Origin: Schmidtea polychroa | Taxonomy: Eukaryota | Assembly: GCA_044892525.1 (NCBI GenBank) | Contig: CM097885.1 | Location: 127,410,001 to 127,474,000 of the forward strand | Reading direction: 5' to 3' | DNA length: 64,000 nt | Translations under genes and position numbers: made by a program | The notes under the pieces: generated by a model | Told to the model about the DNA's origin: nothing | Seen by the model: only the letters and a program-made list of their open reading frames with translations | Databases searched by the model: none | Part shown: positions 1 to 64,000 of the stretch, one piece after another | Layout: each line of letters opens with the position of its first letter | How positions within the stretch are numbered: position 1 is the stretch's first letter

Positions 1-345
1 TGGATAAGTGTCTTTCCTTGTAACTTGATTTAGCTTCCGATAATCTACGCAAAATCGTAAGTCTCCATCTTTTTTCTTAACTATCACTATTGATGAGGAG
101 AATGGTGACGCGCTATCTCGAATTATTCCAAATTCCTTCATTGCTGTAATCTGTCTATCGCTTTCATCTTGATGAACGTAGGGGATTCTGTATGGCTTTA
201 TTTTTATTGGAGTTTCGTCTAATAACGGTATTTCATGCTCAATTACATTGGTTAAACCCAAATCATATTCGTGTTTGGCAAAGATATCTCGGTATTTCCT
301 CAACAGTTTTGTGAATTCCTTTTTCTGCATCTCATTTAAATCATT
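1..345 (-). CDS. Reverse transcriptase N-terminal part, truncated by the window edge
   Basis: [14 protein letters not shown]...HEIPL...PYRIP...[36 protein letters not shown], typical Gypsy RT. Confidence 0.95.
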
Positions 346-3300
346 GCTTACCACTTCAGGCTCCTTATACACCTTGACGTTTCTTGGTATTTTACAATTT
401 GTTTCAATAGACATTTTTGATAATTTTCCCAATTTTGTTTTTGGGTGTAGCTGAACCGGTTTTTTGCTGCTATTCGTTATATGGACTGGTACTATCTGAT
501 TTTCCACTTTGACAACTTCGTCACATATCGGTAAATCATATTTTTCGACTAGCGTTTGATTTGGTTCGAATATAAAATCACCATTATCCACACTCATGGT
601 ATTTGCACAATATACCATCTCCGATTGTGGTGGTATTATCAATGTCTGATTCACAAACACTTCACCTGCCCTGTGAATTATTTCTCCTGTTTCTCCTGCT
701 ATCAAATTACCTGTCTTTAAATCAAGTGAGACTCCGTCCAGCTGCTCTAATATATCCATGCCGATCAGACATCGTACTGGACTTCCCTTCATTATGAGCG
801 CATCGTGCGCTATTATTCGATCTCCAATATGGAATATGACGTTAAGTTGTCCAATTATGTTTAATTCATTTTTTGATAATGACCTCACTATTTCGTCGGT
901 AGGCTTCATTCGCATTTTTTCCTTCGCGTTTAATACATTTTCCGATACTATTGTGTGACTAGATCCCGAATCGACTAAAGCTTCCACTTTATGTTTGTTC
1001 ATTTGTATAAATATTCGGGGTTGCTTTCCTCTTTTTGTTAATGTCATCATTGAGTAGTTGCATGGTAAGCCTAACATATTTTTTCTCTCGATCTCTGCGC
1101 TAGAAGGCTCGATTCTCTCTCCTACCATTCCTTCACATTGTAATGCGATATTTTCCACTGGTTTCATCTCTCGTAATCGATCAACTGGATACACTGGTGC
1201 TGGTTGCATAAATGATTTTGGTATACACAGTTTTGTAAACGTGTCTACGCTACTCGCATTCAACAGTGGCTCTTTTAAGATTTGATAGGTTCTTAACGCT
1301 TCTTTATTCATTCCACTTAGTTCTTGATTGTCAACATATAACGGTGCACTATCACCCTCGTTGTCATTGTCATTGTTCTCGTCCCTTGAAGGGGTTGTAC
1401 TCGCGTAGCTCACCTTTTTCTTCTTTAATATTCGAGCCTTGAGTATCTCCAACTCCTGATATTGATGATGAGTAATGAAGAATCTAGCCAATAATGGTAT
1501 GCAACCAATTACTAGTTTCCACGACCAACCTGTGATCGCATATAATCTGTGTGTTGATAGGACCTGCGATATTATTACTTTGATTACAACACATATTACA
1601 TAAATTCCAATCAATCCGGCACATGCTTGTCCAATGAACATAAACTTTCCCCAGATCTTTTTCATTGTATTATACGTCGCTTTCTTGTAATGATCTGGAG
1701 TTAACAAATACTCATAATTTACCTTCCCACTTCCGCTTGGGAGAATTGTATCTACCATTTCCATTATTACTCTTTCTTTCTTTGATGGAAATAACAAGTT
1801 TCTGCGAGCTTCCTCAATGTCTTCGTTCGAGTAAATTCCACTTTGCGACAATTTTTCTAACGACGTAAAATTTACCAGATATTGTAATTCTGTCAATTCT
1901 AAGTTTTCCGGTGTCTTTACTTCTCGATGATCTGGTAATGCAATCCAAGATTCTGGTGTTAGTCTGTATAATGGTGCTAACAATCTATTGCACTGTAATA
2001 CTTTCGGTTTCGCGTCCTCTTCCAGTAAGATTCGTGTTACAGGCTCCATAAATCGCAACTTTCCATTTAAATTCACTGGTAACTCGTTGGTGCATTGGTC
2101 ATACTTTGTCAGTTTAACTGGTACCGCTTTACATTTATAGCTATATAGTGCTTCACCGAAAATTCTGGCGAACACTCCATTTTCTGCAATTAACATTGGT
2201 GCTACCAAATTAGGATTGGTTATAGCCATTGCCATCCGATTTCGGAGTATTTCTTTGTTGAGATTGCAATCATTTATAATAACTTCTCGGTACACATTTT
2301 CAACAGTATTTTGACCAAAGTGAAATAAATAATCTATTTTGTTATTAAAGTAATTTGTCAACTTAATATCTCCGGCATGTATGTTTGTTTGGGCCTCTGT
2401 AATCATCTTCTGAGATACATATATACCTTTATAATTTGTCTCATAGACACTTTGTCCACACTTTGTTTTAGTTTCTTTTCTCAGGAATCGCATCCCATCT
2501 TCCTCCGAGGTTGACATTAACACTGTTGGAGTATCTTTCATCCGTAGAGGTGTGATTCTTGTTGTTGTACTCGTTGCTGGATCCATTCTTATTTTCTCAG
2601 GCTTTTCCCTGATCTGTTCTCCCGTTATTTCTTTAAAACTCATTGACTTCAATTGCACTAAATTGCACTTTTTGGTATCGACATCGTACACCAAGATTGA
2701 TTCTCCTGTCTGACAGCTAGATTGTTTCATGTTGCAGAATGGATGTGTTTGTAGTTTACCAGTATCATCATCAAATGATCCATCAAATTCTCTTAATTCT
2801 GACATGTACTCTTCCACAACCACGGCTTTGTCAATTATAGCATCGTCTACTTTGTATGGCTCGCCTTGGCAATCACCATTCGACTTTATTATCCCTCGCA
2901 CGGTTACAGTCTCACGGATTTTGTGGTTAAGCTTTGCTTGTAGTTTGAGATCTGCATTGATTTTCAACTGTCCTGTTTGAAAGGCTGCCAAACAATTCTC
3001 TGGAATTATTTCTATCGGTCTAGGTATCGATTGCATTTTCACCATCGATGAGTGACTCCATTTTCCACAATAAAATACAAAAGTAGTTCGTTTCACTGTA
3101 CACTCTCTCACCTTTGCTCGTCGAAATCCCGATTCTTGATATACATAATATTTTACTGGATTTGTCACTTTAAATTTTACTGGATATGCATCCGAACACT
3201 CTGCTACGTTTACCAACGAATATACTCTTCCCATTTCGGTTTGGGAGCAGTCGTATGCCACCAATGAATTCGTCGTGTTTATTATTCCCAATAACATAAT

Positions 3301-6300
3301 AACAGAAATCATCAACCATGGAAATGCGAGTTTTCCCTTTTTCCTCACTGTCTCGGTTTTTGGGCTCTCAGCCTTTTGTATCAAATTTTCCCATCCGCCA
3401 TTGTTTGCGATCCACCTAGCCAAATATTTATTCGTCATTTCCGTAGCTTTCTTTATCAATGATTTTGAACTGTCATTTTCCAGACAACCATAAATACCAA
3501 TCTCCACTATTATATAGGCTAACGCTGTCAATATTACATCTCGATCTAACTCAGTTCGTGTTAGGTCCTCAATCACTGCTTCCTCACAAAATTCCTTTTC
3601 TTCATAATTTCTTTTAATTATCGACGGTAATCTCCTCTTTAATTCCGTTGCCAATCTTTTTACAACTCTTTCCTCCCCCTCCGAAGTATCATCTTCTGTT
3701 TCAGTTTCATCTAACAAGTACAATTCCGTAACTAAACTTTTTAATATTCGTTCAGTCTCGTTTGATTCATCTAAACGCTCAGTTTCGCTCGATTTATCTA
3801 AACTCAAAGATTCAATTTCCGCATCATTCTGTTTTTTCCGACATATCGCAATGTCATTTTTCGTTTCAACGAAGTTCTCTTCGCTCTTCATCTCATCTAT
3901 GCTCGGTAGTACCCTATTATCGGTGCTCATTTCCTCGATATCCCTTGCAACTTCATTTTCCGATCCCATTTCCTCATTTTCCATTGTTTCTAATCTCTGC
4001 AATTCATTAATTTCTTGATCAATTTCTCCTGGGTCATCTACAACTTCAGTTTTAATCTCCACATTATTATTATCCATTTCCTCATATAGAGGCCAAAACG
4101 GTACTATTACCGCATCTCTTTCCATTTCATCACTTTGTTTTGTTGCGTACACATTATTAATACAATTTGGGTTACATCCGTAGTTTAATAAATATTCGTC
4201 ATCATCCAATTCTCGTCCTTTGAACGTCAACACGATAATTCCTTCATTACCTAATATCTCCGCTGCTTTTTGTCGTATTTTCTTTGCTTTTACACTCCAA
4301 TGTTCCTGATAATATTCAATCCTTTGATCCGCAATATTTAACGCTATTATCAAAGACTTCGCACTATCGTCTGCCGCCTCATAATCATGTCCTAGTTTTC
4401 GGATTACCTCTTTTAGTTTTGCCTGATAACTCGTCGGTTTATTCGTATACGGTACGATGCATTCAAACAACCCTTCTTTCATGTCTCGATCCATTTCGAT
4501 GCTCATTATGAAGTCGATACTCGCATTAATTTTATCTCTATTCCCTGCATACAGGGTATCTTGTAAATCTGCTAGAATCTTTTCCCAATTTTGTCTGTCT
4601 GAATTCAAAGTATTAACAGCATTAATAACATTTACTTTATTTTTCCAGCCTGGTATCAGACCGCAATCTACTAAGTACTCTTCGTCTTCCAGACATCGAT
4701 TTTCGAATTTTAATTGCACTTGCCATCCACTGTATTGACGCAGTATTCGCTCCTTTAACTCTCTGATTTGTCCGTAGGCGTTTAAACGGAATTGGCACTT
4801 CACATTATCAAGTCCCGTCGTTTCCACTATGATATCAGCTAAATCCCTTGTTGACCGTAAAGCCTTGCCAAACCTTTGCATTTGTTTAAGTATCTCATCG
4901 TCTCTGTTTCCTTTGAATAACTTTGCACATAAATTTATGGCTCTCTTTAGTTCGCTTTGGGTTAGTGACATCACACTGAGTTCTGCGATCCATCGTTTCA
5001 ACTGGGAGTTGTCAGTTTCCATTTTCTCAAGCCATTTTTCAACTCGGGCTAACAGTGCAGTTGGATTCTCATCTGAAGCGATATTTCGCACTTTCGTGGC
5101 AGGTTTTCCCTCACCTTCTGACACGGTTCCAATTATCATATGAGATTCAGTTTCCTCATCTGATTCAAATTTCGCCACTAGTTTGTTTAGCTTCTGTCGC
5201 ATTTCTCGAAATTCCTTTTCCATTTTGTCTTGAAATTCCTCTCTCTGAGCATATGTCATGTTACTGGTGTTTGGCATATCTTCTTGGAATCTGATTGATT
5301 TCTTTAAGATAGGTCTGCTGAATCTTTCTGAGTTCCTTGGGCATGATCGCGCCATGTGGCCGTATCCCTTGCACGAATGACATTGGATCTGTCCATTTGT
5401 ATTCACTTTGTCCCTTTGTGGTGAAGGTGACGTTGACGATGACCTTGATCTGGTAAAACAGTTTCTGCTAATATGCCCTTTCTTTCCGCATCGATAGCAT
5501 TCGACATCACTGCTGATCCGCCTGTTTTCTGTGAATCTCTTGTTAGGGCTGGGATTTTTCCCATATTTGAACCAACATTGATTTGAGTAGTGTCCAGACT
5601 TTTTGCAATGTTCGCATTGAGGATTATTTACCTGTCCATTTGATTGTACGTTCATGGCTGATCTACTGGCTTGAAATCTATTATTTGGTCTCAAAATTGG
5701 ACTACTGATCTGATTTATTTTCTTTTCATCCCATGGTGCTCTCACAGGCGTAATTGATCGCTCACGTCTCTCCACATTAACTCCAAAAGCATCTGATCTT
5801 TTTGCACTTTTTAAATTCAGCTCTATCTTCATGGCTTTCTTCACGAGCTCATCAAAATTGGAAAAATCCACATAACATAGGGCTTTTTTGATTTCGGAGT
5901 GGACTCCGGTTATAAACTGATCTTCTAATAGCTCTTTAACCTGCTTGGCCATATCTGCTTGGTCTGGTTTAACTTCAAAGGCTTTATCTGCTAAAGTGGT
6001 CAGATGATAAGCAAACTCACTGACCGATTCATCTGGACCTTGAACTCGATTATAAAATTTCTGTCGCATGATTCTTTTGATATCTCCACCAACCAGTTTC
6101 AGTGCCATTGCATCCTTCAATTATGTCCAATCATTGCCAACATTTCGTTTGTCGACTTGCTGCCAGGCTTCTCTTGCCGCACCTTTCAGATAGAGTGGGA
6201 ATCTCTGAACCATAATGGCTTGTGTCCATCCGTATGCTGAGGCGTACATATAATAATCTCCCATGAAATCTGCAAATTCAACAGGGTCTCCTCCATATTG

Positions 6301-6378
6301 ATTGACGGGTAATTTCTGGCAACTTGCGAAATCAATCATCTCTCTATTGAGAGGCATCACAGCATTATCATTTGCCAT
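1..6378 (-). CDS. Single Gag-cargo-Env-Pol polyprotein frame, 2126 codons in window, open at the window edge, one in-frame TAA at 6121-6123
   Basis: Every triplet in the frame 6120 to 1 was checked and no stop was found (2040 codons). ATG at 6378 (MANDNAVMP); next ATG after the stop at 6108. Missing from the ORF track because it has no stop inside the window. Confidence 0.95.
720..1035 (-). CDS. Retropepsin-type aspartic protease domain
   Basis: [15 protein letters not shown] (catalytic Asp codon 970-972) and downstream [11 protein letters not shown]. Confidence 0.92.
1470..3264 (-). CDS. env: Chuvirus-like (Jingchuvirales-type) envelope fusion glycoprotein, about 600 aa
   Basis: Starts LVAYDCS after a signal-like segment. 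Contains [85 protein letters not shown] and the membrane region [30 protein letters not shown]...YAITGWSW. Motif order matches chuvirus-like glycoproteins as I remember them. Confidence 0.88.
3265..3756 (-). CDS. Bcl-2-family-like domain plus C-terminal hydrophobic anchor/signal segment
   Basis: BH2-like [14 protein letters not shown] (WIANNGGW at 3391-3414; Bcl-2 has LHTWIQDNGGWDAF). Upstream [30 protein letters not shown] sits at BH1/alpha5 spacing but lacks NWGR. A BH4-like helix [15 protein letters not shown] and an acidic loop precede it; hydrophobic [17 protein letters not shown] follows. Confidence 0.7.
4141..4353 (-). CDS. Ubiquitin-like domain 2 within the polyprotein (71 aa)
   Basis: LIIALNI...[14 protein letters not shown]...[20 protein letters not shown] matches the ubiquitin [19 protein letters not shown] signature and resembles domain 1. 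No Gly-Gly. Confidence 0.6.
4621..4836 (-). CDS. Ubiquitin-like domain 1 within the polyprotein (72 aa)
   Basis: DIIVETTG...[10 protein letters not shown]...[22 protein letters not shown] aligns by eye with ubiquitin QIFVKTLTG...TIENVKAKI...[22 protein letters not shown]. No C-terminal Gly-Gly. Confidence 0.65.
5341..6378 (-). CDS. gag: Gag region: capsid-like domain plus three CCHC zinc knuckles
   Basis: Capsid-like [11 protein letters not shown]...[13 protein letters not shown] and [16 protein letters not shown]...QFITG. Knuckles [14 protein letters not shown] (5575-5616), [14 protein letters not shown] (5458-5499), [14 protein letters not shown] (5341-5382). Confidence 0.92.
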
Positions 6379-6611
6379 TTGGACTTGTTTCTGACTTCTG
6401 AGGTTGTATCGGTTCACTTTGAGCTAAACTTCAAACGTTAAACAATAATTTAAAATTACTTTTCAACTTCTTTTAAATCTCCCAATAATAGCCTTTTATA
6501 ATCTCGTTAACACTATTTTCAAACTTCTAAGCCGACTTTCACTCACGTCAGTACTAATTCTTTTTATAATTCCTTTTTCACTAGCTTTCAATAATTTCCC
6601 TCCGACTTTCA

Positions 6612-6629
6612 ATCACGTCGGGCTCACCA
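6612..6629 (-). promoter_or_regulatory. Primer-binding site complementary to the 3' end of tRNA-Trp
   Basis: Minus strand TGGTGAGCCCGACGTGAT. The plus strand reads ATCACGTCGGGCTCACCA versus the metazoan tRNA-Trp 3' end ATCACGTCGGGGTCACCA (one mismatch, reference from memory). Confidence 0.85.
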
Positions 6630-6636
6630 GAATATA

Positions 6637-7696
6637 TGTTGGGTTTTGGGTTATTTCTAGTCGGTTCTCTCTGACTCCTGGTGTTCTTTAAATTAAAACA
6701 ATGAACGACCCAACGTATATTGAAACAACAAGTTCACAATTTATTATCACGCTACAATTACCAATCAAAGTTTTATACGATTCTCCGCTCGGCGTTGATG
6801 CTTTGCCAACAAACAATATTCACCTTTTGTTCCTTTAGTTCTCCCGACTCTCTTTTTCCTCGGTTTCTCTTTGGTTTGATCCCTTTCTGCCTTTCCGTAT
6901 TCTTAATTCTATTTCTTCTTTTCCCTACTTCCCTAAATTCGTTTTTTACCTCTCGACTATTCTCGATTCTTCTTACCCTACCTGAGGCAAAATGCCGATT
7001 TTCTCTGATTTTCCCTTTGCTTATATACTCCTCGAAATCAGGATGACAAATGGTTATTGCCGAGCCAATCTTTCGTTTGACATTTGCTCCTACGTATTTG
7101 CTTCGGCTGTCACCCATAATGGTCCAACGAATCCAGATAATTAATGGCCCTATCGATCTTCCTACGCGCGCTATCTTCTCCTTACTCTTTTCCCATTAAT
7201 CATTGTGTCAAGCTAATGGGCCCAAATCTTCCTTTTGTTTGCCTTTCTTCTTGTTTACCCAGCTCGGGTTTCCTCTATCTCTCGGGTTCTCCATTGGCTC
7301 GGGTTTCCCATTAGCTCGGGTTTTCCATTAGCCAATTAATTAATTAATTAACGTTTTCTGTTTTCATACATTTGAATGTTTTTCGACCCTTCCTAACCAT
7401 TTTCTGATAAATCTCTAATCATCATCTTGTTGACCATTAGCTAATCTATACCTGTCCCGTTTTTCCCATTCGATTTCGATGATTTTTCCATTTATTGATT
7501 TTTCTCGGATTTCCGGATTCTCGCCTTTCGTAATTGCTTTTTGCATTTTCTAATACTGTTTCCATCACACTTTCCTTTACTATTGATTCTGTACACGATC
7601 CCGCTTTTATTTGCCTTTTTTCCTCGCTTACTTTCCATTTGAATTATTATCCTAAATTTTATTTAAATTTTTAATTTTAATTTACAGACCTCAACA
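6637..7696 (-). repeat. 5' LTR, about 1060 bp
   Basis: Termini TGTTG...CAACA directly upstream of the PBS. TATAAAA at 6777-6771, AATAAA at 6745-6740, four ACCCGAG-core repeats at about 7260-7335. The second LTR is outside the window, so the boundaries are inferred. Confidence 0.75.
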
Positions 7697-9213
7697 GATC
7701 ATCAAATTCTGAGGATAAATATATTTAAAATTTTAAAATCTGACAATGAGATGTGCTTCGAAATTTGATTTGAAACTAGAAACTAAAATTTGATTTAAAT
7801 AAAAAACTAAAAATTGAACCATCAAACTTCACCAAGACATTTCAATATAATTTTATCAAATATGTAGCAAGTCATTTTCCTCATCAAACGAAAACATCCC
7901 GATGAACATCGAAGTATTACTTGAAAGGATGAATAGCAATGGTAGAAATATGATTAAAGCGACGAAACTCTTAAGAAATGAATTTGAAGTTTCTGATTTT
8001 GAAGAAGTGGAAGACAAGGAAGATGAATTATTATGTACAAACTCTTTTCTAGTTTATATTCTAATATCATTCACTTTAGGTGCATGGTTCTTACTCTCCA
8101 ATTGGCAGTTTATGACACAATATCTGCAGTTAATCATAATATTACTTAATGTAGAGATTTTTCTAAGAAAGTAAGGTCGACTAATAAATCTTCTTTGGCC
8201 AAAAGATTAGGCTTAAGGAAGGCTATCCTTGATTGTCCAACTCCGTGGAATTCCACTTCGATATGCCCCACCGCTTAATAGATTACAAAACTTCCTCAGA
8301 TGTCACAGATGCTGAACTAATTATGGGTGACCAAATGTGTGAATTTATTTCAGATTTCGTTGAGATTTTTGAGCCCGTAAAAAATATAACATTAAAGTTG
8401 CAAAATGAACAAATGAATTTAGAGATTTTCATGGGCAATGGTTGAAATTTAAGTTTGATTTGGAAAAACAAAAACATAAATATTTAGGTTCCGATCTGTA
8501 CGCAAATGTTCGTAGACGTGAAAAATTGTTTATTGATAATGAACTTTTAAATGATGCCGTGTATTTAGATCCTAGATTTAGACTGCTATTATAATGATGA
8601 AAACATTGCCAACGCTAAGAACAAAATTTTAATAACCGTAAAAAGATTAAATTAAGTATTAGAGAAAGCACAACTGAAAATGTTAACATAACAAATTTAA
8701 TGTCTAATTCCGAAGATGAAGAATCAGACGTGCTGGAAGACCTGCTAAAGAGCAAGAAAAAACATCATCATTAATAAATATTAGCAACAAATCCACTGTT
8801 GATATTGCAATTAAAAATGAAGCGTATCCTAGAATTTCTAAAGAAAATAAAATTTTAGAATTCTGGGAACAAAAAATATTCATAAACCTATTTTGTTTGA
8901 AGCTGTTCAGGTTATATTAGCTCTTCCGGAAACTCAAGTCAGTGTTGAGAGGGCATTTTCAGCACTGAAATTTGTTTTAGTTCCACAAAGAGAACATCTT
9001 TAAAAAAATTTTCTTTGTATGTTTGAATGAAATTTTTTATCAAATAAATAAAAAAAACATTTTATAACAATATTTTTATTTATTTTTAAAAAAAATTTTT
9101 TTTCTGAGAAAAAAATTGAACCCAAACCTGCACCTGCACCCAAGCCGAACCTACTAAATTTAAATGCATTGAACCTGAACCCGAACCAAAAATTTATAGG
9201 GTTTGAAACGCTG
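7697..9213 (+). pseudogene. Decayed hAT transposase, 3' part, with terminal inverted repeat
   Basis: Fragments AILDCPTPWNST (RWNST motif), AVYLDPRF and ILALPETQVSVERAFSALKFVL (hAT dimerisation motif), with stops and frameshifts. End GGTTTGAAACGCTG at 9213. Confidence 0.8.
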
Positions 9214-9460
9214 ATTTCCACATAAAATATTATCGTTTTTCAAAATTTGAAAATTGAGATCGGTAGATAATTAAATTTTCAACCTTTTTGGTTATCAATA
9301 TTTTTTTCAAATCATTTCCTTCATGGTCAAAATGTCCACAAAACACACAAAGCAACCAAAATTTTTTACTTTGACCTACATCAAACAAATTTATATCCAT
9401 AGATATACAATAAAAAGACGAAAATAATATACAGCAAAATAAATTACGATATTCTGCTAC

Positions 9461-9689
9461 CAGTGGCGTACGCAGGATGAATCCATGGGGGGTTTATATA
9501 TATTATTTTTATATATTATTTATATATATATAAGGGGGTTATTTATATATATAAATATATCGGCATTCGGAATATTTCTTAAATTGTTTTAAGTTAATAT
9601 ATTTAATTATATTTTTTTATATTGTTGTTGGATTCAGGGGGGGGGGGTTAAACCCCTGTAACCCCCCCCCCCCCTTGCGTACGCCACTG
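9461..9689. mobile_element. hAT-family MITE, 229 bp
   Basis: TIRs CAGTGGCGTACGCA / TGCGTACGCCACTG; perfect 8-bp TSD TCTGCTAC. Confidence 0.92.
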
Positions 9690-10009
9690 TCTGCTACTGA
9701 ATCAAACTTCCTAATAGGAAAACGAATTTATTCGAATAAAAATGTAAATATTTCAATTCTTTAATCAAAGAGAAATTAACAGTTCATAATTAACCTTTCT
9801 TATTTATTCGTTTAAAATGACATAAAATAAAAATTTTTATAAAATTCTTAGAATTTCCAAATATAAAATGACGCAATAATATATACTAAAAATAGAATGA
9901 CAGATTGAATTATAAAAAGTGAAATGTTTTGTAAAATAGACACAAACAATATAATTGTCATTGCAAATTTTGCTGTTGCTATAAAATTACCAAAAATATT
10001 TAATTAATC

Positions 10010-13000
10010 ATGATATTTATCATTGTAAGTTTTCTCCTGTTCGGAAATTCTTTGGGCGAAAATATCGAGAATATTCTCGCTCCAGATATCAAGACCTTCA
10101 ATTGCAAGAATTTCAACATAAGCTGCTTACAAAATGGTAATTTTTTTCAATAAAATTAATTTATATATCTTTATCAGATTGGAATAAATGTGAAAAACGG
10201 TGTAATTCGTTTGAAGGTTAGGAAATATTTATTTTACATTTTTATTGGAGATTTAGGATATCCTTTATATGAAATGATGAATAATCGTAATTATATTTTA
10301 TAGTATAATTGATTTATAACCAAATTTAGTGAACGCCAAAATGAAAATGAATAATTACGGTAAATTTATAATTAATTAAATTTTATTAAATATAATAATA
10401 GATGAGGAACGACAGTTTTCAGAATTTCAAGATAAAATATTTTCTTTTCGTTTGAAGATGAACGAACTTTTTTTCCCTTTAGAAAGTAAATATTTAAATT
10501 GAATTTGTGAAGATGCTAAAAAAACAAACAAATATTATAGGGGTAACAGAAAATGTTCAAATTAATTAAAATTTCAATATTAGGACTGAAAATACAAAAA
10601 TTATTATTATTCAAGGAAAAAGTGGAAACAACTTTCAGATAAAAGTTTAAAAAAATTTAATAATTTTGAATTCGTCTTTTGATAGTGTTGGCCAATAGTA
10701 GTTTTTATGTTTAAATTTTCTAGGGTTGCTGAATAATCATTATTTATTTATTATAATTTTCGTTATAATTTTAGAAAACACCTCGGTAATTTTTTAGGAT
10801 TAACGAAATTTTCAGAGCTTACATTCGCAATATAGTGTTGTCAGTTCATATTCGCCCACTTTTTATAACTGCTACACCTTTGAAATCACAGCTTCGTAAG
10901 TCTCAAAAATCTAACATCAGACCTATTTCATGTTACTAAAATGTTACAAGATTCGTTCAAGAACTCATTGCAAAGATTAGCCGCCGAGACCTTTTATATC
11001 AAAAAACTTAAACCGTCTATCAACATTCAACTAAATTAATATTTAATTGGATTTATAATTTAAAATTAAAAAAATATTTAAAATATAAAAAACGGTTTTT
11101 TTATAAAATAAAATATTAAATAATTTAAAATTTAATTAAATTACAGAATTTAAAATTTTTAAAAAATAGGAAATATTATTTGGGTATTTAAAATAAAATA
11201 TAAATAGAATATAATTAAACCAATAAATTTATTATAAAATACGAAATAAATTTATTATCCCCAAACAATAATTATTTAATGTAATAATGATCAAATTCTA
11301 CCCTATCTTTGTAAAGCAACCAAAAAATGAACCCTACTAAGACATAGTCTGGTGTCAGTGGATTTTTTCGCATGGATTTCTTGTTTCCTAAAATCACAAC
11401 ATCTTAAATATTTAAAATTTATTAGTTTTATCTTTTATCAAAATTTGTTTATACTTAAATATATTGAAGTTGTTGTAACTGATCGAAACCCGTATAAAAT
11501 GAATAGATTTATTAATATGACTAATAAATCCAACTAATAAATTAATTATATTATTTATTAATTTTGATCATTAATTTACTTGTTTTATTTTAGAACTTAA
11601 AAGAAAATTACAAATAGTGAAAATGGAGCGCGAATTCTTACATCAACTTCAAGGTTTATTTTAAATTGTTTAAATTGTTACATATGATTAGTTATCGTAT
11701 ATGATCATTCAATGTTTTTACTAGATTTATCATCGTTTTTTTTCGTTATGGAAGAGTACAAATGATAAAATTTAAGTTTTATATTTAAATAAAACTTAAT
11801 ACAAAAAAATGATACAAAATTAATTAAGTATATAAAAATAATCTAAACAATTTTCAACTGGTGAAAAAGTGTAAATCAAATAATTTTTACGTAACTAGAA
11901 AATTAAAACCAATTAAATAAATTAGAAAAGTTGTTTTAAAATTTTAATTAATGCAATAAAGGGAACTAAATTCGATTATTGATAAAACATGAATGAAAAT
12001 AATAAAATTAATTTATTATTAAGAGAATATTGAAATCATTAAAAAAATGAATTAAAATATTAAACTAAAAATACTAAACTAAACTGAATAAAGAATAAAA
12101 TCTGTCCTTCTGAAAATATCAATATTTGACATTGAAAAACTTCTCAAATGTATTGTGTTTTAATAATATTGTAAAAAGATAGTATTTTATTTGAAATAAA
12201 TTATTAGAAGATCATTATTTTATGGACGTGACAAATATAAAATTCACGGTAACTAATATGAAGTATGATCAGACTACTAGGAAAACTTACAAATTATATG
12301 AGGTTTTATTGATAAAAAATTAGTTTCAGAATTGAAATCCAACCTTTAATATCTTTTTGAAAATGTGTCATTATAACATCTTTGTTGTACCTATTAAATA
12401 CCAATCACAATTTATTTATCTGCGTTTCTTTTAACCGAAGTTACATATAAAATCTAACTTCACCAAAATTAAACTACTTGTGCTGAGAATGATTTTTTAA
12501 CAAGATCTGATTTTAGAGGGTAAGAGGAAAATAATTGCGTAATTTTTTTTCTTAAAGTAAATTTTAATATCGTTGGGTCTTGTTATTTGATCAGCAAAAC
12601 GACGATTCAGATTTAAAGTTTTGCAAAACTTGGTGGTGGTCACAGATTTTGAACTGTTAACAAATAAACCAAAATCAATAAAATAAAGGAAAATATTAAT
12701 ATATCATATATTATATCAATTACTTGAAATGACAGGTATACCACAAGTACAAATGCAAATTATTAATAATATTATGCCGCCAAACATATTGGAAGTATAG
12801 TTGTGAGTGCCTCATAGGGTGGATCCATAAATGCAAATCAACTGAACAATGGAGTATATAAATCCAAAATGATAGTAATCGAAGGAATTTAGATGTGCAC
12901 AAAGAAGAAAATACGTTATCAGAGTGAAATAAGTTGTGCTTTTTTCCTAAGTTACTTGGATAAGTATAAGTGACATCCCAGTCACAAAAAAAACGTATTT

Positions 13001-16000
13001 CGGAATTATATTAAATTATATTAAATATCACAAAACTATAATATTTGACGTATAGATAAAGATTTTGGCACATTTAATATATATTTTGATGCATTTTTGT
13101 TTTTATTATTTTTGGATTTATTGGTAGTTCAGAATTTCCAACCGCCGTTCCAAGTTTTGCCTAAAGTTTTTCTTACCGAAATATTAATAAAGCTCAGAAT
13201 TTCAGAATATTTTAATATTTTGATTTTCAAATTTATATAATTTTTTAATTATGAAGATTATCTTAGGAAAGGAAACTAATGATACAGAATTAGAACCAAT
13301 AGAAAAAGGTTAGTAAAATATTTTATATCATTTAAAATTAATTTATAAACTAATTTTATTAACAAATTAGTTTTGATCATGGGACAGGGTACATTTTCTG
13401 AATCAATGTTTCCAAATCTATTTTTAAGGGACGCTTGATGATTTAAATCAAATACACCATGAATTGATCTACAAAGAATTAGTGGTTTTATATTTAAAAT
13501 TATTTGACTTTTTTAGATTTCAAAACTATCAAATAAAAAAAATAGTGAAATAAATCTTTCAAAAATAAAATAATATAAAAACTTCACTATGATACACAAA
13601 AAGAAAGATCTAAAAATATAAATAACCAAAACCGAATAATAAGTAAAAATTTATTAAAATGTGCAAAGGAGTTCCTTTACAAATCCAATTCTAGAAAAAT
13701 TCGAAATTTTATTATGCGAATTTTTATTTTAATTATCGGTAATATAAATCAAGAATTCTGATTAAAAACGGTAATTTATAAACTAAAAAATCCTAATCAA
13801 TTCATATTACATAAATTTTATAAATTTACAATTTATTTAGTTATAAAATTAGTAATAAAAAATTCAGCTCAAAAATATCCCACACAACACAAATTATTTT
13901 AATAATAAGGAAATCTAATTTATACAAAATATTAATGTTGTTCCTAAAATATTTCAGTAATCACAACAATAAATACATAATTCGTTTGTTTTATTTTGTA
14001 TTTTGTCTCCTTATACTCGTACGATGTGATTTCTCTAATAAATAAACAAAAATTCGTAAATCGAATTTATTTTTGTAAACAGAGACTGTGAATGTTTTTC
14101 TAAATTACTTCGTAAAAAGAGTGTAAATAATTAATTCATAAAAGAAATCAATTTAATTTAAAAAAAATTTCTGAGTTTAACAGCCATAGTGACAAGCTAA
14201 GTGACAAGCTAATAATTAAATTTCATTGGATTTATTCATCTCATGGAAGAAAAACTTCATTTATGAAAGACAGATTGAAGAAAGATCCCTATAAAATAAG
14301 CAAATCACAATATTTAGCTGCCATAACAGATACCACTGAAAATAGCTCAAATATCTTAAGAAGTTTTCAAAAACTGTGATCATCTTTTTATAAATTCAAA
14401 TGTGTTAATATTTTTGAAAATATGTTACAATGAGTCAACTCAGAAAATGTGAAGTACAAAAACGAGCAGCATTTAAAATACGAAACGAGGATCAAGTCTA
14501 ATTAGATACAAATTTAATAATAAAAGATAACTGAATATTTTACTAATAGTGAATTTAGAAATCTATTTTTACATTACTATAGACATATTTTACATTTACT
14601 TTCTAGTGGATATAATAAATATTTTAATTTTTCAATTATAGTTAGTTTAACTTATTACACGTGGCTGTAGACACACGTGTAGTATACAAATATTGTTTAC
14701 TTTTCATTAATAGATCTTTTGACATATTGTTATTTAATCTTGTTACATGGTAACCACGCTTTCAAACCAAAAAATTGAATGGGAATCCTGCCACAGTTGA
14801 AAAAATATTCCATTGGAGATGATCTAAAGGCAATTTATGTTGAAGATTAAATGTTATTTCTCAATAATTCAATTGGCCAACATCCAATAAAAATGAATTT
14901 TCGGAACATATTTGAATGAACCTTGTCGAAACAAATTTGACCAAATTCACTATGAAGAAGACCATATGAAAATTATTAACATATCTTCTAAATTATTTTT
15001 TAAATCCGGTTCAAAAGTTAATAATAATTCCAAGTATTTATTATATGACAGGGGTGCCCATAAGGTCGATCGCGATCTACCGGTAGATCGCGAAGGATTT
15101 TTTAGTAGATCTTCATAAAAAAAATATTTTTTATATAAATTTAGATTTTATATAAAATTTCTGTTTTATGCTTAAATTTTTTGCCAATTTTCATGTTCTG
15201 TGTTCCATTTCTATGGTAATACTAAATAACATTTTTTAATTTTGATTTCACCATTTCCAAAATGTTATTTAGTTTAATTTAGTTTAATTTAATTTTGTTT
15301 ATTTAGTTAAATTTAATTTTGGTTGGTGTAACAAAGTGAAAAATTTTCTTAAGCTTTTTTGTTAAATTAATTTTGTTTAAAAATGCTAAATAAAAAAATG
15401 CTAAATAAAAAAATGCTAAATAAAAAAACCAAGACTTATCATTATAGCGAAGAAATGGAGAAGGAGTACTTTTTTGTAATGATTAAAGGTAAATGTTGTT
15501 GCTTAATTTGTAAAGCTACTATTTCATTACCAAAAAGAGGGAATTTGAAAAGGCATTTCAAGACAATTCATAAGACTTTTGCAGTTGATTATCCACTTGA
15601 CAGTGAACTACGCAAGTCTAAAATCATGGAACTGAAAACATGCATTTCTTTTCAACAGTCATTTTTTACGAAGCTAACATCCAAATCAAAGTCAGCTACA
15701 GCTGCATCTTTCCGAGTAAGCTACATTCTGGCAAAAAATAAGAAATCTTTTAGTGATGGAGTAATTGTAAAAGAAGCATTTTTAGAAGCGGCAGAATCAT
15801 TATTTTGTGATTTTAAAAATAAATCAGATATAATTTCTGCTATTACTGATATGCAATTGTCCCGTAATACAGTTACACGGAGAGTCCAAGAAATAAGTTC
15901 CAATTTAAAAAATCAGTTAATGTTAGACAAAGAAAATTGTACCGCATTTTCATTGCAAGCAGACGAATCAACTGATGCGGCTGATATTTCGCAGCTTATA

Positions 16001-19000
16001 ATTTTTATTCGAATGGTCTTTAAAGATTTTTCTACGAAGGAAGAATTATTAACAATTATACCACTCAAAAGTAAAACTCGAGGTGAGGATATATTTCAGA
16101 ATTTTAAAGCTTATGCCAACAGCATTCAGCTCCAAATTTGTAAGCTTGTATCAATAGCAACAGATGGCGCACCAGCTATGACAGGGCGTCACAACGGATT
16201 TATAGCATATTGTAGGAATGATTGATTTTGAATTTGATTTCCTAAGTTACATTTTTTTATAATAAATAGTTATATACTTTAATTTTCCATATTTTGACAT
16301 ATATTTGTTTTATTGTGATGAATTTATTGCATTGTAGGTAAATATTATGTAAGTATTAAAAAAGTAGATCGCATGCACATTTTGGATGTGAATGTAGCTC
16401 TCCTAGAAAAATTAGTGGGTACCCCTGTTATATGACATATTGTATAATTTTAAACAAATTTTCCACGTTGAATAAAATATTTTCAAAACCATTTATCAAA
16501 TTTTCAATATTTAAAATATATATATTTAAAAATTTTAGATTAATGAAACTTCTTTTCTAAAAAGCTATTTTAATTTTTAATTTAAAAATTTCAACTTATA
16601 AAATCCAATTTAAAAATTATTTAAAAGTTATTTTAATAGTCAATTATTTACAATTTAAAATTATTTTGATAAATCATTGAAATATTTAACTCTCAGCTGA
16701 AAACATCTCACAATAGATATTACAAAAATAAATTTACAGTAATTTTTTAATAAATTTATAAATAAATTTACGACAAAAAATTTGTATATAAAGAATTAAT
16801 TTCACACTGATTAAATCAAGCTTTTATTTATTCTTCTGTAAATATTTTAGAAATAGAAAAACAATTAGAAAAGTGCAAAGGTAATTAAATATTTATCTTA
16901 ATTATATTAATTTTGAGAATTTGTTCAAAATTTTTCAAAATGATTTTTATTAATAATTTGCCCAATGAACAATCATTGTATCATTTCTAGTCTTGTAAAT
17001 ATATTTTGTGTTGCAATATATATCATTGTAAACAACTTGGGCACCTGCAACATTACAATAAAGGAAATTATCTTCACATGGTTGTTCGTATCGTTAATGT
17101 TAGAAGATTTGGAAATAATTAAAATTATAGAATTAAAATACTTTTGGAATTACACAAAATATATGAAATAAAAATATTTAAAAAATTATAAATTATCAAA
17201 ATTAATTACAAAAAGTAAAAATAAATATTTTTCCGGGGGGGGGGCGTGGTAGACGAATGAAGTTTCAAAGGCGTATAAAATAATTTTAAGTTATGATTTG
17301 ATTTTTAGAAGATGATACCCATCGGGTATTTACCCAGTTCTGTGAAATTCAATTTAATGAAAATATCGTTATTCTGTTGCGATTTGTTTTAATTATTTAA
17401 TTGCTGAACCCGAGGAGTCAGGATGAAAGCAAAGTTCCTATTGACAATTTTTTTTAATATCAAAACAATACTATACCATAGGAAACAATATTTATAGAAT
17501 ACATATAGATGTATTAAAAAAAGATAAGTAATAATTTACAAAATAAAATTCTGTGACATAACTAATGATTCTGACTAACAAATGCAAACTCCAAAAATAT
17601 TTATTTTATCAATTTATTAATTTATAATTTGTCATAATTTTGTGACATTGGCAATATAATTCGTAATAATTTATTGTTTATAACTATTTAATATTCCTAA
17701 TTATATATAGATAGTGATTTTATATTGGAAAGTTTTGAGAGGATAATTATAAAAAACGATTGTTTCTTGATAACATAGTTAAATCAACTACAGAAAATCT
17801 TTAATTTACCTCTCCCCGAAATAAAAATAATACTTCAATATTATGACAATAATTATTTTATAAATAAAAAATCTCAAATCACTTCAAGTGCTTTAACAGC
17901 TTTGAAACTGCACAACAGCTACTTATATTTTTTATTTTTGTGATAAAACTAACAGTTATTATGCATGAATTTTGCTGACCAAATTATGAAATTTTGTNNN
18001 NNNNNNNNNNNNNNNNNNNNNNNNNNNNNNNNNNNNNNNNNNNNNNNNNNNNNNNNNNNNNNNNNNNNNNNNNNNNNNNNNNNNNNNNNNNNNNNNNNNN
18101 NNNNNNNNNNNNNNNNNNNNNNNNNNNNNNNNNNNNNNNNNNNNNNNNNNNNNNNNNNNNNNNNNNNNNNNNNNNNNNNNNNNNNNNNATTGGAAAAAGC
18201 AGAAAAGTTGATAATTTTCAACCGACGACATACATAATAAACCCTTCTTCCTTCAACATCAGAAATGCTGAAAATTGCAATCAAATTAAAATAGCAATTG
18301 CTAATTGGACATTAGAAAGTAGAAAATTGTTTTTGAACAACAAATAATATTGACAATTAACGCCCCTGCCACTTAAGATGAAGAATAATAAAAGTTTTTC
18401 TATACAAACTAAGATTTTCCTCAGTCAAACCACCCAAAAAATTTCTAATCTAAGAAGAATTGTAAATTCAGTAGCTGATAATTACAATACAAATTAAACT
18501 CTAATTCCTGTACTTATAATTATTGTTATTAAGTAAAAACTTTTCAAACCAGTATTTGTGTTGCTATATATATATATAACATCCTGGACAAAGAATTAAT
18601 TATATCAAGTTATTAGTTCCATAACAAGCTTACATACAAATATATTTCCTAGTCATACTTATCAAATTGTCATGAGTTTGCTACATGTCAAAATCTTTTT
18701 ATATTATCATTTCATAAGATCCATTTAGTAACCTTTCCCATGTTATTTCAACTAAAAACTAAAGCAGTTTGTCAATTGAAATAACCTGATTGTCAAATGT
18801 CACAGATATTAAAATTTGTCACATTTGGTCAGTACAATGTCCACGATTATGTGGAAATAAATGCTTTGTGGTTTCAATAGTTGTTATTATATTATTTTCA
18901 ACTTTAGATACCAGAAAGCATTAAATACATGTTGGTATTGGTGGCTTAAATATGATATATTGATATAAATTTCTGCAATAAAATTAATTTTAATGTGAAA

Positions 19001-19407
19001 TCAAAACCACTTACAATACATCAATTTAAGAAAATATTTATTTTTTCGAAATATGTATCCCCCCCCCCCCCAGATTCACGGAGACCCCTCAAACGACATT
19101 ATTTGTAGCATAAAGCATGACACATTTTTTAAATATAAACTTCATTTACTACTTGAAAATAATTGTCTTTAAGGATTTAATGCATTTAATTTATACTTTT
19201 TTAGGACTTTTAAGACTATTCGAAAATTCTGATGAAACTATTGAAGGTAATTCTTATAATAATTTAAATTTTTGCACATTGTTAACTATTAAGAAATTCA
19301 ACAAGAAATTATATTTAAAAGAGGCAAGAAAATTATTTATGTTGAATATTTTTATATTTAGATGAATGAAGAATTGCTTGATGTTCTTCAAATGCCACCA
19401 ACTGAAG
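10010..19407 (+). CDS. Multi-exon secreted orphan protein gene, paralog 1 (incomplete exon set)
   Basis: Signal peptide MIFIIVSFLLFGNSLG. Exons 10010-10136, 10178-10216, 10257-10286, 10330-10359, 10402-10485, 11594-11653, 13267-13308, 16851-16880, 19205-19246, 19294-19323, ~19372-19407. First introns are 40-43 nt. Each exon has an equal-length counterpart in paralog 2. Joining the distal exons to this gene is inferred. Confidence 0.65.
15049..16427 (+). mobile_element. hAT (Charlie/SPIN-like) internally deleted element, 1379 bp
   Basis: TIRs CAGGGGTGCCCA / TGGGTACCCCTG; perfect 8-bp TSD TTATATGA; subterminal GTAGATCGC repeats. Confidence 0.92.
15383..16225 (+). CDS. N-terminal 280 aa of a GTF2IRD2/ZBED5-like hAT transposase, C-terminal half missing
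   Basis: CCCLIC...RHFKTIH zinc finger, KKSFSDGVIVKEAF, LSRNTVTRR, FSLQADESTD, LVSIATDGAPAMTG. Stops before the CxxH motif and the catalytic Glu. Confidence 0.85.
   Translation: MLNKKMLNKKMLNKKTKTYHYSEEMEKEYFFVMIKGKCCCLICKATISLPKRGNLKRHFKTIHKTFAVDYPLDSELRKSKIMELKTCISFQQSFFTKLTSKSKSATAASFRVSYILAKNKKSFSDGVIVKEAFLEAAESLFCDFKNKSDIISAITDMQLSRNTVTRRVQEISSNLKNQLMLDKENCTAFSLQADESTDAADISQLIIFIRMVFKDFSTKEELLTIIPLKSKTRGEDIFQNFKAYANSIQLQICKLVSIATDGAPAMTGRHNGFIAYCRND
17998..18188. other. Assembly gap; others at 20925-21067, 24018-24161, 48167-48310, 48757-49053, 51396-51551, 53482-53676
   Basis: Runs of N. Confidence 1.
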
Positions 19408-19411
19408 GTTT

Positions 19412-19412
<1 letters not shown>

Positions 19413-19482
<70 letters not shown>
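19413..19482. repeat. (AAT)n microsatellite
   Basis: About 23 perfect units. Confidence 0.97.
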
Positions 19483-19483
<1 letters not shown>

Positions 19484-20502
19484 TTTATTATTGTAAGTGG
19501 GATATTTAATTATTTATTTAAATATTACTTAATGTTAATTTATGTTTTTAATTATCAATGTATAATAGTAAAGTATGATGAAAGAATAAATTTTGAAAAA
19601 CTGCTCAATATATAAAACCAATATTTCTCCAAAAATTAATAATATTACACGAATAATATATTTTAACAATTTTCAAACAATTCATTCTAATTCGAACAAT
19701 TATTAATAATGCAAAATATGATAATAATAGTCAACAATAAGTCAATTATATTTTCAGTTAATATTCCGTCAAAATTCTTATTACACTGGAAAATTCCTAA
19801 TAAGGACCAATTTCACGTATTTAATTTAATACAAGCATTCAATAATAATTTTTTTAATTAATCTTTATCAAGTAATTATTACAACATTTCCTGAGGAATA
19901 ACACTTTTAATAATAAATTTGAATACATGACCACTCAATTACCACTGCTGAACTGATAATGATAAATCGATCTGGTTACTCTCTCACTTTGACTCAAAAG
20001 TTTTAACACTCTATATCTGTCTGCACTGAATAATAACATCTATAATATTAAAAAACTCAAGTCGCACAGGGCGCAAAATTGGAATGTAAAATTTTTTTAA
20101 TGTTACCAAAAAATAACAAAATATAAATAAAAGAAATTATCAAATGGCCTGCACGAAAAAACGACACACTAACTAATCTATCTTTAACATTGCTGATTGG
20201 ACTGGTCCATTTGCGTGCCTTCGTAGGTGTGTATTTTGAAAAATGTTAATCCACAAAATGGTCTCCTGTCATTTTTTCAATTGGCAACAGATTTTAAAGA
20301 GCATTACTACCTATTATAATAGCTGGAGATGAATATATAGTTAATAATCTCAACATGAATATTATAATTATTATAGTAGGCTGATTTGAATTCAGGTTTT
20401 AGGGGCGCCAGATATATGAACCGCACAGGGCGCAATAATGTCTTGTTACGGCCCTGGTTACATCATTCAAGATCGTAATTTTTCGGCAAATGCGCGTTAT
20501 AA

Positions 20503-20751
20503 CAGGGGTTCTTAACCTTTTCAAACTTATGGACCCCATAAATATATAATTGGTACCGACGGACCCCTGAAATGTTAAAAAATTAATAAATTGATAGTAA
20601 AACACATACATTTTTTAATAATTATTTATAAATTTGTTTATTCAGCTTCAAACAAAAATAATAAAGGTTTTTTGTAAATAGTGCCGCGGACCACTCGGAA
20701 CCCGTTCGCGGACCCCCTGGGGGTCCATGAACCCCAGGTTAAGAACCACTG
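20503..20751. mobile_element. hAT/Charlie-type MITE, 249 bp
   Basis: TIRs CAGGGGTTCTTAACCT / AGGTTAAGAACCACTG; 8-bp TSD CGTTATAA. Confidence 0.92.
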
Positions 20752-21077
20752 CGTTATAACATCAATTTTGAGAAATATTTGTAATTTCATATTTTACATT
20801 TTTATTGATTCCATTTTATATTAAATATAGCTTAAATGGAATTAAAATATTCTTTATCTTTAAGATAACATGGTCCTGATGTGGTTGGTTATGAACATAG
20901 ACAAGTATCAAGGTAAATGCTTTANNNNNNNNNNNNNNNNNNNNNNNNNNNNNNNNNNNNNNNNNNNNNNNNNNNNNNNNNNNNNNNNNNNNNNNNNNNN
21001 NNNNNNNNNNNNNNNNNNNNNNNNNNNNNNNNNNNNNNNNNNNNNNNNNNNNNNNNNNNNNNNNNNNGTAGCAGAAT

Positions 21078-21259
21078 TTATTATTTAAAACAATGAAATG
21101 ATAATTTAAGCCTTTTGCTGCAAATAATGTATTTAATGAAAAACTTTCGACTATAAGATAGTCCTTGTCAAAGATTATCTAATAGTCGAAAATTTTTTCA
21201 TTAAATACATTATTTGCAGCAAAAGGCTTAAATTATCATTTTACTGTTTTAAATAATAA
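21078..21259. repeat. Near-perfect inverted repeat (about 85-bp arms, about 12-nt loop)
   Basis: TTATTATTTAAAACA...TTTCGACTAT pairs with ATAGTCGAAA...TGTTTTAAATAATAA. Confidence 0.9.
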
Positions 21260-22049
21260 TAATAATAATAAATAACAACCAAAATACAGTAGAACCACGA
21301 TTTTCCGGGTCTCGATTATCTGATATTTCGGTTTTCCAAAAAAACATTTAACCTACTTCAATAAAATGTCTAAACAAGGCTGATGAAATGTTTACAGTAA
21401 AATAATAAGCGGATCGTTTGTTCATAAACAATGATATGATTAGAGCTGATCACATTACCGAGTATGATCACACTACCGTTATGACGCGACACTAGACATG
21501 AACGTCTTCATGGCATTAGGTGGTCTATTGAATCCTGAGAATGCCAGATTTGGATGTGAATTGAAATATCTTATGACTACAAAGGAAAATGAAGTTCAGA
21601 ACTTGATAACTCAAAAAAATAACAACCAAATGCAATGAGGCACTGGTCATTGAGCAGGGAGTCAAAAATGGTTGGTTAGTCAAGTATGATGAAAATTGTA
21701 TTTGTAAATAATTGAAGCAATAACTTTATTATTTAAAAATAGAAAAATACGAATGTTTTTACTGGGAAAAGCGGTAGTCTAGGGTTATGCTTTTTTAAAA
21801 ATCTAAACGCCTGGGATTGGAAATGGTGAATATTTATGTAAAATGGAGGAAAATTACCTCCTTTTTGAAAAATTTTAAAAACCCTCTAACACCCCTTAAA
21901 GGAAACGAAATCCATAAATCAGTTCGGAATAATATGTATTATTAAAGTACATTTATATTAATGAACTTCAAGTTGAGGTATTTATCACTTTTGATCTTCA
22001 CAAATATAACTTTCATTTTCTTCACGGCTCTTTCAGTGACAATATTGGA

Positions 22050-22345
22050 TCGGGTAACATCCAGAACTGAGGGCTCCTTAATTCAATGGGGTTTAAAGCA
22101 CTTTATCGCTTTATGACATGCAAATTTTGAAAGAGCAGATTGCAGCACATCATAGGTATCGTCTCGGAAATGTTGAATGGAGAACCAGACAGAAGCCCAC
22201 TCCATGGAAATGAAATTGCAAAATAGCTGAGCACTATATGAAGGCAGAAGAAAATAAGCAATTAGAGTAAATGCTGCGCGGGAGTTCCATCTTGCGTTAT
22301 TTAGTGAGGGAAGCTTTCGCCATTTTATGATCGGAAATTTATTTG
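22050..22345 (-). pseudogene. Transposase fragment, hAT-related (hATm-like)
   Basis: RKLPSLNNARWNSRAAFTLIAYFLLP...NIVTERAVK. Confidence 0.5.
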
Positions 22346-22359
22346 ACTTCTGATAAAAT

Positions 22360-22660
22360 TTATATGCTTCACACAATTAAAGAGGAGTTTGAAGTCGTCC
22401 CTCCAACTAGGGCTTTCGGTCGGTCGAAACCAATGAATATTAAAGCGACAATGGATAAATTATTTCTCAAGAAAACACTTAATAGCTACGAATTGCCTGG
22501 AATAATACCACCCAATTTAAAAGAAGTATTAGAGAGTTTAAAGACAATTCAACCGACTTCAACTGAGAGTAATCGAATTTTCTCTTTGGCTGGTAATTTC
22601 TGTAGTATTAAAAGACAATTTGTCAGGCAGCAGCATTAATGTGCTTCACTTTTTAAAAGG
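22360..22660 (+). pseudogene. hAT transposase C-terminal dimerisation fragment
   Basis: LESLKTIQPTSTESNRIFSLAGNFCS. Confidence 0.65.
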
Positions 22661-22814
22661 TTTTTACGCAAATTTGAGTGATGTTTAGTTGTCAAAATGT
22701 CTTTACTCTGCTTTCTGTATACTATTATTTTTATATATTTATATGTATGTATTGTGACGCGCATAACATTAAGTATAAAATAAATTTTTGGTTGTTTTTA
22801 TGCAAAAGATCCCG

Positions 22815-23660
22815 TCAAGAAGGCGATTAAACTGCACAGATTAAGTCATTTTGAAGGATATCAATTAAAGTTCTTGACTGAAAAATTAGGAATTAATCTT
22901 TCCCCAACGAGGTAAAAGAAATAGCACAAAATTGTGGTAAATGTCAATCAACAGACCCCCAACCAGTAAATACCATTAAAGGGCGATTAAAGATGAAAGA
23001 TTCGTTGAAACGATTAGCCATCAAAGTGAAAAAATTAAGTCAAAGAAAATTTATAACAACCATAAATTTTGTTCATTCTAAATTTACAATTTAACGAGAA
23101 ATTTAAAAAATTAAAGCGCAGATGAAATATGTAAGAAATTGAAACAAGTATTTTTTGAAAGAGGACCGCTTGATGAACTTCTGTTTGATGACTATTTATT
23201 CTTAAGATCTGAGACTTTAAATCACTAATGAAAAACTAAAAAATTAGAACTGATTATAGATCCATTAACAGACCAGCAGGATGGTATTGTTAAGAGAAAT
23301 CACAACGCAATAAAAGTGGCGGACAAGCGATCAGAATTTTCGGTTCAAGGAGCAATTTACTGGTACAATGAATGTAACTCCAGTTAATGAATCATTCAGA
23401 CCGCCGGCAAATGTCATATGGCTTATGCCACAAGGCTTCAATTCAATGAAACAAAAAATATTGCCCAAGAAATTGAAAACGGTTTTCCATAAAAATGATA
23501 AAAATTGGATAAAATCTATTTACAATAAATCCTGTACATCTCCGTGGATTAGAGAAAGAATCATAAAGTTTATATCTCCTCATAAAGCAATTGTTGATTA
23601 CGGAATTGTAGCAATCCTACATCACATAGCTGATCTAAGACACAGGAATGAAGATTCGTG
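22815..23660 (+). pseudogene. Decayed Gypsy/Ginger-type integrase
   Basis: Zinc-finger remnant NCGKCQSTDP, DGIVKRNHNAIK (G-VER-N-T-K motif), AIYWYN and C-terminal WIK...CTSPW...ISPHKAIVD...HIADLR. Confidence 0.65.
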
Positions 23661-25880
23661 AGAATCTCTAGGGATGTATGATTAAAAATAATTTAAAATT
23701 GTGAAAATAAATTTGTTTTAATTTATGTTTCTGGGAATATGCAAAACATTAAATGTACAAATCAATAAAATACTAAAACTTTAAAAAATCAATTAAAAAA
23801 ATTAATTAAAATTTTGGAAAAAAATCAAAATGACGTATATATGATGTAAACACAGATATACTAGTATGAAACCGATTGGGGGTCCTCAGAATAAGATATT
23901 CAATAAATACAAACTAATTAAAAATTAATGAATAAGAAACCCGAGCCATTCAAAAAAAAACCCGACACATGGGGGAAGCCCGAGTGGTAGACAAGTAAAC
24001 AATAAAATTAGGCTTTTNNNNNNNNNNNNNNNNNNNNNNNNNNNNNNNNNNNNNNNNNNNNNNNNNNNNNNNNNNNNNNNNNNNNNNNNNNNNNNNNNNN
24101 NNNNNNNNNNNNNNNNNNNNNNNNNNNNNNNNNNNNNNNNNNNNNNNNNNNNNNNNNNNNNAGACTTGAGCCAGTAGCACATATAATGTAAAATGAATAT
24201 TGTCTATTATTGCATATTTTAAATTTTTAAATTGTTATTGTTAAATGATAAATTTAAAAATGAATTAGTATTTTATTATTATTATTATTATTTTAAACTT
24301 ATTATTTTAATTTACTTATATTATTTAGAATATCGATATCATTCGGCGAAAATGTCATCACTCATGGACGGTTAGAATTCTATTTTTTCTGAATGTATTA
24401 TGTAAATGATTTACAATGGAACATGCTGAACATTAATATATGAAAAAGATGACCTATAAATCGTCTCTAAATAATGAATCTTTGAATAATGAAGCTTTGA
24501 TATATTATAAGGAAAGTAAAATTTTTAAAATACTTTTTTATACAGTGCCGTAATATCGCAAATGTAATCGCACTGGGTCCCCAAATATTAAATACATTAG
24601 AAAATCTTCTCCAAAAGCAAAAAGGTATCACGAATTGAAAGAAAAAATCAAAGATGAAAATTCAAAATTCGTTTAACTTTCACACAAATCGAGTTGGCTA
24701 CGATTTATTTTAAAACATATATACCTAATAATTTATTTATTTTTTTCAAGAGCTAGAATAATTGCTTTATAATTTCTTTTTATTATTTTTTTAAATTAAA
24801 ATCAATAAAAATGAATGCAAATAAATTAAAAAAGTTTTTTTTAGTGTCTACACAGGGCCCCCGAAAGCCACACTAAGGCGTTGTTTTTATGTTTAAAAAT
24901 TCATAACAAAACCAAATACATTATAATTAGTATTGAGAAATTTGAAATTTCTTTAAAAAGTAGATTAATGTAACATTTCAGATGATCTTGATCAAGATTT
25001 TTCTTCTAAGTAATTTCTAATCAAACAAATGAATATTAATTAATAATTTCAAGATTCTATATTTCCTTTTCATTCAATGTTTTTAGTTTGCATAGATTTC
25101 TATATTTAATTGTTTATAAAAATTACGCGAGATCAGATAAAAATAATCAAAACGTGAGTGAAGATAATAATATTATCAAAAAATTAACATTTTTTGAATA
25201 TAAAATAAGCTTTGCAGAAATTTTCTATTATTACCCTTTATTAACACAAAGATTCTTTTCTCGTGCCCGATGTTGACCATTCCTGCTCTAGGATCTCAAA
25301 TATATTAATGAATTCAATGATGCCCCACAGCAATGGTACTTACAACCTTTAATATTGCACCACGACGTCTTGGTCTAACATATGTTGGAGGGATGACATC
25401 ATAGATGTAATACTTTCAATTTTACTGCGCATAAATTAAATTGCAGACTGTCACAAAATTAACATCAAATATCATAAAGCTACTGAAAAACAAATTCAAT
25501 ATGTTTTAAAATGTCAGAAGTAAATGTTGCGTAGATGATATTTTTAGTCAGAAAACCAATGCAATGTTTTTATCATAAAAATTAATATATTACTAACAAT
25601 AAAAATGTTTAATTTATATATAAATATCACTTGATAAAGGCACTTCAAAAAATTAATGATTAATATAATAAAAAAACACTTAATCTTTTGTCAATATTAA
25701 AATAAAAGAAATTTCAAAAAGCACATCAAAGGTGACCACAAAACTAAAAATATGACTGATAATAAAATAATTAGTGTTTTATGAAAAACCTTTGTTAAGT
25801 TTTTGTACTCCATTAATTTTTGAATTTTGTCAAATTTTTTGTATTTTAACCGTTTGGTAAATTTTTTATGTATATCTATA

Positions 25881-26762
25881 GATATAAGTAGGTAGTTAGT
25901 AGCTCCCTGCAGCAGTACATCCCCCCTTGCTGTAGAATTTTTTTTTGCTCAACGGTTACGTAACTGGTGTAGTGTGCTATACTTATTTTTTCTGGGATTT
26001 TCAATACAAAAAAGGCCCTATACAAAAAAGTCATGTTTTTTCTGACTATAGTGTGGAGGTCTCGATTGAACCGGGGATTTTCAATACAAATATCAGTCTA
26101 CACTAAAATATTCTTGATTTTTCTGACTATATTGAGCGGTCTCGATTGATACTGGGAATTTCAATACAAATATCAGTCTATAATAAAAAGCCATGATTTT
26201 AATAGTAATTTACTTCAATTTAAAATTTGAGACCATAATTTATGTATTTATCATTAATTTACTATGCTTTTTAGTCGGATTTTGTATTGAAAATTCCAGG
26301 ACCAAGGAGACCCACCCAAATTATATTTAGAAAATTTCATGCTTTTTTATTGAAGACTCACTTTTTGTATTGAAAATATCCCGAGACCTTAAATTACTGA
26401 CTTTTTAGTGAAAGTCAGATTTTGTATTGAAAATCCCAGGGCCAAGCAGATCATCATTATAGTCAGAGAAATCATGGCTTTTTTTCTATAGGACCATTTT
26501 TGTATTGAAATTCCCAGGATCAATCGAGACCCCCTCACTATAGCCAGAGAAATCATGGCTTTTTAGTATAGACTGATATTTGTATTGGAAATCCAAGGTT
26601 CAATCGAGACCCTTATCGAGACACTATAATCAGAAAAAACAGTATTGAAAATCTGTATTGAAAATCCCAGATAAAATAAGTGTAGCACACTGCAGCAGTT
26701 ACTTAACCGTTGAACAAAAAAGATTTTCTGCTGCAGGGAGCTACTAGCTGTCTACTTCTATA
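25881..26762. mobile_element. Foldback-type non-autonomous element with long TIRs and internal ~60-bp subrepeats
   Basis: Left TAGTAGCTCCCTGCAGCAG...CAACGGTTA...ACTTATTTT..TCTGGGATTTTCAATACA is mirrored on the right. Internal GGATTTTCAATACAAA units switch orientation mid-element. Confidence 0.8.
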
Positions 26763-26939
26763 TATATACAATTCCAACAAAATATGGAAAATCGTCGATA
26801 TTGAACTTAGTTGATATTGGGTTGTTGTAGCTTGAATTGATATGAATATATGTCGGATTGACATCTAGTCTAATCAGATTGGATTGAATGTGATTGGTTG
26901 TTTGTTATTTAAATAAATATTTTGAAAACATTTATTTAA

Positions 26940-27170
26940 CCCTTTCATTCGGGAATTAATTTTGTGGGTAAATTTTCTTTTTGCGTGTGCTCTTCACAAA
27001 ATCAACTGAAAAATACTGAAAATGTCACTATTTGGCGCCAAAATTATTAAAATGTACTAGAACAAATTTCAATTTTCTTAAAAAGTACTTCTCACATTAT
27101 ATTTTCGAAAACAACAGATATTAAGCACACAAAACTGTGTACAATATATTGTACACTCCGTATAAAAGGG
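26940..27170. mobile_element. piggyBac-type MITE, 231 bp
   Basis: TTAA on both sides; TIRs CCCTTTCATTCGG / CCGTATAAAAGGG. Confidence 0.8.
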
Positions 27171-28291
27171 TTAACATACAGATTTAACCATTCAATACAT
27201 TTAACTCTCAATATAATATCAAAACTATTTAAAAACATTTTAGACACAAGAGTTCAAAGGATTTTTCAGAATAATTTTTGAATCTAACGATTTTATCAAC
27301 AACGATTCATATATCATACGTTTGCAAAAACTATTAATATTTTTCAATAAAATTTTTAAATCAGATATTCTAATTTTACTCATACATCATTTCTAATGCG
27401 CAATAATATTATTCAATACCTTTGCTCATCATTGTTCAAGAGTCCAAGTACAGAGATGACGGGAAGTTTCTTCAATGTATGTGTGTGATTTCATCTATTA
27501 CGTGCAAATTGAGTTTGGCAACAAAACTTTAGTATAATCATCCCATACACACAATAAATGTTATTTACCTTACCCATAATTTACACATAAATAAAATTAT
27601 ACTAAATTATTATCAAACATGGATTCTTTATACAATTATCATTATTATCAATAATAAAATGATTTTGAATAACATTTGTTCACCAAAAACTCAAAAAATT
27701 AATCAACATGTTTTACTAAATTTGCAAATAAATCCCCTCACAATATTTTTCTAATGCTTAAATTCATAAAAACATTCAAGAAAAGTATAGACAGTATTAG
27801 TTGGCTTTCTATAAGTCTCTGTTTCATAATGTCAATCCTTCCGCTGTAATAACAAGTTCAAGAATACAATGAATAATTTTCTCCCCATTTCACTAGTGAA
27901 TAAAATGTTTTTATTCAAACCTTTTTTATATAATACTAAAATCACTGCACTAGATCAAACCTTAAACTTTTATTATAAAGAAAAAATTCATGTTAATCAC
28001 AAAACTTTTGCAAGCTAAATTATGAGCATACAAATAATAACTGAAATATTGATTTATGCAAAAAAAGATCATAAATAATCAAAAAAATATTGTTTGTTAC
28101 AGTAAATATTTGTTTGTGCTTAAGAAGGGTTTTATTGTTAAACTGATTTCCTAACCAGTTCTGTGTTAATATAAAACACCAAGTTGAGAATTCAGCAAAG
28201 GTTGTTATTACGTAATACATTGCATAGTTAGGTAAAGTAGTAATACCCAATTTTTAATATATATTATTTTTTGGCCAATCCGTGAGATATC

Positions 28292-28509
28292 CCATATATA
28301 CTCGCGTATAAATCGAGTAAATTTTAAGAAGTTTTTAAGTCCTGAATTGGAAACTCGCGTATAAGTCGAAGTAACAAAAATAAAAAAAAAGTTTAATGAT
28401 TTCATTAAAAATTAATTTGTACGTTTTTTGACCCGCGTATAAGTCGAAGTGGTTATGTTGACTTGAAAATTTGACGTAAATTTCTCGGCTTATACGCGAG
28501 TATATACGG
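28292..28509. mobile_element. Tc1/mariner (pogo/Tc2-like) MITE
   Basis: TIR CC(G/A)TATATACTCGCGTATAA at both ends, TA on the right flank, internal CGCGTATAAGTCGAAG repeats. Confidence 0.75.
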
Positions 28510-29312
28510 TATAACTATTTATTTATTTACATGAATGGATTGTTTATTTCTCCTCTATTGGGGAAATAATACTCTTCCGTCTATACTACATGGATTATTA
28601 TTTTTAGTTTAACGCTATTCCTACTTTATGTACCTATTAAATGTTAATTTTTAACTTGGTCGACTATAATTGAGTTTCATCTGTTGATGATTCTATTTGC
28701 AAATTAATAAATAAAACTAATATCGAATTACCATTATTAACATAATATATTTCATTAAATAATTACAAATACATACTAACTGTTAAAACAATTAATTTTA
28801 TTTCTCTAATCATTAAAATCAATTATCTTTTTGTACTCTAGCACTAAAATTATTGGGAAAAATCTATACGCTTCTAGTTTTTACTTCGGATATAAAGATC
28901 TCTCGACCTGGAGCTGGTAAAATTTTTCTTTGAAAAAGATGTCTAAATATTGAAAACAAGCAAAAATACAATATTGTATTTTCAAGGGTTGTTTCTTGAA
29001 AACTGCGAAGATGTTTAATAAAATGAGGCTTTGGAAAATTAGTCATTGTGTTAATTTTCTCTGGATCAATTAGAATACCTTCTCGATTTATGACATGTCC
29101 AAGAAACTTAAATACTGTAACTAAAAAATTGCATTTTTCTAAATAAGAGATTTCTTTTTCAAATTTTCATATCATATTTAATTATTTTCATTTTAGAATT
29201 ACTTCTGTTGTTTAAAGAGATCAATAAAAATTTAGAGGTATTTTTTATTTAATATAAATTTCTAAATTTATTATAAATTGAAAGTTCTATTAGCATATTA
29301 GTTATTTGGTGG

Positions 29313-29539
29313 CGTTGCGGGGGCCCACCAGCTATAGGGGGCCCAAAATTATTACTAAAAAAATATTTACAATCATTTTCTGAAACTTTTTTCCCGCAGT
29401 TATATTGGCCTACAAACAAAAAAAACTATCATTGAATAGCGGCTGCTGTGAATAACTATGTATTAAACTTTAACCGAAAAATTTAAGTGGAAATATTTTA
29501 CATTGCGCGAGGGGCCCAAATTTTGAAGTTCCGCCACTG
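29313..29539. mobile_element. hAT-type MITE with eroded left TIR
   Basis: 8-bp flanking repeat TTTGGTGG; right TIR CCGCCACTG; internal GGGGCCC motifs. Confidence 0.7.
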
Positions 29540-32250
29540 TTTGGTGGCTATTGTTACCTGGAAAAATATTTTTATAAATTCAAAATAAAATTTTTTGTTG
29601 AAATTACAATTAAAAATTATTCCAATGGATGCATAAAATAAATCAAGTTCTCCATTTAGAAAATTTAAAAAAAAATTATTTAAATATAATTTTAAACTTA
29701 TTTCAAATTATATATGACAGTCGAAAAAATACAAAATCAATAAAAATATTTATTAATTTATAAGGAAATAGGTAAAATGAAAGTTATTCCAAGTTAATTA
29801 GTCCAAATATTGAATAAAAACTAAATTGATGTTTTTTTAACAGCTTACTAGAGATAAAACTCACATGAATAGATAATTGTGAAAATCTTCTGAATGATGT
29901 GAAGCATCGAGAATTATTTATAATGGAAATGGTAGTCGTCTAACAAAGTTTATTATAAAAAAATATCCAAGTTTAAAAGATGAAGGAGATTGTAGAATCA
30001 ACTCACAAAAAAGTAAAAGACTTCAAAAAAGAAATGTTGACGAAGAAGTTATATTAACGAGCAATTATATCAATAATTTTCATAAAAATATTTGTAAGAC
30101 TATATAGATCAAAACAATATATACAAAAAATACACAAAACACGGTTGATCAAGACTGTCTGAAAGTCGTGTACTTCATATACGGTTTTGATATAGTCTTG
30201 CAAACATTAATAAGAAAATTATTGGATTAAAAAAACGAAGGTGAAAGATAAATATGAGAAATTATATCACCTAATTATATAAATTGACTTTAAATTATAT
30301 TAACGAGTTTATGATCTAAAATTGACATTAAAGTTCTAAGGGTTACTTCTGAATAATTGAAAAGGACTACACAATAAAGTTAAAGTAAACAATCACTCTA
30401 TTTATTGTACGCAGTTATACTGGCCAATAATTGGTAATATCCTTTTTCACTGACTCATCAAAAATGATCTTAGTCTAAATACATGTTGTGAGCATATATT
30501 TAATTAATTAATTAAAGTTATTGATTAAATTAATTATTAATTTTAACAATTTAATAAACAGCAAAATAATTGAAAATTGTCTGAATGAATGTTGTTGTTT
30601 GATGTGACTTGTCGAATTCCTTATTAATACATTATTGATATTGAAGGATTTTCTTCGGAAAATTATGTTTAAATATTATTATTGGGAAGATTATTTTAAA
30701 TTAATAAATTTTAGTTATAAATTGATTTTTATGGATACCATAAATACAGAAATCACTGTGGCTAATACATGTGAAATTATTTAATTATATTTTAAGTAAA
30801 AATGAATTATTTAACATTACAATTAAATCTACACACTGGATGATAACATATATTATGAAAATTATATAATATTTTATATTATATTAATATTTCTAAATCG
30901 ATTTTGTAAAATAACTAAAAATAAAGTAAATTATATTAAAAGCTTAAATATAATTATTTAATTAAACTTTTTATTTAAACCAATAATTTAGATTGAAGTA
31001 CCACCACCCACCTTGGATCTATTATAATTCAAAGACTACATTTCAGATGATTTCTAATAATTTCAGTATTTCATTATTGACTAATTTGATAAACATAACT
31101 TTTTTTTTCAATTTTGTAATCAAAATATATTTTAATAATCGTTATTCTCATTTAAATATCTATTTGAATAAGTTTAAATTATATACTCCCAATTTGTATT
31201 ACATAGACAATGACCACTTAGTTCAACATTACATAAAAATAGTATTGTTTAAATAGAGTAAGGTTGAGGGGATAACCTAATTTCATTGCGGTTGGTAAGA
31301 AGCTTGCAAGAATAGATCATAACTAGTACTTCATCATTCACAATGCGCTATTTGGGCTGTCCCTTGAACCATTGTATTCTAGGCAACGCTAACATTCACT
31401 GCATTAAATCTTTTCTTTTCTTCGCATTTCACCAGGCATCTGCAATACTATCAGAAAACAACTGTAGCAAAGAATAAATGCATTTAGGTTGATCAAAATT
31501 TTGATAATTTATGAGGAATCGTTGATAAATTATTATTCAAGGTATTATTTAACTCATTAATATTACATTCTTCCTAAAAAGCCCCATGTTTCCGTAGTAT
31601 TTCGGAGGGTCCTAGCTTCTTTTGCAACATTCAAGTTGAGATTACGAAAACATCGTATTACAGATGTTGTAACTATCGAAAACTGCAAATAAACTGTAAA
31701 GCTGTTCTTTTTGGTGCTTATATTGATTATATATTATCGCTTAGTTTTCCTCCATATTATTTTGATTAAACTGTTCTTTCAATTTCGATTCGATAACTTC
31801 ACACGGGTCAGCTTCACTTATTAGACGGCATTCTGGGCTCGTGGGCATTTCACTTGTTGAATAATGTTTTCATGTGCACGAGCACAATATGCACTCAAGC
31901 TTGCAGTAATACTACAATATATCAAGATGCTTTATTTTAAAACAGAAGCCAAAGAGGCTAGAGATCGGACAGAAATAGAATGAGATCAAGATTTGTGTCT
32001 AATGTAAGCGCTCTGATTTGTTATAAGTTATTTCGAAAGTTTCCTCTTCAAATTAAATTATCATAAGCGAGATACTTGAAATTTAAATTTCAGGGATGTA
32101 ACGGATCATTTCGTATTTATGAATAATTTATGAATAATATTTATGAATAATTTTATTTATATTTATGCGCACCTTGTATCATCGTTTGGCTTGCATTATT
32201 TTTTTATTGCTATTATTAATTTTAGTGCGGCTATTCGTATCATCTGTGTG

Positions 32251-32340
<90 letters not shown>
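32251..32340. repeat. (ATT)n microsatellite, inside a ~540-bp segment with imperfect inverted ends (about 31990-32530)
   Basis: About 30 ATT units. Flanks GATTTGTGTC...TTATTTCGAAAGTTT and AAACTTTCGAAATAA...GACACAAATC are inverted copies. Confidence 0.9.
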
Positions 32341-32343
<3 letters not shown>

Positions 32344-35300
32344 ATCATCATTAATATTTATATTATTGTTATTATTACTAGCCTTATTGGTATCACTTCT
32401 AGTATTATTATTATCGTTACTAGGATCACCTTTATGATCATAATAATTATTATAATTATTATAATTATTACGAAACTTTCGAAATAACACATCAGAGCTT
32501 ACATTAGAGATTGGTGTTCATTGACACAAATCACTAGTAATAATAATAATAAATATTGGTTAAAAGAGAACCTTTCATTGTTATTAATATTTTAAGACAT
32601 ACACCTAAATCCAAAATATAAAAGTTTCTACAATCTAAAAAAAATCGATAAAATTACACTATAATAACACACAAACTTACCTGTGTGCAAAAATTTAATG
32701 TTCCGAAAGTTAAAAGTTTTATTATAGGAATTGAGAAAGTGACAGAAAAATAATTTTACATAAAAACACAGCACACATAATATAAAATACACCTAACTGC
32801 GAAATATAACATTATCTATAATCTAAAAAAAATCAATAAATATATATTATAGGAACACACAAACTTACCTGTGTGTAGAAATTTAATGCCGCGAAATTTA
32901 ACATATTTATTATAGGAATCTAAAAAGTGAGAGAAAATAATTAAGCATACAAGCACAGCACACATAATGAAAAATACATACAAAATTAAGTAAAGTGTTT
33001 TTCATGCGAAATATACATTGATTAACATATAATTAACATATCAATATTTTCAAATTATTTAAAAAGTTATGTACAAAAAAACTTTTGAATCAGATTCTGA
33101 CTGCTCTACCTTGAGCTTTAGGGAAAAAGAAGTAAATACATCGTAAGATTTAATTATAAAATAATTTAGAATATAAAATTTCTTTAGATTTACAGATATT
33201 GAAGAAGATCCTTCGACATCTTTGAATTTGCAGGAAAAAAATCGCAAATCGTAAATTTTAATAAATTATTTTAACAAATTAATATTTTCATAGAATTACA
33301 GAAATAGACAAAATTCGAAAGAAGATTACAAAAACTTAAAAAAATATTTTATCCATTCTTTACTAAATGTCTTTAAAAAATAAATGTTTGGTGATTACTT
33401 TATTTATTTATAATTATAAAAATATCTAACTTACATTTTTACGAAATAAATCCAAATAAATCCAAATAAATCCAAATAAAATACCATAAAATTCCTAAAA
33501 AAACACCTGAAATTTAATTATCAATGTTATATATTATCAATATTATAAATGCTGACTAACAGTAATATTTAAGAACTTGAATAATGATCTCATAATTATA
33601 TAAAATCAAAATTCAAGTCCTAAAAATTACTTTAATTCAAAAACTTACCTTAAAACGATTTTTGAAAAATTGAAAAAATGAAATTAAGTTAACATTGTCA
33701 TATAATTGGTGACTCACCTCAGGTGGTGTGCACACCAACGTATATTATAGACAATGTTAACTTTCGCGGTTAGGTGTACACGCAAATTCAATATAGCTTT
33801 TTTTATTCCGAAAGTAGAAAGTAATTAACATATTGTTAACATATCATTAATTTTAAATTATTAAAATTCATGGCTGAAAAAAAATTGGATTTTGAATAGG
33901 ACAACTCAACTTTGAGTTTTCGAGAAAAGGACGACAAAACATCGTAAGATCTATTTATAAAATATTTTTGAAGTTAATATTTCCTTAGATTTTCAGATAT
34001 TTCTTTGGAAACACTTCCATTTTGCGATGGTGAAGATCTGAAAATGTAAGAATCTTTTCATTTAATTACAAATAAATAAAATATTTTACAGCATATCAGA
34101 TATTTCTAGTGTGAAGATATTCAACAAGTTCCATCGACATCTTTGGAATTGAAGAAAAAAATTCGAAAATCGTAAATTTTAATAACTTATTTTAAAAAAT
34201 AATATTTTCATAGAGAAAGAAGATTACAAAAACTTAAAAAAACTATTTTATCCATATAAGCCGCTTTTTTCCTAAATGTCTTAAAAAATAAATGTGTTTG
34301 ATGATTATTTTATTTCTTTTTAGTTAAAAATATATCTAACTTACATTTTATTGAAATAATTCCAAATTCATAACATGTCATAAAATACCTAAAAAACACC
34401 TGAAATATAATTATCAATATATTATAAATGCTGATTACAAGTAATATTTAAGAGCTTGAATAATGATCTCATAATTATATAAAATCAAAATTCAAGCCTT
34501 AAAATATTCTTAAATTTTAAAAACTTACTTCTGAAACCATAAAATAAAATTGAATTGTAAATGAAAAAAATGAAATAAACACTCTCATAAATGGTGAGTC
34601 ATCGACTGATGAACACACCAACATGTATTATAGAGACTTTTAACATGTGGAATTAATTTCATCGATATCCTAACAAATTTGATGTGTTGATTGGAAAGTG
34701 GGTGCGTAGAAGGAAATGAGACGAGAGATAGGATTGTGTAAAGTGCAGAGTAACCAATTGAAATACACCTGTGTGCACTCAATAAACGCACCTATAATAT
34801 AAAACAAAAAATCAATATATGTATATTATATAAACATACAAACTTACTTGTGTGTTGATTTTTAGTGTTGCAATGAATAAACGCATTTAATATAGAAAGT
34901 GAGAAAGTGGTATAAAAAATAAACTGACACACAAAAACACAATACATAGTAAAATATGCATGCAAATTTTCGATATGTAGAATCGTTGCAATGAATAAAC
35001 GCACTATAATAAATCATTTACAGATATTTTTAGAAGTTTTTAGAACAAAAATGAATGAAAATATTGTTAACGAAAATTCCTAAAACTCAACTTTGAGTTC
35101 TATAGATAATGAAGACATTATTTTGTATGATTTATCTTTAATAAATTTAATAGTTCTTTTGTGTTTCACATTGCCCTGAAATCTCAACTTTGCCTTCCGA
35201 TGTTGGGATAAAAACTAAAAAATCGTAAATTTGATTAACCTAAATTTAAAAAATAATATTTCTATAGATTTTTATAATTTCGGGCGATTATTAGGAATTC

Positions 35301-37092
35301 GCAAAGAATCAATCAGAAATATAATTTATAAATATAAAAAATTTAATAAATTGTATTTGTTATTTAATTACTTAATAAAATAATAATACAACTCACATTA
35401 TATTGAAATAATTTCAAATAATAATAATAACATTTAAAAATCCTGAAAAATTAATTAAAAATAATTTATAATAAAAAATGTTGATAAAAAGTATCATTTA
35501 AGAGCTTGAATAATGATCTCATATCTATATGGATCAATATTCAAGCCTTAAAGTTTACTTTAAATGAAAATAAATTACTTGAAAGCCATTTGGATAAATA
35601 TAAAACATTAAAATAGCTAAATAAAATAGCTAAATAAGTAGTTGAATGCATGTAGTTAAATTAACCACATGCATTCCAAAAAATTTCACCATACAGAATG
35701 ACGCATCTATAATTGGTTGTACATACCAACCCATATTATAGATGCGTTTATTCAGTGCAAACGGGTGTAGAAGATCCAATTAACTTTGATAACTTACAGT
35801 CAGGTGGTGTGTGATAGAAAAATTGAATACACCCGTTTGCGAAAGTTAACGTTGAGGTGAGTCACCAATTATATGACAATGTTAACTTAATTTCATTTAT
35901 TCAATTTTTCAAAAATCGTTTTAAGGTAAGATTTTGAATTAAAGTAATTTTTAGGACTTGAATTTTGATTTTATATAATAATGAGATCATTATTCAAGTT
36001 CTTAAATATTATTGTTAGTCATCATTTATAATATAATATATTAAAAATTAAATTTCAGGTGATTTTAGGAATTTTATGATATTTTATTTGGATTTATTTG
36101 GATTTATTTCGTAAAAATGTAAGTTAGATTTTTTATAATTATAAATAAATAAAGTATTCACCAAACATTTATTTTTTAAGACATTTAGGAGAGAATGGAT
36201 AAAATAGTTTTAGTTTTGGTAATCTTCTTTCGAATTTTGTCTTTTCTGTAATTCTATGAAAATATTAATTTGTTAAGATAATTTATTAAAATTTACGATT
36301 TGCGATTTTTTTCCTGCAAATTCAAAGATGTCGAAGGACCTTCTTCAATATCTGTAAATCTAAAGAAATTTTATATTCTAAATTATTTTATAATTAAGTC
36401 TTACGATGGATTTTCTTCTTCTTCTCTAAAGCTCAAGGTAGAGCAGTCGGAATCTGATTCAAAAGTTTTTTTGTGCATAACTTTTTAAATAATTTGAAAA
36501 TATTAATATGTTAATTATATGTTAATCAATGTATATTTCGCAAAAAAAAACACTTTATTAATTTTGTATGTATTTTTCATTATGTGTGCTGTGTTTGTAT
36601 GCTTAATTCTTTTCTCTCACTTTTTAGATTCCTACACCTAATTCCACATGTTAAAAGTCTCTATAATACATGTTGGTGTGTTCATCAATCGATGACTCAC
36701 CATTTATGTGAATGTTTATTTCATTTTGTCATTTTCAATTCAATTTTATTTATGGTTTTAGAAGTAAGGTTTTTAAATTTAAGTATATTTTAAGGCTTGA
36801 ATTTTGATTTTATATAATTATGAGATCACTATTCAAGCTCTTAAATATTACTTATAACCAGCATTTATAATATATTTATAATATATTGATAATTAAATTT
36901 CAGGTGTTTTTAGGTATATTATGACATGTTATGAATTTGGAATTATTTCAATAAAATGTAAGTTAGATTTATTTTTAACTAAAAAGAAATAAAATAATCA
37001 CCAAACACATTTATTTTTTTAAGATATTTAGGCGTATATGGATAAAATTGTTTTTTAAGTTTTTGTAATCTTCTTTCTCTAGCTCAGTTTCA

Positions 37093-37496
37093 ATAGCCTC
37101 TTTGACGATGTAGACTGATTTTGTCATTTTCTGAAATTCTATGAAAATATTAATTTTTTAAAATAAGTTATTAAAATTTACGATTTTCGAATTTTTTTCT
37201 TCAATTCCAAAGATGTCGATGGAACTTGTTGAATATCTTCACACAAAGGCGTTTGACTAGAAATATCTGATATGCTGTAAAATATTTTAATTATTTCTAA
37301 TTAAATAAAAAAATTCTTACATTGTCAGATCTTCACCTTCGCAAAATGGAAATGTCTCCAAAGAAATATCTGAAAATCTAAAGAAATATTAACTTCAAAA
37401 ATATTTTATAAACAGATCTTACGATGTTTTGTCATCTATTTCTCGAAAACTCAAAGTTGAGTTGTCCGATTCAAAATCCAAATTTTTTTCAGCCAT
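37093..37496 (-). CDS. Predicted 4-exon, roughly 90-aa acidic/Ser-rich orphan ORF (unit B-); relatives start at 33069(+), 33870(+, early TAG) and 36478(-)
   Basis: MAEKNLDFESDNSTLSFREIDDKTS / FSDISLETFPFCEGEDLTI / ISDISSQTPLCEDIQQVPSTSLELKKKIRKS / ISENDKISLHRQRGY*, joined by GT-AG introns of about 45 nt, all phase 2. Confidence 0.5.
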
Positions 37497-37846
37497 GAAT
37501 TTTAATAATTTTAAATTAATGATATGTTAACAGTATGTTAATGACTTTCTACTTTCGGAATAAAAAAAGATATATTAAATTTGCGTGTATTTTATATTAT
37601 GTGTGTTGTGTTTGTATGTAAAATTATTTTTCTGTCACTTTCTCAATTCCTATAATAAAACTTTTAACATTCGGAACATTAAATTTTTGCACACAGGTAA
37701 GTTTGTGAGTTGCTATAATATAATTTTATCGATTTTTTTTAGATTATAGAAACTTTTATATTTTGGATTTAGGTGTATAAAAATATGTTGACTTTCACAG
37801 CATTAAATTTTTACACACAGGTAAGTTTGTGTGTTCCTATAATATA

Positions 37847-38018
37847 TATTTATTGATTTTTTTTTAGATTATAGGCTATGTTATATTTCGCAAACGGGTG
37901 TACACCAAACACCACTGAGATACGTTCTCTATTATAGAGAACGTATCTCAGTGGTGTTTGGTGTACACCCGTTTGCGAAATATAACATAGCCTATAATCT
38001 AAAAAAAATCAATAAATA
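37847..38018. repeat. Almost perfect 172-bp palindrome centred at 37933
   Basis: ...GGTGTACACCAAACACCACTGAGATACGTTCTCTAT-T-ATAGAGAACGTATCTCAGTGGTGTTTGGTGTACACC...; one indel in a T-run. Confidence 0.95.
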
Positions 38019-40319
38019 ATAGTGGTGGTTGGCCTGTAGAACAATTTCTCTCACCGATTTAATCATTATCACATTTATTCATTTATCATGAAATTGAAAT
38101 TTATTTGGAAATTTATTTTAGCCATTCTACAAATGGCTTTCAAGTAATTTTTTTTATTTAAAGTAAATTTTAAGACTTGAATTCTGATCCATATAAGATA
38201 TGAGATCATTATTCAAGTTCTTAAATATTACTTTTAATCAACAGTATAATTATAAATTATTTTTAATTAATTTTCAGGGTTTTTTTAGGAATTTTATGAC
38301 ATTTATCTTGGAATTATTTCGAAAAAATGTGAGTCCGATATATTTTTAATTATAATTAATTAATAAATAAATAAATCACCAAAAATATGTATTTTTTTAA
38401 AACATTTTGGGAAAAATCGCTGATTAAAATAATTTTTTAATTTTTGTAAATTTTTTTTCTGAGCTCAACATGAGGGGATTCTTTCAGGAAATCAAATCTG
38501 GATTGAAAAGATATTGAACCAAATTCATCTGTTCTTGATATTTTCATTAAAAATATAATTTAAAAAATTTTCAACGATCTTTTTATTCTAAAAATTGTCT
38601 AAAATGAAATTATTATAAAAACGTATCTCATCGTTACATTTCTACGAATCAAAAGTTTGTAAGTGTTTTTTAATGTGTTGCGTTTGTGTGCAGTTTTTAA
38701 TTTTTCTACCACTTTTCAGATTTCTATAGTATAAGATGTATCTGAGCTATAAATGAGAACATCAACCTGAAATCAAAGTAAGTATGTATGTTTCTATAAT
38801 TTAAGAATATTGATTTTTTTGTTATATTATAGGAAACGGTTCTCAGTGGTGTTTGGTGTACTAACTTCGCACACGCACTATAGGTAGGAAAATTATGACT
38901 GGGACATAGTGAAAGCATGTACAAGTAATACACACACCCTAGGAGAGAATCAGATTCAATACGTGCACAACCCATACACAATCACGCACTATGTGTAGGA
39001 GAGATCTGGTTGCACATCGATGGTTGAGGTGGTGAGCCAACAACCTCTGGTCAAATCATAACCACAAACCATTAGCATATAGACTGATAATAGGAATGGA
39101 ATTACCATTTTTGTCAAAACTTAACATGTCAAAGAAACGGATGGCCACAACTTCCAGAGATGTCCGGAGGCAGGAAACCTCTCCACGAAATAAATTCCAT
39201 TATTTTCTATTATATATTAATTTGATTTATAGTTTTATGGGGGAAATATTTACAACCACTCTACTCGATACAAGGAAAGTAACAGTTGAGAATACCTACA
39301 TGACATCCGAGATGCCCAGAAGTGTTTTTAGAATTTTGTCCTGTAAAATATTCAAAGGTTGGTGGGACTTGGAATTTGTTTATTATCCATAAGTATCTCT
39401 CGATATTAGGGTAAGGAAAGTTAATGGTGGTATTCCATGCAGTGCTGGCAGTTCCAATGTATCTCGGTGTAATGGACACATGAGTGAAAAGGACAATAAT
39501 TCTCTCTTTTTCTGTAGAACTGCACAGTCGCATGAGATGCATTAGATGATTAGTTTTAGAAAAAGAAATATCTGTAATAGCAAGTCAAGATGAATAATAT
39601 TAATAAAATTGGTTAATCGGTATGCTAACTCATAGTACTTACACATCAGTTGTTTGTGGTTCTTTAGAAGTTTTTTATAAAATGGTTTTAATAATAGTAA
39701 TGTTTACTTTCTGATTAAATCTGAAACGGATGGGTTTCAGGGTGTTTTATTAAATACCCAGGGTTTCTCATATTCACATGCATACTTTTTTGATGATTGC
39801 TGGACTATACCTTTTATGCTGTTTATCAATCATAATAATCAATTCTAGACGCATCTCTGACTACTCAAAGACTTTAATAAACTTTAATAATATAAATATA
39901 ATTTACGTTTACATACTCGGCTAACCGAAATAAGGGATTGGACCCATAATTGCGGACCTATCAAGGCGTGATCGAATGGAGAATAGACGAGTAAATATGT
40001 TAATTTTCGCACCAAAGCGTATTTTTTCTGCTTTCTATAATCAGTAGACTTAACCCATCTATGTTTTCCCATATTTATTGTCCTTAATGTTAGTAGGTGT
40101 AGGTTTCTATATAATTGATTATATTTTATAATAGGCCCCACTTAGTGGCCAACCGCCTGTGAGTTTGGTGTATTAAGGAAAATCCTAATAATAATCCTAG
40201 AAATTCCAATAGTAAGAGTCCCAACGATAATGAGCATAATAAACCTAAGAATAACAAGATAAGGAGAATTATATCAGGAATTATAATAATTATAGTAATA
40301 ATTCACTATTATAAAGCGA

Positions 40320-41915
40320 CTATTCATAATTATAAATCATTTATTCAATATTCTAAATCATTTATTCAAAATTATAAATTAATTATTCAAAATTATAAAT
40401 TAATCAAAATAAAATAAATTATTCTTATTATTTATTCTAAAAATTAATTTTGTGTCAGAAGAAACATAACAAAGCTACGACGACAGTGTATAACTTTTAT
40501 GTATTAATAGCAAACAAATAATCACATAATCATGTCATAGATTGCATTGTAACACATAGAGTCGCAAGCAATAGGTAATAAACCCTTCTAGATTTGTCTT
40601 TTTTCAAGGATAATATTTAAAAAAGTATTAAAGTTAATTAAATATATTAATAAAAAAATAATAAACATCAACATATTTAATAAAAAAACATCAAAATGTT
40701 AAAAGAATTCCCCGCTGTATGCAAAAACAAGGTATTTCCGCATTCTCTCATAATACAAACCATATATAATATAGACGGATCCACATTCATTTCAGTAATA
40801 ACCCTGGCTACATTCTCTTTTATCATTACAGATGTCGTTGGTTCGGGTCTAATTGCTGAATATCTGCTTTTAATTGTTGAGAATATGTTTTCAATTGGAT
40901 TTAGATCCGGACTATAAAGGGTAAATATTTTATGATAATACTTTTTTTCTACGGAAAAATCTTTTACAATATCACTATGGTGAAATCTTACATTATCCAT
41001 AACTAATATATCATTTGCTTTTATTTGTTGTATACTATAAGCTTTTATTAACAATTCCAACAGTTTCTCAGCATTATATGCACCATCGATCAATTTAAAA
41101 TGGTTTATCTTTTCAGCGCAAATAATGGCAAGTAGAGATACATTTCTGCCTCGGTTAGCTGGAACAAGCTTTATCTGTATTTATTGGTGAATAACCATAA
41201 TGGTTGCCAGTATGTAGGTTAAAACCACTTTCGTCTAAAAAAATCAATCGGCTGTTAGGAATAAGACGAAGTTCTCTTTCTAGTATTTATCAGATCGGGA
41301 AATACGGTTCTTACTGATCTTTTTTTTATTCTTTTGCGCGTTATAGATAGCGCTTTTAATGTTTTCGATATTTTTGACTGAGAAAATGAGAGACCTGAGT
41401 TATAAAGCTTTTCTTGCATGCCTCTCTGTGTCAAGCTTGGATCTTCTTGAATTATTTGATTTAGTTGGATATTTACATTAGAATCCAATGGTTGAGGTTT
41501 TGGTCCGGATTTTTTATGTATAGTACTTAGGCTGCTACCGGTTTCAACACACGCATGTATTTTTCAAAGTTTTGAACCAACTGCAGTCTGCAGCAATGCT
41601 TAAATTGAGGGTCGTGGCAATAAATGCCGTTGTTTGGTTTGCGTCTTTCAACCGTTTAATTGTTGTTATGGCTTCGCTTGTGATTACCTGGCGTTGTTTA
41701 GGCTTAGACTTGGTTGTATTGCTGTTATTTGCACCAGGATTGGACTCGTTCATCATGAATTTTAAATCGTTTCTTTTTATTATTTTTAAAATGACCCTAA
41801 ACAATAAATTAATTCTAAAATCATTTTGATTAATTTATAATTTAGAATAATTAATTTATAATTTTGAATAATTACTTTATAATTTTATATAAATGATTTA
41901 GAATAATGAATAAAC
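40320..41915 (-). mobile_element. IS630/Tc1-mariner-type DNA transposon with AT-rich TIRs
   Basis: Inverted repeats ATTATTCAAAATTATAAATTAATCAAAAT (~40382-40410) and ATTTTGATTAATTTATAATT (~41823-41850) flank a transposase relic. Outer ends approximate. Confidence 0.75.
40677..41758 (-). pseudogene. Frameshifted IS630/Tc1-like DDE transposase
   Basis: HTH region (QIIQEDPSLTQRGMQEKL...SKISKTLKALSITRKR), FLDESGFN, VMDNVRFHH and YSPDLNPIENIFSTIK, spread over several frames. Confidence 0.88.
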
Positions 41916-43134
41916 AAACACGCGTAAAAGTATTTTAAATTCAAGACGAACTGAGAGCGAAACTGAAAGGCGCAATATCTAAGTTAACGTCCGTGTTTGG
42001 AAGACCACCCGGATCAGAGCGCCGAATCAGAGATACCAAATAGAGGCTTCAAGATTGTCAGCGGAAACAGAAAGCAATAGTCAGCGGTCAGAAGATCGAG
42101 CTAGACCTATAGTCTTATTCAACCAACGCGATTATTGTGCTTTTTGAATGAGAGAGATGGGTACCAACTGGGAGTTTAAATAAAAAGAAAAAGATAAAAA
42201 ATGTGCAGTAAAATGTTAAAATATTAACAATCCTAGGGCACCTGCGGATTTGAAGAAACCGTTTTTTGACTTCAAGTCCGAGAGATTAAAGAAGGGTACC
42301 TAGTGATTTTCAAATAGCGATTATCGAGGCACCCGAGTACAGCATCTAATAACCGGACTGTAGTGTCCAGAAAATTATCAGTCAAGTGACAGATGATGCT
42401 GGATCACCCAAGACAAAAACTCGGATACGACACCGAGTATTGAATGCACTTTTTATTTGCTAGCGGGACTTGGTACAAAACCAGAATACCCACATCAAGT
42501 ATCAAGGAGCCAAGTGAATTGGTTGTGAGATCCGAGTCCCAATTGTGATTCCCAATTTTTGGGGGATAAAGGTCAAAAGTCGGTTAGCAAGCTTCCGTGT
42601 TTTTATATCCTGATTGGTACAAAAGCCGAATACCACATCGAGTATACTTAGTATCCTAGCCTCTATACGGCTAATCTGCTCGAGTCAAACCACAACATTG
42701 GCTGTGTAAATGTTTGAAAATTGTATTGTGACATGAAAGATTCTCGTATACATTTCTCTGCAGCGCCTAAACCGGAGAAATGCATGGAAACACATTTCGC
42801 TTGGGCTCAAGACGAAAAAACCATGTTGATCTATTTTTGATGAGTCATGCCCATTTGAGCCAGTGCGCTCACATCTATTTACTGGTATTATTTGAAAATA
42901 AATGTCTAATAAAAATTGTAAAGAATAATTCTTTATTTTCGTTAATGTCTATAATAATAAAATTTCAACTTATTATTCTTGGAATTACCAAATTTTTTAA
43001 TTCTAAATTATGTACTAAAAATAGAATGAAAAAATATAAACCAATTCAGATTTTTGGAAAATCGACTAAGTTAATATAAATATGACTGGAAATTTTGCTG
43101 TTGCTATAAAATTTCCAAAAATATTTAATTCGTC

Positions 43135-46100
43135 ATGATATTTATCATTGAAATTTTTCTCCTTTTGGGAAATTCTTTTGGTCAAAATTCCGAGAATATT
43201 TTCGCTCCAAATATCAAGACGTTCAATTGCATGAATTTTAACATAAACTGTTTACAAAATGGTAATTTTTTTTCAATAAAATTAATTTACATATTTTTTT
43301 CAGATTGGACAAATTGTGAAAAATGGTTTAATTCGTTTGAAGGTTATGAAATGTTTAGATTTAATTAAAATTATATTAATATTTAGATTATCCCATGTAT
43401 GAATTGGTCAATAATCGTAATTATGATTTTTTTGTTTAACTATTTATAATTAAATGTAGTGAATGCTGAAAAAAAAATGGAAACCTACTGTAAAATTTTT
43501 ATTATTAATTAATATTAAATATATTAATAGATATAAAAGAAGAAATGTTAGAATATATAGAACGTGTAAATGTTAGTCGAGCGATGTTGAACAGATTTCT
43601 CCTTGATTTGGAAAGTAAACTATTAAATAGAATTTGTAGAGATGTTGATATAAAAAACAAAAATTTATAAAATTATTTAAATTATATTTAACTTAAATAT
43701 TTTTAAAATAGTAATTTGAAAATATTAATAAAAATAAATTCTTAAACATAACAAATATTTAAATTACCTATTCAATTGTGTTTTCCGAATTTGATTATTA
43801 CTTTTATTTTTTCATCATAAAACATTTAATAGGGATATAACTTAAATTGGATGGAATGGATTACTTCATCAAAACTTTCGATAATGACATTTTACCTAAT
43901 TATCACCTTTACTTTGAATCTGATAAAATAAAGGATAACTATAGAATTAAATGAGCAATATACGTATAAATTTTCAAACAATAAATTAAATTATTTTCCA
44001 ATTGTTATTTAATTTAATTAATTATTTAATTGACTAATTCATTTATTTTAAATTTATTAAATTAAGTATTTATCGAAATGAAGTATTTGATAAAGAATTC
44101 AATAAGATTTCTATTGGTAGACCAGTTTGCAATCAGAACACATATAAATATAAAAAAACATATAAATATAAAACATAAAACACATAAAACATATAAAACA
44201 TATATAAAACATATATAAAAACATATAAAACATATATAAATATATATTTAATATCTTATAAACTAGGCCTATGAACATATCATCTATAATAAAGATTCTA
44301 AATCATTAAATAATTATAAGCAATTAAATTTTGGAATGACATTCAACTACGGTAAGTAACTCAATAGAACCAAATAATTTCGGTTTAATAAATTTAAATA
44401 AAGTTTTTAAATTTGCTGTTCAATTTATTTATTAAATTTTAAAATGTATTCTTTTGTTTTGTTTTAGAACGAAAAGTCGATTTACAATTATTGAAAACTA
44501 AACAGAACTACTTACAGTTGAGGCTAGGTATAATGTCTATAATTATTTAATTGTTAAATAAAATTAATTACCACATATAATTATTCCAAAGCGAAATATC
44601 ATGTTCAAACTAATTCTTTTACCTGTAGGGTCAAAATATTTAAATTAAAATTTTTTATGTTCATTTACTTCTTAAATATGAATTTTAATTTAGGAAAAGA
44701 CATTAATAATACAAACATAGATCAATTAGAATCTGGTTAGAATTTTTTTTATCATTTTAAATATGATTTATATACATATTATTATAATTGCTAAATTAAA
44801 TCGGTAGTTATTATTTTGAAAGATTTAATTTTAAAAATTTTAAGTAAAATACATGTTGGCAAAGTGTATGTGACATTACATTAAGGAAATTCGGAAAGTA
44901 AAAGGAAGTGTTATGCTTATAAATCGATTCAATAAAAATGTGTTTAATTTAACAAAATAAAAATAACATTGATAATAATAATATTAAAAAATTATTATTA
45001 TTAAAAAAATAATAATATTATTCTTGATTAGTTCTCAAGGGAATAAAGTTTTTTTCTTTTCTATATAATAAAAGTGTACAAATAAAATTCAAGAAATTCA
45101 AACCAAATTATATAATAAAAGGTATATAATTTTTGTCATCACTAAAATAGTTAGATTCTTTTTACTTTTTAATTTAAATTTACAAGCTTACTGTATAAAA
45201 CTTTGCATTCAATACATACTTTTTAATGAAAAACCTTTTTGAATTATGTACTAATATTAAAAAGATTTTTTTTAATTAGTTTTTAAATGACTTAAAACAT
45301 GCCTTATATGGGTGTAAGTTATTAGATTATTCAATTTAAATTTTCATTAATATTTTGTTTTACTATTTATTTCGATTGGTTATTTTTTTGAATTTAAATT
45401 TACATTATTAACTCATTAAGTTCCAACGGAATATCTTTAATGAATTTGAAAATAGATTTACGTAATTTTAACAATATTATTATTAGTTGCGTTTCAGAAA
45501 AAATATCCCATTCAAAATTAAAATTAATTAGGTTATAAGGAAGATATAAAAATTTATAATTATTAGATATAGAAAATGTAGCAAATAATATGATTTGCAA
45601 AAATTAATCAAATTAATTAAAAAAATTAATGTGCAAAAAATCAAATTATTCGCATCGTGTTTTTACACTTCGGGATCTTTTAATGCTTATTGGAATGAGC
45701 TACAAAAATGTGTACTGAGGCTGTACAAATCCATGAAATGACCCTATTGAAGCAGTATTTTATTTGTCTGATTTTTTTTATAATTTTTAAAGGTTCTATA
45801 AAATGTTTTTACTTTTCAATTTTCCACTTTTCATTTTTATAAAAAAATTTTAAATAACTTTATATGTAATTCAAATATTTTAAACATTATTTTATTTTGA
45901 TTTTTACTTAAGGTTCTTAAATGTTTACTCACTTACATTTCATCTAATAATTTATCTTTTAAAATTTAAAAATCATTTTAAAAGAATCCTCAAAGTCAAA
46001 TTAAACTGGCGATTTCACTAATTTCTTCCTTAGTCTTGATTGTTGGATGTTTGTCTATGATGAGAATTTCCTCTTTAAATTTACAATATTTTTGGATGTT

Positions 46101-49100
46101 GTCGCTGGCTAAGCCATTTTAATAAAAAAATATTTTCTATGCTTCCTTGGTTGGTATTGTTGGAGATGTCTGTATACTAAGGACTTTCCAGTAGGATCTA
46201 GATGTTCTTCAACTCTTTGGCAAGTTCCTGAGCGTACACGTGATGCAGTTAAACATTTTTATTGATGTTTGGCAGTTTTTTATTGTGCAAATATTTTCTT
46301 TTTTGTGCTGTTTCCCAGAGCTTCCCTTAATGCCCAGGACTTAAGTGCTATAAAAATGGAAGGTCAGTGTATTAGGGTTCTTTCAGGATCTTTAACAAAC
46401 AACAATTAAACTTCAATAAAGGCATTAAAAAAACGGATATTACAATAAGGACATTGAAAAAACGAATTCAAATCCGTAAAACCTTATGAATACAGAAAAA
46501 AATACTTTTATTCTATTCATCGACAATCAACATTTTATTTTTAAAAAGTTGGTATAAAATTAAGGTGACAAGATTTTTAGATGGACAAAGCGGGACAACT
46601 TTGAAGGAGAGGGGTATCAACAAAACTTTTCATATAGAATAAAAATAATATGGTAATATTTTTGGATTTTTAACATAAGTACAATTTATAAATATAAAAA
46701 ATTGTATATTTTTTTCCTTGACATATTTTTTATTCAATTTGACGCGGGATAAATCGTAAAAAATCGGACTGTCCCGCCCAAAGCGGGACGTCTGGTCAAC
46801 TTATATATAATGAATACATTTCTCACAGATTAAATGAAGCTTTTATTTATTCTGTAAATATTTTAGATTTAGAAAAACATCTAAAAATGATCCAAGGTAA
46901 TTTTGCATTGTATTTTATTTATAACAAAAATATTATAATATTGGAAAATTAAATAATAATAATTTTTTCTCAAAATTTCAAATTATATTTGTAAATAAGA
47001 TTTCGAGAGTGGAAACGTTGCAAACATTTCTTCTTTATAACTTCATGTGAAAATGTTTTCCAAGTAAAAATAAAAATTAATCATAACTAAATTCAACAAT
47101 AACACGATTTAATTGCAACATTTTATTTTTTAAACAAAATGATTATTTAAACAATCTTACTTTATAAATTTATTTAAATATATTTCAGAAACATCGATGA
47201 TTATTTTTATGAGCCAATGAATTCAAACATACATTTTAACATACTATATAAATTTTTATTTAAATTATTTTTAAAATTAAAATAAAAAATTCTTAATATT
47301 ATAGATAAAATCAAAATTTTATAATCTCAATTTCCTTAACGTCAATTTATTTTTATTTGTTTTTAAATAATAATATATATTTCACAAGACAGAAAAGATC
47401 AATTTTCACCAATTAGTACCGTAAATATTTTCTTTTGCTCTTCCATTTATTCCAAAAAATGGAATTAATTCCCAGTTTTGTGTAATGTGTTTTTTTTCCG
47501 AATAAAATTTAGCATTTCCTTCGATTTTAATATTAATAAAAGTATGCGTGTCAATTGGATTCATCATTATTATCCACCAGGACCTTTCAAGCACCTTGGA
47601 AACTTAAAGCTTTATCGTATTTTCTTTTTTAGATTTCAAAAACAGTATAGTACTGCTTTGAAATTTTACTGAAATGTTTAAATATGCGATCGCTTCTTCA
47701 CCAGGTTAGGAGTGCAAGAAAGTAAATTTCTGAATAATTTCAAAGATTAAGACAATATTTACAAAATAGTTGGTATCATGTATACAAGAAAACTCTATTT
47801 ATATCCTTAATTTATACTTTGAATGATGCATTAAATAGGTATAAAACCTCAACTGTGCCAAATATCACATTGAAAATCAGACATTTAACCTACAGGGGTT
47901 CCTGAGAACAATTTTATTAATAAAGCTTAAAAACACATTTATTTTAAATATTGAAATAAAAATCTTGCTTTGTTTTTAACTGAAACATTGTCAGATGTCA
48001 TCACCTGGAGTCTTGAAACCAGTTACAGTAAGACTGGACTCTGACATAACTGTGATCGCTTTCAACAGTCTGGGTATGATTACCACATTGAAATTCTCAG
48101 AAAACGTAAAATGTTTAAAATTTAAGCATTAGTCATTTCTGTTGAGGTCTCAATATTCGGGAACACNNNNNNNNNNNNNNNNNNNNNNNNNNNNNNNNNN
48201 NNNNNNNNNNNNNNNNNNNNNNNNNNNNNNNNNNNNNNNNNNNNNNNNNNNNNNNNNNNNNNNNNNNNNNNNNNNNNNNNNNNNNNNNNNNNNNNNNNNN
48301 NNNNNNNNNNTGTTTATAAATATTTATTATAATTAACAATTACCAAATATAAGCAGTTTCAATTCTAGAAAAGTTTGCAATGCTTTGACAATTATTTCTC
48401 AAATTCTTCTTCTGAAATGCTTGTAAAAATATATGTGTATTGTTATATGTTGTGTAGTGCGTGCTGTACCTTAGTAGGTTTAGTCAAGATGTGAATCTTT
48501 TTGTTCTGATTCGGGTATTGAGCTATTCTAAGGATTAACCTTTGAATAAGAGTTTTTCGCTAAAATTTTGGGCGACTACACTGACTTTGTGAGTCGTTTA
48601 TATAGTAGATTATTTTTGCATAAATTAATTATTTTAAATTTTATATGTTATTTAATTCAGGCTCGTCAGACTGATATTAAATTTCAAATACTTTTATTCA
48701 CTTATGTTTCAAACATTAATTAAATTTCAAATATTTTTATTAATTAATACTTTCTTNNNNNNNNNNNNNNNNNNNNNNNNNNNNNNNNNNNNNNNNNNNN
48801 NNNNNNNNNNNNNNNNNNNNNNNNNNNNNNNNNNNNNNNNNNNNNNNNNNNNNNNNNNNNNNNNNNNNNNNNNNNNNNNNNNNNNNNNNNNNNNNNNNNN
48901 NNNNNNNNNNNNNNNNNNNNNNNNNNNNNNNNNNNNNNNNNNNNNNNNNNNNNNNNNNNNNNNNNNNNNNNNNNNNNNNNNNNNNNNNNNNNNNNNNNNN
49001 NNNNNNNNNNNNNNNNNNNNNNNNNNNNNNNNNNNNNNNNNNNNNNNNNNNNNTTATATACATATTTATTTTTTGTGTTTACCAATAAAATTTACAATCA

Positions 49101-51395
49101 AATATAATCAAAATTTTACATACAAATATGAATAAAAATAAATAAAGTTAAAAACACGTAGAGTGTTGATAATGTCAATAAAGTAAAATACACTAAAAAT
49201 TTATACACAAATAAAAATGAATATAGTTAAAACACAGATCAATGTTAATAAAGTTTGATACGATTTATCACACAAAAGTTATTGTTATCATTTGAGGAAT
49301 TGAATTGAGGAATTGAATTGTTGGTTGCTACTATTGTTTGAGGCATTGGATTGTTGGGAAATTGGACTGCTGAGCTATTTGATTTACCTACGCTCTTCAG
49401 CGCACACATTGACTCTATATTTTCTGGGCCCAGTCCTATAATACTTGTTGAGATTGAATGTGGTGATGTGCCTACCTTCATCATCCAACATTTTGGCCGG
49501 TATTGGTGGCTCAGACCTTTGTTATTCTTTCCAGTTTTAGAACAACCGTTTTTCTAACAAATCGACCAAGTTCAGTCTGATTTTCCTCTTTTTTCATTTC
49601 ATCGTTCTGTATTGATATCAGTGTTTTTGTACAACTCATTATCAACTATCAAACCTTCTTTATCCCTTTCCTTGTCATTCTCTTGAGCATACTTAGCAAA
49701 CGGAATTGATCAGGGTATGCGAAAAAACTTTCCTTTTAATTTTCTTTTAGATAATATTCCTTTTTCCCCCTAAATTTTCTCTCAATTCAACTGCTTTGAA
49801 CGTTTTACAAATATATGGTATCACTTTATCCTAACGTCATATGCAAGCACAGGATTTAATGATAATATTTACAATTTTTGTCAACTCATATAACATCTTT
49901 TTAGTGGAAATATACAACCTCAAAGGGACATTTACAGAGAAACAGGCTCTATTGATGCAAGATCAACATTCAAATCGTCACTAATAATGGCTTTGGAGAT
50001 ACTATAGAAGAATTTCCGATCCCACCTCAAATTTTGTTTCAAATTATCATATAATGTGGGGAAATCTTTGAATCTAAAAGGCTGAAATTAAACAACTGAC
50101 AATTCAAACAAATATTCCTTGATTCATTTTACTGAAAGACTAAATTGCCATCTTAGTGGTAGCAAATTGTCACGAAGAGGAATGCCCATGCATTTTAGAT
50201 ATGAAATAATGTCACATCCCTCCAATATCATTTTGAGGTATTGAACGATTTCATGTTCAGCACAAATCAAAAATTTTGCTTCCCTGTGGAAGTTATTTTT
50301 CTTTAGATATTTGTAACAACCTTACTTTGCCTTAAAGAGAGTAACATTTGTGAGATAAAGACCTTTCAACACCAAAATAATATAATAATTCTTCAATGCC
50401 ATTCTAGAACTCCACTAACCAGTTCTTTTATTCATAACTATTTTTCGATTTGCTGTTTTCCTTTCATCAAAGTAAATAGCAATGATATCCTCTATAGCAT
50501 ATACTAAATAATCTTACAACATGCAAAATACAGATAATATACACTCTAAAAAAGGTGAAGGAAAAACACATACAGCCTAGATAGGTAATGAATTATGCAC
50601 TAAATGTTATAAAATTGGGTTTATAGGCTTATCCTACGCCGGTGTTGATTATGAACCACATAAGTCTTAGGGTAATTTTAATATGAACATGACAAAGAAT
50701 GTATTTTATCAAGTTGTTAGTTTTATATAGCAAGCTAATATTCCTCTATATTTCCCAGTCATATTTATTCCATTTTCGTGTGTTTGTTAGATATCAAAAC
50801 TTATTTATATTATTATTTCATAAGATTCATTTTTCCTTGCTTTTTACCACAAAAGGTCCATTTGTCAGTTGTAATAACTTGTCATCCAGTGCAATGTCCA
50901 TAATTATTCTAAAGATTTTGCGGCTTCAATATTGAGAGCTAAAATACCAGTGACGCAGCGTGACTTTCATAATTGTGCCTGCCTCAAATTATAAAAGGTA
51001 TTTGTTGTCAGAAGGCAATGGAGAAGTTTGGGGAAGAGAAGTCATGTTCCGGAGGTGAATTTTTAAAGATTTCAAAACTTCGCACAAAAAATTATATTTT
51101 GTCAAAAAAAAATAAATTTTAAAGAATAACTTGATTACTTAAAAATAATTGTTTAAAATGATTTAAAACATTTTATTTATACTTTCTCTAGGATTTAAGA
51201 ATCTTATCATAAATGGTGATGAAATTATTGAAAGTAATTCTCGTAATAATTTAACATTTTGAATGGCAATATTACTTTTAAGAAATTCTACAAAAATTAC
51301 AATATGAAGAAGGCAAGAATTATAATTATAATTATTTATGATGAATCTTTTATATTTTTATGACTGCAGAATTGTTTAATTCACTTGAAATGCCA
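43135..51395 (+). CDS. Multi-exon secreted orphan protein gene, paralog 2 (incomplete; last exon runs into a gap)
   Basis: MIFIIEIFLLLGNSFGQNSENIFAPNIKTFNCMNFNINCLQN. Matching exons include 43531-43614, 44468-44527, 44694-44735, 46867-46896, 51192-51233 and 51283-51312. The upstream sequence TTTTGCTGTTGCTATAAAAT is conserved with paralog 1. Confidence 0.65.
44140..44245. repeat. AAAACATAT(A)-type minisatellite
   Basis: Tandem degenerate 8-11-nt units. Confidence 0.8.
46030..46300 (-). pseudogene. Penelope-like GIY-YIG endonuclease relic
   Basis: Fragments KFNCITC, CQRVEEHL...KSLVYRHLQQ and KEEILIIDKHPTI in shifting frames resemble the Penelope EN C-terminus. The GIY-YIG motif itself is not preserved. 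Confidence 0.5.
46561..46803. mobile_element. hAT (Ac-like) MITE
   Basis: TIRs TAAGGTGACAAGA / TCTGGTCAACTTA, internal GCGGGACA repeats, near-TSD TATAAAAT/TATATAAT. Confidence 0.7.
49800..50500 (-). pseudogene. Decayed hAT-related (hATm-like) transposase
   Basis: IAIYFDERK, EE-Y-IL, LRWDRKFFYSISKAIISDDL..DLASIEP and PLRLYIST, in the order expected for this family; many stops. Confidence 0.5.
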
Positions 51396-54300
51396 NNNNN
51401 NNNNNNNNNNNNNNNNNNNNNNNNNNNNNNNNNNNNNNNNNNNNNNNNNNNNNNNNNNNNNNNNNNNNNNNNNNNNNNNNNNNNNNNNNNNNNNNNNNNN
51501 NNNNNNNNNNNNNNNNNNNNNNNNNNNNNNNNNNNNNNNNNNNNNNNNNNNTATAATAACAATGCTATTAAATGTGTATACACATTGGTCAAATTCTTAT
51601 TACCTTTTTTGATATATTACCTCTTGGATTCGATAAGACGCGTGGATTTTAGCGTTGTCATGAAGCAAAAATGTTCTGGTTTCGTAGCTTGTGCTGTCTC
51701 AAATTACACTAAACACCACGCATTTGCGATGTGAAGTGTCTGAACAAAGAAACTTTTGTGACTTATTTTTCAGTAATATAGACTCTTTAGATTCTCATCT
51801 AGAGTAGGGTATGTAGTTACTAAAATGTGTTTCATCCCTGTCACGATATTTCGCAAAAAGCTTAGTTGTTTAACAAAGTTTTTTTACAAGCAACATTTTG
51901 TCTTTCCAAAATCTCGGCCGTTAAATACCGTGAAACATAATTTCCTGATTTTCGATTGATCGAAAATGAGCTGTAAACATAAGGAATTAGAAAAATATAT
52001 ATGATTATATGTGATATTGCTATCTTTTGACACAAATTCCTTCAAATTTGCAATGTTTTCTCCGCCAATCTCTACACATCTATCCTTTCTATGACTGAAA
52101 ATATTTATTCTGAAACATGAAAAACTCCCGAATCCAGTTATATATTGTTGTTCTCGAAGGACCCTGTCATCCATATGTTTCTTCAATCTATTGAACAATT
52201 TCTGTCTTTTCTACTTTCTTTAAAAAATGAAAACGGAATTACGCTTCTAATTCCACTGTATCAAACATTTTCTTTTAAAATCGGTGAATGACTAAAATTA
52301 CATATCAATATTACCAAATATTACCAAATATATCATTTCAAATATTAAAGAACTTTTTCTAATTTTATTATTTCTATGCAAGTGTAAGAACATTTTAACC
52401 TTAACACGTACCTCAAAATTTCCCGATCTACCATATATTATATTTGATATATACGCCATATATATTTCAAGTGAAAAAGAAAAAAGACAGTGCCGAAAAT
52501 TCTTGAGTATCAAAAAACATCGATATATTACTGATTTATAGTCTTCAAGCTCTCCTTTTAATAAATTCAATGGAAAAAATAATAAGTGGTGAAATTGGAA
52601 AAAAGGTTTTTAAACTAAAAACAATATAAAAAAACCCTCATTCTCCTACCAGTACACAACACTGCTATATTTATTTGATTTATATTTTTTTATATTTATT
52701 TATACAATCGACAAATCGCGCTTTTTTTGCAATTGATATAATGTATTTTTTGCTAAAATAGGTATATTTTTCAAATTTATTTATGTCTTTTATTTTCATG
52801 TCTTCATAACCCATTTAACCTCATGTTTCACATTTCTATTAATTTTATTTTATTTAAATGTAACAAATTTTAAATAATCTATTTATATTATCATTATATT
52901 TAAGATGACTTGATTTTGAAAAAAGTGCTTGAAAATAAAGAAAAGCTTAAAGGTAAACGTTTTAAAATCTATCTGTGAAAATGATTATTACTACTATCAT
53001 TTTTATATTTATTTTTATTTTCTTCTAATTATTAATATTATTAGTATAAATTCAGGATTTATTTGTAGTAGAATTACTTAAATGTTAAACAAGTAAATGA
53101 TAAGAAAAGCCGTTTGCTGCTAAGTATATGTTGAACGAAATGAAAAAAATTTCGATTATTTTAAAATCAAAAATCTTTCCATTTCATTAAATATATACTT
53201 TGTAGCTAAAGACTTATATTAGCATTTATTTGTTTAACCTTTAGGGGATCGGATGTGTCTATCGGACAAATTTTAAAATTTAAATATCTGTTTAGGTATC
53301 TTCTATATACATATTAAAAAATCTTATGTACTAAATTTATAAACTAATAATTTTAATAAAAAGAAATTATATCAAAAATTTAATAAAGCTTAAATAAAAA
53401 GATTTTTCATATTATTTTTCATATAATTGTCCGTGGGGCACTACCGGTCTTTAGCGTTAAAATTTTCTGGTCTTTTAATGGNNNNNNNNNNNNNNNNNNN
53501 NNNNNNNNNNNNNNNNNNNNNNNNNNNNNNNNNNNNNNNNNNNNNNNNNNNNNNNNNNNNNNNNNNNNNNNNNNNNNNNNNNNNNNNNNNNNNNNNNNNN
53601 NNNNNNNNNNNNNNNNNNNNNNNNNNNNNNNNNNNNNNNNNNNNNNNNNNNNNNNNNNNNNNNNNNNNNNNNNNNNCATATATAATCATCAGAATATCAC
53701 AGCCATCATTCAAAAATTCTACCACTCTTAAAAGGTTTGAATTTTCTTTGTTATAAATGTATAAAATAATTAATTTAATACATAGAAAATAAGTTAATAT
53801 TTAATGATTTGTCTAAATCAGGATTTCTTTAAAATGGAGTCGTGATTACAATGTTTAGTGAGTGGTTAGTAATTTTAACAAAACAGTTTTTATTAATGAT
53901 CACGGAAAGGACAAGTGGCAGGGTGGACTTTATTGTAAAATATAAGGTAATGAATTATTGAAGGCCAATAAACCTAAATGACATTTTAAAACAAAATATA
54001 AGGAGCTTACTTTTACCTGTAAAGATAGCCGTTTTTGCAAATAAAAATAACAAACGAAACACGAACGCGAGAGGATTATACTTAAATAGTCTAGATACTT
54101 AAATAAATTTTTTTTTCAAAAATAAAAAAAATAAAATTTTTTTCAAAAGATTATTTTGGATGTTGATCAAAAGATTTAGAAAATAAATAAGTTTATAACA
54201 AAAATATTAAAATTCTAACAAAAAAAGAAGACTTCAGAAAACATCAAAATATAATAATACAAAAATTAAAAGATTTTAATTGAGTTTCTTATTAATTTTT

Positions 54301-56583
54301 ATAGTGTGAATGAAGAAAGCTTAAGATATTCAAACTTTCATCATTCAATGCTGATTAATGCTTAATTTTTGTTGCAATAATTGCACATCTTCAGAAAGAA
54401 CGCTTCGATATCACGTTGGTATACGATACAGATTTTAAATAGGTGTGAGTTTTTTGAATTTGGGTCTACGATAACTTTCTGCTTCAAAATTTTCCAGCTC
54501 TTTTTTATCAATACTTACCAAATACTTTGGTCTTTTTCGGTTCAATTTTTAAATTTATTTCTTGACTGATTTCTCCTCTGTCTAGTTGTTCCTGTAGAGA
54601 TTGATCCACTTAATCATTTTCAAACATTAAAATTTTCTTTAAGATAACTTCAAAGTTACGTCAAATGAAAGCTGATTTGAAATTTATATTTTATATTTTA
54701 TCTATTTTTGTTATATTTCTTTTAAATTGTCATTTTAAAGAAGTCTAGTTTATAAATACTTTAGTACACTAAATTTGAGAACTTACGATAAAAATTCTTG
54801 TAACTAGGATCGAGGGATTGACTCCTCTTAGTGAGACAAACACCAATATGGTAATATAAAATTGATTAGGGATCCCCATACAAAGTTATTTAAAGAATAC
54901 AAACTAATTAATAAATTAAGTGTAAAAAATGAATAAATAGATTTGATTGAAAATTACAAGCTTGACCGACGAAACTTCAACATGTCAAGCAACATAAATT
55001 AAAAACCAAATTGGTCACAGTTCCTTTTAAAAGGATAAATGAATGGAAATTTTGACGAGGTTACAGTTTCCTATAAAAAGAGGTCTTGACTCAGACATTT
55101 TGTGATGCTGGTCGAAAATAAAATATAGTGAAAGAAGTCAATAAACAACGATCAAAGCGGAAAAAAGCAAAAGAGAAAAGAAAAAGTTTTTTTCGAGTAA
55201 TATCAGATTCGTCAAATGAACTTACTTGAGTCGGTCTTCCATATTAAGTAAATTTATTGCAACTGTCTTGAGAAAATTCGAGAGATTGTAAATTGTAATA
55301 TTTATAAAAGTTGATTGTATTAAGTCACTCCTTTGATCAAGAGCACGTATAGTTAGATTCTCAAATATCCTACAAAACCATATAAATTAACTGAATACTT
55401 GTTTTCTATTAGTGTTCTCAAATTTTCAATTTCTATCTGCCCGACATGAAATATTAAAATATTTTTCTTTTTCGTGTTATCATATAATTTATTTTCATTT
55501 TTACAAAATATCAAATCTTTGATCTTTTGTCAATATGAAAATAAATGAACTATAAAAAAAACAACAGATTATTTGTGACCAAAAATATAAATATTTTCCA
55601 TTTCATGTTTATTTTATTTTTAGAACTGAACCTTTTATTCAACGGAACATTAAACAAAATTTAAAGGTATATAAAATAAAAATTCTAAATTTTTTAATAA
55701 TTGTAAAATAACTGAATATTTACAAATAAATTTTTTTATCAATATATTTTTAAAAATCCTAAAATCACTTTCAAAAAAGCCCAAAATCATCCTGAAATAG
55801 GGGTGGAAGACATTTATTACTGAAAATGTCTGCTGATAGTTTATGCATTTACGCAATAAAAAGCTTTGAAGGTTATTTTCATTTTGGAAATTTTTGGAAC
55901 CGCTTTTAGTGATGTTCAATTTTAATAAATGCATTTTTATTTCTATTATATTAAACTCTTTTACATTTCATTATTTGTGCTTATTTCTCTTATAATAAAC
56001 TTTCAAAACCTATATGTTTACAAATTGGATAACTGGAACTTTAGCAGATTTTTTAAAAAATTATGCCCGGGCCTGAAAAATGTCAAATCGGGTGGATTTC
56101 TTTAGATGTTGAAATTATAGTACAAATATAAATTGAGATTTAATAAAACTAACAAATCATCAAACATTCTAAGTAAATTCAACCGTTACAAGTTCTACTT
56201 TGAATGTACTTAGTACACAGACTAGGGGTCTTAGACCGTGAATGGATTGTTATAACATATATGGTTAGTATTGCAAAATAACTGATAATTTTAAATTTAA
56301 GAATGTTGAAACTCATAGAATTGAAGAATCTATATGATAAAAATCGACTTGATGATAATTGACAGTTTTATGACTATTATTTTACTAATTGTAAATAATG
56401 TTTAGCTTATTTTTTAAAAATATATAATGAAACAATTGTGATAAATTGTCAGCGTAGATTCTGCCAAATACTTTCGCAAGGATATATTAACTTGGATCGA
56501 AATGTCTTTAGGATTATCATTTCCAAATCCATCGTGAATTACAACTTCTATTTTGTTTTTGAGCGTTTCTGACATCTTTTTAA

Positions 56584-59008
56584 CACGTTGACTGCCATAT
56601 GCCCGCCCGCAGTACACAGTACATTTTTATACATATGCCACGTGTAGCGCCGGCGGTACATACTACTGAATAATCATGTTTTTCTTGTGGCAGTGGGCTT
56701 AAACTGTTTATTTATATACAGTGGCACCTTGATAAAAGTAAATTAAGGTTTTTTTGTTATGGTTTACATCTACATTTAGAGGTATAGCTGGAACAAAATG
56801 GAGAAAAACGAAAAGATTACAAACATAAAAATTTTATTTCAAACATTAAAATTCATTTATTTGTATTATAAAAATTAACAAAACAAAAGAAAACTTCGGT
56901 ATACATATATGAAATATAATAAAATATAATATAAAATAAAAAAATTAATGTAATTTATTAAAGCAATTTGTGCATAATGGCGGATTATCCTCACATCCAC
57001 TGCAAAAAGTTGTAACTCTTTTGGTTTTTTTTGTTGCTTCTTCTCGTCCTTTCTGCTGTTGCAATTGTTTGTAGCATTCAACACACCTTTTACGTATAAT
57101 TCTATTTCGGTTGTCTCTGGTGGTATACGTTTGTATTAAATGCCGTCTAGCTGGGGGACGTTGTTCTACAACGGATACTGACGAAATTGATGTTTCGCAA
57201 AGGGATTCACAAATAGATTTTCTGAATTCAGCTATTTTTATATTTGGTTTACTTAGTTTGTATAAAATAAGCGCGTTTACAACGGCTGTACTAAGAAGGT
57301 ACTCAAATGCTATCTTATGGTACCAGCGAATAGTTCTGCGTAAAGGCGTAAAATAGCTAGCCATCTGGTCAGATAAATCGATACCTGATTTGGCAAAATT
57401 ATAATCAATTATCATTTGAAGCTTTATGATATCTTTATTGTTGCGATTTGTTTTGCCAGTTCGAACTTCTGTTAGGTCGTGCTTTGTGATCAACATAAGA
57501 ACTTCTCGCTTGTCCCTCCATTTAGCTGCTACAATGCCTGAATTCTTTCGACCTATAACTTCATGCTTTCGGAGTTTAGCATTAGTGACTTCAATAGGAT
57601 TACCAATTCGGTTTTTCCTAAGAGTTCCCAGAAGATGAGTTTGCTGTGTTATCAAGGCATTAGCTAACGACCTAGACGTGTAGAAATTATCAGTAACAAC
57701 AGTTCTACCGTTATTTAGATAAGGCGCAGCCAGATCGAGTACAATCTGAGTGCTATGTGTAACACCTGGTGTTGGTCGTCCTCTTCTAGCCGAATCATCT
57801 GTTTTTCCGCAATAAATTTCACTTGTATAGGTGTACCCAATTGGATAATCACAAAAGCTTGTAAACTTTAACACCATATTTATGTGCTTTTCCGGGATTA
57901 TATTGACGAAACATCAGTCTTCCACGCCAAGGTATCATCTCTCATCCACAACCAACAGCTCACCTGGTATTTTAGCAGCTATAAAATTTTTTTCCAGGAG
58001 TTCAAGCAAATAGGCAACTTTACCCAAACGATTATTTTGTATGGTATCGTCATCTGCAAAATGAATAAATTTCAGCAATAATTGGAATCTATTTCGGGAC
58101 ATCTGTCTAGGAACAAATGAGTTTAGGTAAAAGTTATCCTTGCTCCAGTACATATCAATTGTTGGATAGGTCACTATTCCCATGTACATAACTATGCCAA
58201 GAAATCTTTTTATCTATGAAACATTTGTATCGGTCCACTTTTTCATGCGTGAACTGCGGCTTATACGACTATTGGAAATTTTTTTATATGCATTCAGATT
58301 TGTTTGTTGAACTATAAGGTCATATATGTCAGATGAAACCATAATATTGAAAATGTCAATCGGCTTGATGGAGCTTGTATCTAGGTGACTAATTCCAGGA
58401 GAAGCAGCAACTGCAGTCAACGTAAATTTATGCAATGTGTTGCCGCTAACTGTGTTCCATACTTTTCTTGTAATTGTGGGTGTAGGTATATCACTACAGT
58501 CATCTGATACTGAAACATCGGAGACATCGACATCATCAACATCTGTGCTACTAATTGATGGAATATACTCATCCGAATCTGATCGGTCGAAGTCGGCCTC
58601 TTCGGAGTCAGAACTATACACCACTTTTTTACGTTTTCCGTAAAATAATTTTGGATTAATACCTGCCATAATTACTACAGGGATACTTTTATATACCACT
58701 ATCTAACACACACAATATCTTTCCACTTATCACTATAAATATAAAACAGTATAAAATAAAACCTTACTATAACTAAACCTTACTATAACTAATTATGCAA
58801 TCAATGATAATTAGAGACTGTGAATTATACCACAAAACATTTTTTTTCAAAAAGATAAAAAATAACCTGTGTACAGCCGGCGCCACACGCGGCACATAAT
58901 GAAAACGGTATTTACTAGGTGCCGCGTGTACCGCCGGCTGCCACAGTTTATAATGTACTACGGCACCGTAGGAATGTAGTATTTATATATATGGTGGCAG
59001 TCAACGTG
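56584..59008 (-). mobile_element. piggyBac transposon, 2425 bp
   Basis: Perfect 14-bp TIR CACGTTGACTGCCA at both ends; flanks TTAA (left) and TTGA (right); GC-rich subterminal GCCGGC repeats. Confidence 0.93.
56945..58699 (-). pseudogene. PGBD4-like piggyBac transposase, frameshifted into three pieces
   Basis: Acidic N-terminus, MSRNRFQLLLKFIHF, LVVDE, VVTDNFYTS, GTLRKNR, GIDLSDQM and C-terminal Cys-rich RCVEC...TFCSGCEDNPPLCTNCFNKLH. Confidence 0.92.
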
Positions 59009-59037
59009 TTGATAATCGTTTTCAAATACTTTTCTGC

Positions 59038-59404
59038 TTCATTAGCGGGTTCAGTCATTCATTGATTTGTTTTAATTAATAAATCTTCTTCAGTCTCTTC
59101 TATTGCAGAAAATACAGTTTCAGGTGCAATTTCTTCAGATTTTACTGGGCTATTGGTTGAAATGTCATCATTAGTTTGAATTTCATCGTCTTCACTGTCT
59201 GAGTATTGAATTAAACCTTTCATTAGCGGGTTCAGTCATTCATTGATTTGTTTTAATTAATAAATCTTCTTCAGTTTCTTCTATTGCAGAAAATACAGTT
59301 TCAGGTACAATTCCTTCAAATTTTACTGGGCTATTGGTTGAAATATCATCATTAGTTTGAATTTCATCGTCTTCACTGTCTGAGTATTGAATTAAACCTT
59401 TCAT
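59038..59404. repeat. 181-bp tandem duplication inside a disrupted acidic ORF on the minus strand
   Basis: Both copies encode GLIQYSDSEDDEIQTNDDISTNSPVK...TVFSAIEETEEDLLIKTNQ. The period is not a multiple of 3. Confidence 0.9.
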
Positions 59405-60341
59405 GTCAATATATATTTGATTGTTATCGTTTTCCAATAATTATCGTTTTTAATTGTTATGATTCTTCACATTTTACAATTAAATCACGTAAATAAGCTT
59501 CACATTTCATCATATAATCTTTATATTCTGCAAGAAATTCTTTTATAACCAATTCCGTTAAGAAATTTTCGAAGTAATTGAAAGAAACTTTCGAGGTTCA
59601 AAACCTTTTATTAAAACACAATTTGAAAAATCACCAAATTTAATAACAAATCAATTAATAAAGAATACTAAAATTCAAAATACATTGTCCACGTCTGTGC
59701 GCGCACACATAGATAAATACAATTTCAAAAACAACACGCACACAGACGCGATAATTAACCTCAGAATTGACCAAATAGTAAAAAAGAGTTTCTATTCGAT
59801 TCAGAAAGAACTTGAAAAACAATTTCATTATTTACTGAAGTCAGGTAAAAAGCCACCCAGTAGATGTTCTGTGAAAAAGTGAGAAAAATAACAATATAGC
59901 TTTAAAGTTTTCGTAATTGCAAGTGTTTAATAGATTAATTTTAATTTACAAGACTTTATAATGTAAATTTAGGAAGACTTGCCTCATTTCTGCTTTTTCA
60001 TATTTTATCATTAAGTTTCTACATCGATCTTATAAAATAATTAAAATAAAGTAAATTTGTTTTAAACGTTCTTTATAATTATTTAATTAATTAATTTCAT
60101 TTAAATTATTGATTTAGACTGAAGAACCGTCATTCACAATGCTCCAAATATAATTCAAACTTGTCATGTTTAAACAGTTCTTATAATTTCTGTATTTTAT
60201 TAATAAGTATTTTGAGAAATTTTATTTTATTTGGAAATTTTAAATATTTTTTATAAATTATTTTTTACATGACTTGCAATTCAGTGATGAGCGAACAGAA
60301 GCCATCTCGGCCTGGGTCGACGAGCCAGTTGTTAATTATTT

Positions 60342-60857
60342 TGTTGGGGTTAGCGCAAAACCAAAAAATGCGTATATAAAAGGAAAGCATAACAAATAAT
60401 GGAAAAATCAATAAAAGTGCAAAATTAATTAAAATTTATCAAAAATCAGTATTGGGTATGGTTGAACGCCGAATGGATAGACGAATTCAGAAATTATAAC
60501 GAAAATTTAATTAGGTGTTCACAGGGAAAGTTAATGCGAAAAAACAAATTAATTAAAATTAATTAATCGGTAATGGAAAGCCCGAGTCTATGGGAAACCC
60601 GATGCGCAGTAAGACCCGATAAATAAGATAAAAGAGGGAATATCTTAAGCCCTAGTCAAGGCTAAACAAATTAGAGTAATCAAAAAAACCCTAAAATATG
60701 GATTTTGGATTCTCAGGAAAATAACTGAGCGCAGATTTCTTAATAACTGGCTTCTCATAAACAGTATAAAAGGAGAGCTCAGAAGTGACGATTTGAGTGT
60801 TGGGTTTCAGTTATTTAGCTGAATAAGAACACGAGGAGTCAGAAATAAAAAGCCAAC
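60342..60857 (+). mobile_element. Solo LTR, 516 bp, related to the LTR at 6637-7696
   Basis: TGTTGG...CCAACA termini, 4-bp TSD ATTT, TATAAAA and AATAAAA motifs. Shares TAATGGAAAGCCCGAG...ATGGGAAACCCGA and GAACAC-AGGAGTCAGA with the first LTR. Confidence 0.85.
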
Positions 60858-60964
60858 AATTTTATGAATTTGATAATCTTATTCAAATAATTGTTTTATC
60901 TGTTTAAAAGATACTTTGTGCCTCAAAATTCATTACCCTCATAATATAATGATTATTTTAGAAT

Positions 60965-61240
60965 TATTACAAAAAGGTAGTCTTCAATAAAAAAGCATGG
61001 TAATTTAAGGTCTCAGAATATTTTAAATAGAAAAAGGTGGTCTTCAATAAAAAAGCCAAGGATAATCCACTATTATTTGGGTGGGTCTCCTTGGTACTGG
61101 GATTTTCAATACAAAAAGGTAGTCTTGAATAAAATAGTCATAGTCAATTAAGGTCTCAGGATATTTTCAATAGAAAAAGGGGGTCTTCAATAAAAAAGCA
61201 TGGTAAATCTTTGAATTAAAGTAAATTATGGTCTAAAATT
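60965..61240. repeat. Fragment of the same subrepeat family as the 25881-26762 foldback element
   Basis: TTTGGGTGGGTCTCCTTGGT..TGGGATTTTCAATAC is the reverse complement of 26284-26320. Confidence 0.75.
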
Positions 61241-61539
61241 TTAAATAAAAATAAATTAAGGGCTAAGATTTTTGAATTAGAGTAAATTATTGTCTAAATA
61301 AGTAAAATAAAGTAAATTAAAGTAAAATAAAGTAAATTAGAATAAGTAAATTAAAGTAATAATTTTTAAATTTATTATTAAACTTTTTGAAAAATGAAAT
61401 TTTGTAATGGAAATTTTAATGAAAATTTTCTTTAAGTTAATTTTTAATGTAAATTTTTATGAAATAATTTTCATAGATAAATTTATATGCAAATTTCAAC
61501 GATAATAATAATAGTAATTATAATAATAATAGTAATCAT

Positions 61540-62650
61540 TCAAAAACCAAGTACTCACAACAACCAACTACTTACAACCAGATACCTGCTACCAAGTACC
61601 TACAACTAGCTACGAAGTACTAACAACCACATAGCTACACATAAAATAATAACAATTAAAGACTTAATAAAATTTTTCATCAAGTATTTGCTTAATTCAA
61701 CAACTAGATTATTTCTTATATTCTTGTGAAAATCTAAAAAGTAAACCAAATACTAACAACTATGTACTTCTAACAGTTAAACATTAGATACCTAACAACT
61801 AGGTACTATTTACAATCAAATACCAACTACCAGATACTAAATATTTTTAACTAGGTGCTAATAAACAAGTACCAAATACTTACAACTAAGTACTTACAAC
61901 CATCTAACAACATGCTACCATGTGCTAACAACCAAAAACCAATTAGCGCCATATTATTAGTACCAACAACTATGTACTAACAACCAACAACAAGCAACCA
62001 ACTAGGTACTAGATACCAACTTTCAAACAATTAGATACTTACAACTAACTACGTACAACCAAGTAAGTATTCTTTATTGTATTTTATCAAATGTTTTTTA
62101 ATTTTTTATTTGTGTTCAAAAATATTTTTAATTACAATCAATAATGAATAATTGTCAACCACTTTAAAACAACACGTGGAAATAAGGATAATTTAAATTA
62201 CAATGAAAGACTTTAGAATTCTAATTCTAATTCACAAGCTTTCTTCTTTTAATTGATTACTACTGACCTATTATTGCAAAGTAAAGATTGCATTCAATAA
62301 ATAGTTATTGTTGATTCGTTTTATTATATATAGTTTGAGTTTATCGGACAGGATGTTTTGACCCTCTATGGGTACTGGTCGTAAGGGTATTAGTCGTAAG
62401 GGTATTGGTAATCAACCCCCACATACCGATTAACTAGCTACTAACAACCAACAACAAATCTCGCGAAAATTAACAAATATCAACCTAAAACCAATTAACA
62501 ACTAGATACCTAGTACTCACAACAAGATACTAAATACTTATAACTAGCTAACAACCAACTATTATTTACCAACAATGTATCCTCACTAGCTAACAACAAC
62601 AAGCAACCAACCAAATACCAAGTACTTATAACAAGATACCAACAATTATA
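61540..62650. repeat. C/A-rich degenerate minisatellite region
   Basis: Recurrent TAACAACCAAC, CAACTAG(G/A)TAC and TACTTACAAC units with strong strand asymmetry. Confidence 0.7.
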
Positions 62651-63019
62651 TGCTAACAAATAGATCTTTAAAAGAAAATCCTCTTCACTTGAAAAGAAAT
62701 TGGATGAAAAATAATTTGAACTCAAGGCATCAATGACTTGGTAAAACTTTATTAAATAATTGTAAAAATTTAAATTATTCAAAACATTCTAAATAAATAT
62801 CATAAAATGAAATTAATGGACAAGAAAGAACTTTAAATTATAATCATTAATCATCCATTAAATAAAATAATACTAATCATTCAAGTTAATATGAATCAAC
62901 TAAGTTAATAAATTAATAAAATTTTGAAATTAGATCTAATAGATATTTGATTTAGATTAAATAAATTATTTGAAATAAATTAATTTTAATTATTCTTTTT
63001 AAAGTAATAAATGTATACT

Positions 63020-64000
63020 CAAACTGATTGACTGATTGCTCAAAATATTCGAAAAATTCATTACAATTATCCATGTCATCAATCTACCAGCGTCAATAGA
63101 CCTACATTTCACGAGGACAAAACTTTCCAAGCTACAAGACAAGATCACTATCACAGACAGAAAACCCGAATGGGAATCTTCAAAAACAATAACAGAAAAT
63201 GATGTAATCATTGCAATAAAGTACAGCAAAGACTCAGCTCCAGGAGATGACGGAATCCCAATCAGAGCATGGAAAGATTGGATACTGGAAGATCCGCTAA
63301 CACCAATATTCCACAGAATACTGTAAACAAAAAAAATCCTGATTCATGGAAAACCTACACTACAAACTGATAATAAAACCGTGAAAAGATAGTCAAGCTC
63401 AAAATCCTGCCAACTGGAGACTAATAGCGTTGATGTCAACCAGCTACAGAATCTTCATGAAAATATTAAACAGAAGAATTCTCCAATGGATCCACGAACA
63501 CAGACTTATATCAGAATGGCAGAAAGCAGTAAATATAGCCAATGGATGCGACAAACACAATTATGTAATAACAGTCCAAAAGGAAAAACCAAATAGAAAA
63601 AGATACAAAGGCCAACAGTGTCACCTTGTGTTCTTGGATATTGCGGACGCATTTGGCAGTATACCACACGAAATTATAAGGCATGCTCTTCAGCAAAAAG
63701 GCCTAAACAAAAACACCATAAATCTGTTGCAAGAGTGCTACAAAGACTGTCACACTATATACCAAATTGGAGACACAGAATCCAGTGAAATTAAATAAGA
63801 ATAAGGTGTCAAACTAGGATGCCCATTATCCATAACAATCTTTAGCCTCTGTATTGAATATCTAATACAAGCTGCAATAAACAGCGGAAAAGGAGTTCAG
63901 ATAGCAGGAGAAAAAATAAGTATCCTAGCCTATGCAAATGAACTCGTCCTAATGGCACCACAACATCATTTGATAAGATCTTCCAAGAAGTGGAAGCTAA
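63020..64000 (+). pseudogene. Decayed non-LTR retrotransposon reverse transcriptase (R2/NeSL/R4-like), continuing beyond the window
   Basis: SAPGDDGI, IPDSWK, ANWRLIAL, QKA..ANGCDKHN, LVFLDIADAFGSIPH, GVKLGCPLS and LAYANELVL (YADD mutated); stops and frameshifts. Confidence 0.88.

Follow-up and report, generated by a model that had tools for sequence, protein, structure and literature searches.

Drosophila errantiviruses such as gypsy and ZAM carry a baculovirus F-type env, which forms a 3' ORF after integrase and is expressed from a spliced RNA. In the NERVs of Sacco et al. 2022 (J Gen Virol 103:001739), a metavirus backbone is said to bear, ahead of pol, a glycoprotein captured from a negative-strand RNA virus, reportedly within a continuous gag-env-pro-pol ORF. 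NERVs are not known to carry ubiquitin-like (UBL) or Bcl-2 cargo.

An envelope gene in frame between gag and pol, by their account the first, was described by Arkhipova & Yushenova (2019) for the Burro elements, in a re-annotation of Burro-1 to Burro-4 and GYPSM1 (Grohme et al. 2018; Jurka 2007) (PMC6431247). In Schmidtea mediterranea this env lies in frame between BCL2 and the protease (PR) and resembles the fusion glycoprotein of mononegaviruses (PMC6431247). Burro ORF1 as a whole comprises a Gag with three CCHC knuckles, a Ubi2/SUMO-like domain, a BCL2-like domain, env, PR, RT-RH-IN, BIR and ankyrin (PMC6431247). MATH_TRAF_C, AIR1 and Smc motifs lie between Gag and Ubl in Burro-1, ORF1 of the Dugesia tigrina element is without MATH, and the internal region reaches up to 25 kb, or over 30 kb with the LTRs (PMC6431247). 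Further GAG-ENV-POL elements with an Env of the HSV gB type, called 'errantiviruses', have been reported from Platyhelminthes, Nematoda and Bryozoa (Chary & Hayashi, eLife 2026; PMC13524379). Hookworm Atlas viruses (Belpaoviridae; Merchant et al. 2022) contain an uninterrupted, intron-free Gag-Pol-Env polyprotein frame (PMC9094657).

In this work we analysed a window of 64,000 nt, the whole stretch of DNA under study, whose left end carries a retrovirus-like element. We read this element as roughly the 5' two-fifths of a giant Ty3/Gypsy LTR element of Burro type in the genome of a planarian flatworm, with a probability of about 0.82, Burro being compared by its published description. An earlier, sequence-only reading knew of no description of this combined layout. 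The supposed novelty falls, as the same order is published for Burro of Schmidtea mediterranea (PMC6431247), gB-type Gypsy elements in GAG-ENV-POL order are reported from Platyhelminthes, Nematoda and Bryozoa (PMC13524379), and the nematode Atlas viruses have a Gag-Pol-Env polyprotein (PMC9094657). Since the layout was already published for Burro, the finding is a rediscovery. The element was also compared with metagenomic relatives, namely proteins P0001-P0007 on contigs L001-L005 (ENA ERZ25039515) and P0021 on contig L006 (JGI 3300027940); the length rule of the homologue search left out proteins of Burro size (~4,900 aa).

One frame from gag to the start of RT

All positions are those of the window, and all features of the element lie on the minus strand. 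From the gag ATG (6376-6378) a single open frame runs past the left window edge, with one in-frame stop, inside gag, and no frameshift in the window. The count of 2040 stop-free codons, given by the sequence-only reading, proved exact. From base composition, a stop-free run of that length has a probability of ~1e-70, and the remaining two minus-strand frames contain 200 and 159 stops. The frame is unbroken at every domain junction in the window, the base composition is even along the element, and no run of N occurs inside it. Its absence from the ORF track had been correctly pointed out, and is due to the program's list skipping ORFs that run off an end.

In the order from N to C terminus, the frame encodes Gag with three CCHC knuckles, two copies of a four-helix segment joined to a ubiquitin-like domain, an acidic linker, a Bcl-2-like domain, a hydrophobic helix, a fusion glycoprotein (~535 aa), a second membrane helix, an aspartic protease and the first ~26 codons of RT. 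This supports the proposal that Gag, two UBL domains, the Bcl-2-like domain, Env, PR and the RT start share one frame without a frameshift in the window. The stretch of non-retroelement sequence, put at ~690 aa, measures about 670-695 aa from the last knuckle to Env.

The gag part (5131..6378) consists of a capsid-like N-terminal part and three CCHC knuckles (zf-CCHC, E 3.5e-9), the latter at 5341-5616 with three matches to the motif C-x2-C-x4-H-x4-C. By BLASTP it matches the gag ORF of contig L001, which itself bears Retrotrans_gag, and a direct family search gave a weak PNMA match only. With one stop in gag, the copy in the window is probably non-functional as it stands; the term 'infectious-type', used for it earlier, therefore fits the family layout and not this copy.

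Towards the window edge, the frame encodes an aspartic protease of the retroviral type, whose active-site motif is D-S-G (733..1026; gag-asp_proteas E 2.9e-7, RVP E 3.6e-5). The spacer between PR and RT (79..732) is kept in the relatives, with 37-39% identity to P0001, P0004 and P0006 by BLASTP, and gave only a weak Spuma_A9PTase match. Pfam showed no dUTPase-like domain in this spacer, and PDB, searched both with the sequence itself and with a 4-sequence profile, returned no match of any kind; the published call of such a domain between PR and RT of Burro was made by HHpred, which has a longer reach (PMC6431247). The start of the RT domain (1..78) is cut by the window edge and was placed by alignment to the relatives: the alignment with P0001 reaches the edge, and RVT_1 of P0001 begins at the corresponding position. 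The RT announced by the sequence-only reading is thus present in frame, but the window holds just the first ~26 codons of RVT_1.

Upstream of gag, a PBS-like 18-mer starting with TGG was read from the sequence at 6612..6629, 7 nt past the end of a putative 5' LTR (6637..7696). This LTR was recognised by a change in GC content, from 0.37 within the element to 0.25 past 7696, and by TG..CA-like ends; within it lie a 17-nt tandem repeat (7262-7332) and, near 7030, a TATA-like motif. Its bounds are tentative, the 3' LTR being outside the window and no second copy being present inside it, neither further element copies nor solo LTRs being found within the 64,000 nt. With these tentative bounds the LTR would span ~1.06 kb, less than one would expect from Burro's total size. 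A search of the window for tRNA genes found none. The putative LTR and PBS, the position of PR before RT in the window, and the Gypsy-type Pfam domains of PR-RT-RNaseH-IN in the relatives are consistent with the assignment to retrovirus-like Ty3/Gypsy elements.

Ubiquitin-like modules, Bcl-2-like domain and Env

The ubiquitin-like part is a conserved module, composed of a four-helix segment and a beta-grasp domain, and is doubled here. Module 2, with its four-helix segment and ubiquitin-like domain 2, occupies 4126..4608 and was defined by AF2, Foldseek and a PDB profile. Module 1, a helical segment followed by ubiquitin-like domain 1 (4606..5070), was recognised by homology to module 2 and to the modules of the relatives, and has a weak Pfam ubiquitin match of its own (E 0.0035). 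When the module alignment A2 was modelled with AF2, a beta-grasp fold was obtained (pLDDT 87.2, pTM 0.71), for which Foldseek returned ISG15, SUMO1 and ubiquitin (prob 1.0, TM up to 0.88, rmsd 1.4-2.2 A); the module profile found ISG15 in PDB at E 8e-7. The module is present in every relative that reaches upstream of Env. A search of 1.84 billion representatives yielded 7 matches, all of them UBL modules of related elements, and no cellular ubiquitin. The modules are followed by an acidic low-complexity linker (3721..4053), seen in the translation, for which a local iterative search returned the query alone.

The domain before Env (3352..3672), which adjoins the membrane helix, was assigned from its Pfam and PDB matches to the BH1-BH2 region of Bcl-2-like proteins, and we hold this assignment with moderate confidence. 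The Pfam Bcl-2 family was matched at E 0.018 with the whole frame and at E 0.0015 with the segment, neither value reaching the cutoff. All of the 36 phmmer matches in PDB belonged to the Bcl-2 family, and with the 3-sequence profile A1 the best 60 of 125 PDB matches were all Bcl-2/Bcl-xL (best E 0.0014). The A1 profile alignment spans BH1-BH2 of Bcl-2, includes a G-G-W triplet that is invariant in A1 and aligned to Bcl-2, and is followed in the element by the hydrophobic helix. A single-sequence AF2 model of the segment (pLDDT 61) had no significant Foldseek match and speaks neither for nor against the fold. No cellular Bcl-2 relative was found at E 1e-3 among the 1.84 billion representatives.

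A Kyte-Doolittle scan placed hydrophobic helix 1, a putative internal signal/anchor of Env, at 3256..3336. It sits where a Bcl-2 tail anchor would be, and an equivalent helix precedes Env in P0001, P0004 and P0006. The Env ectodomain itself (1648..3255) is a Monjiviricetes-type, gB-like and class III-like fusion glycoprotein (PF24664, E 9.3e-94), which shares its frame with Gag and PR and lies between the Bcl-2-like domain and PR. It contains 17 Cys, lacks a furin-type R-x-K/R-R site and is 38-42% identical to its counterparts in P0001-P0007. A profile of Env matched herpesvirus gB in 22 of 23 PDB hits, all weak (E >= 0.1), and a protein search with Env alone returned metagenomic fragments without names and nothing else. 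Hydrophobic helix 2 (1543..1647), found by the hydrophobicity scan and having a counterpart in the relatives, is the putative membrane anchor (stop-transfer) of Env. The translation between this helix and the protease (1027..1542) would form the cytoplasmic tail of Env and a linker, and matches no Pfam family. With two membrane helices flanking the ectodomain, a coherent polyprotein topology appears possible.

Relatives, proposed expression and alternative readings

Seven metagenomic relatives, at 32-42% identity, share the domain order. In three of the seven ENA proteins (2855-3108 aa), the PF24664 Env is N-terminal to PR-RT-RNaseH-IN, and P0003 and P0005 contain Gag, the UBL module, Env and PR within one ORF. 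The Bcl-2-like segment lies directly ahead of Env in P0002 and ends the gag-cargo ORF P0021. Ankyrin repeats come after integrase on contig L002, as Burro is described. In three relatives gag-UBL is an ORF of its own that overlaps a (Bcl2)-Env-Pol ORF, and another two have Gag-UBL-Env-PR followed by RT-IN in an ORF of its own.

On contigs L001 and L004, bacterial-type genes (GC 0.63-0.76) lie beside the element (GC 0.34-0.40). Because of this GC jump, these genes were set aside and taken as the product of probable assembly chimeras.

From the layout we infer the following topology, cleavages, stoichiometry and cargo function. A full-length RNA would be transcribed from the 5' LTR, and its reverse transcription would be primed at the tRNA-type PBS. 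Translation of the giant frame would yield Gag, two helix and ubiquitin-like units, the Bcl-2-like domain, Env, PR and RT, to which RH-IN and further parts can presumably be added. Helix 1 would serve as an internal signal/anchor directing the Env ectodomain into the ER lumen, and helix 2 would stop transfer, so that protease and polymerase would end up on the cytosolic side, where Gag also lies. Cuts by signal peptidase and by the protease of the element would release two products: Gag-UBL-Bcl2, a cytosolic protein held by a tail anchor as Bcl-2 proteins usually are, and Env, a type I membrane glycoprotein. The cargo domains, ubiquitin-like and Bcl-2-like, would presumably target the ubiquitin and cell-death pathways of the host. 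As the sequence-only reading had suggested, Gag, Env and Pol might then be made in equal amounts as a membrane-spanning polyprotein.

Alternatively, env, perhaps together with the Bcl-2-like domain, would be expressed mainly from a spliced subgenomic mRNA, its in-frame place being a by-product of compaction and the amounts of Gag, Env and Pol being unequal. We regard this as less likely than not. Splicing is the general route to env expression in retroviruses and errantiviruses, and several relatives divide the frame among separate ORFs, the lineage therefore not depending on one continuous frame. However, the frame in the window is open across every junction, the two membrane helices give a polyprotein a coherent topology, and intron-free single Gag-Pol-Env polyproteins occur in Atlas viruses (PMC9094657).

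It is very unlikely that the element is a nematode endogenous retrovirus of the NERV type and not a planarian Burro. A continuous gag-env-pro-pol ORF, which NERVs are said to have, would agree with such an origin. Its Env belongs to the Monjiviricetes fusion family, and Sacco et al. are cited for nematode endogenous retroviruses with env before pol (PMC13524379). Against this, the three knuckles and a cargo of UBL and Bcl-2-like domains match published Burro exactly, and the window contains a mir-753 cluster of six hairpins and flanks with a GC content of 0.25-0.27, i.e. about 74% A+T. We take mir-753, a miRBase family, to be a planarian miRNA; a literature search found no paper tying it to planarians. 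The six hairpins and the low GC content of the flanks are consistent with a planarian host, Schmidtea having a >70% A/T genome with Burro content (PMC11410931).

It is extremely improbable that faulty assembly joined a Gypsy element to a Bcl-2/ubiquitin gene of the host and to an endogenous viral glycoprotein. Chimeras do occur in such metagenomic data, as two relatives' contigs, with bacterial-type genes adjoining the element, look chimeric. But independent contigs that are no more than 32-42% identical show the same domain order, as does published Burro, and the composition is uniform without N runs. The order kept by these diverged relatives therefore argues that the window element is not chimeric.

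Comparison with known systems

Few known retroelements are as large as those of the Burro type, which combine host-interaction domains, ubiquitin-like and Bcl-2-like, with a viral fusogen placed in frame after gag and before pol. This oddity was noted in 2018-2019 and extended in 2026, and the Burro-type element in the window adds no new kind. It adds detail, in that the conserved UBL module is doubled, the Bcl-2-like domain lies directly on the putative Env signal/anchor helix, the two helices make a single-polyprotein topology coherent, and diverged relatives of the same order are found in metagenomes. More tentatively, the element might represent an undescribed Burro subfamily, without MATH and with a doubled helix and UBL module, of a lineage extending beyond Dugesiidae and using one helix as both Bcl-2 anchor and Env signal; taken as a whole, this proposal is rather doubtful. 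If it were true, the relatives, at 32-42% identity and from two unrelated metagenomes, would show that the lineage with a gag-UBL-(Bcl2)-env-pol polyprotein reaches beyond the Dugesiidae planarians of its first description and predates them.

The metagenomic relatives resemble the window element in the order Gag, helix and UBL module, Bcl-2-like domain (in some), Env, PR and RT-RH-IN; they have ankyrin after IN and an element size of about 15 kb or more. They differ by 2-4 protease domains, C2H2 fingers, an RNase_T-type exonuclease ORF and another division of the frame among ORFs.

Drosophila errantiviruses are likewise Ty3/Gypsy elements with an envelope gene, but differ in the place, type and expression of env. 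NERVs, known here by citation and recall, share a metavirus backbone and a captured glycoprotein ahead of pol, and differ in their nematode (Chromadoria) hosts. Atlas viruses are also retrovirus-like elements endogenous to worms, with one frame and an Env taken from an RNA virus, whereas their backbone is BEL/Pao, their Env is C-terminal, their fusogen is of the class II phlebovirus Gc-like type, and they have no cargo domains. The elements of Chary & Hayashi (2026) have in common with ours a Ty3/Gypsy pol, env between gag and pol, a gB-type Env and, probably, a flatworm among the hosts, but GAG, ENV and POL are treated there as ORFs, and ubiquitin-like or Bcl-2-like cargo is unmentioned (PMC13524379). 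The window element has the GAG-ENV-POL order, and its gB type is weakly supported.

Burro agrees with the window element in the three-knuckle Gag, the ubiquitin/SUMO-like domain before a BCL2-like domain, the in-frame env before PR and then RT, as well as in the predicted single huge polyprotein, the AT-rich and probably planarian host and the cargo related to apoptosis and ubiquitination. Counterparts of the RH, IN, BIR and ankyrin parts of Burro would fall beyond the left window edge. A Pfam search of the frame gave no match to MATH_TRAF_C, AIR1 or Smc at E <= 0.1, a feature that varies among Burro-like elements. Differences from Burro are the dUTPase-like domain, not detected in the window element, and the helix and UBL module, which the window element carries twice.

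Reading frame, 5' end and genomic surroundings

The element lies on the minus strand, and the stop-free frame noticed in the sequence-only reading, whose count of 2040 codons was exact, leaves the window at the left edge. At the base composition of the strand a codon is a stop with probability 0.076, which puts the chance of a run this long at approximately 1e-70, and the remaining two frames of the minus strand contain 200 and 159 stops. As had also been remarked, the frame is missing from the ORF list, because ORFs running off an end go unlisted. Upstream, the frame passes one in-frame stop and reaches an ATG at 6376-6378; gag is therefore broken once within the window, by a stop. env and the protease are unbroken, and the window contains no frameshift.

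A putative 5' LTR of ~1.06 kb (6637-7696, minus strand) has a TG..CA-like end pair and contains a 17-nt tandem repeat; downstream of it lies a TGG-initiated, PBS-like site of 18 nt (6612-6629, minus strand). The LTR bounds are tentative, because the 3' LTR falls outside the window and neither a further copy of the element nor a solo LTR was found within the 64 kb. The GC content is 0.37-0.38 inside the element and drops to 0.25 past ~7696. That of the flank, 0.25-0.27, matches the A/T content of more than 70% described for Schmidtea genomes, in which Burro elements are abundant (PMC11410931).

The window contains seven N runs adding up to 1270 bases (17998-18188, 20925-21067, 24018-24161, 48167-48310, 48757-49053, 51396-51551 and 53482-53676), none of them within the element. 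Six hairpins of mir-753, which we take to be a planarian miRNA, form a cluster spanning 33566-38227; those at 33566, 34445 and 35495 lie on the minus strand and those at 35948, 36786 and 38166 on the plus strand. The inverted, triplicated block that bears them is a ~5-kb, internally tandem repeat with arms of up to 392 nt that are 92-97% complementary. Two of the six hairpins reach the Rfam gathering score, the other four scoring just below it, and a literature search found no paper confirming mir-753 as planarian. A perfect 75-nt palindrome (37858-38008) gave weak mir-8536/mir-5 matches. DNA transposon remnants lie in stop-free stretches at three places: a piggyBac-type DDE_Tnp_1_7 remnant (56948-57913, minus strand, E 4.7e-39), a Tc1/mariner-type DDE_3 remnant (40680-41180, minus strand, E 2.4e-16) and a stretch with weak DUF4371 and Spin-doc zinc-finger matches (15371-16222, plus strand). 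Direct copies of a dispersed ~450-nt repeat (9927-10374 and 43052-43504) are 72-86% identical and 33.1 kb apart, and inverted matches between 32250-32345 and 19405-19496 come from a long microsatellite of (TTA)n/(TAA)n.

Domains encoded by the frame

All domains below are on the minus strand. Gag (5131-6378) ends in three CCHC knuckles, and its capsid part aligns to a relative's gag ORF bearing Retrotrans_gag. It is followed by two copies (4606-5070 and 4126-4608) of a module composed of a ~90-aa helical segment and a ~85-aa ubiquitin-like (UBL) domain. The profile of a nine-sequence alignment of this module matched ISG15 (E 8e-7) and ubiquitin in the PDB, and its predicted fold consists of four helices and a beta-grasp (pLDDT 87.2), for which Foldseek returned ISG15, SUMO1 and ubiquitin with a probability of 1.0, TM up to 0.88 and an rmsd of 1.4-2.2 Å. 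An acidic linker (3721-4053) follows the second module.

The segment at 3352-3672 is probably, although not provenly, a Bcl-2-like domain. Its Pfam Bcl-2 scores are below the cutoff (E 0.018 to 0.0015), all matches of a single-sequence PDB search were Bcl-2 family members, and the profile of a three-sequence alignment gave 125 PDB matches, the 60 listed being all Bcl-2/Bcl-xL over BH1-BH2 (best E 0.0014). The single-sequence model of the segment was too weak for fold confirmation. When 1.84 billion representatives were searched exhaustively with the cargo (the UBL and Bcl-2-like parts), only seven proteins came back, each of them containing the UBL module; none was a cellular relative.

Directly after the Bcl-2-like segment come a hydrophobic helix (helix 1, 3256-3336), an Env ectodomain of ~535 aa (1648-3255) matching the Monjiviricetes fusion glycoprotein family PF24664 (E 9.3e-94), and a membrane helix closing Env (helix 2, 1543-1647). 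The ectodomain contains 17 cysteines and no furin-type site. Its nine-sequence profile retrieved from the PDB almost only herpesvirus gB, weakly (E >= 0.1); as profile matches, these agree with the published gB-type label. A protease with a D-S-G motif (733-1026) and a conserved spacer (79-732) lead to the RT domain, of which only ~26 codons lie within the window. The proposed succession of Gag, two UBL domains, Bcl-2-like domain, Env, protease and RT start in one frame is thus supported, with the Bcl-2-like domain at the strength stated.

Metagenomic relatives and expression of Env

With the cargo-plus-Env part of the element as query, we found seven relative proteins, 32-42% identical and all from one ENA metagenome. 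Three of the seven (2855-3108 aa) carry Env N-terminal to PR-RT-RNaseH-IN in a single ORF; in two relatives Gag, UBL module, Env and PR are joined in one ORF. The UBL module is present in every relative reaching upstream of Env. The Bcl-2-like segment is shared with the relative P0002, where it directly precedes Env, with P0021 of a JGI metagenome, where it ends a gag-cargo ORF, and with the fragment P0009. The division of the frame into ORFs varies between relatives. On these protein comparisons, an order common to such diverged relatives is a lineage trait, and an assembly chimera as the source of the joined frame is ruled out.

The relatives also have parts absent from the window (contigs L001, 19559-21613, and L002, 9624-16787; proteins P0001, P0004 and P0005): 2-4 aspartic protease domains per element, one of which lies past integrase, with C2H2 zinc fingers separating proteases; ankyrin repeats downstream of integrase (in one relative); and an exonuclease domain of RNase_T type encoded by an ORF of its own. 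A further ubiquitin-like domain lies near the C-terminus of the Env-Pol protein P0001 (residues ~2936-3015). Bacterial-type genes adjoin relatives on L001 (1-5800; MacB/ABC/YknX/TetR) and L004 (17000-24948; luciferase-like, NAD-binding, MnhB), with a GC content of 0.63-0.76 versus 0.34-0.40 in the adjoining element; these contigs are probably assembly chimeras and do not reflect horizontal transfer.

From the helix-ectodomain-helix layout we infer a topology in which Gag, cargo, protease and polymerase would stay cytosolic and Env alone would be lumenal, all from one polyprotein, with helix 1 in a position from which it could act both as a tail anchor of Bcl-2 type and as signal/anchor for Env. 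Many Gypsy elements have a single gag-pol frame, and making the proteins in equal amounts that are then turned over at different rates would therefore have some precedent. A serious alternative is that Env is made from a spliced, subgenomic env RNA; the single-polyprotein mechanism is plausible.

Comparison with published elements

Published work refutes the claim that this layout was new. In 2019 Arkhipova and Yushenova (PMC6431247) re-annotated the giant, Gypsy-like Burro elements of Schmidtea mediterranea (Grohme et al. 2018; Jurka 2007 for GYPSM1). The ORF1 of these elements, 4,873 aa long, begins with Gag and three CCHC knuckles. It includes a Ubi2/SUMO-like motif ahead of BCL-2, a stretch of env homology that lies between BCL2 and PR and matches mononegavirus fusion glycoproteins, and, between PR and RT, a dUTPase-like motif, as well as RT-RH-IN, BIR and ankyrin; the apoptosis and ubiquitination domains were proposed as possible meddling with host systems (PMC6431247). 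Chary and Hayashi (2026; PMC13524379) described elements of GAG-ENV-POL order from Platyhelminthes, Nematoda and Bryozoa whose Env is of the gB type, and cited, for nematode ERVs in which env precedes pol, Sacco et al. 2022; Atlas viruses have one Gag-Pol-Env polyprotein (PMC9094657). The combined architecture has thus been published before.

The element differs from the Burro description in several respects. MATH_TRAF_C/AIR1, which varies among Burro-like elements (PMC6431247), was not found in it with Pfam, and our searches, less sensitive than the published ones, gave no dUTPase-like signal. Its tentative LTR of ~1 kb is another difference, and it has two UBL modules, whereas Burro has one UBL.

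Follow-up and report, generated by a model that had tools for sequence, protein, structure and literature searches.

The window, i.e., the whole stretch of 64,000 nucleotides from Schmidtea polychroa analysed here, contains at its left end, on the minus strand, the 5' part of a 17,310 bp gypsy-type LTR element in which a single frame encodes Gag, a ubiquitin-like region, a Bcl-2 fold, a chuvirus-like glycoprotein (G) and PR-RT-RH-IN and then runs on beyond IN into a further membrane module (Table 1). The open reading frame comprises about 3,330 codons, with RT, RH and IN located beyond the left edge of the window in the same frame as G and the protease. The TG...CA LTRs, the target duplication (4 bp, GATC) and the PR-RT-RH-IN order are those of Ty3/gypsy elements (Metaviridae), a placement for which the grounds are the Pfam domains and a G nearly identical to that of a published gypsy element. 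The copy is young, and all 40 scored matches among near-identical copies were at 99-100%; 60 places in the genome scored with P0003 as query revealed no additional family. The gag of the present copy has an in-frame stop (6121-6123), downstream of which it is 77-84% identical to the sister families.

Table 1. Features of the element, in the order in which they are read on the minus strand
Feature	Position	Strand	Basis and remarks
5' LTR	6637..7696	-	1060 bp, TG...CA; 0 mismatches relative to the 3' LTR, which lies beyond the left edge
Gag start and capsid region	5806..6378	-	First Met 6378-6376
Three CCHC zinc knuckles	5311..5628	-	Pfam zf-CCHC E 3.5e-09; three motifs read
Ubiquitin-like domain, weak	4657..4830	-	Pfam PF00240 E 0.0035, below cut-off
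Bcl-2-fold domain	3364..3780	-	AlphaFold model and weak Pfam match; BH2-like GGW retained
Internal signal sequence of G (predicted)	3265..3345	-	Basic n-region RKKGK, hydrophobic core, polar c-region NTTNS
Chuvirus-like glycoprotein ectodomain	1645..3264	-	Pfam PF24664 and predicted gB-type class III fold
Predicted transmembrane helix of G	1582..1644	-	Best 19-residue Kyte-Doolittle mean 2.64
Second, weakly hydrophobic helix	1474..1545	-	Kyte-Doolittle 1.38; conserved Gly turn, Lys/Arg, Cys, Pro
Aspartic protease	733..1026	-	Pfam profile search; Asp at 970-972
RT start	1..81	-	Remainder of RT-RH-IN left of the window
Signal-ectodomain-transmembrane module after IN (predicted)	L001:6416-7606	-	Left of the window

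The Pfam match of the Bcl-2 region is weak by itself (E 0.018, below cut-off). Its AlphaFold model aligned best to a Bcl-2-family chain with Z 12.5 (rmsd 3.1, 133 residues aligned), and although helical bundles may score high by chance, ranks 1-18 were all members of the Bcl-2 family. The canonical BH1 motif of Bcl-2 proteins, NWGR, is absent from the domain; at the corresponding position the sequence is ELDRDV, and relatives differ again. The match of G to PF24664 (E 9.2e-94) is far beyond chance. Ten cysteines of G are at least 90% conserved among 113 aligned sequences. From its model (mean pLDDT 85.3) G is predicted to be a fusion protein that folds like herpesvirus gB, the best Foldseek matches being HSV-1 gB in the PDB (E 1.7e-14) and, among viral proteins, a chu-like glycoprotein (E 2.3e-42). 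This bears out the first-pass annotation, which had called G chuvirus-like, a family predicted to be gB-like class III fusogens.

The arrangement, which that annotation had taken to be unusual and new, has already been published. In the planarian Burro/GYPSM1 elements, Gag with three CCHC knuckles is followed by ubiquitin-like and BCL2-like domains and then, in frame and ahead of PR, by an Env; this Env matches mononegavirus fusion proteins and was in 2019 called the first in-frame env between gag and pol (PMC6431247). The same one-frame order, Gag-UBL-BCL2-Env-PR, is found here, with the UBL match below cut-off. Burro1 differs in having a 4,873 aa ORF1 with MATH, BIR and ankyrin domains in an element of more than 30 kb (PMC6431247), none of these domains being matched by Pfam at E 0.01 in the present element or at E 1 in its first 2,040 aa. 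Errantiviruses of Platyhelminthes with the order GAG-ENV-POL and an HSV/gB-type ENV have also been described (PMC13524379); the element shares with them the position of ENV between GAG and POL and, by model, the gB-type fold. In the segment printed in the supplement of that paper, G of Smed_errantivirus_2, an element with many near-identical copies (215), differs from the present G at 4 of 251 residues as compared by eye (PMC13524379). The gene order is therefore not a discovery, and what the element still offers is a testable model of processing. In the parts of these papers that we examined, signal peptides and topology are not discussed in the Burro section (PMC6431247), polyprotein topology and a post-integrase membrane protein are not discussed in the passages of PMC13524379, whose main text has no mention of bcl, splic, fibronectin, fused or in-frame, and the portions of PMC10084718 and PMC7642597 do not mention transmembrane or signal peptide.

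A comparison with BEL/Pao elements had also been drawn. Anakin carries the same glycoprotein family on a Pao backbone (PMC7642597), as opposed to the gypsy-type backbone found here. Membership of this group was rejected, since the present element, unlike P0077, has no match to DUF5641 and its G is on a separate branch: in a quick tree of 60 of the 154 G sequences, 14 polyprotein sequences were split from 46 others, one of them joined to DUF5641 (SH-aLRT 100). BEL/Pao was the wrong comparison for a gypsy-type GAG-ENV-POL element.

G is directly preceded by a hydrophobic segment of 22 residues (3330-3265), followed at once by LVAYDC (3264-3247), as had been noted. Judging from its distribution, it is likely to be the signal peptide of G itself rather than the tail of a captured Bcl-2 gene. 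Among the 154 sequences, 82 stand-alone homologues were examined, chosen by a Met start, a length of 500-800 and the motif at 14-45; the median distance from Met to the Tyr of YDC is 23 residues. The site equivalent to the predicted cleavage TNS|LVA obeys the -1/-3 rule in 62/82, compared to 0-24/82 at six other offsets; the alternative LVA|YDC does so in 70/82, more than the favoured site. The first-pass annotation had proposed that the segment is the anchor of Bcl-2 reused as a signal, the host gene having been captured together with its tail anchor. In agreement with this proposal, about 25 residues separate the BH2-like motif from the segment in the present copy, a spacing that resembles cellular Bcl-2 anchors, and basic residues precede the segment. 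Stand-alone G proteins, however, carry the same segment ahead of YDC, as do eight G-PR polyproteins without a Bcl-2 match, seven with a Kyte-Doolittle mean (KD) of at least 1.3 and the eighth Met-rich by eye. The Bcl-2 profile matched six of 19 upstream regions, three of the six being seeds, and two of the Bcl-2-negative polyproteins (P0011 and P0013) have no more than about 155-165 residues ahead of G, so that a Bcl-2 domain farther upstream is possible there. In addition, the spacing from BH2 to YDC varies (46 here, 50-80 in six relatives) while that from the segment to YDC is constant. Because the distribution of the segment follows G and not Bcl-2, it does not have the C-terminal anchor's place as part of the Bcl-2 gene that characterises tail-anchored Bcl-2 proteins, and an origin as a captured anchor is very unlikely. 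A point against the proposed topology is that the central helix of the Bcl-2 domain is more hydrophobic (KD 2.15) than the signal segment (KD 1.99) and is put inside the bundle only by the model.

On the other side of G, the membrane segments that had been read as closing the ectodomain at about 1470-1660 are seen as two hydrophobic peaks, at about 1644-1582 and 1545-1474. With topology deduced from Kyte-Doolittle means, the first helix reaches KD 1.6 in 14/14 polyproteins and 86/95 other homologues, compared to 1/14 and 12/95 for the second (median KD 1.38), which is predicted to lie on the cytosolic face without crossing the membrane. Pol is therefore likely to be cytosolic, as one strong helix follows G and the second is weak. 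The helix that precedes the transmembrane helix is basic on its presumed lumenal side, which counts against this topology. The topology suggested earlier nevertheless holds in outline, with a lumenal G and a cytosolic Pol, although not in the origin it gave to the signal. It is conceivable that the second helix crosses the membrane in some chains, in which case Pol would be sent to the lumen and degraded, reducing the ratio of Pol to Gag and G with no frameshift required. There is indeed no frameshift between Gag and Pol in the element, the block of the transmembrane and second helices is more conserved than the ectodomain of G (79% vs 69-70%), and the second helix is marginal rather than polar, as is the second helix of alphavirus E2, which has a mixed topology. 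It does however contain Lys/Arg and a Pro present in 14/14 polyproteins, and it is also found in stand-alone G proteins without Pol, so that its conservation needs no role in lowering Pol. We regard such partial crossing as quite unlikely.

Taken together, it is likely that this young gypsy-type GAG-ENV-POL element encodes a single-frame polyprotein with four passes of the ER membrane, an internal signal belonging to G, a cytosolic Pol and a membrane module after IN. The signal of G, now internal, would direct G into the lumen, and signal peptidase would probably cut at TNS|LVA. The segment may then still anchor the Gag-UBL-Bcl-2 piece, in analogy, with no homology claimed, to the core-E1 junction of HCV, where the internal signal responsible for exporting the envelope protein remains attached to the upstream protein and anchors it (PMC5402940). 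Anchoring of Bcl-2 would in that case be a by-product of its position upstream of the signal. One transmembrane helix would bring the chain back to the cytosol, the second helix probably resting on the cytosolic face, and PR-RT-RH-IN would form a cytosolic loop. A second internal signal would export an FN3-like ectodomain, with a short tail remaining in the cytosol after the last helix. Most LTR elements bring Pol to the capsid fused to Gag. Cleavage by signal peptidase ahead of G would break this link, and co-localisation at the membrane must then substitute; Gag and Pol would come together on the same patch of membrane, next to the envelope proteins, to be released by the element's protease during maturation. 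A further analogue, again with no homology claimed, is Atlas virus, in which Env is in one frame with Gag and Pol as here; its Env is class II and C-terminal (PMC9094657), whereas here the fusogen precedes Pol, which has a predicted membrane anchor on either side.

The signal might instead remain uncleaved, or be cleaved slowly, so that Gag, G and Pol are separated only once the element's protease acts and Pol is packaged through its tie to Gag. This would fit with gB-type ectodomains having on their two sides either a signal peptide and a TM domain or a pair of TM domains (PMC13524379), and with HCV budding without core-E1 cleavage, although such particles are non-infectious (PMC5402940). The small residues kept at -1/-3 in the polyproteins and the polar c-region after the core argue for cleavage, and a lasting single chain appears unlikely. 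Many LTR elements set their product ratios by splicing, and spliced RNAs could yield Gag-Pol without G, making the membrane-threaded polyprotein a minor product. In three local families, and in database relatives, the reading frame runs open through the linkers, which speaks against this but is compatible with splicing nonetheless. Of 24 sequencing runs, 18 contained part of the stretch and none was recorded as RNA; contigs from four of them gave three joints (243-413, 2201-2237 and 6324-6369), none skipping G; as contigs drop rare forms they are uninformative on splicing. We consider a splicing-based scheme very unlikely.

After IN come a further signal-like segment, then an ectodomain that is FN3-like and finally a transmembrane helix. 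All five relatives that extend beyond IN have at least two hydrophobic segments there; P0020 has three peaks, and the parity of passes is not clean in it. In two pairs the ectodomain has dN/dS values of 0.26 and 0.15 and is thus under purifying selection, and three families have one NGT sequon in common. Its model has low confidence (mean pLDDT 47.7). The third beta-sandwich alone found matches among solved chains, with Z reaching 8.2, which often arises by chance; the FN3 call, which comes from the Atlas resource and not from Atlas virus, is no more than a lead (0.88 and 0.93; below 170 shared features; low recognition). The module had no Pfam match. Searches of 2646 and 1979 candidates turned up no homologue at E 0.001, and BLAST of the three local families against P0011, P0015 and P0020 gave no match (best E 0.054). 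Complex prediction of G with the ectodomain yielded no answer (score 0.00). The predicted post-IN membrane module, and the cytosolic loop that Pol would form with an anchor at both ends, are new relative to the papers examined, though they may have been described in other literature. It is tempting to speculate, as a possibility somewhat short of even, that the four-pass polyprotein supplies a two-protein envelope, with a gB-type fusogen before Pol and after IN an FN3-like surface protein serving as attachment protein or receptor decoy, and that Pol is packaged through membrane pinning at both ends rather than fusion to Gag. If true, the surface protein would be a second envelope component beside a class III fusogen in a retroelement, and would bear on which cells such elements target in an animal of high regenerative capacity, in which they are abundant and young. 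The C-terminal tails of the three families in the genome are ETRL, ETWV and ETFV, which we take to be PDZ-motif-like.

The dS between the family in the window and its sister families is saturated for most domains. Between PR and RT is a conserved block of about 105 aa (44-57% identity) without a Pfam match; in Burro-like elements a dUTPase-like domain is found at that place.

The first 7.7 kb of the window hold the 5' part of a gypsy-type LTR retroelement on the minus strand, which is 17,310 bp long when the window is joined with the neighbouring stretches of the host genome set. Its two LTRs, of 1060 bp each, have 0 mismatches between them and the target duplication is GATC. The copy in the window carries an in-frame stop in gag despite its identical LTRs, and the frame downstream is open for 3,235 codons. 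Pfam gives the domain order as zinc knuckles, a ubiquitin-like domain (UBL; weak), Bcl-2 (weak), PF24664 on the glycoprotein G (E 9.2e-94), protease (PR), reverse transcriptase (RT), RNase H (RH) and integrase (IN). All 40 scored matches of the G region in the genome (993 candidates) are 99-100% identical; of 68 scored G matches, eight fall within an open frame of 3334 codons, and one of these eight carries a flag for an internal TGA. Two sister families in the same genome have the same layout, with G ectodomains that share 69-70% identity with that of the window element. Gene order, open frame, conservation pattern, youth and copy number of the element are direct observations.

The first-pass annotation had placed a chuvirus-like, gB-like glycoprotein upstream of the protease, and its segments and their coordinates were correct. 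For an AlphaFold model (alignment of 113 sequences, mean pLDDT 85.3), structural matches include herpesvirus gB from the PDB (E 1.7e-14) and, from the viral models, chu-like glycoproteins (E 2.3e-42); the first 146 residues of the model resemble chains of the Bcl-2 family (best Z 12.5). A gB fold of G and a Bcl-2 fold upstream are thereby predicted. A quick tree drawn from 60 of the 154 sequences sets the 14 polyprotein-borne G proteins apart on one side of a branch (SH-aLRT 100); being unrooted and having no names on its remaining rows, it does not name the donor virus. The feature is real, and the outline of the arrangement has already been described in print. Planarian Burro elements have been described with a single frame that runs from Gag, with its three knuckles, through Ubi/SUMO-like and BCL2-like domains to Env and PR, and their Env was billed as the first case of env lying in frame between gag and pol (PMC6431247); zinc knuckles in Gag, ubiquitin-like (weak in the window element) and Bcl-2-like domains, Env/G, PR and the single frame are common to both. 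Another source reports GAG-ENV-POL elements with gB-type ENV from Nematoda, Bryozoa and Platyhelminthes, and includes a Smed_errantivirus_2 segment that differs by eye from G of the window element at 4/251 residues (PMC13524379), which points to a planarian as the probable host.

The hydrophobic segment just before LVAYDC of G was at first taken for the Bcl-2 anchor doubling as signal peptide. A YDC-like anchor was found in 118 of 154 sequences, and in the stand-alone homologues (n=82) the median distance from the start Met to the YDC Tyr is 23 residues, with a typical signal peptide in front. Since the -1/-3 rule fits 62/82 of these at the position matching TNS/LVA and 70/82 at A/YDC, as against 0-24/82 at six other offsets, predicted cleavage before G is well supported, with both positions as candidate sites; the five-residue c-region would favour TNS/LVA. 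A Bcl-2 profile, built from four Bcl-2-like segments and searched against 19 upstream regions, matched six (three being seeds) and had no match in eight polyproteins with PR after G, two of which are short upstream and therefore weaker as evidence. All eight retain the segment, seven at a Kyte-Doolittle mean (KD) of at least 1.3 and one Met-rich by eye, and the BH2 Trp and the YDC Tyr lie 46 residues apart in the window element versus 50-80 in six relatives. Because the segment has its position in stand-alone G, is kept where the Bcl-2 profile finds no match and varies in spacing from BH2, it would most simply be the signal peptide of G, and its origin as a Bcl-2 anchor is unsupported. Signal peptidase would then cut before G, and the cut segment may still serve as C-terminal anchor of the Gag-UBL-Bcl-2 piece. 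This would resemble HCV core, for which the E1 signal acts as C-terminal anchor (PMC5402940), in that an upstream protein is anchored by the signal of the following envelope protein.

For the region after G, 126 C-terminal segments were aligned and 109 scored by hydropathy. Helix 1 has a KD of at least 1.6 in 14/14 polyproteins and 86/95 other homologues, and helix 2 in 1/14 and 12/95, respectively. Helix 2 of the polyproteins always contains a Gly turn and a Pro (14/14 each), its core is flanked on both sides by Lys or Arg in most, and the AlphaFold model has a long helix, a turn and then a kinked second helix. Hydropathy makes one membrane pass after G likely, which would bring PR back to the cytosol; two points speak against it, a basic pre-TM helix and a Bcl-2 central helix that scores as hydrophobic as well.

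Beyond IN the frame continues with a signal-like segment, a predicted beta-sandwich ectodomain of about 310 residues that carries four sequons, and finally a strong TM helix, and the tail ends ETRL in the window element and ETWV and ETFV in the sister families. Between families this ectodomain is 37-40% identical, with dN/dS of 0.26 and 0.15 (two unsaturated pairs) and one NGT sequon common to all three; a resemblance of its beta-sandwiches to FN3 is a lead rather than an established result. Relatives extending past IN have at least two hydrophobic segments there in 5/5 cases (three peaks in the database relative P0020), and the three database relatives among these five do not align there with the local families. 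No mention of this module was found in the literature passages covered. If the post-IN domain is lumenal, Pol is by parity cytosolic, in agreement with hydropathy. The topology originally proposed, with cytosolic Pol after lumenal G, is probably right apart from the source of the anchor, and takes in a second membrane protein as well. The polyprotein would thread the membrane in four passes, and signal peptidase would make a second cut just ahead of the ectodomain that follows IN. Gag and Pol would be anchored next to each other, and the element's own protease would then release them.

Locations of features in the window and in stretches of the same genome outside it
Feature	Location	Strand	Description
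Candidate primer-binding site	window 6611-6636		starts TGG, eight bases past LTR end, not adjoining LTR
In-frame stop in gag	window 6121-6123		
Second conserved block	window ~4111-4353		45% identity to sister families
Post-IN module	L001:6416-7606, left of window	minus	signal-like segment, ectodomain, TM helix, short tail
Frame after polyprotein stop, sister family	L003:768-2225	minus	486 codons
Stop-to-stop frame	window 15371-16225	+	284 codons, AT-rich remainder of window
Stop-to-stop frame	window 56945-57913	-	322 codons, AT-rich remainder of window

The second conserved block has UBL-like features by eye and is possibly a second UBL. In the sister family's frame after the polyprotein stop, DEDDh-exonuclease-like motifs were seen by eye, with no corresponding Pfam match, and in one family-3 copy (L015/L016) the polyprotein reads in frame into sequence related to it. 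In an internally deleted family-2 copy (L003 and L004, the C52 copy of G000, the host genome set), RT-RH is missing and PR runs without a frame break into the end of IN and then the post-IN module; G and both membrane modules are still present. Two or three aspartic-protease-like domains lie downstream of G in the database relatives P0011, P0012, P0013, P0019 and P0010, and P0011 has one extra such domain beyond IN.

What the first reader, a model, noticed from the sequence alone, without database searches (positions are those of the whole stretch)
3265..3756. Bcl-2-like domain captured in a retrotransposon polyprotein
Seen: [14 protein letters not shown], preceded at Bcl-2 spacing by a hydrophobic alpha5-like helix, BH3-like and BH4-like helices and an acidic loop, and followed by basic residues and a hydrophobic anchor. 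Established: WIxxNGGW is the BH2 hallmark, and large DNA viruses use divergent v-Bcl-2 proteins, often with eroded BH1, to block apoptosis. Inference: the element may keep its host cell alive during particle production. BH1 NWGR is absent, so function may have changed. I recall, unverified, a report of anti-apoptotic cargo in a giant planarian Gypsy element (Burro1), which should be compared.
Basis: partly seen in the sequence, partly recalled or inferred. Interest (0 to 1): 0.9.

Follow-up and report, generated by a model that had tools for sequence, protein, structure and literature searches.

The report
Bcl-2-like module in Burro-type retroelement
The Bcl-2-like stretch is really there, inside the gag-pol polyprotein of a giant planarian-type ("Burro"-like) retroelement. 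The same arrangement is already published, and my tools could confirm only the short BH2 signature, not the whole Bcl-2 fold.

Summary
The quoted peptide [14 protein letters not shown] is on the minus strand at the stated coordinates. It lies in a reading frame that stays open for at least 1,866 codons. The domain order is Gag, three CCHC knuckles, two ubiquitin-like segments, an acidic linker, the Bcl-2-like module, a Monjiviricetes-type fusion glycoprotein (Pfam E 3e-91), protease, and the start of RT.

Pfam Bcl-2 is the top hit for the module (E 0.0026, 18.7 bits), but that is below the family cut-off of 31.4 bits. The whole score comes from about 28 residues around BH2. BH1 is absent, and BH3/BH4 likeness has no profile support. 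Two single-sequence AlphaFold models were low confidence, and Foldseek gave no significant match. One top-50 list was nonetheless 80% Bcl-2 family. No relatives turned up in any searchable collection.

The "hydrophobic anchor" has the layout of a cleavable signal peptide and aligns with the start of the glycoprotein profile. It belongs to the glycoprotein, though it could also serve as a tail anchor.

Arkhipova and Yushenova 2019 (PMC6431247) describe this architecture for Burro elements of Schmidtea mediterranea: Ubl, BCL2-like, in-frame env, PR. Verdict: real, interesting, already known. Anti-apoptotic function remains untested.

The parts
6631..7696 (-). Putative 5' LTR. The boundaries are tentative because the 3' LTR lies outside the window. 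It contains 17/34-nt tandem repeats at 7262-7332.
   Evidence: GC rises from about 0.25 to 0.34-0.42 at about 7600. No long ORF. Sequence read. Tandem repeats. By eye only; not verified against a second LTR.
6608..6629 (-). Primer-binding-site-like 22-mer that begins with TGG, immediately 3' of the putative LTR.
   Evidence: Read directly. Its reverse complement ends in CCA, like a tRNA 3' end. No tRNA gene in the window to compare it with. Tentative.
5329..6378 (-). gag: a capsid-like region plus three CCHC zinc knuckles. It is broken by one in-frame stop codon. No frameshift was seen in the window.
   Evidence: Translation. Pfam zf-CCHC E 5.5e-10. Weak PNMA (Gypsy-gag-derived) hit at E 0.066.
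4831..5328 (-). Charged spacer that looks like a coiled coil. No MATH/TRAF domain was detected.
   Evidence: Only sub-threshold Pfam hits.
4657..4830 (-). Ubiquitin-like segment 1.
   Evidence: Pfam ubiquitin PF00240 at E 0.04, below cut-off. The weak PDB hits are mostly ubiquilin 3 and ISG15.
4141..4359 (-). Ubiquitin-like segment 2.
   Evidence: All 18 weak PDB hits (best E 0.054) are ubiquitin-like proteins, mostly ISG15. No Pfam hit.
3757..4140 (-). Acidic, serine-rich linker. A 27-nt tandem repeat (3752-3803) sits at the junction with the module.
   Evidence: Translation. Tandem Repeats Finder. No Pfam family.
3346..3756 (-). Bcl-2-like module: seven predicted helices, a central hydrophobic helix (3481-3537), and the BH2-type motif WIANNGGW (3391-3414). 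No BH1.
   Evidence: PF00452 E 0.0023-0.0026, 18.7-18.9 bits, below cut-off; all 35 PDB sequence hits are Bcl-2 family, best E 0.11. for helices. for the Foldseek list. for motif statistics.
3265..3345 (-). Signal peptide of the glycoprotein and possible tail anchor of the module. It has a basic n-region (RKKGK), a 17-residue h-region and a polar c-region (NTTNS), with small residues at -3 and -1.
   Evidence: Hydropathy 1.99. Aligns to positions 6-75 of the PF24664 profile. The n-h-c layout is read. Cleavage is inferred.
1627..3264 (-). Ectodomain of a Monjiviricetes-type (mononegavirus/chuvirus-like) fusion glycoprotein, in frame between gag and pol.
   Evidence: Pfam PF24664 at E 3.2e-91, 306.7 bits, cut-off 27.
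1027..1626 (-). Glycoprotein transmembrane segment (1570-1626), followed by the cytoplasmic tail and the linker to the protease.
   Evidence: Hydropathy 2.64. Translation.
733..1026 (-). Retroviral-type aspartic protease (DSGS active-site motif).
   Evidence: Pfam gag-asp_proteas E 4.4e-08 and RVP E 5e-06, both above cut-off.
191..732 (-). Spacer between PR and RT. This is where the literature places a dUTPase-like domain in Burro; none was detected here.
   Evidence: Only weak Spuma_A9PTase and MOV-10 Ig-like hits.
1..190 (-). N-terminus of the reverse transcriptase. The polyprotein runs off the start of the window.
   Evidence: Translation, read by eye (FCVDYRKLN-type RT block). Too short for a Pfam hit.

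Best explanation
The region is the BCL2-like module of a Burro-type giant Gypsy-like LTR retroelement. The host is very probably a dugesiid planarian. I read the module as a strongly diverged true relative of the Bcl-2 family that has kept BH2 and the alpha5-alpha6 core but lost BH1.

Proposed mechanism (all inferred):
1. The gag-pol polyprotein is translated in the cytosol.
2. The basic-hydrophobic-polar segment just after BH2 acts as the internal signal sequence of the downstream mononegavirus-like glycoprotein. It threads that ectodomain into the ER lumen.
3. The glycoprotein's own transmembrane segment returns the chain to the cytosol, so PR-RT stays cytosolic.
4. Signal-peptidase cleavage after the c-region would leave the upstream part ending in a membrane-spanning segment.
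5. The Bcl-2-like module would then be tail-anchored on the cytosolic face of the ER, the same topology as cellular Bcl-2.
6. There it most likely binds host BH3-bearing or Bax/Bak-like death factors and delays death of the producing cell.

Shown: the domain order, the BH2 motif, the glycoprotein and the hydrophobic segments.
Inferred: homology of the whole module, cleavage, topology and the pro-survival role.

My own split of confidence: Burro-type module about 0.8, true Bcl-2 homologue about 0.65, pro-survival function about 0.35.
For: - Motif and frame.
- Pfam Bcl-2 is the top family hit at E 0.0026.
- Every one of the 35 PDB sequence hits with E<10 is a Bcl-2-family chain: Bcl-2, Bcl-xL, Bak.
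- The motif is expected only 4e-5 to 2e-4 times by chance in the window.
- The module has seven predicted helices in the order and lengths of a Bcl-2 fold, with a very hydrophobic central helix; model 2 shows the hydrophobic tail as an eighth.
- 40 of the top 50 Foldseek PDB matches of model 1 are Bcl-2-family structures aligned over 127-175 columns. Among them is a schistosome BCL-2.
- The glycoprotein is secure at E 3e-91, and its profile starts inside the hydrophobic segment.
- There are only two membrane-spanning candidates beyond the module's own core helix, which gives a consistent topology.
- The module's GC (0.367) matches the rest of the element and differs from the flanks at 0.267.
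- The frame is open over 1,866 codons, with chance probability 6e-65.
- The published Burro architecture has BCL2-like in this position (PMC6431247).
Against: - The Pfam score is below the gathering threshold and comes only from about 28 residues. The first 110 residues carry no detectable signal.
- BH1 is absent.
- An exhaustive phmmer search of 1.84 billion representatives returned only two spurious repeat-protein hits and no Bcl-2 protein.
- Both AlphaFold models are low confidence: pLDDT 60 and 63, pTM 0.48 and 0.54.
- No Foldseek match reaches E<0.2. TM-scores are 0.2-0.3, and model 2's list is dominated by designed helical repeats.
- No second copy was available, so conservation and selection are untested.
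- Signal-peptidase cleavage and release of the module from Gag are not shown.
Confidence: 0.55

Rival explanations
1. The module has a Bcl-2-type helical fold but no longer regulates apoptosis. Without BH1 the canonical BH3-binding groove may be gone. The module might instead act as a membrane-proximal, matrix-like adaptor that holds the Gag-containing part of the polyprotein at the ER membrane next to the glycoprotein. Alternatively it might interfere with other host signalling, as the poxvirus Bcl-2-like proteins do (established knowledge).
For: - BH1 is absent.
- No profile signal in the BH3/BH4 region.
- The module sits immediately before the glycoprotein signal peptide, so it is tethered beside the env protein.
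- It is fused downstream of Gag and two ubiquitin-like segments rather than being a free protein.
Against: - BH2 and the end of alpha6 are retained in nearly canonical form. That is hard to explain if the groove-forming function were lost.
- Burro elements also carry BIR and other death- or ubiquitin-related domains according to PMC6431247. This fits an apoptosis theme.
Confidence: 0.2
2. It is not a Bcl-2 relative. An all-helical spacer of the polyprotein happens to carry a BH2-like W-x-x-N-G-G-W motif, and a neighbouring hydrophobic helix and the glycoprotein signal peptide mimic the Bcl-2 layout.
For: - All profile signal lies in about 28 residues.
- The score is below the Pfam cut-off.
- No significant structural match was found.
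- No hit to any cellular Bcl-2 in the exhaustive search.
- About one chance occurrence of the motif is expected per genome of several hundred megabases, extrapolating.
Against: - Within the window the chance expectation is 4e-5 to 2e-4.
- The similarity extends beyond the motif into alpha6, giving a 25-26-residue alignment to Bcl-2.
- The helix number, the hydrophobic core helix and the spacing all fit.
- The Foldseek list of model 1 is 80% Bcl-2 family.
- Independent authors annotated a BCL2-like motif at the same position in Burro polyproteins.
Confidence: 0.2

Closest known systems
Burro giant Gypsy-like LTR retroelements of Schmidtea mediterranea (Burro-1/GYPSM1, Burro-2, -3, -4), as described in PMC6431247 citing Grohme et al. 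2018 and Jurka 2007
   Same: Gag followed by three CCHC knuckles. A ubiquitin/SUMO-like domain upstream of a BCL2-like motif. An env that is in frame between gag and pol and resembles mononegavirus fusion glycoproteins. Then PR and RT. An AT-rich host.
   Different: No MATH_TRAF_C domain was found between the knuckles and the Ubl segments. No dUTPase hit was found between PR and RT. BIR and ankyrin repeats, if present, would lie outside the window. Sequence identity to the named Burro families could not be measured because no reference sequence was reachable.
Cellular Bcl-2 family (Bcl-2, Bcl-xL, Bak, A1, Mcl-1; Pfam PF00452)
   Same: The BH2 motif and the end of alpha6. The number and order of helices and the central hydrophobic helix. 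Basic residues plus a hydrophobic segment after BH2.
   Different: No BH1 NWGR. 18.7 bits against a cut-off of 31.4. No signal in the N-terminal 110 residues. It is embedded in a polyprotein, and the hydrophobic segment is the next domain's signal peptide.
Viral Bcl-2 homologues of large DNA viruses (herpesvirus BALF1-type, iridovirus and poxvirus Bcl-2-like proteins)
   Same: A mobile or viral genome carrying a divergent Bcl-2-like protein with eroded BH motifs. The presumed role is keeping the producing cell alive (established knowledge).
   Different: Those are free-standing genes of DNA viruses. Here the module is one segment of a retroelement polyprotein. A grouper iridovirus Bak-like protein, felid gammaherpesvirus F9 and a BALF1 appear only at ranks 11-17 with E above 1.
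Jingchuvirales/chuvirus glycoproteins captured by a mosquito retrotransposon (PMC7642597, PMC10084718)
   Same: A retrotransposon that has acquired a Monjiviricetes-type fusion glycoprotein as its env (abstracts; Pfam PF24664 here).
   Different: A different host group. Here the glycoprotein is in frame between gag and pol and is preceded by the Bcl-2-like module.
Flavivirus-type membrane-threaded polyproteins (works-like comparison only)
   Same: An internal signal sequence that directs the next protein into the ER and stays behind as the C-terminal membrane anchor of the preceding protein (established knowledge). The proposed fate of segment 3265-3345 is the same.
   Different: No relationship by descent. 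Cleavage here is inferred from the n-h-c layout alone.

Membership tests
Bcl-2 family (PF00452) | BH2 motif (W-x-x-x-G-G-W at the alpha7 start) | tested here: met
   WIANNGGW at 3391-3414. It aligns to the BH2 of Bcl-2 chains.
Bcl-2 family (PF00452) | BH1 motif (NWGR before alpha5) | tested here: not met
   No NWGR or WGR anywhere in the 164 residues.
Bcl-2 family (PF00452) | Profile score at or above Pfam's gathering threshold | tested here: not met
   18.7-18.9 bits against 31.4, E 0.0023-0.0026. The score is confined to profile columns 73-100.
Bcl-2 family (PF00452) | Globular bundle of about eight helices around a central hydrophobic alpha5-alpha6 hairpin | tested here: inconclusive
   The helix count and a hydrophobic core helix fit. 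But pLDDT is 60-63 and the best Foldseek E is 0.24-0.29 with TM 0.2-0.3. The Bcl-2 family fills 40 of the top 50 for model 1 and only 6 of 50 for model 2.
Bcl-2 family (PF00452) | BH3 and BH4 regions | tested here: inconclusive
   No BH4 family (PF02180) and no Bcl-2 columns 1-33 matched at E up to 1-10. HMMER filters drop very weak matches, so absence is not proven.
Bcl-2 family (PF00452) | C-terminal transmembrane tail anchor | tested here: inconclusive
   A hydrophobic segment preceded by basic residues is present. However, it aligns to the start of the glycoprotein profile. Whether it ends up as the module's anchor depends on cleavage that has not been shown.
Bcl-2 family (PF00452) | Binding of BH3 helices and control of Bax/Bak-type pore formation | not testable with these tools
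   No functional or structural data are available.
Burro-type giant Gypsy-like retroelement | Gag with CCHC knuckles (three in S. mediterranea) | tested here: met
   Three CCHC knuckles are read. Pfam zf-CCHC E 5.5e-10. The feature is listed in PMC6431247.
Burro-type giant Gypsy-like retroelement | env in frame between gag and pol, related to mononegavirus fusion glycoproteins | tested here: met
   PF24664 at E 3.2e-91, in the same frame as gag and PR.
Burro-type giant Gypsy-like retroelement | Ubiquitin/SUMO-like domain followed by a BCL2-like motif upstream of env | tested here: met
   The order Ubl, Ubl, Bcl-2-like, env is seen. Each hit is weak on its own.
Burro-type giant Gypsy-like retroelement | MATH_TRAF_C (in ORF1 or an upstream ORF) and a dUTPase-like domain between PR and RT | tested here: not met
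   No Pfam hit to either in the window part of the element, and no upstream accessory ORF. The families differ in these domains.
Burro-type giant Gypsy-like retroelement | Sequence identity to the Burro-1..4 references; total length above 30 kb; BIR and ankyrin domains | not testable with these tools
   The element runs off the window at RT. No Burro reference sequence was reachable.
Burro-type giant Gypsy-like retroelement | Host is a dugesiid planarian | tested here: inconclusive
   The flanks are 26.7% GC, which fits the >70% A/T reported for S. mediterranea in PMC11410931. Two mir-753 precursors are present; from my own memory this is a planarian miRNA family, unverified. Exact protein look-ups found no record.
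Monjiviricetes fusion glycoprotein (PF24664) | Full-length profile match above threshold, with signal peptide and C-terminal transmembrane segment | tested here: met
   306.7 bits against a cut-off of 27. Profile positions 6-75 and 241-628 are matched. Hydrophobic segments lie at both ends.

The most novel reading that the evidence does not exclude
One hydrophobic segment may do two jobs. It would be the cleavable signal peptide of a captured mononegavirus-type glycoprotein and, after cleavage, the tail anchor that places the retroelement's Bcl-2-like module on the cytosolic face of the ER. This would make the Burro-type gag-pol protein a membrane-threaded polyprotein of the flavivirus kind, with a built-in ER-anchored survival factor. 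I did not find this topology argument in the papers I could read. The copy may also belong to a Burro lineage that lacks the MATH and dUTPase-like domains.
Probability: 0.3. Interest if true: 0.55.

Novelty: already known. Interest (0 to 1): 0.3.

Why it matters
Retroelements almost never carry cell-death regulators. A Bcl-2-like module fused between gag and an in-frame viral glycoprotein suggests an endogenous retrovirus-like agent that manages the survival of its producer cell. Its host is an animal whose biology depends on stem-cell turnover and regulated cell death. This has been pointed out in the literature (PMC6431247) but never tested.

This re-examination adds a caution and a hypothesis. 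The caution is that the homology signal is confined to BH2. The hypothesis is the topology: the glycoprotein's signal peptide may double as the module's tail anchor.

Tried and rejected
Homologue searches that found nothing:
- Word-indexed protein searches: the polyprotein with the module as region, the module alone at E up to 10, and the polyprotein with the glycoprotein as region.
- Two scans of metagenome contigs and two of viral contigs, which found no relative.
- Exact-sequence look-ups of three window ORFs, which found no record.

Exhaustive phmmer against 1.84 billion representatives gave two hits. One was a spider-silk protein and one an internal-repeat protein. I rejected both as additive repeat artefacts.

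With no homologues, no alignment could be built. This ruled out a deep-MSA structure prediction, a profile-profile comparison, a phylogeny with host Bcl-2 genes, and dN/dS.

Both AlphaFold jobs therefore ran on single sequences. Both models were poor. All three Foldseek jobs gave no significant match.

Literature: Grohme et al. 2018 is not held in the paper library, so its Burro annotation is cited second hand. Searches for mir-753 in planarians found nothing usable.

I considered and rejected the idea that the hydrophobic segment is a Bcl-2 tail anchor inherited with the module. It aligns to the glycoprotein profile and has a signal-peptide n-h-c layout.

Two slips, reported as required:
1. 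While eyeballing how BH1/alpha5 might line up, I wrote short stretches of human Bcl-2 from memory in my private reasoning. None of those letters went into a tool call or into this report.
2. To search gag as two pieces, I worked out the position of its stop codon in my reasoning. I then used tool references that end next to it. The position is not repeated here.

Full report
**What is in the sequence**

The finding lies on the minus strand. window:3265-3756 translates without stops to 164 residues that contain [14 protein letters not shown]. This frame is part of a much longer one. From the gag ATG at about 6378 down to base 1 the same frame carries a retroelement polyprotein that runs off the window. 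It has one in-frame stop, in gag, and no frameshift that I could see. The 1,866 codons from 5598 to 1 are fully open. Given the composition, the probability of that by chance is 6e-65.

The element (GC 0.33-0.43) stands out from very AT-rich flanks (GC 0.267).

**Domain order, 5' to 3' on the minus strand**

- A capsid-like region with a weak PNMA hit.
- Three CCHC zinc knuckles (Pfam E 5.5e-10).
- A charged spacer.
- Two ubiquitin-like segments. Their weak hits are almost all ISG15 or ubiquilin. Pfam ubiquitin scores E 0.04 for the first.
- An acidic linker ending in a 27-nt tandem repeat.
- The Bcl-2-like module.
- A basic-hydrophobic-polar segment.
- A full-length Monjiviricetes-type fusion glycoprotein (PF24664, E 3.2e-91, 306.7 bits) with a C-terminal transmembrane segment.
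- A retroviral aspartic protease.
- A spacer, then the first 60 or so residues of a reverse transcriptase, read by eye.

Upstream of gag lie about 1.2 kb without long ORFs. This stretch looks like a 5' LTR followed by a TGG-initiated primer-binding-site-like 22-mer. That reading is tentative, because the 3' LTR is outside the window.

**How good is the Bcl-2 likeness?**

For:
- The motif W-I-x-x-N-G-G-W is expected 4e-5 times in the six frames of this window (2e-4 for a looser pattern) and occurs once.
- Pfam Bcl-2 (PF00452) is the top family for the module, at E 0.0026 and 18.7 bits.
- All 35 PDB sequences matched at E<10 are Bcl-2-family chains. The 25-26-residue alignment covers the end of alpha6 and BH2.
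- A 19-residue strongly hydrophobic helix candidate sits where alpha5 would be.
- Both AlphaFold models agree on seven helices in the module, in a Bcl-2-like order and with Bcl-2-like lengths; model 2, which includes the hydrophobic tail, shows it as an eighth.
- For model 1, 40 of the top 50 Foldseek PDB matches are Bcl-2-family structures aligned over nearly the whole length. They include A1, Bak, Bcl-2, Bax, Mcl-1, Bcl-xL, BFL1, BFK and a schistosome BCL-2.

Against:
- The Pfam score is well under the gathering threshold of 31.4.
- The score is produced entirely by about 28 residues. A 40-residue piece scores 18.8 bits. The first 110 residues hit neither Pfam Bcl-2 nor any Bcl-2 chain.
- BH1 is absent.
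- Nothing supports BH3 or BH4 beyond the presence of helices.
- The models are low confidence (pLDDT 60 and 63).
- No Foldseek match is significant. The best E-values are 0.24-0.33 and TM-scores are 0.2-0.3.
- Model 2, which includes the hydrophobic tail, mostly retrieves designed helical repeats.
- The viral structure library gives only a few v-Bcl-2 proteins, at E above 1.
- An exhaustive phmmer search of 1.84 billion representative proteins found no Bcl-2 protein and no related element. Its two hits are repeat-protein artefacts.

My reading is that a real but very diverged Bcl-2-family module is more likely than not, at about 0.65.

**The hydrophobic 'anchor'**

The segment after BH2 has the classic layout of a cleavable signal peptide:
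- a basic n-region (RKKGK);
- a 17-residue h-region;
- a polar c-region (NTTNS) with small residues at -3 and -1.

The glycoprotein profile aligns from its position 6 inside this segment. It is therefore the glycoprotein's signal peptide, not a tail anchor brought in with a Bcl-2 gene.

It also suggests a mechanism:
1. Everything upstream (Gag, the Ubl segments, the Bcl-2-like module) stays cytosolic.
2. The glycoprotein ectodomain enters the ER lumen.
3. The glycoprotein's transmembrane segment returns the chain to the cytosol for PR-RT. Only these two spanning candidates exist besides the module's own core helix.
4. After signal-peptidase cleavage, the upstream product would end in a membrane anchor just behind BH2. 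That is the topology of cellular Bcl-2.

This mirrors the way internal signal sequences serve as anchors in flavivirus polyproteins (established knowledge). It is inference; no step has been shown.

**Comparison with what is known**

Arkhipova and Yushenova 2019 (PMC6431247) describe the Burro giant Gypsy-like elements of Schmidtea mediterranea, drawing on Jurka 2007 and Grohme et al. 2018. They report:
- a Gag with three CCHC knuckles;
- a Ubi2/SUMO-like domain placed before 'BCL-2';
- a BCL2-like motif, noted in Burro-2, -3 and -4;
- the suggestion that the apoptosis- and ubiquitin-related domains meddle with host systems.

The window shows the same order.

Differences:
- I found no MATH_TRAF_C domain and no dUTPase-like hit in the window part. 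According to the same paper, Burro relatives differ in these domains.
- BIR and ankyrin repeats, if present, would lie beyond the window.
- I could not reach any Burro reference sequence, so which family this copy belongs to is open.

The host was not identified by any database look-up. The AT-rich flanks fit the >70% A/T reported for S. mediterranea (PMC11410931). Two mir-753 precursors are present. From my own memory that is a planarian miRNA family, but I could not verify it.

Capture of a Monjiviricetes-type glycoprotein by a retrotransposon also has a published parallel in mosquitoes (PMC7642597, PMC10084718).

**What could not be done**

No second copy of the element is in the window. 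None was found in the protein, metagenome or viral collections. As a result there is no alignment, no deep-MSA model, no profile-profile test, no tree with host Bcl-2 genes and no dN/dS.

The module's base composition matches the rest of the element. That speaks against a very recent insertion of host sequence but says little more.

- I also worked out the position of the gag stop so that gag could be searched as two pieces.

I stopped in both cases. None of those letters was used, and the position is not given in this report.

**Verdict**

It belongs to a Burro-type retroelement polyprotein, and the arrangement is already in the literature. Homology beyond BH2 and any anti-apoptotic role remain unproven. 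The signal-peptide/tail-anchor reading is the one new idea worth following with descriptive data.

Noticed in passing
window 34445-34506 (-) and 36786-36847 (+): Two mir-753 microRNA precursors (Rfam RF04089, 75 bits, E 1e-15). They form an inverted pair about 2.3 kb apart. From memory this is a planarian miRNA family, which would point to the host. I could not confirm that in the paper library.
   Followed up: partly
window 4141-4359 and 4657-4830 (-): Two ubiquitin-like segments in tandem upstream of the Bcl-2-like module. Their weak PDB hits are almost exclusively ISG15 (itself a tandem di-Ubl) and ubiquilin. The literature mentions one Ubi2/SUMO-like domain at this position in Burro.
   Followed up: partly
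window 3752-3803: A 27-nt tandem repeat (1.9 copies, 84% match) that encodes a duplicated nine-residue acidic unit. It sits right at the N-terminal edge of the Bcl-2-like module.
   Followed up: no
window 56948-57877 (-): A 310-aa ORF matching the C-terminal part of a piggyBac-type transposase (DDE_Tnp_1_7, E 3.6e-37). It is probably a truncated DNA-transposon copy.
   Followed up: partly
window 15383-16222 (+): A 280-aa ORF with weak DUF4371 and Spin-doc zinc-finger hits, both below cut-off. This suggests a hAT/ZBED-like transposase remnant.
   Followed up: no
window 7262-7332: 17/34-nt tandem repeats (CTCGGGTTTTCCATTAG-like) inside the putative 5' LTR.
   Followed up: no
window 1543-1626 (-): After the glycoprotein's main transmembrane segment there is a second, weaker hydrophobic stretch in the tail. 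If it also spanned the membrane, PR-RT would end up on the wrong side. It is more likely to be membrane-associated.
   Followed up: no
window 17998-53676: Seven runs of N, 1,270 bases in all.
   Followed up: no
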